64,000 nucleotides of DNA from Styela clava (lineage: Eukaryota). The stretch is from NCBI RefSeq assembly GCF_964204865.1, contig NC_135263.1:8494001-8558000 (forward strand), written 5' to 3'. Each line of letters opens with the position of its first letter. The stretch's first letter is position 1. Of this stretch, positions 1 through 64,000 are shown piece after piece. The notes below the pieces were generated by a model. The model had not been told where the DNA came from. It worked only from the letters and a program-made list of their open reading frames with translations, and made no database searches. The position numbers were made by a program, and so were the translations under genes.

Positions 1-84
1 TCGTAATCAGAAACTCGACCTGGGCAGCAGAACAATTTGGCACGCTCCAGATCTAGCAGATGCTATGAAACATTTGGGTGTAGG

Positions 85-529
85 TAGGGTTACCATATTT
101 TTGTGACTTCAAATAGGGACGCCTTGAAAGACAACGACCCCCTAGCTGTGATTTTGTAACTTCACATTTTCCCATTTTACTACATAGGCCTACATTCCTA
201 TATTTAAAGCTGTCTCGGCTGTCTTTATTGACCATATTGTTATCGAAATTTCATGCGCATATTCTCTGTCCAAATATCTGGTTCAGTTTGAAAAATAGGA
301 AGGAATTGACGTTAACGATACCGGTACAAATAATTCGAATTTAGACTAATCAGTATTGGTTTTACATGCGATACGTCTGACATCAATGGGAATCAGCTGG
401 AAACGAAACGAGAACATGTTTGTGTATTATGCTGGAAAAGCGGGACTTTTGGCTGACTTATCGGGACGGCGGGACAAAACGCTGAAAAGCGGGACTTTCC
501 CGCCTAAAGCGGGACGTATGGTAAGCCTA
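85..529. mobile_element. Non-autonomous hAT-like (Tip100-type ends) MITE
   Basis: TIR TAGGGTTACCATA (85-97) / TATGGTAAGCCTA (517-529); several subterminal GCGGGAC repeats at 439-515; no clean TSD seen. Confidence 0.6.
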
Positions 530-1401
530 GTGTTCACGCATAGTTCTAGATACAAATTGTGTCCGATGTTTCAAATAGATCCTGTCCCATGAGGCCAGAC
601 ATATTTGAGTTACCCGTACAAGCTGATTGTTATTATAATTATTATCAAACTATAAATAGTGACCTGACGGTAAACGGTAAGTTCATACGCTGTTCATCTT
701 AGCGAAATTGGTCAGCGAAAAATACACCTTGTGCAATTTTTCTTTTGCTTATCCAGTGAATTTTGGAATTCTTCAAATAATCCAAAGAACAATTGAAAAT
801 GTAAAATAACAGCCGATTAAGAGGTCTGATCTAGCGCAGAGCAAGCACATAAGGCACTATGTCTGATGGCAAAGAATTACAATTGACCCGAAATGGAGTA
901 CGTTGACCGAACGTCGCCTCGCTCAAGATATATACTTTGTGTAGCGTCATGGTCTTTACTAACCGCGCAAATTAATACATTGTGATGAAACAATGCTCAT
1001 TGACTAGATTCGAACATTGCCTTTCCAGCTTTTCCGATAACTAGCAAAAATGGACAAGGTTTATGAAAAAATTGCCATGACAGTTAACATATACATTACC
1101 CCCTGAAATTGTCCAAATTACACCCCTTTAGGGGCAATGGACCTTTCCCCGAGCATCGACTTCTTTGTTTACTTCGTGACATTGGCCAATCAGCAAGATG
1201 CAAAAAGTGACGTAACAATGCTCCTCTTTTGCTCAGACACTTTTCTCAGACAGATTTTCAACTCTACTCGTTAGTTTTCAGTTGTGTTTCGGAAACTTAG
1301 ATATAAATCAGATAATTCAATGATAACTCTGTCGTCCCAGGAGTTTTAATTTAATTGCAGTAATATAAAATTAGTGTAGAAAAAGTTGTGATAGACTAGG
1401 C

Positions 1402-3474
1402 CAGGGGTGGGCAACCCCTGGCACGCGTGCCAAACTTGGCACGCGAGCTCATTTATTCGGCACGCGAGTGAATCCTCGGAAACGAGATCATCTCCTTCAG
1501 AAAAAAAGTTTAAAGACTGTGAATTATTTGATGAAACTAGTTGTTCATTTATTCATTATTGTATGTTAACAATCCGTTATTTATTTAAACTCCTTTTTCC
1601 CTTTCACGACATATGGCTAGAAAAAAATATATTATGTCGTAACAAATGAGTGAGCTCTCGAGAAATTTTGTCGAGAAGAGCGCAGCATTCATTTGGCTGC
1701 ATTCTTACGTAATATAGTTTGTCTGTGCCACCCTTTTCTTCATTTCTGCTCGATTTATAAAGCTGTACGGCTTATGTTGGTTAGAGTTACTTGCTAACTT
1801 ACTGTTATAAATTGATTTCAAAATAAATATAAACGATTTGGATCTAGGGAAGGGAATACAAAAGAGCAGAAAATGAGCTATTGCGTGATTGGGATGCCAT
1901 TCCCGAAAAAATTTCGTGTCCTAAAAACTTTGCAACTGCATTACTCTCCATGTTTTTATTTACATATGCTTGTGAATCTCTGTTCTCAGTTATTATGAAC
2001 TTTATTAAGTCTCGTAACAGAAGTAGCTTGAAAGATGAAACCAGTAGTTTGTGTATTTCTTTGAAAGGTACAAAATATAAACCCAATGTAAAATATCAAT
2101 CATCGGTAATGCAGCAGCAGAAGTCTTACTGATATTTTCTCGAATTGTGAATAGGGATGGCGGAATCGACTCCGGATTCGATTCCAGAATCGTTTCTTTG
2201 TGGAATCGATTCCAGTGCATTGGAATCGATACTTAGGGTGGGTTAAAACTTGGATTGCAAACAAGGTATAATGTTTTGTGACAAGTTCTTCACATATACA
2301 TATGTACAAACTGATATGTTGAGTTGCTACAACGCCGCAAACTTAACTTTATTTCTACAGTGTCCTTCTCTCTCGTTTGCGCGGGTTGAAGGCAAATGCA
2401 ACATTTGGACCACTTCTGTACATTTTTTCTCATTTATTGCGTTCATTACTCCTATTTACTTGAAGCAGAGGGCCTCAAGAAAAGTAAAAAACTTGTTTCA
2501 GTTCGGAGTAGAAAATTTTACACCTCAGAGATGGAACAGTCTGCAGTCCAACAGACCGGAATAGCGGAAGAACTCTTCCATAGAAGTGATAGAGCATGTA
2601 TTGAAAATCTGATCAGTGATGGTATGGGTAACCTTGAAGTGACTGGTGGTGACATTGATGAATTGACCAGGGAGGTAAGGGCTTCAGCTGAGATATCAAA
2701 ATATTTGAATGGCAGAACTCTTGTCATATCTGCGACCCACGAAGAAAGTTGCAATGGTGGCAACAAAACAAAAAACGTATCCAAACATCGCAGTTGTCAG
2801 TTGTCATCAGAGGAGCTTTCCGTAACCAAATTCCGATCGAACTTAGAGGAAGACATGTGAACGAATTGAACTGTTAACATGACAGTAATTGTTTGACACA
2901 AAGTGGACATTCAAATCGTTTTTATATTATATTTTTGTTAGAATTATTTTTTTTGTTCTTGTTATGAAAAAATATCTTTTATCATTACCTACTGCACCAA
3001 TTGCAACTATACTCGAAAAGCTATCTTAAATAAACGTGCGGCCCGCGGCTTCACCCAGACACTTGTATCTGGCCCGCCTGTAAAAAAGGTTGCACACCCT
3101 GCTCTAAAAGATTCGTTTTTTTGTGTGTGTGATTTTGTCTACTGCGTCAAATTGAATACCCATACTACTTAGTTTGGGCTTTCGTGTCCATGTATTTGAA
3201 CATCGCTCACTTAAACTATGTTTTCTCGGTAATCTATATCGAGAATCGGAATCGAAAATTTAGGAATCGGATAAGAATCGAATACTTTTAAGTACTCATA
3301 CTTAGCATCCTTAATTGTGAATCTGACTGTAGAAGTTTAAAAAGTTTGTTATTGCTTATTTTTGCTTTAAAAGTAGCAAAGCATTGTTTTTAATTTTGGT
3401 CGGCACGCGGAAGAATTTTGTCGTTAAATTTAGCCGATTTCGAAACACGAGCCGAAAAAGGTTGCCCACCCCTG
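1402..3474 (+). mobile_element. Charlie-type hAT transposon deletion derivative with transposase C-terminal remnant
   Basis: Perfect 15-bp TIR CAGGGGTGGGCAACC / GGTTGCCCACCCCTG; perfect 8-bp TSD GACTAGGC (1394-1401, 3475-3482); remnant ORF 1881-2132 (TYACESLFS..MNFIKSRNRSSL) matches the hAT dimerisation domain motif. Confidence 0.92.
2152..3313. mobile_element. Ac-type hAT MITE nested in the Charlie element
   Basis: TIR TAGGGATG / CATCCTTA; perfect 8-bp TSD ATTGTGAA (2144-2151, 3314-3321); subterminal GAATCG/CGATTC repeats at both ends; contains an orphan Charlie-like right end (GGTTGCACACCCTG, 3088-3101). Confidence 0.85.
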
Positions 3475-3854
3475 GACTAGGCTAAAATTCTTTACCGGTA
3501 CTTTTCAAAAACAGATTGTTGTATGGCGTATGCAATGAATCATAATGATGGTTTGAAACACATACCCCATGTTACAGGCGCCAACTCGCAAAAGCACTCT
3601 TAAAATAACCCCGAAAATTTTGCAATGGTAAAGTATAGAAAGAGTTTTTCACGGGTCAAAGGTCGGGAAAATGTCCATTATCTCGAGTCTGGGAACCAAT
3701 CTAATGGTTGAAATGGAAGAATCCATGCCCCAACACCAACACTATGAACACCAACATGAGCTTTTTAGCCGGGCTTTTCACACAGTGAATTTATTCATGT
3801 GCCCATAGCGCTTTTCTATACTATTTACTGCTGGTACGGTCATTTTGTTCTTTA

Positions 3855-5044
3855 TTATTGGTATATCGCTGTCATCGCGATAACGGTGATAAATACAACA
3901 AGGATAGCTTCGCTCTTCATATTTCTGCAACTGTTGCATCCATCTGTGTCAAAAGAGAATATTGGAGAATTTGTTTAATTAAAACGGAACCAATTTACAA
4001 AAAAAAACAGCACTAATTAATTCAATGTTTTTGTGAGGTTTAATAAATCGTCTATGCTGAAAAACTGCATGCCTAAAGGTCCAATAAAATAAAATAATTA
4101 AAAAATATTATACTAACTTAAAGTTACTTTAAATTGGTCAGTTCATTCGAAATAATAATTTACCACTGTCGCATATGCATGTTTCGATGTCTTTTCCAAT
4201 GGTGCAATTGTTGAATGAAAGCGCTGTGCATGTTCTAGTGACTTCGCCTGAAAAGTTTATTTTATTTCAGCAAAATTTATCAACAAACAACTTAAATATT
4301 ATACTAATGTTTACAATTGCGAATTATCGTGCTTTACAAAGGCTTCATTATATTGAGTGAAAGAGTCCTAACTGATTTAATGAGCAAATTTTTTGTTAGC
4401 GATTCAATTTGAGAGAGTTAATTTTACTGTATATTAGAAGAGTGACAGCTTAGCAATAATTAATGTCAAAAAATACGTGAACTATACCTCGAAAAGTTAT
4501 TTTTCGACATCCATGAAAAACTCCACCGCAATCCATCAACTTATATTTAGATTTCACTGAATCACCATCGTTGCAAACGCCATATTTATCACAAACAAAG
4601 CATTTTATTGTTGAGGCTAAAACAAAATAATGTATTACAAATTCCATTTGAAAGAAATTAATTAAATTATTTCCCCTTACTAATTTTATTGAAAATCATA
4701 ATATCTGAAACCATGTCAGAATATCACACGTCATGGCTGCTGAGTCGGGTTTTATTCGACTCCCAAATGCTCCAAGCCTGCAAAAAAAAACGACCTCGAT
4801 TTGTTTAAAAATTTAAATTTGACTTTGGTTTTGAAAGCACTATTGACGGCTCTTCAATTATGGAACCTTTCAACCGCTTTGCATTGAGATATCCGATTTT
4901 GGCACATAGATAAGAAGATCTTATTGTGATTTCGAACAGTTTAGTAATACAATTGATCAACTTAAGTAATATTACTTTGAAATGAAGTTACGTACCTTTT
5001 TCAAAAGTAAAAATTACAGCGATAACAAATAATACGAATTTCAT
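3855..5044 (-). CDS. Ly6/uPAR three-finger GPI-anchored protein A (quiver/sleepless-like), 116 aa
   Basis: Exons 5044-4996, 4616-4488, 4247-4164, 3943-3855, all GT-AG phase 1; MKFVLFVIAVIFTFEKASTIKCFVCDKYGVCNDGDSVKSKYKLMDCGGVFHGCRKITFRGEVTRTCTALSFNNCTIGKDIETCICDSDGCNSCRNMKSEAILVVFITVIAMTAIYQ: signal peptide, 10-Cys LU pattern ending in CN, hydrophobic tail; AATAAA at 3790-3795 (-). Confidence 0.9.
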
Positions 5045-6550
5045 TTCATTCAGAATCTGTAGCAGACATTAGTGAAACAAATGTTAATGTACAAATTAGC
5101 ATTGAACGGGTATTTAAAGTTGGACAAATGGCTTCGAAGCTTCAAGTACCTAATCTATAATTTAGAAACTTGCGAACAGTTTGTTTTAGTCATTGCTATA
5201 CTCTGTGGTACAATGTAATGTGACACCTGAGGGAAGGGAAAGTGAATTCTAATGAGTCTGTCATATTGCATTGAAATATTACAGATATACGAGCTCTAGA
5301 TGCTGCAGTGACGAAGCGAGTCGAACTGGAATGCTATTATTTATCATACAGCATTTATGAAGGGTTGAATAAAAAAAAGTTACTTTGAATAAAGACTAAC
5401 TTAAACGTATATTATACGCCCTCGCTAGAAATCATGTAAGTATATGGGCACTTATGCGTAGTCACGTTGTCATACTCTTTTTAACGTATAAAAACAAGGA
5501 TGAAACCTACAGTGTTTGATTTATCAATTATTTAGACAAAAAGCTATAATATTGTTTTAGGTGATTAAATCAATAAAAATGCAATTAAAAATCTCCTTAG
5601 ATTCCATCTACCTATTCTGACTGCTTCTTTCCAGCTACGATAACGACTACTTATTGTTCTCATTATAAAGAAACCGAACATTATATATCAAAATTCCTAT
5701 ACTAGGGCAAGCACAGTTGACAATAAATCACATCTGATATTCGCTATCGCAGGCAATATATGAATAGCAAGAAAATATTATTAGAATTTGATGCTTTCGC
5801 AATGGCGAAACGGTGCAGGGTATAGTGCATGTATTGTTTGAGGTATCGTTTTTCCTGTATGAGTAAGCGCAACACACATCTAAATTTTACCGAATTCTCC
5901 ATATATATATGTGAAACATAGAATGCATGAAAGGAAAATGCTTAGCTGGTCAAGATCAGAAGAAGGTCAATTTTTTCTACACATATGGAATCAAAGCATA
6001 CCTTTCAAAAATTTTAAAAGTTGATAAACTGTTTTAGAACATTTTTGTATATGATTGCCTAAATCTATGTTCAGCGCTTACTTTTCATGCCTTGATCAGA
6101 TGAGGTATCAGTATCCGCTGGCATGAATTGAGAACTGACAAAAACATTCAAATAGATTCACAGCGGGCCCTTGAATAACTTCTCGCTTCTTGTTCCGGGC
6201 GAAGGTGTGTAGCACCCCACAGAATTTCACATAATCATTTACGAAAAACTTTGGTATAGTCGGATAGAGTTAAAATTACATGAGAAATGAGGCAGAATAG
6301 CAAACTATGCGTCTTGGTAAAATTTTGTTTAACAAAGAGTGTATATATTCTATCAGAAATCATCATATATAAATAGAAAAACATATTGCTCCATCTGAAT
6401 TTTTCAACATCTTGACTCGGCATAACCAACGTTGATTTGGTAGGATGCTACATTGCAGCAAGAATGAGACCGATGCAGCTGTTTGTGTTGGAATGTTTCG
6501 AAACAGCCCGTTAATAGTAGTATTTTTGAATATAGAGATAAATTTGAATA

Positions 6551-6638
6551 CATTGTTCATTCTTGCAAGCTCATGCATTCACTTCATTTAAAGCCATTGT
6601 TCATTCTTGCAAGCTCATGCATTCACTTCATTTAAAGC
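6551..6638. repeat. Perfect 44-bp tandem duplication
   Basis: CATTGTTCATTCTTGCAAGCTCATGCATTCACTTCATTTAAAGC x2. Confidence 0.9.
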
Positions 6639-9176
6639 TATTCACTGCGGTAAATCTTTCTCTTCTATGGTTTGGGGCGTATAATGAATACCATTGATGA
6701 AGGGTAGTATAACTATTAATTTGTCAATATGGATTCGTCTACTAGGTTCATAGAATCATAATAAAAACATCTACTGAACACATAGCGTACATATTATAGA
6801 TCGTCTGGCTAAATTTTTGTTGTTGTTGGATTTTTTTATTTGGTTGCTTTTTGTTTGGTTTTTATTTGGTAAAATGACTTTTATCCGCAGCAAATGATCC
6901 AATCAGTTTTCAAATAGATATTACTGTTTTTTTTTCAAATTTACACCTATGTGATTCGATGTTTCACAAAAATTTTGCTGTCTAATTTAAGTTTATGGGA
7001 ACCGTTGTTCATTTCGTTATCATGGTGCTGCGCCTTACCAATTGCCGATACCGCAAGCCATGTCCGTTCGTTAAAGTTCATAGAATTTAGATTTAGACAG
7101 ACAAATTCAATAAACCGCATGTTGGTAATACGACTGTGTAATCAACAACATTGGAATCTTGCTTCAAATTGCCAACCCGAATAACTCACCCGCTTCCTAA
7201 CATCGGATGGAATTTTCAAGTCGGGTTTTCGTGACTAAAATGTGGCATAATTATTTATATTCAAGCAAAATACGGTAAGTGGCTAATAAATGTCTCACTG
7301 CGTAAATATTGAGTCGCATGAAACAGATAAATTCACTACTCATTTTCATTTCCCTTAACTTTCACATAACGGTGCGAAATCCGGGAAATATATTAACTAT
7401 GCACAATGTCGTTACATACGGGAGCAATAGCTTATAGCCTTACACGGGTAATGCAATTATTTTGGAAAACCCATGACGTTCAATGATTCCAATAATGGTG
7501 ATTCCATTAGTTGACGTTATAATAGAGTTTTCAAATTAGCATAAAACTAAAAATTGCAGTTACAAGCAAGATGCCAATGCAAATCAAGCTATGTTTATTG
7601 AAAATATTTTGAATTTTTCATCGTGAATCCTTTGAGTCAATTATTTTTTGGAGCAAGTGTTGGTGGCAACACGGGGCGGTGGTTCGATAAACGTAAGAGA
7701 GGCTCAAAGGCTAAGACTTGACTTTTGCGATGTAATAATGTAGTTCACTTTTGCCAAAGGCTGCCAACTTTATTTCGTACGTTTATCACGCAAGTATATT
7801 TGGTAATTGTTAAAATGCCCCAATGGTACTTTAGTGTATGATATTTTAACATCGTAAAACAATTCTCGAATCACATTGACTTTCCTCAACTGACGATGAC
7901 ATGCAAAATCCTGATATTAACTGTGCACAATAATGCCGCTGCACAGAGAATCAATTGTGTGTAGCGCTGCAAAAGCTCGGGCGATTGCTTCAAAAATCCA
8001 TGCGATTAAAAAACCTCTTTCCTGTACATTCGTGATATAACTCATGGGTACACACAAATCAGCTTATGAAATTCCACTATAACAATGTCTGTGTATACGT
8101 TGTAATATATTTTTATGCTTGCATATACTTGTATGCGGAACTCTTATTCGATGGTGTATTGCCAGGTCTGACTATTGGGCTGACTTCCGAATTTACATTG
8201 TCAGACTCCGATCAAGCGATGCGATTGAAGATAAATTTATCTTATTTCCTCGTCCGCTATACGTTCGAGGATGTCTGCGTTTTACTGTTTTATGCTACTA
8301 TAAATAATCAATCCGTAATCTTGGGTCTTCTAATCTAAAAACTCCAGTACACACAACCCCAAACTGTGGTACGGCACATGCAAAAAAATGCACGAATTTT
8401 TACGTGATTTTTACGTGATAAGTTGTCTCCGAACTGGTCTGATCGGTTTTAACCACCCACCGTGGGAAAAATTCAACAGCGATAACAATCAGATAAGCCG
8501 TTATTCTATAGCCGTTATAATCTGAAGCAATGGATTTTTATATGGAGTTAAAACAGCCGTAAGTGATGGCAAGGTTTCTCCAAATAGTCGAAACGAATTG
8601 ATAGCTTCACATACCACATTTAACTTACAATGAAATGCTTGTAATTTTGAAATACCGAGTCTATTTAATAAAATGAAAACGTTCACCAATCATTCTGCTC
8701 GTATGTTGGTTTGTCTCATTGGCTATATAACAAAAACGTCGTTTACCAACCCCCATGATACTAAAAAATGCATTCTTTTGCTATTGTTTTAATTTTTTCG
8801 TTGCTATCGTGATTTTCTTGACATAAATTGAGAATTATGAGATGCATCCTTAGTGTCTTCGACCACTTTCTTTGATAATATAAAGTTTTTTATATGATTT
8901 TCATATATTAGAGCCACTCTAATAATCACAAAAAAACTACAGTAACATGCGTTTGGTTTTCCGACCCATTCAATCCGAAAATACTTTAGTAAAATTAGCT
9001 TTACGAAAATAGAGCAGTTAATGTTCCTTAGGATTTTGGCATTTCAATGCCTAAAATTGATTCAGTGTTTATATGTTGGAGAAATCTGCTATTTTTATTA
9101 GTGTTTTGAGGTTTTTTTACATTATAGTGTATTTAGGGTAACAATGTTTTGGGAAAACCAAACGCACCTCAACAAT

Positions 9177-10056
9177 TTACAGAAAGAATTTTGCCAAAAT
9201 GAAGCTGAAGATTGTGGTGACGATGGTGCTTGCCTTCAGCATTCCTGCACCGTTGCATTCATCTGTTGAAGTATGATTAACCAAATTTTAAAATTTATAA
9301 TAACAAGCAGAAGATAATAATATTGTACATAATAATATATTACTAATAAATAGCTGATAATATTCACTGCCATTTAAACCGCCACGTCCTTGTTTAATTC
9401 ATGAGATATTTTTTGGCAAGGTTTACCTGAACCACAGTTGCAAGTCTCAGTTTTCACTCCTAGTAGTTCGACCGTGTTGCAGTCAGCAGTTTCAGAGCTC
9501 GCGGTGCAAGTTCGTCCCACAACACCTTATTAAATCAATTATTAATTAAATTAATTTCAGTTAAACTACGACTTTATTTAATTAGTAGATAATCTTAGAA
9601 ATATATATCAAAAGTTAAAATTATATATGTTTTTCATTTGTGATGCTGACAGTCTCGCTATACTGAAACTTAAGATTGCGTCCTCAGTCTTTGGATTATC
9701 AAGTCAGCATGTTTTCTTTCCGACCGTTTCCTCTATAACTTTGCTTTTAGAGTTTTTAATTTTAGAATTTTATTTTGAAATACCATAATAAATTTATACC
9801 TGCTACAGTCACTTTGCCGCATCCACTAAAGCCATCGCCACAATCGATCAAATTAGACGGTTCGCTACAATTGGCGCACACGTAACACTTTATAGCCATA
9901 CCTGAAAATTTAAAACAAAGTTTTTATGAAAAAAATAAAATAATTGTACAGTATTTATTGACAAAAACGAAGATAGTACTGTATTTGCGAACAAGTTAAT
10001 TCCATACCCACTGAGGCGCAAAGAAGAACCACACAAATAGACAAGGCAATCTTCAT
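9177..10056 (-). CDS. Ly6/uPAR three-finger GPI-anchored protein B, 111 aa
   Basis: Exons 10056-10008, 9901-9800, 9525-9427, 9262-9177, all phase 1; MKIALSICVVLLCASVGMAIKCYVCANCSEPSNLIDCGDGFSGCGKVTVAGVVGRTCTASSETADCNTVELLGVKTETCNCGSDECNGAGMLKASTIVTTIFSFILAKFFL. Confidence 0.92.
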
Positions 10057-10427
10057 TTTTGCGTTTGTTACGAATCCTTTGTTAAGAATTGAAATAAATT
10101 TAATATCTGAAAATATGTGCCATTATGATGAGTAACATTGTTTTAGACAATCATAACAATAAATGATCCGTACAATTGATGATCAGAAATGAAAGCAATG
10201 CTTTCAAACTATCGATAATAATAGAAATAATATTGTTTTTGGTCTCATTACTTTCTATTTTAACTACTTTCATCCTGAGTATAATTTATTTCGCACGAAA
10301 ATATTTCGAACATCAAAAAACAAACTATGTAAAACCTATGTAAAAACCCACCCCAAACTTACAACTTTCTGGTATTTAGAACAACTAAATAAATGATATC
10401 AGTTTGAACACAATAAATATTTTGGAC

Positions 10428-10435
10428 TATTTATA
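10428..10435 (-). promoter_or_regulatory. TATA box of Ly6 gene B
   Basis: TATAAATA on - strand, about 65 nt upstream of a GTAAGT donor (10362) whose intron ends at an AG acceptor (10107-10108) about 50 nt before the ATG; fits a short 5'UTR exon. Confidence 0.5.
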
Positions 10436-12629
10436 AAACATCGATATGACAACGAAATCATAAATGTATTCCTTTTCACAGACATGAAATCTCAACAATT
10501 TGTTAATTGGTTAAAAAAAGCATTCAATCTTTGAATAAAACTCATAATCAGATATATGTTTATATCGATTGAAAAACCCTAAAAATTGCAAAAGAGAATA
10601 TATATATCGAAGTAAACCAAATAATTGGTGCATTCACGTAACATTAGAGTTTTAAACCCTCAATCTTTTTCAATCACTCATTTACCCATAAACCCTCAAT
10701 CTTCCGCTCATCACTCATTTACTTCGAACTTTGCTATATATCTAGTGTTTTCCTACATAACATCTCGTATACATAACGCATTAATCAGTCATGTTATAAA
10801 CCTACATATACTTCTTCCAAAAAAATATAGTAGAAATAATAAATAGATTTTAACGCTAAGATATACATCATTTTTAAGAGGAAAATTAAATACATCTTGA
10901 AAAGACAATTCCATTGCCAATGAATAGCTCTTGGTGGTTGGTAGTCCCACGCCCTATTGAAGAATTTGGTTGGATTTCGAAACATATAGCTACACTGCTG
11001 GGCGTTTTTGGTCATGCTCTCTGCACACACCCGGGATTCCATTTGCCATTTTATTCTCAAATGAACAACGCTTTTTCGGCCCTGTTTACCCGCGTTAGCG
11101 AATACCGATCTCCAATAGTTATATCTGTTTCTAACGACATGAATGAAACGACATGAAAGAAAATTGAATTATTTCATTTTGCTGACTGATACCAACTCCA
11201 AACGCACAATTGAATGTCGCAATACATGTTTACTACAAACTGCACGTCATGAGGAAGGCCTCTTCATTGCTGTAAGAGTCACTGTAAGCGCCTTTGTTAG
11301 ATGAATGAACGCAATACATAACCTTCATGTTTCGCCAGAAGTTTATTGTTTTCACTGAATACGAGTACAACCAATTGTCATGTCCGCCTGAATCCAAGGT
11401 CTTTTCGCCTAAACCATATTATTACTATTGCTGCCCGAGGTATACCCATACGATCTCCTTTTGCGGCCGATTTGAAAATTACCTAGGGTGTCAATTATCT
11501 CCCAGTACAATAGTCCGGGTTATGGTGACACCCTTATTTAAAATTTACTGGATAAAACATGTTTATCTCAAAGATATTTAATGAATTAACTTGCTGAGGA
11601 AACACAATATTGAAGCCTTGTTCATTGAAACCCTTCCTTCTTCCAATTCACCAAGCGCGATATACTCTAGTCTCGTGTATTTTCGTTTGACGATAATTAA
11701 CTTAATTATATATATTTACTTATTATTGGATGATTACTAATCACACGAGGTATCGATGCCCGAATTTTCCTATGCACCTTTTCTTCAAACCACGCTTGCA
11801 ATAACCTACAGATGCATGCCTATCGATACTTCGAAGCGACTGTGTGGTTGAACACCAGTTGTCGACTGCATCAGACGATGCTCGGCTATTGCTTGGTTAG
11901 CCTTGGCAAAGCCTTATTGCCCCCTTTCGAGTGACCCGTGACCGACTACTGTATATAGGTTTCCCAACAAGGGAAATTGAAACGAACAAATTCCTGGGGC
12001 GTCATATCAACGATCATTGCACAATTAATAATAATACCATGATTCTATAATCTAAGCTAAACTTGCTAATGTTTTCTCTGATCTATTCTAAAATATATTT
12101 TTTATGCTTTAACCAACCAGTGCGTCGCGAAGCTGTCCAAGGTGGGTCACGACGCATTTCCAAATGTCACATACACTTTTAAGTTAGATCGGGGAATTGT
12201 GGCATTATCATTACGTAACAATAACACTTATGAAACAATTTAACAATTAGAATTTTTTGTTGTGTCTCGTCAATAATTTCAGTACGCCTCTATATGTTGG
12301 AAAGTGTAGGTAGGCTACTAGGCAGATTAGTAATTCGGTTGAATTCGGGTAGACAGTAGCAAAGACGCTGGTTTATGTAATTGGTTATCTTATGTCCAAA
12401 GAGTTACATTTTGAATACTGCGTAAAGCGGGTTTAATATACTTTATTTAAACACTCTAACTTTGTTTGATGCTTGTAAGGTGGCGTTAGGTGACTTCAGC
12501 GGCGTTGAATCTTGATTGTTTCCCAAAGACTGTTTTCGATTCTTTAAAAAAAGACAATCGTCCAACTTTGTCCTAGCAAAGAGGGCAAAGGAAAAGTTAG
12601 CATTGAAGGAAAGTTCATATTGTACTAAC

Positions 12630-12850
12630 GGCGCTCCAGAAGTACGTGTACCAAATACCAATATAGAGGTAACTAATTTTGTTCGCCTATTTTACAGTAA
12701 ATTGTATAAAGGGACTGAAATCTATGGGCAGGGGAATATTCACTTGGCTAACGCAGACATTCTCCTAATTCGTAATATAACTAAACTATACTGAAAATCG
12801 GAATAAAATTATTCCTAACCTTAACCTGGTACACATACTTCGGGAGTACC
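12630..12850. mobile_element. Palindromic GG-start MITE family (Merlin-like, tentative), copy 1
   Basis: GGCGCTCCAGAAGTACGTGTACCA / TGGTACACATACTTCGGGAGTACC (20/24); flanks GTACTAAC / GTGCCAAC resemble a decayed 8-bp TSD. Confidence 0.65.
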
Positions 12851-14557
12851 GTGCCAACAGCCTCAACAGAAAAAATTGAAAAATACTATGATTTAGGCAT
12901 ACATGTTGAATATGGTACACATCGAACTCCGTGAATCCAAAGTGTCGTCTCCGCCTTTCGCGGAACGCGGCAGGAAACAGCATATTTGTTATGACGAATT
13001 TTTATGTTAAATGAAATAAGTGAGCCCGCAGCTCATTTGAAACTCGCCTTTTTCGAATTTCGAGATGGGACGCTTACGTAAACTTTAGGTGACATTGTGA
13101 ATTCCAGACCGAAATTTACAACAATCATTCGTGTAACTTAAAAGATATCAACCAGAGTGACGCCTGACATTTCATTTAAACACATTTTATCTATTTCACT
13201 TTTGGGCGAGAAAATCGATGCTTGAGAGAAAATCTCTTCGCAACTTAATTGTTTGTCTTTGTCTTTACCAAAATCGGCACTCTTGTGCTAAAAAAAAAAT
13301 AAAGAAAAGCTTATGTTTATATTCGGTTTTCCTCGTCCTCACACATACCAAAGTATACCATACACACCCATGTGTCGTCTACTGGTATACAGTGGCAGAT
13401 TTCAATCCACAATGTTGCAAACAACATATTCGTTAATTATGTAACACGCGATGAGTGTATGGCGTAAGTCTTGCGTGATTACTGTATTTAGCAATCACTG
13501 TTTGCTAATAATGGCACTCCCTTAAAGGAATTCCGGATCGTTTACTTATTGCGACTACTCTATAGTTTCATTTCAGTTGTTCATAATATTTCGTCGGTAA
13601 CCAATCTTAAAAACGCTTATTACGTCTTGGCTCACTTCGGTGAGACAGAGAGGTGGAATGATGTCTTATCATAGTATGTATTTTTTTAATTAGCTCGAAT
13701 TTCAAAGTAAATTTAGCAACATTTGAGCAACAACAACAATATTATCAAGACTTCATTTGTGATATAAAACGTTAAATATCTACGTCTGCTTCATGTCAGA
13801 CCTTGTTTCAGGAAGTGGCAAATTACAGTGTTAGATTGTCATTTATTGAGATCTATAAAAAATATCATCTCTTTTAAATTATCGACATTTTATTTTGAAA
13901 TGGAAGATAGTTTAATTGTGTAGTTGTGAGTGCTTGAATCAAACGACTTGTTTTGATCAATCCTGTTTAAAAGTCGTGTTTCGTTCTAGTGAGTTTGAAA
14001 AATCAAAACTAAACTCGGTTTAGACTTTGGAGTACTAAAATTAAGTAAAATTCTACATGGAGTTAATGGGTATGTTTACTACAATTTAATTATCCAAATG
14101 ACAAATAATAAATAAACAACTGAAATGCACGGAATATCAAATTAATAATACTTAATATATAGTAATAAGATTGCCAAATTCATCGTTTGGATATGGCCAC
14201 TGTATAGTTATTTTCGTTATTTTCACCCGATTATCCATATTGCTCAGTATCGCTTTCAAAGATTTCTGTTATCGATTTTATTTTAGTGATATCATATAGG
14301 AAATGGTTGAGGTAGCGCCGATGTTGTCACATAGACAAAATTGAAGTAAAAAATCTGATTAAATATACTGTATTTCCGAATAATGAAATTGAATGTCGTA
14401 TATTTTTATACTAGGTAATTTCTATACCGCCTTTGTTGCGTTTCGTTTCAAACTTTTGTTTGTTTTCTCATGCGTGCGTCATTACCTACGTAAAATACTT
14501 CTACTCTCACGGAATATTGTTTGATTTACGAATTCTACTTTGACTTAGGATATCAAA

Positions 14558-16438
14558 ATGAAGAGTGTACTTGTCTCTTGCATCGTTTTTATGTTATTTG
14601 CTGAAGGTAAGTGTCGTGCAAAAAGATATTCATGATGCGTTTCATACTAGGGATTTAATAAGAAAGGTGTTCGTTTCACATTGAATGACTTCACATATGT
14701 ACGGGAACGGGTATATGTAAAAGACAGATAAACAAAAATAAATTTTCACGATCGTATAAAATACTTTTTTACCTATGAGTTGGATTCAAAACACGATTGG
14801 AACATGTCACAAAATTGATATCGTTAAATTCTTTATTTCATTCAAAATCACGGCCAATGGGGAGGCCTTACCTTAATAGAACAAATAAAACATAAGCATT
14901 TGGGTATCATTGCTTACGGTTGCATAGGAACAAGACAAATATTTTTACTTGCTTATTGTGCTACTCGTTTGAACACACCTGTCTAAGTACATAAGGTCGC
15001 ACGGATGTGTTGTTTCTTTATATGGCTAGCCCTCAAGTAAGCGAGACTATAATATAGTTTAAAAGACGTCAAGTATTTACCATGTATCCATTCCAATGTT
15101 TTTTAATAATAGCCTGGTATGAAGACGAGACCATATCATGACATGAAATGACCATTCCTAATTGCATATCGTAACTGATTCAGTCGGCTATTAAATCAAT
15201 CATATGCAAGCCAAGCATTGTCGACGTTGCAAAGGCTTATTTTTAGTGAATGCGAAACCCTGAATGCTGTAAAATGTTCAAAATTTTTATTGATTTTCTG
15301 GCAACTAGGTATTGCAATAAGGTGCTACGAATGTTCTGCATGTAACGAGAAAAAAGAACTTGACTCTTCTGATATCGTTGAATGTGAAGAAGAACAAAAT
15401 GCTTGCACAAGGGTTCATCTCAACGAAAAAAATCAAAGCGGGAATGGTAAAATATTGCTATTTCAATATTTTGGTGCCATTGATGATAATTTTTATAAAT
15501 GTTTTTTTTGTGATGGTTATTTATGAATGTTGTTCATGAATTCATGTTTATTATGGACGTTAGTCATCCTCCTCTACTGGTTTCTCTAATGTGTTCTACA
15601 CATTGAGTGCTGTAATTCGAGGGCGAAAATAAACTATGAAACTGAATAAACATAATGCAACCCTTTCAAGGTAAAATTGTGATAACAAAGTTGATGAATT
15701 TCTACCATACAGGCTGTTTAATTTATTTTAAAAAAATATTTTAAAAATTGTATGTAAACTCTATTAAATTGAACGATAGGTGTTGATTTTAGACCAAATT
15801 GTATTGAAAGTTTAGATGATTTACCCCGACTTACCAAAATAATTTGGATTTTATATCTAAGCAATAATGTTTAGACGTCTACAGAAGATCATGTGCGACA
15901 GGTTTGAAAGCAGATGTAGAAAGCCTTGAATATACTTGCTCGGCAAGCGACGAAGCAAATATCAAAGAGACTTGCATTTGCTACCATGGTACGTTAATAA
16001 TCTTAACAAATTTTTAACTGCCAACCGCATTAAAAACTAATCAGGATTGTATTATAAGGAACTTATAATTTGAGTGACATTTTGTCTGTCGCTTACAAAA
16101 TACATATTGTGGACCGCTACTCATGCTTACATTCAAACTCAGCACTTTTCAGCGGTTGATTTGGCACGTAAATTTATACAGCCTAATTGAAAAACTCGGG
16201 AATTCCAGATTCAGAACTTTAAATTCACCGGGAAGGAGTCATCATTTCACTATTGCAAAATTCTACTATGTTATATTCCGCAAAAATACATCTTTAGTTT
16301 TAGTCACTTTTATTCAAATAATCTGTTTGTTATTATGTATTTATAGATTTGTGCAACGATGCCGGGATCCCAAATGCAAAAACCACAGTGATCATTCCAC
16401 TTGTTTTCATTTCATCAATATTACTCATGCTAATGTAA
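14558..16438 (+). CDS. Ly6/uPAR three-finger GPI-anchored protein C, 130 aa
   Basis: Exons 14558-14606, 15309-15446, 15875-15988, 16347-16438, all phase 1; MKSVLVSCIVFMLFAEGIAIRCYECSACNEKKELDSSDIVECEEEQNACTRVHLNEKNQSGNDVYRRSCATGLKADVESLEYTCSASDEANIKETCICYHDLCNDAGIPNAKTTVIIPLVFISSILLMLM. Confidence 0.92.
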
Positions 16439-18053
16439 ATAAACAGACAGAAATACTACAAAATGCAATTTAAATCGCCGTGTAAAAATTAGAGATCATC
16501 TGACAATTTTTCATAATCCTGTCGCCTGATGAAAAAGCGCCTAACTATCTTTTTTAAAAGCATTATTTTCAATTTATGTTAAATTCTCTCTGTACTCTAC
16601 AGGCATTTTTTATTAATATGATTTTGCTCTACCATGCCGCAATTTTAATTTTATTTTAATATATTTGATCATTGTTTTTTTGTTAGTATATGAAACACAT
16701 TATATATACCAAATAAGTATTTAAAACAGAAAAGAAAACCTCGATCGTTCAAATTGTCAGGGATTAGAAGTAGCCATTCTTCCTTTTTATTTAGATTAGA
16801 CAACAATTGATGTTTATATTTTTTGTATTTTCTATTTTACTCAAAACTAAACTACCACTCAAAACTAGACTTGAAACACTACCAATACGATAAGATGAAG
16901 TAATACAACTTTCTCTTGGAATAATTTTAAATTTATTTGCTCAACATAGTTATTTTTAGTTTTATATCGTTTATAGTAGTACTTGGTATTAGTTTAGTTT
17001 TATCACTGTGTTAACTAATGATACACATCTGCAATTTAAAGAGTGCTGGATTTGAGATTATTTTCTCATTTGAAATATAAATCAACTCAATAATATTTTC
17101 TTGCACATTAGATCTTTGTGCTATACTAATGAGTTTTGGGTCAATAGCAAGGTCTCGTTTTATTCACAGGTGCATATTTCATATGATATATTACTCTGAT
17201 ATTATCTAATTCAAAGGAAACATTATGTTGTATATCCTATGATATGTAAAAAATGAAAACACACTATTTTCACTCGAAGTTATAAAGAAGAAATTTATTT
17301 GAAATGTTAGGATATGACGAGAGTATTCGGTACATTGGGAACACTTCAGAGTTTAGAATTCTATTGATTTATTCAGAAAGTATCACACATGAAACTGAAA
17401 CAGAAAAAATAAATTTGCAGTTTTACCCGTTGAAATAATCGACTGCCATTAGCTTGAATTTTGAATCAAACATTACGTGCTTTTGATTAAATATATATAT
17501 AAAAATCACGTAAATAGCAAAACTCTCCTGTTATCTAACTGAGAAACATGAATAACGTTTAAAATTGAGAAAATTATTCATTGACGTCAATCCAATGCAT
17601 GATTAGACTCGTGAAATGATTTGTAACAATTTTGATACTTTTGTTTTGTCCAGTAAAAAATATCGAGTAAGCCGGCAGAAAACTTCATTGCCAGCATCAT
17701 AAAAGTGAGAATTGAACAAAATTACCAAAGTCGTTACGAAACAAAGCAAAGTATCAATAAAGCGGGAGCAGCTAACTTGACAGAAAAGACTTTGAGATTC
17801 TTGGTTCCCACAAAAAGTATATTCTTGCAAAAGTGGCCCTGCAAAACACGCAAAGTATAATTATGGTACGCAAAAGACTGCATGTATTTCTATTTTTAAT
17901 ATCAACGAAGGCTACATTTTACTCAATTCGAAATAAATCATCAAGCAAAATTATTTTATATGAAAGCTCGATCGGTGTATTTGATTTTTTGCTCGACTCG
18001 ATTTTAAATACCTTGGTTATGCCTTTAATATCAGCTAAAATAATACTTCACGG

Positions 18054-18168
18054 GGTGCCCCCAAAGTAGTTGCACGAAGATGGCGCACAACTTGAGCATA
18101 GTATGAGTACCCTAAGTTAGGGTCGTTCAGGTTGTGCGTCATCTTGGTACGAATACTTCCGGAGCGCC
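18054..18168. mobile_element. Palindromic GG-start MITE family, copy 2
   Basis: Long inverted arms (AAGATGGCGCACAACTTGA / TCAGGTTGTGCGTCATCTT); flanks CTTCACGG / CTTCACAG (7/8 TSD). Confidence 0.7.
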
Positions 18169-18989
18169 CTTCACAGTATACTAAATTTTGAAGATATCCG
18201 GATGCTGTCGCTAGGCGTTGATAATGAGCACAGAGATGCGCGTCGGTGGGGCGACCAGCGATGATAGAAATGAAGGAAATGTTTTAAGCTTAGTTTAGAA
18301 ATAACTAATGGAAAATGAATATAAAACAAATATAACAACCTAAGTTATGTTTTTGGAGTCGGAAAAAATTATCATTTATTGCTAGAATAGCAAACCGTAT
18401 TAAAATGCAATTTTGTAAGCTACTCAAACTGTTTGAATATTTTCCGGAACGCCATAAAAAGTGTTTTCCTGTGAGAATAAATAAGAACAATAACGATTGT
18501 GCATGAGCACGATCTTAAAAATCTTAAAAAAACGAAACATTAAAATATACTGTTTATTAAAATGACGAAAAAGACTTTAGCTTTAATTTGGGATTAGAGA
18601 TTTGATTTATTTTTAATGTTAAAATAATTCTATATAAAGAATGTTCCATGAAGTCAAAGTGACCGATTGGGACAATCATATTTTCTCATTGCCGCTGTAC
18701 ATAGGTTTGATTTTGGTGGAAGACAAATAAGGAACAAACAAATCATTTCGAGATCCAACTTTTGAGTTTCTAATCGAGAATCTTGTACGTGCAAACGCAT
18801 TACCAATATTACAAAACAATCTCTAAAACGAAAGTTATTGTAATTGCTCACATCAATACCAAAATAGTGCCTCTCTTTAAAGTACGTGCGTGATGCTTTG
18901 CTGAAACGATTTTTACGCCTTTCCTCGATGTTTCGTTTTTCGCAGGGAATTTTTGATCAGGAGAATTAGTTGAATCATTTCAAAATAAG

Positions 18990-20672
18990 ATGAATGTTTT
19001 CTTAATCGTATTCGTTGCTGCTGCACTTGCAGGATTAGGTACGTATTATTTATTCGTCCTACATTCTTCAAAAACCTCATTAAATTTTTTATGCCGGTGT
19101 GAATTCTTAAAACGTAGGAAAAAGTTAGGTTTGTATTTTCATGTTTATCGCATAGGGGAAAAGTCAATAGGGGGGCTCAATCATATGGCGGGGCACGACC
19201 TCTATTCGCGTAACCAGTCCATGTCGAGTAGGAGAATAGTTAGACAATTATTTGTATCAGATACATGGATTTGCTAGCGGAAGAAGTCATAATCGACCAG
19301 CGGTTACGTAAACCGCCATACGACAACCAGAAGTCCAGCAACCAACTTGCTCATAATTGTGCCCACGAGATTCCAATTTACAAACCCGCTAGCAAGCCAT
19401 GCTGGATTATGTTCACACAAACGTCAATGATACATGTACATGAATGTATACTGTATATCATGCGGAAGGATATTGACAATTTTTTTCAATACCCGAAATT
19501 TCGGCATGGGATTTCTAAATGAGGATGGAAATCATGCAGTGACAGGTCTGTCCGAACTAAGAAAATAATAAGATTTTATCCAACAATCGTTACGTTGAAA
19601 CTGATGTCGTTAACCCAAAGTAAAACGTAGTAGGTAACTTTTTTGGGTTAATCAAATTATTGTTTGTTCGACCTCGCCATCTTAAAAGATATTTCACGTA
19701 TGCATGCTCTCTCGCGTCTGTGATTTAGTCTTCGCGGCCGAATTACAAAAAATAGTAATAAATTTGATCGATGATATATATATGATGATATATGATAATA
19801 TGATATTCCATAAACTTATCTTTCACACGAATCTCTAATGTATTTACTTCACTCATAGGTGCCACCATTGAGTGCTTTATATGTATGCCCTGTTCCACAA
19901 AAGATGAAATGAAACTCGGACACTGCCCTGTTGGCTACAAAGGATGCCGAATGTTAGAAGCGGAAGGTAAGGTTTTATAGACTATATCTCGCCAAAAAAA
20001 TATAAGTTTCGTAAACAAGTATCAACAGGATGAATGCAAGAAATATACCCAACGTACAGTCTTCCCAGGAGCTGTCTCGGCAACAATATCTTCATTCATA
20101 CCTTATATTCACATCCTTCACTGGCTAATAAAAAATTGTTATTATCAAGATACTTGCATTCGAATGAAAACTTGCTCAAAGTAAGATCACATTTCCAATG
20201 AAATTCTATAATTTGATTCTGGATATTTAGGTATCGCTGGAAGACAAGGCTCACGAACTGACTCAAATTTTTGCAAGACTACTACAATGGGTAACGTAGA
20301 ACTGAAAGAGTGTAACTGTAACAAAGGTAAAAAAAAATTGTATATTCGTTTATTATTGTATCTATTTCTTATATTTTTATTCAACACAATATTCGGATGG
20401 ATTTTTTCTATAAACAACAGGGAACTTTTGGTTTCTAGTGCGTAATTATTACATTCGTGTTGTGAAATATGTCTCCAAGATTTCTTACACTTGCTCACAC
20501 ACCAATATATACAGTTTATATAATTCTTTTAGTAATCAATTTGAAAAGTAATATTACCCAAGGCATGGATTTTCAGTACATTTTTACAGATGGATGCAAC
20601 GGATCCGGTATTTTGAAATCAGGAATCTTCGTCATACTCACAAGCGCTTTTGCAATGTGGATTTGTACATAG
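18990..20672 (+). CDS. Ly6/uPAR three-finger GPI-anchored protein D, 111 aa (Cys6 replaced by Gly)
   Basis: Exons 18990-19038, 19859-19966, 20231-20326, 20590-20672, all phase 1; MNVFLIVFVAAALAGLGATIECFICMPCSTKDEMKLGHCPVGYKGCRMLEAEGIAGRQGSRTDSNFCKTTTMGNVELKECNCNKDGCNGSGILKSGIFVILTSAFAMWICT. Confidence 0.9.
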
Positions 20673-22026
20673 CAAAAACAATGGACCATCACTTGCGATG
20701 CTTCTTATGCCTAATAATGTAATATATTTTATATTTGCTCCTAACCTGATGGAATCTACATACCACAAAGAGAAAAAAAATAAATCAAAAAACTGAATTA
20801 AGTGATATTTAAGATGTCAAGGGTTTTCAGTATTATCATTCAATTTTGTAAAATGGATTGTGATCATTCTCAAGATTTCCCTAATAATTCGGGTGTTCAG
20901 CAAATGAGTCAGCAATATAGGCGAATGACGTGGTCAATACGTGTTACATTATCCTATACTGGAAAACCCAGTTTCGAGTAATATCTGCTACTCCAAAGCA
21001 TTAGAACAGCGGATTTTTTTAGTATTTCAAAGTAAAATCAGAGATGAAAAAGAAGAGTTGTTCTTTATTATTTAGGCTCACGTATTTACAAACTTTAAAA
21101 GGCATAAAGTACACATTAACGATGTTAATATTTAGTTTGGAAACTGCTGCATTGAAATATAGGCATCTGTCAAGTTGGCGATATTGAACCGGATTCACTA
21201 TCGGCCAAAATATAAGATAAAAAACGAATCGTCATACATATATGTCTTCCGATACATAAAAATTGGCACTTTTAAAATTGTGTTAAAAAATCATGGCATA
21301 TGCTATAGTTTATGTTGTATTTTATTGTACAATTGGTGAATTTTTGGTGATATATAAATATGCATTATCGATGAGGATGATGTTTTACGTAGAAACAAGT
21401 GAAGTATACCTCAATTTATTCTGCCGTGTTAAGAATACGCGCTGAGCGTTATTTCAACAGGGCAGAATAAATTCAAACGCACAAATGACAGGTGAGATCC
21501 CTTGCCAGCTCGAATATGTGAATTGAACAATATTGCGAACACTTTATGCTATCGTGACCTTTAGGAGATAAATCCTTCCTTTATTCAACCATCTTTTAAC
21601 ATGCGTTTTTATAGGCAGTCGCTAGGGAAATGAAAGTCGTGTACTGTGCTCCATTGTTAGAAAAGTATTAGAACAATATTCTCTTCAATTTGCCGAATGC
21701 TTTGAACGACAGATGTAAGGTATACCTTAATTGGCTGAATAAAGAAGAAACGCTTTAGGTGCTTTATTTGCGAGTATTTTATTTAACAAGCCAGGTCCAT
21801 TCAAAAATTGTCCTCGTTTCAACATACCAAGTTTGGCATTACCCTGAAGATGCGTTGGTAATTGAGAAGTTATGATGTTTATTGAGCACACAATATAAAG
21901 AGAATGCCACAAACAATATGTCTTATTCGAACAAGGCATTCCAAAGGGGTATGTGATTCTCTCACTTTATCCGCTCATTCTCGCGAGTACTGGTGACTCC
22001 CGCACAGCTCTCGTAACCAAGAGAGC

Positions 22027-22038
22027 GTCTCTAGCAAC
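22027..22038 (+). promoter_or_regulatory. RFX/X-box-like site upstream of tektin-3
   Basis: GTCTCTAGCAAC (strong CTAGCAAC half-site) in a locally GC-rich stretch about 800 bp upstream of a motile-cilia gene. Confidence 0.5.
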
Positions 22039-22797
22039 CGCTGGGGTCGGATTTCAGGTAGCGAGTCTGGGCGAACGCGCTGAAGTGCGGCAGAAACATC
22101 AAACCAGCCAGCAATGTTAGCATACAAACGAAAGGATATATAAGAATACCTGCTGTATTGAGAAGGTTTTGAGTAAAAACAACACCCGATAAGTTATGCC
22201 AGAAGATTATGATTTTCTGTTATTTGTAAGAAAACGGAACCGATGGATAAGAGAATAGGAAAGTAGATACGTGGTAGTTCGTAGTCCCAACGATAAACAG
22301 CGTTGTAAATGTTGTGCAATTAAAATTCTTCAATCTAAAAATGAAACTATTCATAGTCATTGATAACAGCCAGTTCTGTGTTATCTTCTGAATAATTTAT
22401 AGATGCTTTCATTTTACTGAAATTAAAGGTCTGAATTGTTAGACGAAAATACGATTTTTCTTTGTGAATTACCGATCGGAATCACGAAAATTCTATTATC
22501 AACTTCGTATCACTGTTTAATACTAGACACATATGTTGCCTATTATATTTGAAACCTATGTAGCAATGTCGGTGTTAGCAAATCATTGTCAGCTTGTTAA
22601 CTGAAAGCGACGTGAATAATGGCCACAAGATTTATTTAACTGAACATCAGATCGAGGCCGCTGATATGTCCTTATGCTACACATTTTAAATGTAAATAGA
22701 CGTCATACTACAAGGGCATACGAAAGTTCGTGTTGACTGAAGATTCCTTTGTTTTGCAGATTATTATAACTGAGAAATTAGATTTTTGTTGGTCTAG

Positions 22798-29878
<7,081 letters not shown>

Positions 29879-31860
29879 AATATCCACTCAGACGCGGAAT
29901 TTACTTGCCTCACGACATGTCGACTGCAAATGATTTTTTTGTTACGATAAGACTTTGCTTCTTTCATTTATTTGCTATGATGTCTTCACATTTGTTACAA
30001 TTTCTGAATAAAACGATTGCTTTAGTTTTCTAAATCAAACGCTTCTATTAAATACGGTTTTTGATTTTAGGGTTCTAAACAAAAACAATGCATTTTAAGT
30101 TTATTTTTCTGATGGCAAAACGGTGTTAATTGAAAATTATTGGATAGATTAATTGTTTCTGTGTTATGTAATATTATTGTATTCATCCGTCCTGACGTGT
30201 GGCTTTGTAGTGTAGACTGTGTTATTAGATGGTATTGTAATTTCATCCTATAATTTAAAAGTCAATTCAATGTCCAAGAATTAATATTATACGACGTCTT
30301 TATATCTACAATAATATTTGGTGCATAATTTCCTGTTATGTTATAAGTGATAATAAACGGAATCAACAACTAAACAAAGTTTTACTACGTCACTATAAAT
30401 ATGACATCATCACGAGTTTAGATTATCTTCAACAATTGCACAATTATTCAATTAAAATAATGAAAGGTAATGTATATTGGGTTTTCACTGCCCCAGAAAA
30501 CGAAATTTAAATTTTTATAATAAAAAGCCATATATTGTAATTATATAACTATATAATGAAACATGTTATTTCATTTAATATTATTTGTAATGAGCCATAT
30601 AAGACAGTATTATTTATGGTAAAATGCTTTGGGCTAATTAAAGCACTCGCAAATTATCTAGACTTTACTTTATAGGTTAAGACACTCACGGATTCCATTT
30701 TTAAAATAATTGATTACTGATTTTCTTTTGCTTCTTGTTGTATAAAACATTATTATTTTACCCTCACATTCATTGGTCTCGCTTCACTCAAATTCTCTAG
30801 ATTTACAGATTCTTGTCGCTGGTAGTTAACTCGAAAATTAGTGTTTTTGTGTATATTTTTCTATTAATTACTTTTTTGCATCTGAATAAGTCATTTATTA
30901 ACTGACATTACTTAGACAAAACTTTATTTTTCGGAAAAGATATGATGTTCTATAAATGGTTTATTTTGTTTCATTTTTGTGTGATGTAGCATCTGAAATT
31001 GTTTGATTTAAAGTTTGTTTTTTTGGTTGCATTAGTTTAATCATCAGTCAAAATTTCTGTCAAGTGAGGACTACGATATAAGCATTTCTATTTGATCTAT
31101 CTATATATGGTCCATCCTTGAAGAAGAATGAACGTTGACTGGTTACTTTATTTTAGTCACAGATGACGCCGTAAGAGATTATATTAGTAGTTCGCTGTGT
31201 GCCCTATCCCTGGAATAATAACTATTATGCCCCCGCCATACATAAATCAATCAATTTGTGTTGTTTATAATCACACAACCTATTCGGTCAGATGCGCCCC
31301 GTATTTTTTCATTTACTAATTTCGCTCAATTACCTCAAAATTGAGGTTGAAAAAACAAATTATTCAACACTAATTCGAAAAACCCTGAATATCTACTAAG
31401 ATTTTCCCCAAATTTAAGTTTTGTTCACATAGGCCAACTCCTATGTTGCATTTAAGTTGTTATTTACTGAACGTTTTTGCTTCTTATTTTTTTGTAGATG
31501 TGCTCAATGTAAATATTGCTTTATTAACCCATGCATAGAAATTCAATAATCGATCAAGGATGGCCAAGCACAATTGTACAAATCTCACAAAATTGAAATG
31601 AATTTAGACAATTATATCAAATTAAAGCTTGGCCATATTTGATTTGTCATGGAATTTTTAGGAAATTTTTTGAATATATTTTCTTGTTTCTTTAGAAACT
31701 ACATACGCATCACATTGCACTTATTTTTGTAGTTTCGGTCAAAAAATGATCATTGTGGACACAGTAACGGCGTTTCCAGTCAATACTTGTCCCAATTGAT
31801 CAAATTATGATCGTTTTTTTTTTTTTTTCCAGTGTTAAATTTATCTCGTTTTGCGAGAAA

Positions 31861-31874
31861 CTTGCCATGGTAAC
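31861..31874. promoter_or_regulatory. Near-consensus RFX X-box
   Basis: CTTGCCATGGTAAC versus GTTGCCATGGYAAC consensus, about 2 kb downstream of the tektin-3 stop. Confidence 0.4.
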
Positions 31875-33704
31875 AATGTGTGAAACAAAATGCAAGTACA
31901 CCAAGTCATACGTGTTTCAAGTTTAATTGAAGATGAATTTTCTGCTGGGTTGTTTTTATTGTTTATTGTGAATATTAGTATGCCATATTTAGAAAATAAA
32001 ATTTCTGGGATAAGAAGTCCCGTATGGTATATCCCCAGTCCATTGCACGATGTAGAACTGCCCGAAGTTTGTCAAAATGAAACATTTTGTCTGCATTTTT
32101 CTGATTGTATTATTTTAGGAAAAATCCCACATATTTGCTTGCTCATGAAGCACGTCCAGTAATGGAGATCCAAGCAAAAAAATGAAATGAACGAACTGTA
32201 AATTAAATAGCTTATGAAGTCGTTTGTTTCATTTACACTCGTAAGTACCATATACTTTTTATATAGACTGATATTATCACCGTTTTGCTATAATTTTATG
32301 TAATAAAAAAGGATTTTTATAAGAAAAACGTCGGGTCCTAAGTTTTTTTGAGGTATTGTATAGAGTAGGTATGTCAGGAAACTTTACTCTACAGAAACCA
32401 TACCCAGCTTCGTGGACAGAAAGCGCCAAATCAAAATGCTTGTGGTAAAAGCTGAAATAAAACTTGCCTGATAATCAAAGCAATCACGGATAACCTACTG
32501 AAGTCCCAAACTTTATTGCAATCCCTGCTACATTTTGGCACGAGATGCCCCTGCTTTTCCCGCACTCCAAACAACATTGCCTTCCTTAGATAAATTTAAA
32601 TTTACAATGAGTGTTTTCGTTACTGCTCAATGCTCATGTAAAATCGTGTTTTGAAAATGAGAGCATGATAACAGTGCCCATTCAAAAAAGCATGTGGTAC
32701 TGATACAATGGATATTTTTTGTTGAAAATTGAATAAAAATTCAGTTATCATATTGGCTCGAAATTTTCTCAATTTCCATATTTTTTGCTTGTGTTTTGTC
32801 CAGTTTCAGAGATTAGTAAGTTATGGTAGCTCGATTCTTAAAACTATAACACGTAGACATGAAAGTAAGAGCTGTTAGCTGCAGTGTTCTACCCAAGTAT
32901 ATACCGATCATGAGAAGGGTATACAACTTGAAAATGGTGTACGAAGATTGCACAGTCTAAATTAGGCTTCTAAACTGTAATATAATAAACATATTTTCAA
33001 TTGGAGACAACAATGCAAATGCTGCACATGGTTGCTTTGCTGTTTTACATTAATTAAAAGGAAAACGCCTGACTGCCTCCGCCAAGCAGATACAAACTCG
33101 CTGCTCAATTTAGGAATTGAGAGGTTTGCCTGCAAGGACGTGCGATCGGCAGGATGTTTACGTCAGGGTCATTTTGCGATGCTTTAGGAACTTGAGCATA
33201 CCGATACAATAAAATTTATATTGGGAAACATGAATATAACATCGAGTAATTCCGACTCATGTCGAGATCAAATCGAATAACTTCCGATGCTTCATGATTT
33301 CGAATGGAAATTTGTAATCGGATCGGAAGGATTTATTTAACTTAAAACTAAAGAATATTTAGAATGAATTGAGTAAAAACACAGAACAAGTAAATGTTAC
33401 TAATTAAACAAGTACCCCCCCTATAGGGGGCGACTTCTACTACACTACATGGGTCGGCATTAATAAGATGAACAAAAGAGCAATGCCCAAATATATGGAC
33501 ATGAAGATCAAAGCGAAGTAGTGTCAAATCGTCCACAGTATCACTGAATGCGAATAATTGTGAACTGTTCTTTTTCTGTTTTAATATAGCAGTAATGTTA
33601 AAGTAAAAGCTTAGAAAACGGTCTAAGTGAGATTTCCCCCAGAGATTTCACTACACCGACTATACGCCATCTTACTGTCGGTAAACATCACGGCACGGAG
33701 TTTC

Positions 33705-35627
33705 AACCTTGATATATTTCATATTAGAGTTTGAATTCTGTCACCATTGATGAGGTTTCAAGAGATTTACAATTAATACCGAAAATATATTTAGGAATGA
33801 CATAATGATGAGATTTTGTTAATGTATATATATATATATACAATGATGCGTGTACTATACAAGAAATGTTATGAGTATAATTTACATAATACGAAATGAC
33901 AATAATACGAAATGTCACTAATGTAGACTTATAAGACTTTCAAATATCGACATTGCTTTCCTGCATTTATCTTCTGTTTCAGCAATGAATAAAACGTGGT
34001 CGTTCGCGCCATGCATCTCTGCCACATAGACATCTACACACGAGGTTTTAGTCAGACGAATCGCATCGGCAAGTCGCTGACTTCCAATCACGCTCTTGTA
34101 CCGGTAGTGCTTCTTCAAATCATAAGTTTCTTGAGGTGTGTTATACTCAGCGTGGTTATAAAGCTTTTGAAATTCATCAATTGCAGAGTCTGGGTTAAAC
34201 TTGCGGTCAGGTGAAAGGCGATGTAGTCGAATGTTCAAACAATCACCAATTGTTTGAGTATCCAATCGCACACCGTTCGAAGCCCTGTATAATAATATGA
34301 ATAGAAAAAATGATGAAACAGTATTTTATTTGTATTCAATAATAGCCAGTTAGAGCTCAATAGATGCAACAAGGTTGTTTACTGCCAAATGGTGAAAACA
34401 GTTGGATAAAGCAAAAAGTACAAAGAAAAGAGTCTGGAGTTTTGATCTATGTTTGTCTTAATCACAAATGAAGATGAATATTTCGCAGTGGTCTCACTTA
34501 ATCTCCGAATCAAAACTTTGAATATTCTGTTGATACATTGTGCACAGATTCATTTGAAAATACAAATATATGGAAATATATGGATATTATACCATTGACG
34601 ATATTCTCACCAAATTCTGTCGAGTGTACTGCGTCGAGTAAGTTCAAGATATCCAAAAATATCTTTGTCGACAGAAATCATATTTTCATCATTCTTATCA
34701 GTGGGTCCGCCTGAATTAGCTAAATAAAATATGAAAAGATTAGGTACAAATCCACACAAATGACATAGATTTAGAAAAAGTTCCACCGTAGAAATATACG
34801 TCTATGTGACACGATATAGGAGAAACAGCGCCTCTGTGTGATGCCGAATTTCAGTTTGCACTTACCGGCATTTAATTTTATTAAATTTTTTATAACTGAA
34901 AAAAGTCCAATAAAATCGCATCTATCAACAATTTACACTAATTAGCTACCTTGATTTGGGCCATTCGTCATTTTTTCTCGATCCAGAAAGTGTTTGAACA
35001 TGTCCAACGCCATCCTGCATTTTTCGTGGTTCGGAGCAGTGAATATAATGTTGCATGGTGAATCATGCACTCGATCCATGTGTACTTGAGGAAACTCAGG
35101 ACGAAGACTAGCAAAAATTCTTTCCAGTGCTTCATTAGGTAAATTCGAATCGAATTTGGTCGTATCCTGAGCGACAGAATTTGAAACTTTTTCATAAAGA
35201 TCCTTCAAAGATTTTTCTGCTTTTTTAGGGTTTCCATCTGAAGTTGTAGGAGTGAGATTAATTTTGGACTTGTCGCCCATCACAGATTCGTTCATGTCAA
35301 CGTCGAATTTTTTCCTAAAAATATATGTATATAAATTGTGTAGGCAAATAAGACTCTACATTAACGAACATCTGTGTTTGTTAAATTGTGAAAACGTTAT
35401 TACTTTCTCAGTGATTATCATAGCTTACCTACCTGGTTTACTACTTTTGTTCAAAATCCATTAAAATTAGGAAAGGTTTTCGATGACCATAAGAATTGTA
35501 TTGAACAACCAACCAAATAGTATCAAGGAAATATATAATGTTTCTCACTTAATATCATCCAAATCCGAAGAATGAACAAGTTTCTTATATGCGAACATAT
35601 CCTTATCTATCACAGTTGATACAACTT
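33705..35627 (-). repeat. Segmental duplicate of 41284-43308 (3' half of the RRM-KH gene, including introns and 3'UTR)
   Basis: Collinear exons and recognisable introns (e.g. ATCATAGCTTACCTAC, ACTACTTTTGTTCAAAATCCATT, GAATTTCAGTTTGCACT, CTTGATATATTTCA); similarity stops abruptly at TACAACTT 35627 / 43308. Confidence 0.92.
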
Positions 35628-38600
35628 TAAAGAATTTTGCAAAAAAACACTAATATATTTAATCAATGAAGTGTATCTCACAGTAATAAAAATAAAACAG
35701 TGAATTTCAAAATTTATGGTCCCAATTTTGAGTCTTAGTAGCACAATGAATTTTCTGAAGATTTTGCGGACTTGACAAGGGTACATGAATATTTATGGTT
35801 TCTTACTTGATATTATTCAAGTCCCAAGAGTGCACGAGTTTCATATATGCAAACATATCATGATCTAGGACAGTCGATACGATTTCTTTATATACTGGCA
35901 GATTCGATGATGTCTGTGAAACAAGCATTGCACCTGGACAATAAGAAAATAAGATAAGATACAAATTTTAACGCATAATTCATCTGAAACCTTCTTGTTC
36001 AAAGCGGGCACGTCTACATTAACATTTATGCAAATTTTTGAATATGATATTTGGTTGTAGACAATACTATTGAAACACAAACAATCCGGATACGTCGTTG
36101 GCATGCATCGATCGTTATATAATCCTTTGCAATTTTTATTTTATTGGAACCTTGTTACAAAAAATGAGAAAAAGGATTGCAAGCAGCTAAAGCAACAATG
36201 AACTATGGCTTCAGCACTATTCTCACTAACCTGCACTTGTAGAACTGTTCTCAGGTTCAAATGAGTCCGAATCAGATGCTACAATGTTCATGCTGTCCAT
36301 TACAGACATACTTATGGCATGACAGCACTCAAGACACGTCTTGACGATTTTCTGAATAAATATAAATTGAAGAGGTTGTTATGGAATAATTGCGAATACG
36401 ATTAATATAATCATCTGGAATATAACCTTCAAGATAGCATGTTACATACTTTTATTTCAATAAATAAATATTTACTTATCGAATAGTGCTCAAACCTTTT
36501 TTTCAATCAAGAATCTCCTATAATTGAGAGGAACTTTCTGTAGATCCACATAATGATCCAATTTCTTCAGTACTTTTTTGCGATCAGATGCTTTGTGTTC
36601 TATCCATGTTATTAATGCCTTCAGCTTCATTTTTTCTGATGCCTTCGGTAAAAAAAATGTGAGTTATAACTGCATGCATGCATAATTAATTCATTTGACA
36701 AAACACGTGTTTCAAGATTTTGTTTAAAACCATTTTTTTTTACCAGTTTGACTCCTATTGCTTAGATTTTAGAATATTGATATGTTAGAACGAAATAAGA
36801 AAACTCGCGCTTTGGTTGGCCGTGGATATTGATGTTCCGAGTTTCATCTCAAATAGGCTCGAGTATGAAGCGCTATAAGGTTGTCTCAAAATAAATTTAT
36901 ACTTGTTTAGTTGTTTCTACAAAAAACTACCTTCATTATAGGAAAAAATTATTTTTATGTATTATTCCAGCGAATTTATGAGCATTACCATAAAAATAAG
37001 TAGCAAAAATGGTGTTTTTAAAACAGAGGGCTATTGACCAATGTTAATAAATTTGAAGCCAAGCTATAGCTGTTTTTTGTACATAACATACTTCCATTAT
37101 TTTTTTGCAATGTCTTCTTATTTACATAATTATACTGGTTGGTTAAAATAATGTAGCATGCTCAATACCTTATTGTCTTGGCATTTGATCATATCAATTA
37201 TATCCTTTTCTTCGATGAATTTGAACTCTTCCTTATTTGAAATTTTCTCAAAATTCTTCATTGCAAATATTTTCCCTTTTTCCTCCAATATTTTGCAACC
37301 ATAAAGATTCGCGATTTTCATCGTAACGAAATATGAGTTTTCATCAAGGTTTTCTTCGAGAGAATTTGTAATTCCATCGACAACTTCTAATAGTTATCGA
37401 TAAAAACAAGATATTTTTAATGTGTTATTGACTAATTGTCATATATAGGCCTATATTTTTTGCAATATATATTGTCGTTTTATTCTATTTGATTCAAGAG
37501 TCTTTCTGCGCGCTAACACAAATGTATTTCTGTAGCATTCCTTCTGACCTCGGTTACAGAAATACATTCGTGTTAGTGTGCAGCAACACTCTTGAATCAA
37601 ATAGAATAGTCATCCTCACTCTTGCTTCAACATCCTCACATTATACGGATACACTTGCACAAAGGCATAGAGCATGGAAATGTAGTAAGTTCCACGTAAC
37701 CCCAAATGATAGTTCTCGCTTTATGCTGTTAAATATGTTCCTTTTAACTTCGTATTATAGAATCATAAAATCGATATAAACAAATATCTGCGAAAACCAA
37801 GAGATAAACACACAAAGAAGAAGCACGTACTTCTTAGCTGTATGAATTGAGCCACATTCATCAAGGATTCGGCGTTCTCAATTGTTGTAGATAATTCACC
37901 GGTGTAGATATATTCTATACATTGTTTCAGGCATACTGGATCCACTCCTTTAATCTCCACTCTGCCGGATTGAGTTTCAACATTCTTCCAAACAACAGAT
38001 GAACAATCAAATTATCATTCTGTATTGTCGTACAATTAACATTCTCTAATCCTAATGCATATAATTCGAAACTTTTTTGGGGCTTTTTTTCAATATATTT
38101 AATGGATAACAATTACGGTGCCCAAAATATAAATTTTTGTTGTCGTAATTTCCACACTGTTCACCTATTAATCGCAGGTTTACGTAATTTGAATACAATA
38201 CAATCTTACGAGAAAACTTTGTTGCACATGAGCCGTGATCGATATATTGAGAAAATAAAAAATGCCAACAATAATAAACCCACATCATGAGAAAGCATAG
38301 CTTTGAAGTAATCAGATCCAGCCGATATGACATTCTTGTGCACCGGGATTTCTTCTGTACCAGCTATAATAGTGAAATCGCAATGCAGCTTCGATTCATT
38401 TCTGTATCTTATATTCAAAAAATTAAATCAAAGTCACGTTTTTCAATAATGGAAAGTTTGGCATAAACTAAGGAAACATATTTGGCCACACTAAAGAATG
38501 ACGGTATGCTCTGGAACAAAATAAAATCCATGGTCAAGTGGAAGAAATAACTTGCAAAATTGCTTTAACTTCTGGCAAAACTGAAGTCGAGAATCGCAAG

Positions 38601-38899
38601 AGAGCATATCACATTAGCATTGCCAACACCTCAAAAATCCAAGGTCATAAATCCTCAGAAAAGAATAAACAAAGTAAGTAAAATAAGAGAGGAATAAAGG
38701 GATAGTAAAAACACGTGAAATGAACGACAAGTTCGAGAAGTAGTTTGAAAGAATTTCCCGATGTTCATATAGACTAACAATTTTTGATAGCCGTTTCCTA
38801 ATTAAAAAAATTATATTTCAGTAATAAAACAAACCTGTTCAATTCCTCCAACATTTCTTTTGCATGATTATCATCATTTACACCGATTTTTACAGACAT
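33918..38899 (-). CDS. Chimeric BTB-BACK plus RBM43/DTX3L-type KH-like protein, about 596 aa, no Kelch repeats
   Basis: Exons 38899-38835, 38401-38284, 37984-37831, 37386-37169, 36642-36496, 36351-36231, 35933-35807, 35314-34950, 34719-34611, 34284-33918; all GT-AG and phase-compatible, 1791 nt with no internal stop. BTB: HAKEMLEELNRNESKLHCDFTIIAGTEEIPVHKNVISAGSDYFKAMLSH..IEYIYTGEL; BACK: FAMKNFEKI..SEKMKLKALITWIEHK..R; then KH-like modules, exon 8 about 86% identical in protein to the neighbouring gene. Confidence 0.8.
35549..35624 (-). other. Second copy of the chimera junction exon (candidate mutually exclusive exon or remnant)
   Basis: 76 nt, AAG acceptor / GTGAG donor, phase 1 to 2, encodes VSTVIDKDMFAYKKLVHSSDLDDIK; 2 nt different from the donor gene. 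Confidence 0.55.
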
Positions 38900-39284
38900 C
38901 ACACATAGATTTTATAAATAAAACTTTTAATTACACAGGTTTAACTAAATGGAAAAATAATTATAGATAGCAATTATATTGATTTTTGAAATTGCACAGT
39001 GCCATTTTTTTCGGATGCAAAGTATTTCATTGTCTGCCATCTTGAACAGCACTAACAAATAAATGTGATGCTGCTCAAGATATATAGTGACAATACCGGC
39101 AAGATGGAAGTTAAAGAAAATGGCAAGAACAGGGCAAATAAACCAGACCTCACCAAATACATAGAATATTGAGACACTTACACGGGACAGGATTTCGACC
39201 AGGGTGGTTCAAAGTTGTCGGCATCTAGGGCCACAAAATCATTTTTACATTGTTCGCGGACAACCTTGGACCTGCGCTAAAATT

Positions 39285-39969
39285 TAGGGCTGGGAATGGT
39301 TAATTTTAGATGGTTAACGGTTACGATTTATTTTAACCGTTAAAGTCAACTGACATTTCAGGTACAAATCATCTTTATATTGTACAATTCCTTCAAAAAT
39401 GATAACGTCATCGCAAATTTATCTCCTGTGGCGTTTAATTCGAAAGAATATCACTAACTAACTGTATTGGTAACGACCCAATGAATGTGAACAATAATTG
39501 AAGTACCAAGATTGCTGATTATGAAAATTTGACAATGATATTTCCAGAATCAGTTTTTGGTCAAAATATATTGTTCACGATTTTATTGCAAAATCGTATA
39601 TTCAATGTCATCCAACAAGTGCGCAGTTGATGCTGTTTTCCTTTATGATATCTTAAAGTAGAATTAGCACATCGAACATGGAAAATCACATTGTCACATA
39701 AATGACATTTAATACCGGAATCGGGTTTTACGAAAATACTACGATATGTTCGAACCACGCTGAATATCTCTTGCAGCAGAGCGATCACGAAACTATCTTG
39801 ATTCCTGAATAATTTTGAGCGATACCGGGATAAGATCAAGCGAAATGGCTTTGTTTCCATTGTAACAAGCTGAAATTATAAATTATTACGTGAAACGTCA
39901 CGCCTAGGGTAACCGGTTAATTTTACCCGGTTAACGGTTAAAGTGTTTTCCCTGGAATTCCCAGCCATA
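39285..39969 (-). mobile_element. hAT deletion derivative with BED zinc-finger remnant
   Basis: TIR TAGGGCTGGGAAT / ATTCCCAGCCATA; subterminal GGTTAA/CGGTTA repeats; GCGCTAA on both flanks; ORF 39561-39860 has KCHLCDNV...STLRYHKGKQH (BED C2H2 pattern). Confidence 0.7.
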
Positions 39970-41508
39970 GCGCTAATAGATTCCTCCTCACTCAATATTT
40001 AGTTTTATTTTAGCGCGGATATTCCGACTGAAAAACTAGTTAACAATTTAGGCTAGCCAAGAATACTATTCAACTTCGCTGGTTGATTCATCTTTTCTTC
40101 TGTAGTTAGATAAGCTTCTCTCGGTTAAACGGACTTTGTTTGAGACGAGGTATTGTAAATTATGTATTATATATGACCAGCAACACACTACTCCACTCTT
40201 TGTACGCAAACCAAACATACGATTAGTCAAATATTAAATTTCAGATTGGTAACGTATAAATTGTACATATACATCGAGACGATTCGTACATTTATCATTG
40301 ATATTATATCATTACTTTACACTGTGCAATATACATAAATTACATTGGCAGGAACAGACAATGATGACAACGACTCCGGGTGTGGCATAATAAATGTATT
40401 CTGTACTTTAATTAGGCTTCGTGTAGGCCAATATGTACTGAGAATACTTGCATCGATCATGTTAATAGCAACAGGGGAGCAATGCTCCACATTATGGACA
40501 GCATGACACGCTCAACGCTCACTGTCAGTCCCCTTTTTTCTTCCTAATTCGCATTTCGAATGAAACTCAAACTAGGACTTCAAAGTGTTCGATCAAACCC
40601 TGATTCAGATATGTATTTCTGAAATGTTTTTTCCGCCATTCAACAAAAAATATGAGTATATATTACTGATATATTTATCAAAATATGAATCCATCTTTAA
40701 TTATGGTGTACGATGACTTCTACAATTAATCATTAACGAAGTCGTTATTGCCTAATAAAAGAATATTGGAAAACGCTACAAAATAGCGATAGTTGTTAAC
40801 GATAGCGATAGTATTTTAAATGGGATATTAGATCAGGCGGTATTTTGTTATCTTTATAAAGTGAAAAACGTATTGTTAACACAAATTGTTGAAGTATCTT
40901 ACCTATGAACCCCATTCATGTTATTGGCTCCGGGCTAAAACGAAATGTCGTACAGTGCTACACGAGCCGTTGTAATTAAGTAATATATGCGAAAAACTCC
41001 TTGCAGATATTTGAACAAAAATTGAATTATATGTAAATTCTCTCAGGACTTCGCAATTTCAAAATTCTATTCTTAGAACGTCATTCTCGTAAACGTAAGT
41101 TTGTGAAGAAACTTTTCTTCGCAAAAGTCTATTTGATAAAGCATATAGCACTGAGAGTGACTTTAAAAGGCTCCTTCAGCTTTACGATTGGTTCATACTT
41201 GGACTTCTTAACCTTGGGCTATTTTCTTTAGGACTATGTATCTTCTTACTCTTTAAACTACGGTACCCACGACAAGTAAATCTAATCTTGATATATTTCA
41301 GATATAAATTTGAATTTTTTCATTACTGAAAAAATAATCGATGGTTTTATAGATACAGGAATTCATTGGTTTAAGTGATTTACAATTAATTTCCAAAATA
41401 AATTTATGAAAGACTCATTAAATTTATGCCGATGAAGATACAATTATACGTATAGAATACAATGTTAGTGGTATAATTCACTTTGACAAATGACAATCAT
41501 ACAAAATG

Positions 41509-44500
41509 TCATTTATTTTGACTTAAAAGTCTTTCAAATGTCGACATTGCTCTTTTGTATTTATCTTTTGTTTCAGCAATGAATAAAACGTGGTCGTTTG
41601 AGCCATGCATCTCTGCCACGTAAACATCTGCACACGAGCTTTTAGTCAGACGTATCGCTTCGGTAAGTTGCCGACTCCCAATCACACTCTTGTAGCGCTC
41701 CTTCAAATCATAGGTGCCTTGAGGTGTTTTTTCCTGAGCGTAGTTATAAAGCTTCTGGAATTCATCAATTGCAGAATCTGGGTCAAACTTATGGTCAGCT
41801 GATAGACGATGTAGTCGTATGTTCAAACAATCACCAATTGTTTGAGTATCCAATCGCACACCGTTCGAGCCCCTGTATAATAATATGAGCTCAGCTAGAG
41901 CTATTCTAGATCTCAATACATACAACAAGGTTGCTTACTACTCAATGACGATTATAGTTGGATAAAGCAAAAAGCACATTAAATACGGAAAGTTTTAATA
42001 AAATTCGATCGATTGGCATCCATCGATATTTAAATTTGATCAAATTTTTGTTTTAGTCAGGCTCAATCACAATAGAACATGCATATTTCACATTGGTCTC
42101 ACATGGTCATGCAAATATAAGATTACGCTTAATCTCCGCATTAAAACTTTGAATAATCTGTTGATACGTTGTGTCTATGGAAAAACTTTACCATTAACGA
42201 TATTCTCACCAAATTCTATCGAGTGTACTGCGTCGAGTAAGTTCAAGATATCCAAAAATATCTGTGTCGACAGAAATCATATTTTTATCTTTCTCACCAG
42301 TGGGTCCACCTGAATTGCCTAAATAAAATATGAAAAGATTCAGTATAAACTATAAATTCACTGAAATTACATAGATTTAGAAAAAAATTTAGAATCGTAG
42401 AAATATACGAGTATGTAAATTGTAAAACATCACAGGAAAAATATCCCCCTTATGTGGTGTAGAATTTCAGTTTGCACTCACCCGGACTCAACTTTATTAA
42501 ATTATTTATAACTAAAAAAGTCCAATACATTCGTATATATGAGCAATATACACTAATTAGCTACCTTGATTCGGGTTATTCATCATTTTTTCTCGATCCA
42601 GAAAGTGTTTGAACATGTCCAACGCCATCCTGCATTTTTCTTGATTCGGGGCAGTGAATATGATGGTGCATGGTGAATCATGTACTCGATCCATGTGTAC
42701 TTGGGGAAACTCGGGACGAAGACTAGCGAAAATTCCTTCCAGTGCTTCTTTAGTTAAATTCGAATCGATTTTGGTTGTATCTTGAGCGACAGAATTTGAA
42801 ACTTTATCATGAAGAGCATTCAAAGATTTTTCCGCTTTTTTAGGGTTTCCATCTGAAGTTGTAGGAGTGAGAACAATTTTGGATGCGTCGCCCACCACAT
42901 TTTCGTTCATGCCAACGTCGAATTTCTTTCTAAAATTATATAAATATATATATATTGTGTTGGCATATAAGATTTATTTATTATGCCAAGAACACTAATT
43001 TATCCATAGATAAAGATATCTGAATTAAGGAGCATCTATGTTGTTAAATTGTGGCCTTGGCAAACATTATTAATTTTAACTTTTCAGTTATTGATCATAG
43101 CTTACCTACATGGTTACTACTTTTGTTCAAAATCCATTTATTTTAAAGTAACAAACGTTTTCGATGGCCATAAAAATTGTACTGGACAACCAACCAAATA
43201 GTATCAAGGAAATAAATACGGTTTCTCACTTGATATCATCCAAATCCGAAGAATGAACAAGTTTCATATATGCGAACATATCCTTATCTATCACAGTTGA
43301 TACAACTTCCTGGGTTTTGATTGGTTGATGTGGTTGTTGTTGTTGTGGAGTAGGCATTACTACTGGCTGGAGCGGAATGCTGGGGACCTCGTGAAACACA
43401 TTTCTTGACAAATAACCACTTTCTGGAGCCATTTTAGGTCCCATATTATCCAGATTTTGTGATATCATATTTTCAATTCTTTCAAAAACGGCTTGCATTT
43501 GATACCATTCACCTGAAAATGCAATATACTTGAAATACTGATTGTTTAGGTCAATACATCCAAAACTGGAACAAAACATGAATTTCAAGAATTCCCCAGA
43601 TTAGAGAAAACAAAAATGAAAGTCGTTCGTTATTTGTTTTAATGACACTCTGCTTTACATATTACCACGTCCTATATTAATAGCATTATTTTATGAAGTC
43701 ATGCTTATCTGCTTAACATTCATACTCAACCAATTTTATAGAAGCAGTACCTTCAGCATTATACCCTTGTCCACTGCCCACGGGAGTGATATTGCACCCA
43801 GTGGAATCCATGATACTTTCAAGTTCATCTTCGACATCGCCAGATTTGATTTTTAACTGTTGAATGACGTAGTCGGATATTTTCGCGGTGACAGTCTCGA
43901 ATATTCGTGGCTGCCAAAATGATGAATATAACGAATGGACCTCAAATATATTATAACCCCCAGTTGTTAACGGACAAAACTCTTAGATTTTATTATTGAG
44001 AAAATTGACATGAAATCTACACTAACCAAGGTTGCGACTATGGGACCATTATGAATGAGGTCTGAATATGACTAACAAGTAAAAATACACGCAGAAATTT
44101 AAAATACTTACTTACGCCTTTATTAAATTTTGATATCGAATCAATCAATCGAATCGTTTTTTTATTAGCCATGCGGGAAAAGCACAATAAAATGAAAAGC
44201 AAGAGAAATCCCGGAATATAGGTATATGTATATATAATCTTGACTTGGCCCAGAATGGACACGATAACATCGAAATGACTTCGGTTTATTTGTCAGCGGC
44301 TATCTTGCAATAACTGTTATAATGAATAAAACAATACAAAGTTACCACAACGCAAACGCTTTTATGTTGACAGTTATGCTATCCTATTTTGTAATTATAA
44401 TTCTATTTTATTTATATACGATTCCAACCCGCAGTTATAGTTATAACATAATAGTGTGTGTTATTAAAGAACACGAGGTACCTACAACATTGGTTTCAGC

Positions 44501-45332
44501 GGGGGCAAACATCAATATTCATTTCACCGGACGTGTCTAGATGCTTCACTTAGGTTTAAAACAAACAAACCCATATAATCGTGCTCAATGCTCACCATCG
44601 TTTGATTACTTACCCGCGGTTGCAGAGGGCTTACAGAAACTGTCTTCCCCGCTATTTTGTGTGTGTGTTGAAGAACGGACGGAACAGCTGAAAATCGAAA
44701 ATATTTGTAATATAGTTATCAGCTCTAGCCATTAGCAAAGTATGATAATACATTCATTTTCAATAGGTAATCACGTTGATACTTTTTGTAATCGCTAGCC
44801 AATCACGTATGCGAGTGACGCTTTGTTTGCCCATCGTACATAATGGCGAAACACAGTCAATATTTCGCGATTACGTGACGACTGAAGCGAAGCCATGTCC
44901 ATACTGTATTACAAAATGAAACACGTAGCAAATTGGTCGATTATGAAGCCTTTCCTTCCGTAACAAAATAACTTTGCTGACGAATATCTACGTTTCCGTG
45001 AATTTAGGCCTGACATAAAATGACGTCATAGTTTTGCCAGTCGCTATCTGTTAATTATTTGTTCGCGGCGGTGTTTGGCGCTCAGAGTTGGTCTGGCATA
45101 CGATGTGAAACTACCGTTATCTGTACTTACTTTCTTGCTCTTCAAAGGTGATTATTGCAGTATCACTCTCTTGGTTTGATAAGGGAAAAGTCACTGATTG
45201 AACGTCACCCCCGCCGACATTTTTCTTTTTCTGGAAGTAGATCGTAAGTTTGTCCGAACTAACGTTCGATGGAATGCCTTTAACGACTATTTTATTCGAG
45301 GTAATATCTTGGCTTGGCGTCGAACTAGCCAT
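41509..45332 (-). CDS. RBM43-like / DTX3L-N-terminus-like RRM plus KH-like protein, about 518 aa
   Basis: Exons 45332-45131, 44687-44614, 43910-43751, 43512-43230, 42929-42565, 42318-42210, 41872-41509 (1557 nt, in frame). RRM KIVVKGIP..KLTIYFQKKKNVGGGDVQSVTFP..AIITFEE of the PARP14/RBM43/DTX3L type; RIFETVTAKI, EGEW and two [IV]DxD[MI]FxY motifs resemble RBM43 as I recall it (KIFSSVNAIL, EGSF, LDTDVFLY). Confidence 0.8.
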
Positions 45333-46315
45333 AGTTGCCGAAATCCTCGACTATAATGCAACAAATACCTATAGACGTTACAAAAGAAACGGTCGATAAA
45401 AGCTGTGCGTTGAGAATATCAACGGACAAACTTCCTGTTCTTGCTGCGCATTGATCCGTGTAGTCTCAGTCATGGGGATTTCCCCAGGTATCGGGTGCGT
45501 AGCTTTACGCGAGACTTCACCTACATTGCTCAACAGACTCTGGTACTCGTTTGACTTATCTCCGACCAATAAGACGGGCAAAATACATTTATGCAGAGAT
45601 GGCGCGCACACGATGTGAAAAACAACGTTCTGATCGTGTTGTAATTTGGATTTTTACCTCCGACTTCCATGTGGACTACATGCAATCGCCCATTAGCAAA
45701 TCTGTAGTATAACTATATTCGTAAGAAACGCTGACTTACGACGAACACAAATAAATAAGCGCACATGAAGCATAATTTCGCGGCCATATTGAATCTCTAT
45801 CCCACTGCTACTAATTATCATGGAAGTGTTTGTATTGCAAGGTGACTTTTCGTACGCAGTGTGCGATAAAGTAATAAAAGCAAGCTGCAAAAGCGCAAAT
45901 GGCAAGGACACGGCAGTAATTCGAAAAAAAAAATTCTTCATGAGTGTGTATGGTAACTAATCTATCTCAAGATGCAATCATTACAATGCAAACCAACAAC
46001 TTCACAACAGAAAGATAACTCAGTTGCAGACATCGTTTATTTTGTACAAACTACCAATATAGGACAATATCGAGGAACTTCCCCCTTATGTTAATCTACC
46101 CAAAGAAATCCCTTCAGACATAAAAGAAACCCAAAAGATGGTTAATTTTTCAACAGAAAATTGGTATAACTGCTTTCAAGCAAATCATGATAAAAAATAT
46201 TGAATTCAAGTTAGTATGATTAACCAGGAATGAACCAATTACAGCCAAAAAAGTGATTCCAACAGACGTTCCCTGGGGATATGAGGCACAATGACAATGT
46301 TTCTCAGTTTTCTCT

Positions 46316-49300
46316 TTAGTCTGACTCGCTGCCACTTTCTCCACCTTCAGATTCATGAACGTTCATCTCTAATTTGTATTCTTGATCACACCCCATGAAA
46401 GCATCACTCATGAAGTACAAGGTGTAAGAATGAGTGCCGGCTGATGGTGGGATAAAATCTAGTTTGACCTGAACACACAAAAAGAACCATTAATGTTAAA
46501 ACTCTCGCCCGTAAACGACTTTGAATTCCTTCAAACAACCACCAATAAGGAGAGCAGAAAAAAATGTCTTTCAAGCCCAGTTGTGTCTATAGATATAGGA
46601 ATTGTTGGGACTTTCAGGTCAGAGAATTCTTTTTAGATCCCATGTCATGGTAAATATCTCAACCAAATCTTATACACCAAATCAAACCTTTTAAAATGTT
46701 AGAAAAATAACAGAAAAAATCCCACTGAGCAAGGTGTACATACATGTGCTTATAAACGAGTGGAATCATTTACCATTTTTGTTTTGTTGAATGTAGTATT
46801 AAAAGAAAATATATAGACCATACCTTCGCCTTTTGCTGCAGAGTTAGCCGTTTGATGGAAATAAGGCTGTTGGTCTTGGGATCTCCAACAACCACCCACC
46901 ATCCTTCCTCACGTTTTTGAGGGAAGAAAGGTGCAATTACTGGTCCAGATACTTCATCTTCTCTTTCCAAAGTAACAACCACAACAACTGGATGACCTCT
47001 GAAGAAATTAGTAAAAGTTAATAGAGTCAAAATTTGATAATGATTGTACAATTGCAATCATACAATTACAAAGCACTGTTTCGTTTATAATTATAAAACA
47101 ATGTTGTTATAGGCTCAAATGCACATTCTAGCTGACAACCTTAGAAAATTATTGGCTACTTATTTTTTGGGAATATTACAAGGGCCATATAAGCTTGGCA
47201 CAATTTGGGCCAGAAAATACTGAGTACTTCCAGCATATCTAATAACAAAATGTGATAAGTAGATGACATTTGAATAGATAGATTTGTTTTGTCAAAAAAA
47301 ATAATGATAAATGAACCTACGCTCTTAAATTATCGTCGTCCAATACATCATAAGTCAGTTCAATATTTGGGTATCTATTGCAAAATCTTGCAACATCGGC
47401 CATCTGTGGTTCCGTCATTCCCAATAAGGAATTTCTGTCATCATCTTCCATCTCTAATATGTCGAAAACACTTTCAATGTCCTGATAAAAAAATCATTTT
47501 TAGAATATTAATTAGAATTGACTGTTTCAAAAAATGTACCCATAACATCAAACAGTTATAGCTGTTAAGTGTTATGAACTGCTACATAAATAAGACAATT
47601 CGAATTATACTCTAACACCAACCTTTTCTGTGCATCTTCTGATAACATTTGGATCAAAGTGTGGTAACTGCTTCAAATAAGAATCCTTGCTCCACATTGC
47701 TTGTGTCACCATTTGTGCAAGTTCCATGGCAGCTAGTGCAGGTGACAACCAACCATTTGATGATAAAACATCAACACAGGCTTGAATCAAACGAACAGAT
47801 TTGCTCAATATACCCTCAGTGTCAGATTGAAGTTCAGCGGGAAGTTGAAGCCGAGACAAATGTGCCTAAAAGAGAAAGATGAAATTAAACGTTTGACAAT
47901 GTATTTGTGTAAATGTGAAGTTAAAATAAGTTAATGACAGCTTTTATCAAAAATTATGAATAATAATATGAATTCAGTGCCCTATTATTACTCAGTATAG
48001 AAAATGTTTATAGAGTTATCAATCAGACCTGCAGAAGCAAGTTAGTCTTGATATGTGGATCGGTGAATCTAACATTCTGTGGTTTGTATGGAACTTTATC
48101 CAGAAGTTGTTTGAGAGTTCCATCTTCTCGATGGCGTATTTGTATTGCTTCATATTCTGCCGCATTGCTGATAATTTCTATCAATCCACGAATCTTGGTT
48201 TTGGCATTCAAAGACATACTGAACAGCTCTATAGTGGTGTAGTTGATATAGTAGTAAGCAGAAATCATAGCCAGATTCAGAGGTGAAACATCCATGTCAT
48301 CTTCTATCGCAATACACTTAGACTGCTCCAAGTCAGAAAGTGTGTTTTCAACAAGCTCTGACAAGCTGTCAGAAAGATGACGATGTGAAACTCCCTGGAA
48401 AATAATAAAATATTGGGTGATTGAATGAGTGATTTCTACTTCATAATATGCCCATGTAGTTGTTTATTGCTTGATTTGAAAATGTTTTTTCTACCATAAT
48501 ACAGCAAAACAACAATATGGTTTGAAATTTAAAAAAGTTCTAAGAGATACATTTTGTGTGCATAAGATTATGATTTATTTAATATTAGCTCATTTAACAA
48601 GACCTGTAGATAGCAATATTGAAGAATATATTTCAGCCACTCCATACTAAATATTAGTGTAAGGCTGTGCTTATTTGTTGCAACTAACTTTTGCAACCTG
48701 AAAAGCAATATTAGAAAGCACACATTGTGAGTCATGCTTCACAATAAAAATAATACTCAACTGTCGTCGAGTACCCCTGGAAATCTACCAATAAACCCTT
48801 GGCGACTCATAATCACCGGTTTAAAATATCTAATATATAAAACCTGCATGCATCATCATATCTCACCTGCAAATTATAATAATTTGGATTCTGAGTCATC
48901 CTACGATACAAGAAAGTCCATGTCATGTAATCAACTGCATCCTGTTTGTTTTCTATTGTTTTGGTGACAATTTCAGCATTGAAGTGATCATGTAAGCAAT
49001 GATCAAGATGAGATTCTACAGGCAGGGGTTCGTAGACAAATTTCTTGAAAAAATCTTTTTTCGAGCCTTGACACATGATCACACATTTTCCTTCTTCATC
49101 CTTGAGAGGTCGATTTGCTCTTCCGATCATCTGAAGTACATCGGTAACAGGATAGTCAACATAAGCATGAATTTTTCCATTGTAGTATTGGGTGTCCATC
49201 ACAATTACTAAGTGAGCAGATACAGTCAATGCCCAACACAAGCTACGTGATGCTACAAGTATTTGAACAGCTCCTGATGAAAATAACTGATCAACGACTT

Positions 49301-52300
49301 TTCTTTCCATCTCTGTTGTGCCATCGTGTAAATAAGCTACACCATTCGACAGTGTCTCCTTTAATGTATCATCATTCACATGTTCCAAGTATGGAGCCAG
49401 ATCTTCTTCTTTGCAATGGAGGAACTTTTGGGGTTGTCCATCAGCTGCGGCAAATGTTAACATGTCAACAGCACTAAGTTTCGATTGCTTACGAGAAGTA
49501 ACAAATATGATGACAGATCGTTTCGGGGAATGTTTAACAACTGCATTGTACACTGGTTTTGACATACTTAGCAATCTTGACTGAGCATGACTAATGTTGA
49601 AGCCTTGAATATGGATTTCCAAAGGAACTGGTCGGACATTCGGATGGAAGTTAAAAGTGTGAGTGGCACTGCAACCCAACCACTGAGCAACATCCTTTGC
49701 GTTTGCAAGAGAAGATCCGAGAGCTACAATCCTGATTTGTCGCTCAAGTTGAGAAGAGACATATCGCATTCTTGAGCAAACAACTTCTAATTCAGGTCCT
49801 GCTTCACCTCCAATCAGATGAATCTCATCGACAATGAATAACGAGACATTTTGCACATTTTTCCTTTGCTTCCATCTTCTAGAAAGAACATCCCATTTCT
49901 CTGGAGTAGACACTACAATATTTCCTTTGGCAATGAGCTTAAGATCAGTGCTTGTTTCACCAGTTAGTAGGACAACACGTTTGCCAAGATGAATTTCAAA
50001 TTTTTCTCTCCAATCTTGATAAACAATTTCAGCAAGAGCATCCATTGGAGTGACATAAACACATCTGGCTTCAGGATTAACTGCCAATGCATGCATGAGT
50101 GCAAATTCAGCACAAACAGTTTTCCCACTACCGGTTGGAGCTCCAATAAAGATGTTATCATCACTATTATACAAAGCATTGAAAACTTGTGTCTGAATAG
50201 GGTTAAAGCATGGAAACTTATCTTCAAAAAGTGCTTCAAATTCTGGGTTTCTGAGAGCAGATACGGGCAAAGGTTGGAGGTCAAGTAACTCTGTTGGTGG
50301 AGGGTATTTCTCAGGAAGAATGAGATGACGGAAAGATACCGGGAGTTGTGTTTCTGATGATAACCACCTATCTGACACAATTCGAATGAAATATTGTGGT
50401 GGAAGTGGTTCAAATACAGGCACAAAGAAGTTGACAATATGTTCATCCGTAGAATACTTGTTTTTGAGCAGAAAATATTCATGGTGGAGAATTATTTCGC
50501 TGTCGACATCTTCCACAAATATCCAAAATGCTTCTGAAGACCTGTGAGTGTTTTCATTCCATTGAAAATCCGGAGTGATAGTGAGTTCCACTCGAAGAGT
50601 TGATCTGGTAATTGGTTGGATGTGAACAGACAATTCCATCTTTGGAAATTGATGTATAAGTTTGTGAAGAACTCTCCCCATTTTTGGCATCCTGATGAGC
50701 TCTCCAATTTCATTATGATTCAAGTCATAGAAACGTTCCCAGGGAAAGTTTTTTTTTTCAATTTTTTTAACCACCTCATCTGGTACTTTCTTGAATTGAC
50801 GCAATGGACTCATTGACTGCCACATTCTACTTTGTATCATTTTGCACAATGATAGACATTTATCAGTAAGTTGGGCCCAACCTCTATAAAGCACAATTTC
50901 AAAAATAGCTCTCATCAGTCGACCAGCAGACTGTGTTACGTAGACCATATCAGCCATCAATGCAAACCCTTCCAATTTGAGCTGTGAGATGTAAGTTTGC
51001 AATAAAACATTAATTTTGGCAGTCGGCTCATCTATTCCTTCTTTGACTGGAATAGGCACTCGTTCCAAAAGCTTTTGCAGTTCCAATTTTTCTTCTTCAC
51101 GAACTGCTATGTATTTGAACTCAGAAGAAAGTGAAAAAACTCGAAACAATTCAATCTCACTCAGAGTAGGTTTCAGTAGTTGGTTGTATGTTGCCATGCT
51201 CTCATGGGTGCAGTAATAATGACTAGCAATCCGGCCCAAATCTGTCACTTGCAAGTGCCCAGTTTTTCTATCATATTTGACTAAATTGCTTTTATCTAAT
51301 ATGTTTGCAGCAGAATGAATCAAGTCAACACGATGTTGTTGTAAAAGAGGATCAGCCTTTAGTGCATCATGACTTATGGAGTATAAAGTAGGCTGTCGAA
51401 GCATTCTAATGTACAGGTAACTGTACCCAAGCCAGTTCACAGCATCTCTGACATTCTGAACATTACCCAGCACAATTTCAGCATTCAGCATATCTGGCAG
51501 TTTGGCAACCATTTGACTTTCTACAGGCAATTGTTGATTCAAAAGCGACAAGTAATATTGCAATTCACTATGGGATGTAATAAGAACACCTTCACCCTTG
51601 GTGTCATATTGTGGCCTACCAGCTCGTCCCATCATCTGAAGTACATCAAGTGCACCCAATTCAACCCATCTACCTTTTTCTGGACTGTACACTTGTGTGC
51701 CTTTGATGATGACAGTATGAGCAGGTAAGTTGACACCCCAAGCAAGTGTGGCTGTTGAAACAAGTACCTGAATATGACGATCAGCAAATAAATCTTCAAC
51801 CAATGTTCTGTCAACTCTTGACATTCCAGCATGATGGATTGCGAAACCGTATGGCAGAAGATCTTTCAATTCTAAATTCTTTACTTGCTCAGATTCTGTT
51901 CGTAAAACTTCTGTGGAAGCGGATCCTTCTCTCAAAAAATGTCCTAGAGTGTCATTTTCCAAGCACATATCTCTAACAGCACGAGCAGTTTTTCCAGTTT
52001 CTTTTCGTGAATGAACAAAAATCAGAACTTGATTTTTACCTGCATTTTCAACAACTTTTTCATAAACAATTTCATTCATAACCTGAAACCTCTTGATTGC
52101 TTTCTTTTCTGTTATGCCAATGTATTGCTGTTCTAAAGGACATGGTCTAAAACTGTTGTCAAAGAAGAACAACCCTTTGGAGGGATCAACACGCAAGAAT
52201 GTGGCAACATCTTCATAATTTGGTAAAGTAGCAGAAAGTCCAACAAGTCTGACATCCTCTTGAGTTGTTTCGATGGATCTAATTGTCCTTGCAACAACAG

Positions 52301-54203
52301 ACTCCAGGACAGGACCACGATCATCATGAAGCATGTGGATCTCGTCAATAATCAACAGACGTACCAGCTGTGTGTATGTTCGTTCACCACCTTTTCTTGT
52401 CACAATATCCCATTTTTCCGGTGTGCAGACAATAATTTGTGTGGCATTGATTTCTTCTTTGCAAAGCTGATGATCACCTGTCATTTCACTGACTTTGATG
52501 CCATAAGCGGCAAGCCGTTTTCCGAAATTTCCAACCATTTCTTGTACCAGTGATCTCATTGGAGCGATGTATATTATTTTAAAATCATTAACATTAATCG
52601 TTCCATCAGAATTGATGTGCTTGCCAATTTCTCTCAACATAGTCAAGAGTGCAACATTTGTTTTTCCAGCACCAGTGGGGGCACACAGCAAAATATTCTC
52701 ATCACTTTCTAGTGTAGTCTTGGAAAGTCTACTCTGAATCCTGTTCAAACTTTTAAACCCTTCAAAAGCCGCTTGGGCATACTTGGGTAAAGTATCAATT
52801 GGAACAAGTTTTTCATCATCAGCAAAAACTTTTGGTTTTAAAGCAGGTACATGCACTTCTTCGTAACCTTTACGTTGTTTGCGATAAGAACCATCTGGTA
52901 ACTGGCATTTTTTATTTGCCATCAAGTGAGATCCTTGTTCAAACATGATATCTTCAAGATCAACCCCTTTGCTTGGCTGTAAAGTTTCATCTGTCTGGTC
53001 AGTTTCCATTGCTTCTAGATCAGCATCAACTTTGCTTCTGCGTAATCTTTCTCTGCGTTCTTGTTCTTCTTTAATGATATCTTCTTTCTCAGTTTCGTTC
53101 AGTTGCTGGAGAATCACTGACAATTCTTGATCGTTCTTCATTCTATCTTCAATTTGTTTTTTTGCAGCTTCACTTTGTGCACTCGCAAGTAAAGTGCAAT
53201 ATAGAATCATTTGTCGATGTTCACGCAAAATTTTGATAAAATCAAACTGATTGAAACCGAGCAACATTACCAATTGATTTTCACATTGTAAATCATCAAC
53301 CGCAGTCTTTAAAATTTCCAAGACTTCTTCTGCCTTTTTTTGCGAAACGATTGCATCATCATAAACTTTGCTCAAATTTCTTTGCAGCCAATAAGCATCA
53401 ACATCGCGAGGATGTAGTCCACGATTCTTAATGATATTGACATTTCCGGCTTCGTTGGTAAGATTAGCAGAAACAACCATATTCGCATCTGCCTCTACGC
53501 CACCTTCTTCATCATCATCTTCATTTTCAGATTCCTCCTGAACTTCACCATACCTGTTTTCTTGGTCTTCTTCTTCATCATCCGATTCAAACTGGACGTT
53601 GACACCATATGTTTCATCAATGTTATCATCTGCGGTTTCAGCATCCTTATCTGTGCCGAAGTCGGTAATCTTTTTGCCCAAATTTACCAAAACATGATAG
53701 CGAGTATCTTCTTGAACTCCCAACAGTGATTGAACTTCTTTTCGTCTTTCCTTATCACGCAGTTTATCATTCTTAAGAACAATTATCACTTCGTCAGCTG
53801 CGCCACAAAGAATGTCTCTTGGTTGGTCACCCAATGCAGCCTGGATAAAGCTGAGTAAAATCTCGTACGTTTCTCTAGTTTCTTTTGTTTTTGGTTTATA
53901 TAATATATTAACCATCTCATCCATTCCCTCAGATAACAGAGTTGCTCCTTTCAATTTCACAGAAGATTTTTGATCCTCGTCACGCTTGTATCGCTTTGCT
54001 CGACGCTCTTCCATCTGTGGTGGTCTTGTACGCTGCGCTCTATCACCCATTTTTGATCCAGTTAATTTTCCCTGCAATGAGATGACTTCTCCTGTCGGCT
54101 CATCTCTTGGTCGTCTATCAATGAGTGATCTGTCTGCTTGCAATACAAGATTAGAATTGGCTTTGTATTCATATTGCAGTGAACGGGCGGAGGCATCCGC
54201 CAT
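46316..54203 (-). CDS. SNRNP200: U5 snRNP 200-kDa helicase (Brr2), 2144 aa
   Basis: Exons 54203-48867, 48394-48029, 47865-47623, 47481-47321, 46998-46824, 46468-46316 (6435 nt); N-terminus [21 protein letters not shown]; two Ski2-like cassettes ([12 protein letters not shown] and [12 protein letters not shown]); Sec63 C-terminus [13 protein letters not shown]; AATAAA at 46036-46041 (-). Confidence 0.98.
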
Positions 54204-54392
54204 GCTGTTTTTTTATTGACAGCGATTCCTCTACAGATTTAATATATCTGTGGTAAAACATAAATAATAACATGTGAAAACGGTTGATGCAGTTTTTCTA
54301 AACAAATTCAACTAGCAAAGCATATTGTATGTATTGCCCCACTCATAACCTCCGTCTAATAGTAATTTATGTGATTCTGCACAACAGTCTTA

Positions 54393-55142
54393 GGGTGGTG
54401 CAGCCAGTCTGCAGACAATTTCATTCAAACCGCTATAAAACAAAAACCAATATTTCTAACCCGTTAATTTTTTCACCGTAGGTGCATTGGCATTTATTCT
54501 ACACGACACTCTGAAGACGTATTTGGGACCGAACGACCAGTTTGTGATCACGGATTTCAAGCCTTGAACATCGTTTCTGCTGCGTCGAGACTAGGGCAAA
54601 CGCAGCCATGCGTGGAAAAATGGGCTTCTAATTGCATTTCTGACCGTCATATATTTTAAGAACACGGTTATTTCAAACAAAATTCTTCAAATTATAAACA
54701 AAGCACCGCATCACAGCAATCAAACAGACAAAAACACGGTGGTCGCAAATTAGTTGACAAAGATATTATTGACATATTGGAAATGCGCACCCCCCTACTT
54801 TGAAGATAGAAACGCGAAACTTTAGAGATGGTTAAAAGAAACACAACTCTACCCACCTGCCAAGTTTCATCTCTTTATCTCTTATATTTGTATGGATTTT
54901 CAAGCTTTTTTGAAGGAACAATGGGTAGTTGGCGACATGGTAAAATGGTCCGTTTTTTTTTTTCGGTCGTAACTTTTTTATTTGTGGCCGCATTTTAGTG
55001 TAATTTCGCAGAGCTACGAGGGATAAGTGGACGATAACGCGTGAGAAATATCAGCGCGGTTCGTTATTTTTTACGGCATTAATTTAATCGATGAAGTTGA
55101 TGGTCGCAGATAGGTCATGGCCGCTAAGTGGGTAAGCCACCC
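54393..55142. mobile_element. Tc1/mariner-like MITE (TA TSD), tentative
   Basis: TA|GGGTGGTGCAGCCA ... TGGGTAAGCCACCC|TA imperfect TIR; internal TGCCAAGTTTCAT motif. Confidence 0.45.
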
Positions 55143-56618
55143 TATACTCTACTGATCTATGAGAGTGATGCTCGAAAATATGACAGGGAGAATTAACAAC
55201 TTTCCTTGGGTACAGATTTTTGCAAGCTTTTAAACAGTTTGAATGTTCATTTTACAATATTTAATAAACTTTGTTCAACTAATATGTCACTAACAAATTT
55301 TTCATTTGCTTAATCTTTCAATTACCCTTCAGCACAGGAAAATCTGTAAATCGCTATTGATATAAAAGGGCATTCGAGTCTATACTTGTTTGAAATATGG
55401 TTTAATCTTATAGCATAACCAGGCCTTTCATTCCAGCATCCGGTCACCAGCCCATGCCGTGTATGGGATTACAGGATTAGTCAGCCAGTTATTTCTTTAA
55501 GTTGCATGATGGTGGCGGGATCCATGCCTAACCGACGTCCCCAACAAAATTGGAACTTGTGAATTCTGGAATTACCCCTGCTTGGGGTAATACAGTACCG
55601 CTACGAACCTAATCAGCGTATTCCTAACCCTTATGCCTTAGCATGATGACTTACACTTCCGAGGCGGCGCATATTACTGTATTATTTATATCTGTGACTG
55701 TACCGTAGATATACTGAAGATGAACAAATGCCTGTGTCATGAAATCTCAAGTGCATTTCTCAGTTTCTAGTAAATCACAGTGCTCCATGGCATTACATGA
55801 AGACGTGAACATGAAATAGACTAAACTTTTCATTGAATCACTGACACGAACTAAAGTGTCGAAATTATTTCCAATTTTTGACAAAGAGGAATTTTCGTGT
55901 GTTTGCAATGTTCTAACCAAAACCTGAAAACGCTAAATTACCGTTTTTTATTTTTTGCTAGCGCACACACACCAAAACCAAATTCTGCAACAAGTCTTGA
56001 TGTTTTATATAATCTATATCGATAAAGCCTTGGTTAGCCATGTGATAAAGACGTCTCTCCCAATACTGCAATACCGCAAAAAATCTCATAATTATACCTA
56101 TAACAATAACGCGTGTGGGGATCAGAAACTTTCAAAAACTGAGAACGCACGACAAACGTCGGCATGATGTGCGCGGAGTCAAGGAAATCACACCTAATTG
56201 CCGGATAATGATAACGACAATTTAGGTGTAACAGACTCAATGTGAGAACCACCTTCACACTGAAACTTTACATATATGCATCGAGCTGATACAAAAAAGT
56301 TACCACAGTGTCCAATGAGATAATAAAAACTAAAACAATGCAGAGAAAATGCACAGACCCGAAAACAATGGAAGAGTCCACGCGCGGTATCATCGTCACT
56401 TTGTATTTTGTGAGTAGAAGTTTATTTCAACTCCATAATCAGCATAACTGGTAATAAAATTATTGATAAAACAAATAAATAAAAACTGTTTATCTAAAAA
56501 TCCTTGTTCCTACTTAAAAGAGGCTGATTCAAACAAGTATAGGATTTGAACCTAAACCAAGCCAGCTTCATGAATATATAACATGGGCACAGGCTAAAAT
56601 TGCTGTCACAAGCCAAGT

Positions 56619-56722
56619 GACCACCGTAGTATTTGTACCTGAAACTATGGCCCAACCCCTAACCTGGTACACAAACTACATTCTGGTGTCCGCCATCTCG
56701 GTACGCATCCTTCAGAAGTGCC
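56619..56722. mobile_element. Palindromic GG-start MITE family, decayed copy 3
   Basis: CCTAACCTGGTACACAAACTAC and CGCCATCTCGGTACGCATCCTTCAGAAGTGCC match the arms of the other copies. Confidence 0.55.
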
Positions 56723-58022
56723 AAATTTTGAACTGAACATCACGAGGCTACCCAGAACTAAAGCTGGTTTCAGGGATGCAGTTTTAACAGAATCGTAACT
56801 TGCTTATAAAGCTTAACATTCATGTTTGTATGAGCTCTGCTTCACTATGGTTTCCCCATGGTTTACTAAGAAAAACAACAAGCATGCTTTACAAATACTT
56901 CCTTGTGCATTTAATAAAACAATCAAAAATATTAGCAGTTAATCGGTCACATACAAATTTCATACTATAGAACCGGCAATCAATATAAAGTTTGTATACA
57001 ACGGAAATGGTAGTGAAAAAATTCAATTTGTGACAAAAATCCTATTCAGTGGAATAAAAACTTTCGAAGATATAGATGTAATGACATCTAACAAGGGGAC
57101 TTCCACAAAGTAAAAATATGTTTCTATGGAGCTTCCAGTTGGTATAAGCATGTCCAAAATGAAATAAGAACACTTAAAAAATGCAGAGATAAATACCTTG
57201 TTACCTACCTCACAAAAAAGGAATTTAAACTATCGAACTATGTAACATAAAATTAGAGTTCCATAAAAATTCAAAATCTATCACAATCGACCAGCAGTCA
57301 GTCGATTATGGTTTGATATAGATCAATTCATTTCAGGAACAAACGAAAGATTTTAAAACCTAAAAATTCTTCATAAGCTCCATCACTGAATCAGACTCCG
57401 TATTTATGTTATTATATGATTCGAGATGAAACTTAGTGAAGAAAATGTAAGCGGACACCATAAAGCAGCAAATATAGAAAATTGCCTAGAAGAAGATATG
57501 TACAAAACTTTCATTATCATTATAAGAACCGCGAAATCCTAAGAAAGCAGTAGTATTGCCAGAGCCTTTATTGGCCTCACATTAATAGGCAAATGATTTG
57601 TACCAAGACCATAAGAAATGAAGTTGGCAAATATATTGACAGTTACAAAATCGATATTTTTAATGATTGGCCATAGACTGAACTATCCCTCACAATAAAG
57701 GCTCCAGACCCTCATGGGTTAAAAAAGCTATGGTTATAAAAGAAAATAGTTCACAAGGCCATATATAAACACAAATACTGATCCAATTATTAACCTGTGT
57801 ATCGTTGATATTGCTTCTTATAAATGCTGAGACTGATGAAGCGATAAACTAGTACGAATTACTGTAATACAGAGCGCCAGCAATCCCTGAACTGTTGAAA
57901 CATACCACTAAACAGGGCGATGATATTAAAACTGGAAAATCCCGGACGAATAAATTTAGCAAACCATAACAAAATAAATCAAGGAAGTAATTAGTAAAAA
58001 ATAAAGAGTTGAGATAATAGCT

Positions 58023-61000
58023 TTAAAAAACATATGTTTCATCCACCATTGCTATTGCCCAAGCAAATTTGTCACGTTGAGTTTTATTGTAGACTTTCTC
58101 AATTGGAACATCCCACTTCTTGCACCTTGAAACAAATATAATAAGTTTAATAGAAATTAGTGTTGTATTTAAGGTTACCAAGGTAAAGAATTAAATTAAA
58201 TAATGATAGCCCAGATAACCAAAAAAGTTAACACAAATTTCACCGAGTAAAGTGGCATAAAAAGAACAGAATAAAGATTTTGAACATACCAAGCAACACT
58301 GATTCGTGGATCTAAGTAATTGAGCTTAGATGTTCCAAGAGCAATCTCCTTATTTTCTTCCTGAAATTACAAAATAACCGATACATGAAATTACACTGCA
58401 ATATAAAAAATACAAATCGAATATTAATGATTATGTTGAACAATTGATATTGCTGAAAATGTATATTGTTCACTATGATATTGTGTCGATGCTATCTTAA
58501 TATAGCACAAAATGTGCAAACATACTCTGTCAGTAGCTTGTACTTCCAATTTGATTAATTGTTCCTGCAGTCTTTCAACCTTTTTCTTTTTAGTTTCATA
58601 TTTTTTCTTGTTGCTTTCTGTTTTATGGTGCTTGAAGTCTGATTTTGCGCTTTTTACTTCCTGTTTGGCATCTGCTATATCGTCTTGTTTCTTTTGTATC
58701 TGTAAAGACAGCGATATAAATTTAGCATTTTTATCTGATATGTCACGATTGACGATTTGAGACAAAATATTAATATAGAGCACAACTATACCCTCTCTCT
58801 TGCTCTTTGCATCTGTTCACTAAAATTTTTGGGAGCAGCACGTTGATGGTTACAAAGAATAGCTACAGCTCTGTTGCTTCTGTTGTATGAAAGCATACGC
58901 CCAGCCAACGTATCATCAGCTGAAGATGAAGATATTAGGAAGGTTATTAATTTTACTGCACATTTGCATCAATAACAGACATGGGCAAAATACATCCCGC
59001 AGGCTAAATCCGGCACGTTGGGTAGTTCAATCTGGCCCGCCGATGCAGCCACAACCACACTAAAACAAAATTTTGATGTTGAGCTAAGAAAGATAGCTCA
59101 AGGAACGAGGCTCATTGTTTTCCACTTTTGCTTCTGTACCAGTGTAAATATTGTTTGAAAAATGTAACTTTTTACGTCACACCTACATCATTACATGGCC
59201 CACCAGTCTCTAGATAGGCAAAATTTTTGGCCCCTGGTCTAAAAACCATGCCCACCCCTGAAATATAAAAATCATGAAATAGACAGTTGATCATTTTAGT
59301 AGAATTCTCATTGGTTATAGCCTCGTTAAAATAAGCATAAACTCACGGTCCGTCAGATCATTAAGTTGTTGCTGCAATGTGATGGAAGCATTATATGTAC
59401 GGAATACTTTGGCAGTTAATCCGTCCATTAAACTATTCAGATACTTGTTCAAGTTCGATGTCTGAATAAAAAATAAGAAAAAAATCTTCACTTTTACAGC
59501 CATGGTGTATTAAAATTGGCATTAGGCAGAATGTTTGATGTAATACTTACAGTTAGTCTATCAAATAAATCATCTTCTCCGTCTTTGTTTTCCATGAAAA
59601 GATTAACATTTTTAAAAACCTGAATAAATATGGAAAAGTAGTTGAAATTGAGTCTACACGAGACAAATTCTTTACCAAATAGTCCTGAAGGGACCTAGCT
59701 CTGCCATCCCCCATAAATGTAAATGACTTTAATAGAGTCACAGTCAATCTCTTTATATTGCTGCACAGTTTTTTGACTGAAATCATCACGATTCTTACTG
59801 AATGAAGTCTAAATTTGAGTAATGAGTGAGTAGACTTTAGCATCTTAATTTTAATAATATGACAATACCTGTTTAGGAACAGGAACCTTGTTGTAATATC
59901 TGATTGAATCTTTTCCGAGAAAGTCAAATTCAATCACATATTCTTGCATGTCAAGCATTTTATGGGTTTTGATGTGTTCGCATCGGAGTGAGCAACAACC
60001 GACAGTATCCGCACCTTCGCCTTCTTCCTTTTCATTACCTGCTCTCAACGCCAACTAAATGAAGGATAATATATCAGAATCAAAATTATTGCATAAAAAC
60101 TCCAAAATTTTAATTGTCCACACACAAACCTTGTCGATGAAAAATAGAGCCACAGCACGTTGTCTTATTGCCATTTCTTGTGATTTCATGTCTCTCCAAT
60201 AGTCTTGTCGGATTTTATCGACGCGATCTTTAAGTTTTCTGGCAGTCTCGTATTTTTGCCAATCTTTTTCACCCTATAAAAATAACAATCCCTTTACTAC
60301 ACAAAGCTGAATACAACCAAAACAATAGGAAACATTCTTATCAGTAAACAACACTTAGAATAGAACAACTTATAATCACAAAGACAAACAAAATCACAAA
60401 GTGAAAATTTGCATTATAATCAAATATGCATACTCTCAATTCCACAGAAAAACCTATTATATTTTCTTTAAAGACTTTAATGCAAAAAAATCACCTTGAT
60501 TCTTGAATTAGCGTTTAGCATGATGTATTTATTCTGTCCTTGTATGTTTTCAGTCCATGATACTAACCATGTCACAGTGTTGTCATGCCTGACCTCCTTC
60601 CACTTCTGTCCAGGAGGAGGTGATGGAACTTTGGAACCTCTGCATACAAGAGAACAACTTGAATTATAAAAAGTTTCATGAAATTTATTTTTTATATTAA
60701 AACACAGATTAACAGCTGAATATATTTCACTTGATCGTTCTAACAACCAAAATATTTCTATCATTTACATGATCCTTGAATTCCAAAATTTGCTTGTAAA
60801 TGGGACTAAACAAACTTACTTGCTGCAATTTATGATGATATCTTTGGCTTGCAATCTTTTTTTAATTTTACCCATTTTGGGATGGTCCCCGCGTCCTCTA
60901 AACAAACTAGGAGGTTCTAATCGGAAATTTCCAATCTTTTCTTTATGATTGTCCCACATGCAAAATCCATATTCCTCTTGAATCAAATCTTTTTCTTCTT

Positions 61001-63734
61001 TTTCTTTCTGTGATGAAATAAAGAGAATTGATCATTAAAAGCATTCAATATAGTGATTATATTATGGTACTGCAGAAGTATGCATACCAAGATGTCGCAC
61101 AACCTGAATCCTAGCCGGTAAACACATACTATGTTCAGGTATTGCGCCATCTTGGCGCGCATACTCCTGGAGGTCCGATTATATAAACAAAATTAGACAA
61201 CTAACCTGCTTTTCTTGCTTTGACCTCGCTTTTCTTTCTTCCGACTTCATTTTAAAATATTCATTTGTGGCCCGAAAATCACATTTACCTAGATCTGTTA
61301 TAATCTCCTTTTCCTTGCTGGTCATAACCTTGAAAAAAATAAAATGCAATTGTCAATCTCCATTATCTAATTCACCAAAAGTCATCTGTCAATCTCCATT
61401 ATCTAATTCACCAAAAGTCATCAATTCAATAATACATAGTCAGGTGTAAATTACCCAAACAAGAGAGAATTATCAAAGTAAAGTTGACTATCTCAAATTC
61501 ACTAAATTATAAAACTTTGAAAAGCTGATAGAAGCATGAATTCCTAATCTAAATTTGATCTATCCATCTATCTTAAAAGTATTCAATACAAACCTTGCGC
61601 CAGTCATGAAAAAAATTTTTATTGAAGATTTCTTTCGAAGTATAATCGTGGTCCAACATTTTAGCATAGAACGTCATTACCTCTTCTGTTTCTGGTTCGA
61701 GATGCATCACTTTCCCTACAAAAGCATTGATGAAACATCAAGTATTGCTTATTGTATTGGCACAAACTGAGGTTAAAAATAAAATATATGTGATAATGGC
61801 TATGATTTGCTGCAGAGTTGTTGCTTCCAAACTTTCTTACCGCCATATTTGAAAGGAACAGAACTTGGCAGAGGTTCATATTCAGGGGCAAACATTGGTC
61901 CTTTGTGTTCAAGAGTTTTCCATTTAATTCCATCATCAGTATCCTTCTTTTCTTCCCACCACTTCCACTTTGAAGCTGCTTCCTCCTCTTCTTTCATTTT
62001 CTTTGTTTTCTTGAAGAAATTAACAGAATTTAAATATTGTACCAATCCTTGACATTACCTTTTTTATACACATGTATGCCATAATGCATTTCCCCCAATA
62101 TGAGAGAGCCATAGAAAAATGAACCTAACATTCTGGACCATATAAAGACGTTGCTTTTAGTCTACAATTGAACACTCACCTTTTTTGTCGGACTAGACAA
62201 TGTAGAGGAAGGTTCGGCCTTCGTTTTAACTTTTTTCTAAAATAGAAAATTCATTATGACATAACATTTATTTTAAAATATATCAATAATCAATATCAAA
62301 TCAATACTAAACCAAATACTTCTCATCAATTCTTCCAACGTTGTACAATGTTACAATACTGAAGGAGCCGGGCAATAAAATAAACTGAGATTTCGGTAAT
62401 GTTAAGCGTAAAACAGACTAAGGCTATATCGAATGACCATTTCCTGACTTACAATATTTGGCTTCACATCATTTTCTTCAGCTTTTCGTTTCTTGGCATG
62501 TTTTTCCTTTTTCAACTTCTTCTTCATTCTATAATTGTTGACATGAAAATTATATTTGATGTATCTGGACATATATCATTCTGGTTAATGAATTTTCAAC
62601 ACATACCTCCTGATTTCTTCATTATCTCCATGATTAGTAACCCCTGAATTCTGATGAGGCTAAAAATGAATTCCAAAGTTGTTACGGTATGATATAAATA
62701 AATTGCAATTTAATACAAAAATTGGAAAAATAAAATGCCAAATACAATTTAGTGTTTTCCAAATAAAATTTTGGTTGCCCGCCCCTATTACTAACCTCTC
62801 CAGAATCCATTCTTTCTGTTTTAACTTGCATAACACCTTGACTGAAAAGAAAACAAAATCTGAGTTAAATAATTGCAAGTCAAGATATGATTGAGGGCAG
62901 GGTAGGAAAGTGCCAACCCCTTTATTGGCAAATATCAAAACCAAATTCAACTCTATGAAAAAAGAAAAGTATAAACAGGGAAGAAAACACTAAAAATTTA
63001 TATGACGATCATGGACCAAGATAAGATTACTTTCACGAGATAGAATTGATTGCAGATAATTCAACTAATAATGCAATGAGTGATATAATTTACTGGATTC
63101 AATTAATACAAAGCATCAGCAAGAAACTCAATTTAAAAGATCTTACTCTCCAGCATGATTGGCAGTATGGTGTTCTGGTCGGTGCTCCCTTTTAATTCTT
63201 ATTCTTTTCCCATCAGGACCAATTTTTGGTTTTCCATTTGAATCAAGTACATATTTGTGCTTACGATCTTTATCCTGAACAAAATAAATGACTATTATTA
63301 ATAAGGTGCATGGACAACTTGTCTAGATTATTTCTTAATACAATTATCTAATAAGGCATGCAGTGATATATCACAGCCATAAAATATTCCAATTGATTTG
63401 GATTTCATTTGATTTCGCTGCATATTTTATTTATTTTGGGTTTACTCATTTTATAGAATATTGAAGTAGGTATTCATGAATTGAAAGATATCATTAAATC
63501 TGAGCTTGTCACTTCAAATCAATTTCATATATTTCAAAACTCTTCTATTACATACCCTACCTTAAATATCTTCCAGTCCCATTAAAGAATTATATTAATT
63601 ATTAAAAACAAACAAAATTTAGAGAACAATATATCAAAAATAAATTCAACCTTGTGATGCTTATGCTTGTGAGGCGAATGTAATTTCTGTGGTGATGAAC
63701 CATTCAGTGTTGTTGAGGAGTGTGCGAGTTCCAT
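58023..63734 (-). CDS. TOP1: DNA topoisomerase I (type IB), multi-exon
   Basis: First coding exon 63734-63651 (MELAHSS...HKHKHHK); [62 protein letters not shown]; catalytic [11 protein letters not shown] exon 58360-58290; last exon 58125-58023; 5'UTR exon 63961-63919. Confidence 0.97.
58976..59260. mobile_element. Charlie-type hAT MITE in a TOP1 intron
   Basis: CAGACATGGGCA ... TGCCCACCCCTG ends similar to the 1402-3474 TIR; internal GGCCC subterminal motifs. Confidence 0.7.
61066..61176. mobile_element. Palindromic GG-start MITE family, copy 4 (TOP1 intron)
   Basis: GAAGTATGCATACCAAGATGTCGCACAACCTGAA / TTCAGGTATTGCGCCATCTTGGCGCGCATACTCC; same arms as 18054-18168. Confidence 0.7.
61351..61422. 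repeat. Perfect 36-bp tandem duplication in a TOP1 intron
   Basis: TGTCAATCTCCATTATCTAATTCACCAAAAGTCATC x2. Confidence 0.9.
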
Positions 63735-64000
63735 GGAAAGCAAACTAAAAAGGATTTTAAATTTTATAATTGAAAGATCATTCAGTCATTGCTAATGCAG
63801 TCATAAACCCATTAAAAAGTAACAAAACATTTAAAAATATAGAAATAACATATGCTATTTCACAGCCTTGCTAATAAAGTACGGGTACTGACAGTAGGGC
63901 TATTTTCGAATAACTTACCTAATATTAACAGTGAATAGTAGACGATCAGCGTCTGTCTTGTCTGTAGAATCAATAGAAAATGACTTCGCAAAGTTTTTTT

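Follow-up and report, generated by a model that had tools for sequence, protein, structure and literature searches.

A BTB-BACK–KH chimera beside an RRM-KH gene of Styela clava: a possible adaptor or decoy for the partners of its neighbour

The window analysed here, 64,000 nucleotides of the Styela clava genome, contains two neighbouring genes on the minus strand, within the limits given by the initial annotation (33705 to 45332): a parent gene that encodes an RRM-KH protein, and a chimera in which a BTB-BACK module is joined to a copy of the parent's C-terminal KH block. The initial description of co-oriented neighbours with a C-terminal block in common and different N-termini (RRM plus KH in one, BTB-BACK in the other) is confirmed by Pfam scan, with the KH domains recognised from the predicted fold, and the common block is a single 2-kb duplication; the interpretation placed on the pair is partly supported. 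The reading preferred here, tentatively and with somewhat less than even confidence, is that the chimera is lineage-restricted and, as a BTB-mediated dimer, acts as an adaptor or decoy for partners of the parent; these are more likely to be its target than the parent's own product. Transcript evidence comes from contigs of four runs (X1, X2, X3 and X6) out of 13, none of which is recorded as RNA and nine of which were guessed to be RNA; these contigs skip GT-AG introns.

The parent gene has seven exons (45332-41512, plus the stop codon) encoding 518 amino acids, identical to RefSeq XP_039265072.2 (LOC120340778). Exon 1 (45131..45332) contains the ATG and the first part of the RRM/NID region, and exon 2 (44614..44687) the end of the RRM; their joint (44687-45131) was found in four of four runs. 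Exon 3 (43751..43910) encodes most of KH1, at the position of KHL1/D2 in DTX3L, and is missing from the chimera. Exon 4 (43230..43512) encodes the last helix of KH1, a disordered P/Q linker and the beta1-alpha1-alpha2 elements of KH2; exon 5 (42565..42929) the remainder of KH2 together with KH3; exon 6 (42210..42318) a linker and the start of KH4; and exon 7 (41509..41872) the remainder of KH4, KH5 and the stop, after which no RING-DTC follows. Neither RING nor DTC was found in the parent by Pfam scan, the open reading frame ending after KH5.

In the same scan the parent's N-terminus matched RRM_PARP14_3 (58.9 bits; cut-off 24) and NID, and a fold search recovered the RRM (Z 13.4, rmsd 1.3, 74 aligned), which is NMI/IFI35-like with NMI as its best solved relative (E 7e-13). 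The AlphaFold model (pLDDT 82) contains five KH-type beta/alpha units (residues 95-168, 216-286, 288-357, 375-446 and 449-517), and KH_DTX3L matched residues 220-321 under its curated cut-off (E 3.4e-5); searches with the full-length fold returned RRMs almost throughout, and thereby did not probe the KH domains directly. The Pfam domains precomputed for the whole protein include PF07292 (NID) and PF26774 (KH_I_RBM43, without a position), and RBM43_C (PF28453) is missing from them. Parent-related Atlas matches were all below 0.9, those to RBM43 (0.83-0.85) serving as leads only. The RRM had been proposed as a sensor, a role disfavoured by its NMI/IFI35-like character and, in comparison with the aromatic consensus of RNP motifs, by RNP1 and RNP2 positions devoid of aromatic residues as judged by sequence. 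The GXXG loop between KH helices 1 and 2 is likewise absent from every KH domain of parent and chimera, the parent having G-x-x-G only in the linker, at 362 and 366, and where helix 2 ends, at 399, and the chimera nowhere.

The chimera can be read as ten exons (38899-33918) with GT-AG introns throughout and an open frame of 596 amino acids, or 598 with the RNA-supported acceptor at 38407. Coding exon 1 (38835..38899; joint found in three of four runs) carries the ATG and the start of the BTB domain, which continues through exon 2 (38284..38407) and exon 3 (37831..37984). Exon 4 (37169..37386) encodes the end of the BTB domain, the 3-box and part of the BACK domain, exon 5 (36496..36642) more of BACK, and exon 6 (36231..36351) its end and a Ser-rich linker, after which there are no Kelch repeats. 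Exon 7a (35807..35933) combines a linker with an old copy of the tail of parent exon 4 (81% nucleotide identity, dS about 1) that encodes beta1-alpha1-alpha2 of KH2. Exon 8 (34950..35314) supplies the remainder of KH2 and KH3, exon 9 (34611..34719) a linker and the start of KH4, and exon 10 (33918..34284) KH4, KH5 and the stop. Hexamers of the poly(A) type occur at 33585 and 33337 in the 3' region (33337..33917), which is partly covered by low-depth contigs in X2 and X3. The gene is split in RefSeq into a 320-aa BTB-BACK model, which runs past the 7a donor to a stop, and a KH fragment of 273 aa whose start lies within exon 8; the beta1-alpha1-alpha2 missing from that fragment (model elements 216-242) is precisely what exon 7a encodes. 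KH_DTX3L matched exon 8 alone only at E 0.11, and the single-sequence model of the 273-aa fragment (pLDDT 40; best Z 5.8 in a fold search that mixed KH with unrelated folds) is not taken as evidence. There was no Rfam match within the window. The interval of the two genes lies beside a Brr2-like gene.

The BTB domain (PF00651, 76 bits, residues 23-128) and 3-box/BACK region (PF07707, 45.1 bits, residues 138-228) form a module that is complete and open over residues 12-246, with KLHL3 as its best solved relative (E 1.3e-25). No Kelch propeller was found in either RefSeq piece by Pfam scan, and no Kelch-like frame was seen by eye in 30000-33900. At the phi-x-E motif of Cul3 adaptors, M83-S84-E85 of KLHL3 aligns with N-V-E in the chimera, spanning the exon 2/3 joint that was found in all four runs; phi is thus Asn, not the large hydrophobic residue expected of Cul3 adaptors, whereas the equivalents of the KLHL3 contacts A77, M78 and E85 are kept. 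More of the surface of Cul3 is buried by phi than by any other residue (PMC3616122).

The duplication relates 33754-35627 to 41368-43308, with exons 87-92% and introns 81-82% identical, and its exons contain one indel (6 nt) in 838 nt, its introns 25 in 723 nt, a contrast that favours the preferred reading. It starts at about 43308, in parent exon 4, and the chimera's similarity to the parent begins at parent residue 212. Between chimera exon 8 and parent exon 5 there are 17 differences in 121 residues, or 15-17 per 115-residue window, and the figure of 16 substitutions in 115 amino acids given earlier therefore stands. A second copy of the parent exon-4 tail, overlooked in the initial annotation, lies downstream of 7a as exon 7b (35549..35624), an in-frame alternative to 7a and a recent copy, identical to the parent at 77 of 79 nt over 35549-35627. 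An origin of 7a and 7b by tandem duplication was considered and found unsupported, the upstream flanks being no more alike than shuffles (164/300). The two ages suggest an old fusion, represented by 7a, whose 3' block from 7b to exon 10 has since been renewed or replaced with the sequence of a parent allele.

Introns 1-5 of the chimera, within the BTB-BACK part, are each skipped in three or four of the four runs, the same four in which the parent is spliced. One X1 contig (record 1) extends 139 letters past exon 6. Bin 35784-36197 has a depth of 3.10, which corresponds to 126 letters at the depth of that contig, that is, exon 7a and a further G; had the 7a donor been read through, 3.47 would be expected. 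The contig therefore leaves the genome at the 7a donor, contrary to the RefSeq stop, and exon 6 is probably spliced to 7a, as judged from contig arithmetic that leaves 13 letters over. Exon 7a is in turn probably spliced to exon 8, a joint absent among those listed for the four runs. X6 lacks cover of 7a, and in exon 10 high-depth contigs extend no further than the first 33-53 nt, although missing cover of this kind proves nothing.

Other contigs lend weight to an alternative, rated here as unlikely but the most serious, that the chimera is a passenger or decaying duplicate: the BTB-BACK part would be a truncated KLHL paralog (either the 320-aa RefSeq form or a fusion that has ceased to matter), and the stretch from 7b to exon 10 would derive from recent copying of a divergent parent allele and owe its intactness to youth alone. 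Over 253 nt, contigs of X2 and X6 match exon 8 without difference, whereas the parent gene of the window departs from it at 20 sites; the depth of the X6 contig is at parent level. The sole BTB contig of X6 is out of frame, the final 30 letters of exon 4 being replaced by four (net -26), with a stop at residue 198, and nine of 11 changed codons, among those listed, are non-synonymous. The two separate RefSeq models, the near-identity of 7b to the parent and the Asn at phi point the same way, while the complete, open BTB-BACK module spliced in four of four runs and the X1 contig that splices out of 7a instead of reading on to the stop speak against a passenger.

Selection bears on both sides of this question. 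A dN/dS comparison of the shared exons, proposed at the outset, gave 0.41 for exons 8-10 of chimera and parent (bootstrap 0.26-0.66) and proved confounded: the value cannot show selection on the chimera, because it is compatible with neutral evolution of the chimera (111 of 192 simulations at the lowest rate), as the passenger reading would have it, and because parent-level contigs carry the exon-8 sequence. The open frame of exons 8-10 may have been inherited from a parent allele. The 7a tail, at dS about 1, has dN/dS of 0.12 against the parent over 27 codons. When parent omega was 0, conditioned simulations of a neutral 7a lineage reached this value in 8/76, 2/93 and 0/79 cases, and when it was 0.1, in 2/74, 0/75 and 0/58. 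Long-term protein-level constraint is found only in this 27-codon tail, and it argues against a passenger. Amino-acid differences polarised with four outgroups were uninformative (4-8 usable sites each).

For the preferred reading, an adaptor or decoy, the following history and function are proposed. A KLHL-type BTB-BACK gene would have adjoined an old, non-catalytic ascidian RRM-KH gene resembling RBM43 or the N-terminus of DTX3L, lost its Kelch propeller and captured KH2-KH5 of the parent by local duplication. The BTB domain would dimerise the chimera, standing in for the missing KH1, and its KH2-5 would bind the partners of the parent's KH2-5, by homology PARP14/PARP9-like macro-PARPs; KH2-5 of DTX3L is a PARP14/PARP9-binding hub (PMC11251020; PMC11080071). 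That identity of the partners is suggested by homology, with KH_DTX3L below its cut-off. The chimera might then act as a low-level brake on the pathway by ubiquitination of the partners through Cul3 or, if N-V-E is too weak for Cul3, by sequestering them; it would work beside the parent and compete with it, with no need to bind it. A bolder version, which we regard as doubtful, is that a DTX3L-like ligase has been rebuilt in S. clava on a Cullin-3 plan, with BTB for KH1, Cul3-Rbx1 for RING-DTC and KH2-5 aimed at PARP14/PARP9-like immune proteins. Sequence of the highly polymorphic parent would keep renewing its KH block (an old 7a, a recent stretch from 7b to exon 10, alleles that are mosaic), and the degrader would in this way track the parent's changing partner specificity.

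The pairing first envisaged, in which parent and chimera assemble together through the KH domains they share and the chimera either carries Cul3 to the targets of the RRM or degrades the parent itself, is now improbable. In its favour, the parent's layout is the pre-RING part of DTX3L, splicing of both genes is seen in the same four runs, and KH-like domains tend to pair according to the discussion in PMC11080071. However, homo-oligomerisation of DTX3L maps to KHL1/D2 (PMC11080071; PMC10955461), and conservation of the D2 interface is described for amniotes only; the model is weak because the chimera lacks this KH1 and shares KH2-5, the partner hub. An RRM without RNP aromatics and KH domains without GXXG also disfavour it, as does the intact DTX3L-like RRM-KH-macro-RING-DTC protein that S. 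clava already has (LOC120331836). Two copies of parent residues 92-518, in a complex prediction run without an alignment, scored 0.31 against a mark of 0.32, with no interface given, and weigh neither for nor against the pairing. The depth of parent-type contigs relative to BTB contigs ranges from about 1 to 75 across the four runs, which, contig depth being a poor measure, is therefore only a hint against fixed stoichiometry. The likeness to a split DTX3L stands as to the parent's layout and the Cul3-adaptor-type N-terminus of its neighbour, and the mechanism built on it is unsupported. Least credible, and very unlikely, is an assembly or haplotype mosaic in which the 3' end (7b to exon 10) of another parent haplotype or a paralog was placed behind the BTB gene: abundant contigs with the exon-8 sequence do behave as parent alleles, and outside the duplicated block the end of exon 2 in X6 diverges at 5 of 29 nt, but the 3' region that belongs to the chimera itself has cover from low-depth contigs, a second full-length RRM-KH protein of the parent type was not found in protein searches, and four further runs of unrecorded kind, possibly from the assembly's own sample, hold 0.76-0.95 of the sampled words of 33900-39000.

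If translated and active, the chimera would be a natural swap of the substrate module of a Cul3 adaptor between neighbouring genes; as a passenger it would be no more than a young chimera of an ordinary kind, at a locus rich in polymorphism. In it the KH2-5 hub is separated from KH1 and RING-DTC, which offers a clean test of hub binding in an invertebrate chordate that is generally held to lack interferons. The locus also illustrates that dN/dS between a parent and its tandem partial copy can mislead when the parent's alleles are deeply divergent.

Among known systems, human DTX3L (BBAP) resembles the parent in its RRM and five KH-like domains in a 1+2+2 layout (PMC11080071), and the chimera in joining a KH2-5 block to a ubiquitin-ligase-type module. 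The parent differs in having no RING-DTC, and the chimera in having no RRM/KH1 (D1-D2) module and an N-terminal BTB-BACK in place of a C-terminal RING-DTC, which S. clava keeps in a separate protein. RBM43 shares with the parent, in precomputed Pfam domains, NID/RRM and KH_I_RBM43 and the absence of a catalytic domain, but the parent has 518 residues, two KH pairs and no RBM43_C among those domains; the likeness is one of domain content. LOC100186427 of Ciona intestinalis is a non-catalytic protein with RRM, KH1 and KH pairs, 22-23% identical to the parent, but has three KH pairs instead of two and no BTB fusion in either isoform listed. No other fusion of BTB with DTX3L-type KH domains was found in protein or literature searches. 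The complete BTB, 3-box and BACK of the chimera are those of BTB-BACK-Kelch Cul3 adaptors of the KLHL/KBTBD type (KLHL3, KLHL11, gigaxonin), from which it differs in having KH2-5 instead of a Kelch propeller, and Asn as phi. Proteins such as MEX3 combine GXXG-containing, RNA-binding KH domains with a RING domain, and the chimera similarly couples KH domains to a ubiquitination module, but its KH domains have no GXXG and its link to E3 activity would be through Cul3.

The upstream gene (the parent; minus strand, 45332-41512 plus stop; XP_039265072.2) has 7 exons encoding 518 amino acids and is identical to RefSeq LOC120340778. The downstream gene (the chimera; minus strand, 38899-33918) was modelled as 10 GT-AG exons with a single open frame of 596 amino acids, or 598 when the acceptor at 38407, seen in RNA contigs, is taken; it encodes a complete KLHL-type BTB-BACK region followed by KH2-KH5 only, and no Kelch repeats were found in it. 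One duplicated 2-kb block is common to both genes, within which chimera exon 8 (34950-35314) and parent exon 5 differ at 17 of 121 residues, in agreement with the 16 substitutions in 115 residues counted in the initial annotation. The tail of parent exon 4 has two in-frame copies in the chimera, 7a (35807-35933; 64 of 79 nucleotides identical, dS approximately 1) and 7b (35549-35624; 77 of 79 identical), which begin at almost the same parent base (43308/43309) despite very different ages and upstream flanks unrelated to each other. Chimera intron 3 contains a MITE-like inverted repeat of 128 bp (37481-37608; 54-nucleotide arms, 91% complementary) with high contig depth, and a multi-copy, transposon-like sequence, at which each of the four runs described below shows many loose ends, lies upstream of the first exon (39285-39966).

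RefSeq divides the chimera into a 320-amino acid BTB-BACK protein, which continues across the 7a donor until a stop codon is reached, and a 273-amino acid fragment starting inside exon 8. This fragment lacks the part of KH2, its first strand plus two helices, that 7a is predicted to encode. Evidence of splicing came from contigs of four Styela clava runs (X1, X2, X3 and X6) drawn from three studies, their kind guessed as RNA. Each of BTB-BACK introns 1 to 5 is skipped in three or four of the four runs, and neither the 6-7a joint nor the 7a-8 joint is among those listed for them. Record 1 of X1 extends 139 letters past exon 6, and its bin containing 7a has a depth of 3.10, equivalent to 126 letters at contig depth (7a and one further G, the base with which both the donor and exon 8 begin), as opposed to 3.47 predicted for read-through of the donor; this record therefore departs from the genome at the 7a donor, with 13 letters remaining past it. 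At BTB depth, approximately 100 letters of the 7a bin are covered in X2 and 69 in X3. A fused chimera transcript probably exists.

The parent RRM is of PARP14/NMI type by match and has an RRM fold by structure comparison. An AlphaFold model of the parent (16-sequence alignment, pLDDT 82) places the RRM at residues 10-90, KH1 at 95-168, a disordered linker after KH1, KH2-KH3 at 216-357 and KH4-KH5 at 375-517. The initial annotation cast the RRM as a sensor, a role that fared poorly on inspection against consensus sequences: no aromatics were found at the RNP positions of the parent RRM, and no GXXG loop was in place in any KH domain. A palindromic NF-kB-like site (45474-45485) lies approximately 140 bp upstream of the parent ATG and 16 nucleotides past position 45458, where an X1 contig stops; it accounts for three of six matches to the pattern in the window, a weak excess over the 1.63 expected. 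Directly upstream of the parent is a gene with a single 1799-codon open frame and unusually few introns for the region (46770-54212, minus strand), presumably a Brr2/SNRNP200-like helicase gene; a topoisomerase I-like gene is taken to have exons within 58424-62054 (minus strand), and a tektin-like gene its last exon ending at 29878 (plus strand), all three names being assigned from sequence.

The initial annotation proposed dN/dS on the shared exons as a check, and the outcome is divided. For exons 8-10 versus the parent, dS is 0.21 and omega 0.41 (0.26-0.66), which a simulated neutral chimera beside a constrained parent also fits in 111 of 192 simulations when the rate was lowest, and in 25 of 155 and 3 of 88 when it was higher; the omega of 0.12 for 7a is rarely given by a neutral lineage (at most 8 of 76 simulations). 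Contigs joining a 7b-type tail to exon 8 have depths of 181 in X1 and 469 in X6, against 234 and 350 for the parent's own joint and only 10-11 for BTB contigs, a comparison that is a hint only, as contig depth cannot rank genes. Contigs of X2 and X6 are identical to exon 8 over 253 nucleotides, where the window parent differs at 20 sites. X6 also has, joined by splicing to parent exon 3, a divergent form of the exon-2 end, which lies beyond the duplicated block (44615-44643) and differs at 5 of 29 nucleotides and at 4 of 9 residues; it is either a deep parent allele or an unplaced paralog. On the simplest reading, at which these contigs hint, the alleles of the parent are mosaics that diverge deeply, with 7b to exon 10 either copied recently from one of them or exchanging sequence with them. 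The parent-level exon-8 contigs are thus a second confound for the selection test on exons 8-10, and if the copy is recent, the clean reading frame of the block (one in-frame indel in 838 nucleotides of exons versus 25 indels in 723 nucleotides of introns) may have been maintained in the parent, not the chimera. High-depth variants in X1 are non-synonymous in 8 of 9 listed codons, which would fit a fast-changing KH2-3. In X6 the only BTB contig runs from exon 4 into exon 5 but carries 4 letters in place of 37169-37198 (30 nucleotides), a net loss of 26 nucleotides that shifts the frame to a stop at residue 198, and the protein is altered in 9 of its 11 listed changed codons. A null allele, a paralog and an alignment artefact are all candidate explanations of this contig. 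That the chimera is a passenger or decaying duplicate is a strong rival, though itself on the unlikely side.

We tentatively prefer a reading by analogy in which the BTB domain would dimerise the chimera and KH2-5 would engage the parent's partners, which would be degraded via Cul3 or sequestered; the identity of the partners and the binding of Cul3 are what we infer. Excerpts of the DTX3L literature describe KH2-5 as a hub for PARP14 and PARP9 binding (PMC11251020) and assign self-association to KHL1/D2 (PMC11080071, PMC10955461). Of these two modules the chimera captured only the hub, the KH1 dimeriser being absent from it, and it has no evident nucleic-acid sensor, judging by sequence, to borrow from the parent; co-assembly with the parent through the common block, as first proposed, is therefore the less likely use, and an improbable one. 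An assembly mosaic is a weak rival and the least probable reading.

The exon-8 protein search gave two matches among 73 candidates, both from Styela clava, and no fused BTB-KH relative was found among these candidates, the four matches of a KH-pair profile (7999 candidates) or the 18 of 150 listed representatives scanned, searches that are weak for absence. The architecture thus appears to be without counterpart in these searches, in one species so far and with mixed signs of constraint. The observation made in the initial annotation is real, and the chimera would be a BTB-BACK adaptor of novel composition, so far in Styela clava alone.

In excerpted descriptions, the RING of DTX3L is preceded by one RRM with five KH-like domains (PMC11080071, PMC13224862), the layout of the parent, which lacks a RING-DTC after KH5; a separate RRM-KH-macro-RING-DTC protein is also present in Styela clava. 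A relative of the parent kind, with three KH pairs, is present in Ciona intestinalis, which marks the parent as an old ascidian gene presumably functioning without a catalytic domain, like RBM43, which it resembles in its precomputed Pfam annotation. Isoform X2 of Ciona LOC100186427 begins at KH1, so that an RRM-less form of the family is annotated in a second ascidian. Where exons 2 and 3 join (37984-37987), the BTB model of RefSeq includes an additional Lys, given neither by the window acceptor nor by the RNA joint in four of four runs; this Lys leaves the residue at the phi position of the phi-x-E motif unaltered. That residue is Asn in the chimera, a result that counts against function, as does the BTB contig of X6. 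In KLHL3 it is M83, which buries the most surface on Cul3 according to excerpts of PMC3616122; the same excerpts report that mutations at A77, M78 and E85 abolish Cul3 binding, and the chimera retains the A, M and E equivalents of these contacts.

What the first reader, a model, noticed from the sequence alone, without database searches (positions are those of the whole stretch)
33918..38899. Chimeric gene: Kelch-like BTB-BACK adaptor with KH-like modules from the neighbouring gene in place of the propeller
Seen: ten GT-AG exons join in frame (phases 2,0,1,0,0,1,2,1,2; 1791 nt, no stop). Exons 1-6 encode a KLHL-type BTB, a BACK domain and the post-BACK helix (KIVKTCLECCHAI), then a Ser/acidic linker. 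Where Kelch repeats should start, exons 7-10 encode the four KH-like domains of the adjacent RRM-KH gene. I found no Kelch repeat, and no stop between the halves. Known: BTB-BACK proteins dimerise and bind Cullin-3, while their C-terminal domain selects the substrate; DTX3L couples RRM/KH domains to a RING-DTC E3 ligase. Inference: this is a lineage-specific Cul3 substrate adaptor aimed at RNA, RNPs or KH-domain partners, convergent with DTX3L. I do not know of a described BTB-BACK-KH architecture.
Basis: partly seen in the sequence, partly recalled or inferred. Interest (0 to 1): 0.9.

Follow-up and report, generated by a model that had tools for sequence, protein, structure and literature searches.

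The report
Sea-squirt BTB-BACK gene fused to KH-like exons
In the sea squirt Styela clava, the front half of a Kelch-like ubiquitin-ligase adaptor gene sits directly upstream of a copied tail of its RNA-binding-type neighbour and can be read as one open 10-exon gene, but the public annotation cuts it in two and I could get no RNA reads to settle which is right.

Summary
The total is 1,794 nt plus a stop, 598 aa, not 1,791 nt/596 aa. Exons 1-6 encode BTB and BACK, and no Kelch exon follows. Exons 7-10 are copies of the 3' exons of the adjacent 518-aa RRM-KH gene (45332-41509) and fold as four type-I KH-like modules without GXXG loops. The genome is Styela clava.

RefSeq has two genes here:
- XP_077976187.1 (320 aa) is exons 1-7, then a stop read out of the exon-7 donor. 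The BTB-BACK to KH-exon junction is therefore in a public model.
- XP_077975921.1 (273 aa) is exons 8-10.

The exon 7 to exon 8 junction is in no model I could find. That cut runs through the middle of one KH-like domain. Exons 8-10 show coding constraint (omega 0.41, no frameshifts despite indel-rich introns).

I put about 50% on the full chimera being made, about 33% on two separate products, and the rest on decay or artefact. The Cul3-adaptor function is inferred only. The scan noted this same stretch before (s1-825973, s1-826034).

The parts
38835..38899 (-). Exon 1. ATG at 38899, first ATG after an in-frame stop.
   Evidence: Identical to residues 1-21 of RefSeq XP_077976187.1.
38284..38407 (-). 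Exon 2, first half of the BTB domain.
   Evidence: Pfam BTB 1.2e-9. 75% aa identity to the KLHL paralogue at C18:1.08 Mb.
37831..37984 (-). Exon 3, second half of the BTB domain.
   Evidence: Pfam BTB 1.1e-5. RefSeq carries one extra Lys at this junction that a GT-AG intron cannot give.
37169..37386 (-). Exon 4, 3-box region and first half of BACK.
   Evidence: Pfam BACK 5.2e-6. 80 matches in the genome, the best being KLHL-type genes.
36496..36642 (-). Exon 5, second half of BACK.
   Evidence: Pfam BACK 6e-3. 55-61% identity to the paralogues.
36231..36351 (-). Exon 6, post-BACK helix plus Ser/acidic linker. This is the last exon of KLHL origin. Donor GCAG|GTTAGT.
   Evidence: 52-55% identity to the exon that precedes the Kelch exons in the paralogues.
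35807..35933 (-). Exon 7, an old copy of the parent's junction exon. It encodes the beta1-alpha1-alpha2 part of KH-like module 1. Its first 47 nt have no detectable parent.
   Evidence: 79% nt identity to the parent, dS about 1.1, omega about 0.12. Joined to exon 6 in RefSeq XP_077976187.1.
35549..35624 (-). Exon 7', a young second copy of the junction exon inside intron 7. It has an AG acceptor, a GT donor and the same phases as exon 7. It could be an alternative, mutually exclusive exon or a skipped relic.
   Evidence: 96% nt identity to the parent. The 581-aa ORF through it is open.
34950..35314 (-). Exon 8, the rest of KH-like module 1 plus all of module 2.
   Evidence: 86% aa identity to parent exon 42929-42565. 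Only two copies in the genome. Residues 40-116 of the model match vigilin KH4 at Z 9.3.
34611..34719 (-). Exon 9, linker plus beta1-alpha1-alpha2 of KH-like module 3.
   Evidence: 86% aa identity to the parent. Strand 129-133 and helices 134-143 and 145-154 in the AF2 model.
33918..34284 (-). Exon 10, the rest of module 3, module 4 and the stop codon.
   Evidence: 78-80% aa identity to the parent. Equals the C-terminus of RefSeq XP_077975921.1.
33754..35627 (-). Young duplicated block, including introns and about 165 nt (164 by coordinates) of 3' flank, homologous to parent 43308-41368.
   Evidence: blastn. Exons 87-96% and introns 77-86% identical. 16 intron indels against no exon frameshift.
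41509..45332 (-). Parent gene: seven exons, 518 aa, PARP14-type RRM plus KH-like modules. Source of exons 7-10.
   Evidence: Open model. RRM_PARP14_3 5e-11. The Ciona homologue carries RRM_PARP14_3 and KH_DTX3L above cut-off.

Best explanation
What it is. This is a lineage-specific chimeric gene of Styela clava, built from two partial duplications. Exons 1-6 are the 5' half (BTB, BACK, post-BACK helix) of a multi-exon Kelch-like gene. Exons 7-10 are a tandem partial copy of the 3' end of the adjacent PARP14/DTX3L-like RRM-KH gene.

Most likely product. The primary transcript is cis-spliced through all ten exons, using exon 7 or alternatively exon 7'. The result is a 598-aa (or 581-aa) protein in which four KH-like modules stand where the Kelch propeller should be. 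On this reading the RefSeq two-gene split at intron 7 reflects an incompletely spliced or alternatively processed transcript.

Inferred mechanism (not shown). The BTB-BACK half dimerises and docks on Cullin-3, as in KLHL3. The GXXG-less KH-like modules act as protein-protein interaction modules, as in DTX3L/PARP9/PARP14. They would bring the parent protein or its partners, or less likely RNA, to the ligase.
For: Shown:
- The ORF is open over ten canonical exons.
- BTB and BACK are present. The best solved relative is KLHL3 BTB-BACK, 4HXI, E 1.3e-25 over residues 12-246.
- The closest paralogues share the intron positions and continue into Kelch exons.
- Exons 7-10 derive from the neighbour.
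- The exon 6 to exon 7 junction is in RefSeq XP_077976187.1.
- The exon 8-9 and 9-10 junctions are in XP_077975921.1.
- The RefSeq cut falls inside one domain. In the AF2 model (pLDDT 80) the exon-9 segment forms beta1-alpha1-alpha2 of module 3. Its homologue, exon 7, is missing from the 273-aa protein, whose first 22 residues are left without predicted secondary structure, the first 10 below pLDDT 50.
- Exons 8-10 are under coding constraint: omega 0.41 (CI 0.26-0.66), and no frameshift in 838 nt against 16 indels in 722 nt of aligned intron. Derived changes are balanced between the copy and the parent.
- Exon 7 kept the KH pattern over dS of about 1.1, with omega about 0.12.
- The exon-7 donor (CAA|GTAAGA) and the exon-8 acceptor are intact, and the parent keeps its own exon-8 acceptor too.
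- KH-like fold: Foldseek finds PCBP2 and FMRP KH1-KH2; VIA finds vigilin KH4 at Z 9.3. The Ciona homologue passes Pfam KH_DTX3L.
Against: - RefSeq annotates two genes and no joined isoform. No 598-aa or 581-aa protein turned up in three protein searches. These blanks are weak, because the intact 518-aa parent was not found either.
- The extra Lys in the RefSeq protein needs a non-GT-AG acceptor. That hints the RefSeq model rests on transcripts. If so, those transcripts apparently did not splice exon 7 to exon 8.
- The pairwise omega cannot fully exclude a neutral copy beside a strongly constrained parent.
- Exon 7 statistics rest on 27 codons.
- The Cul3 contact residues were not verified.
Confidence: 0.5

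Rival explanations
1. Two separate products, as in RefSeq. The first is a Kelch-less BTB-BACK protein of about 320 aa with a 42-aa KH-derived tail, ending at the stop read out of the exon-7 donor. It might act as a Cul3 or KLHL-dimer decoy. The second is a 273-aa N-terminally truncated KH-like protein from exons 8-10. That one may be made from the same primary transcript by polyadenylation in intron 7 plus spliced-leader trans-splicing at the exon-8 acceptor. Operon-like processing of this kind is known in ascidians (my own knowledge, not tested here).
For: - XP_077976187.1 and XP_077975921.1 are separate genes.
- The 273-aa protein starts at the first Met after the exon-8 acceptor.
- An ATTAAA lies in intron 7 (sequence).
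- No joined protein was found.
Against: - Both products would carry halves of one KH-like module.
- Long conservation of exon 7 as a mere tail is hard to explain.
- The splice signals for exon 7 to exon 8 are intact and phase-matched.
- The region upstream of exon 8 is homologous to an ordinary intron of the parent.
Confidence: 0.33
2. Non-functional debris: a truncated KLHL duplicate next to a partial duplicate of the neighbour. The frames stay open only because the copies are young, and the transcripts are noise.
For: - Both halves are partial copies.
- The genome holds very many KLHL-like copies, some of them fragmentary.
- The copy-versus-parent omega of 0.41 is an average over two lineages.
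Against: - Six KLHL-derived exons at only 50-75% identity to their closest paralogues keep an open frame and all splice sites.
- No frameshift in exons 8-10, where about six would be expected under neutrality in the copy (P about 0.002).
- Derived amino-acid changes are not skewed to the copy.
- Exon 7 has omega about 0.12 at dS about 1.1.
Confidence: 0.1
3. Assembly artefact: a mis-join or collapsed/duplicated haplotig creates the apparent juxtaposition.
For: Tandem paralogues are error-prone to assemble. I could lay no reads on the region.
Against: - The window has no N and lies in a 20-Mb chromosome-scale contig.
- The two copies differ by 4-28% with many indels, far more than I would expect between haplotypes. 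No haplotype comparison was made here.
- The copy has a different 5' structure from the parent.
- The junction exon is spliced to exon 6 in a public model.
Confidence: 0.03

Closest known systems
KLHL-type BTB-BACK-Kelch Cul3 substrate adaptors (e.g. KLHL3; Styela paralogues annotated kelch-like 3/12/28)
   Same: BTB and BACK domains and a post-BACK helix. Same intron positions as the multi-exon Styela paralogues. 4HXI (KLHL3 BTB-BACK) is the best solved match.
   Different: No Kelch propeller. The substrate-binding position is occupied by KH-like modules of foreign origin (or, in the RefSeq model, by a 42-aa tail).
DTX3L / PARP14 / PARP9 / RBM43-type RRM plus KH-like proteins
   Same: The parent gene has a PARP14-type RRM (5e-11). 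Its Ciona homologue passes Pfam KH_DTX3L. The modules are type-I KH-like without GXXG. The KH-like domains of this group mediate protein-protein contacts (PMC11080071).
   Different: No RING-DTC, macro or PARP catalytic domain in either the parent or the chimera. Any link to ubiquitination would come through BTB-BACK/Cul3, not a RING in the same chain.
MEX-3 family (KH domains plus RING E3)
   Same: KH-type modules combined with ubiquitin-ligase machinery. MEX-3C KH1 is among the structural matches.
   Different: MEX-3 has canonical RNA-binding KH domains with GXXG and its own RING. There is no BTB-BACK and no common origin.
Young chimeric genes made by partial duplication and exon shuffling (jingwei-type)
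   Same: Both parental genes are identifiable. A new junction was created between partial copies. The copied part shows constraint.
   Different: Here the donor of the 3' half is the immediate neighbour. The junction exon exists in an old and a young copy. Transcription of the full fusion is unproven.

Membership tests
KLHL (BTB-BACK-Kelch) family | BTB/POZ domain | tested here: met
   PF00651 3.2e-21 on the 320-aa public protein. Also found in exons 2 and 3 separately.
KLHL (BTB-BACK-Kelch) family | BACK domain after BTB | tested here: met
   PF07707 1.1e-11. KLHL3 BTB-BACK aligns over residues 12-246.
KLHL (BTB-BACK-Kelch) family | C-terminal Kelch beta-propeller | tested here: not met
   No Kelch hit in any exon or in downstream ORFs. 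The paralogues have Kelch exons directly after the exon-6 equivalent.
Cul3 substrate adaptor (functional class) | Cul3-contacting residues (phi-x-E loop, 3-box) and actual Cul3 binding | not tested
   Only overall homology to a Cul3-bound BTB-BACK (4HXI) was seen. The loop aligns with a one-residue gap, and I did not verify the motif.
DTX3L/PARP14-type KH-like domain (Pfam PF21718) | Profile match above the curated cut-off | tested here: inconclusive
   Exon 8 alone scores E 0.11, 12.7 bits, against a cut-off of 27.4. The 273-aa protein has no hit. The Ciona homologue (25-37% identical in aligned stretches) passes at 30.2-30.6 bits.
DTX3L/PARP14-type KH-like domain (Pfam PF21718) | Type-I KH topology (beta-alpha-alpha-beta-beta-alpha) | tested here: met
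   The AF2 model (pLDDT 80) shows this order of elements for modules 2, 3 and 4. Structural matches: PCBP2/FMRP KH1-KH2 and vigilin KH4 at Z 9.3.
Canonical nucleic-acid-binding KH | GXXG loop between helix 1 and helix 2 | tested here: not met
   The helix 1 to helix 2 linkers in the model are 1-3 residues without G-x-x-G (sequence of the 273-aa protein against the secondary structure).
DELTEX E3 ligases (DTX3L) | RING plus DTC domains | tested here: not met
   No such Pfam hit in parent exons, chimera exons or the Ciona homologue.
Expressed chimeric gene | Transcript joining parts of both parental origins in one frame | tested here: inconclusive
   Exon 6 to exon 7 is joined in RefSeq XP_077976187.1. 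Exon 7 to exon 8 is in no model found.

The most novel reading that the evidence does not exclude
The full 598-aa BTB-BACK-4xKH-like protein is made and works as a Cul3 adaptor whose 'substrate receptor' is a copy of its neighbour's own interaction modules. Through KH-like homotypic contacts it would recruit the parent RRM-KH protein or the parent's partners for ubiquitination. That would be a self-derived degrader or regulator of a PARP14/DTX3L-like pathway in a tunicate. The copied modules would stay matched to the parent through gene conversion (identity falls from 96% to 72% along the block).
Probability: 0.2. Interest if true: 0.65.

Novelty: new variant of a known kind. Interest (0 to 1): 0.42.

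Why it matters
If the ten exons are spliced together, this is a BTB-BACK protein with KH-like modules in place of the Kelch propeller. I found no description of that architecture in the paper library or in the protein searches. Its birth can be read almost step by step from one chromosome. It would show how Cul3 adaptors gain new receptors by borrowing a neighbour's interaction domains. It would also link a PARP14/DTX3L-like module set to a different ligase class.

If the RefSeq split is right, the locus is still a clean example of how a partial duplication leaves two half-domain genes. It is also a warning for annotation in tandem-duplicated regions. Either way it is confined, so far, to one ascidian and has no functional data.

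Tried and rejected
It was assembled only inside local scripts to check frame and to compare with the public proteins.
- Complex prediction on the exon-7 tail against the exon-8 head gave no verdict. It is no evidence either way.
- A six-frame search of the genome with PF21718 found nothing, and the controls rang nowhere, so it is uninformative.
- Searches that could have shown a 598-aa or 581-aa protein were blank: representatives with exon 8, the 273-aa protein and a mixed alignment. The parent's 518-aa protein was not found either, so these blanks weigh little.
- I looked for remnants of an older exon 8-10 set downstream of 33754 and found nothing convincing.
- PDB sequence searches with the KH modules found nothing; only the RRM matched the N-myc-interactor NID domain.
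- The apparent extension of exon-7 homology upstream of the young breakpoint is too weak to use.
Full report
**What is in the sequence.** The window is Styela clava chromosome-scale contig C18, 8,494,001-8,558,000. The organism is named by the sources of the matching public proteins. Gene order on the minus strand is as follows:
- topoisomerase I (about 62000-58400);
- SNRNP200/Brr2 (54212 to about 46319);
- a seven-exon RRM-KH gene (45332-41509; 518 aa, open frame);
- the finding.

A convergent plus-strand tektin gene (about 22800-29875) lies downstream.

**The exon model.** The joined frame has a single, terminal stop. The joined model was built only inside local scripts.

**The 5' half.**
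- Pfam finds BTB in exons 2-3 and BACK in exons 4-5. On the public 320-aa protein the values are BTB 3e-21 and BACK 1e-11.
- The best solved relative is the KLHL3 BTB-BACK construct 4HXI, E 1.3e-25 over residues 12-246.
- The genome holds at least 80 matches to exon 4, many in tandem arrays of intronless BTB-BACK-Kelch genes.
- The closest relatives are multi-exon genes at C18:1.07-1.11 Mb. They share the exon boundaries of exons 2-6 (75, 73, 50, 61 and 52% aa identity) and then continue into Kelch-repeat exons.
- In the finding, intron 6 is only 297 nt. Nothing Kelch-like lies anywhere before the tektin gene.

The 5' half is therefore a partial copy of a KLHL gene that has lost its propeller.

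**The 3' half.**
- Exons 7-10 are copies of the last exons of the neighbouring gene, at 74, 86, 86 and 78% aa identity.
- These exons occur nowhere else in the genome.
- At DNA level one block, 35627-33754, matches parent 43308-41368, including introns and about 165 nt of 3' flank.
- The left edge of the block lies inside a parental exon.
- Identity falls along the block: 96% (exon 7'), 86% (intron), 90% (exon 8), 81% (intron), 92% (exon 9), 77% (intron), 87% (exon 10), 72% (3' flank).
- Exon 7 itself (35933-35807) is a separate and much older copy of the same junction exon: 79% nt identity, dS about 1.1. It has few amino-acid changes (omega about 0.12-0.14 over 27 codons).
- The young copy, exon 7' (35624-35549), sits unused or alternatively used in intron 7. 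It has an AG acceptor, a GT donor and the same phases, and the ORF through it (581 aa) is open.

**What the modules are.**
- The parent's first exon is a PARP14-type RRM (PF23085, 5e-11).
- Only four protein clusters in 1.8 billion representatives match exon 8.
- One of them is Ciona intestinalis LOC100186427. It carries RRM_PARP14_3 (2e-10) and passes Pfam KH_DTX3L (30.2 bits, cut-off 27.4) on the unit homologous to exons 9-10.
- The window's own exons do not reach that cut-off (E 0.11).
- AlphaFold2 on the public 273-aa protein, which equals exons 8-10, gives mean pLDDT 80. Modules 2, 3 and 4 each show the beta-alpha-alpha-beta-beta-alpha order of elements; module 1 has only its C-terminal helix there.
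- Foldseek ranks tandem KH structures first (PCBP2, FMRP, IMP3, Krr1).
- VIA-align gives vigilin KH4 at Z 9.3, rmsd 2.6 A, 74 residues aligned.
- The nearest named ESM-Atlas clusters are all KH families. This is a lead only.
- The helix 1 to helix 2 linkers have no GXXG.

With exon 7 supplying beta1-alpha1-alpha2 of the first module, the count of four KH-like modules is right. 'KH-like' is the accurate word.

**Public models.** RefSeq cuts the locus in two.
- XP_077976187.1 ('kelch-like protein 12', 320 aa) is exons 1-7 followed by Lys and a stop read straight out of the exon-7 donor (AA|GTAA). It differs from my model only by one extra Lys at the exon 2/3 junction. That Lys would need an acceptor ending in GG. 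The paralogues lack this residue.
- XP_077975921.1 ('uncharacterized LOC144431950', 273 aa) starts at the first Met of exon 8 and runs through exons 9 and 10.

Junction 35807->35314 is not.

**Is the fusion real?**

In favour:
- The RefSeq cut splits one KH-like module. The 320-aa protein ends with an orphan beta-alpha-alpha. The first 22 residues of the 273-aa protein have no predicted secondary structure and the first 10 fall below pLDDT 50.
- The exon-7 donor and the exon-8 acceptor are intact and phase-matched.
- Exon 7 has kept the KH pattern over a long time.
- Exons 8-10 are constrained. Omega is 0.41 (bootstrap CI 0.26-0.66, binomial P 1.5e-4).
- There are no frameshifts in 838 nt of exon, while 722 nt of aligned intron carry 16 indels. 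P is about 0.002 if the copy were neutral.
- Against two outgroup fragments, derived changes in exon 8 are not skewed to the copy.

Against:
- No joined isoform was found, though the intact parent protein was not found either.
- The non-canonical Lys suggests that the RefSeq model rests on transcripts. If so, those transcripts evidently did not carry exon 7 spliced to exon 8.
- A complex prediction of the exon-7 tail with the exon-8 head gave no verdict.

**Verdict on mechanism.** My estimates are:
- about 50% that the full BTB-BACK-4xKH-like protein is produced;
- about 33% that two products are made, which is plausible in an ascidian through polyadenylation plus spliced-leader trans-splicing at the exon-8 acceptor (my own knowledge, untested);
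- about 10% that the locus is decaying;
- about 3% that it is an assembly artefact.

Function is inferred only. The BTB-BACK half would dimerise and bind Cul3, by homology with KLHL3. The GXXG-less modules would more likely bind proteins than RNA, because the KH-like domains of DTX3L, PARP9 and PARP14 mediate their mutual and homodimeric contacts (PMC11080071). I did not test that idea.

**History (inference).** Two scenarios are possible.
- An old fusion used exon 7, and its downstream exons were later overwritten or kept similar to the parent by gene conversion. This fits the identity gradient.
- Alternatively, a later second partial duplication landed behind exon 7.

No relic of an older exon 8-10 set was found.

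**Novelty.** A BTB-BACK protein with KH-like modules was not found in the paper library or in the protein searches. I rate it a new variant of a known kind, of moderate interest until a transcript proves it.

Noticed in passing
window 35549-35624 (-), inside intron 7: A second, young copy of the junction exon, 96% identical to the parent. It has its own AG acceptor and GT donor and the same phases as exon 7. It could be a mutually exclusive alternative exon (581-aa ORF) or a skipped relic.
   Followed up: partly
window 33754-35627 versus 41368-43308: Identity between the copy and the parent falls steadily from 5' to 3' (96% down to 72%) in exons and introns alike. This suggests gene-conversion tracts of different ages rather than one duplication date.
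   Followed up: partly
window 37985-37987 / 38284 (exon 2/3 junction): RefSeq XP_077976187.1 has one extra Lys (AAG) that requires an intron ending in GG. The GT-AG junction gives the same length as all paralogues. A polymorphic TAG|AAG tandem acceptor in the RNA donor animal is one possible cause.
   Followed up: partly
window 37481-37608 (intron 3): A hairpin with 54-nt arms, 91% complementary, and a 20-nt loop. It belongs to a dispersed palindromic (MITE-like) family with at least 89 scored matches out of 1,290 candidates in the genome.
   Followed up: partly
G000:C1:23.02-23.30 Mb; also C18:3.12-3.15 Mb, C13:20.87-21.14 Mb, C17:0.93-1.26 Mb, C10:2.68-2.76 Mb, C6:18.6-18.7 Mb: Large tandem arrays of BTB-BACK(-Kelch) genes. 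Many are intronless with ORFs of about 550-570 aa. This is a marked lineage-specific expansion of Kelch-like genes in Styela clava.
   Followed up: no
window 41509-45332 (-): The parent RRM-KH gene has an open seven-exon, 518-aa model. No matching protein appeared in any protein search, although the two halves of the chimeric locus did. It may be annotated differently or not at all.
   Followed up: partly
window 46319-54212 (-): The SNRNP200/Brr2 gene has unusually long uninterrupted coding stretches, with ORF pieces of 737 and 1,061 aa.
   Followed up: no
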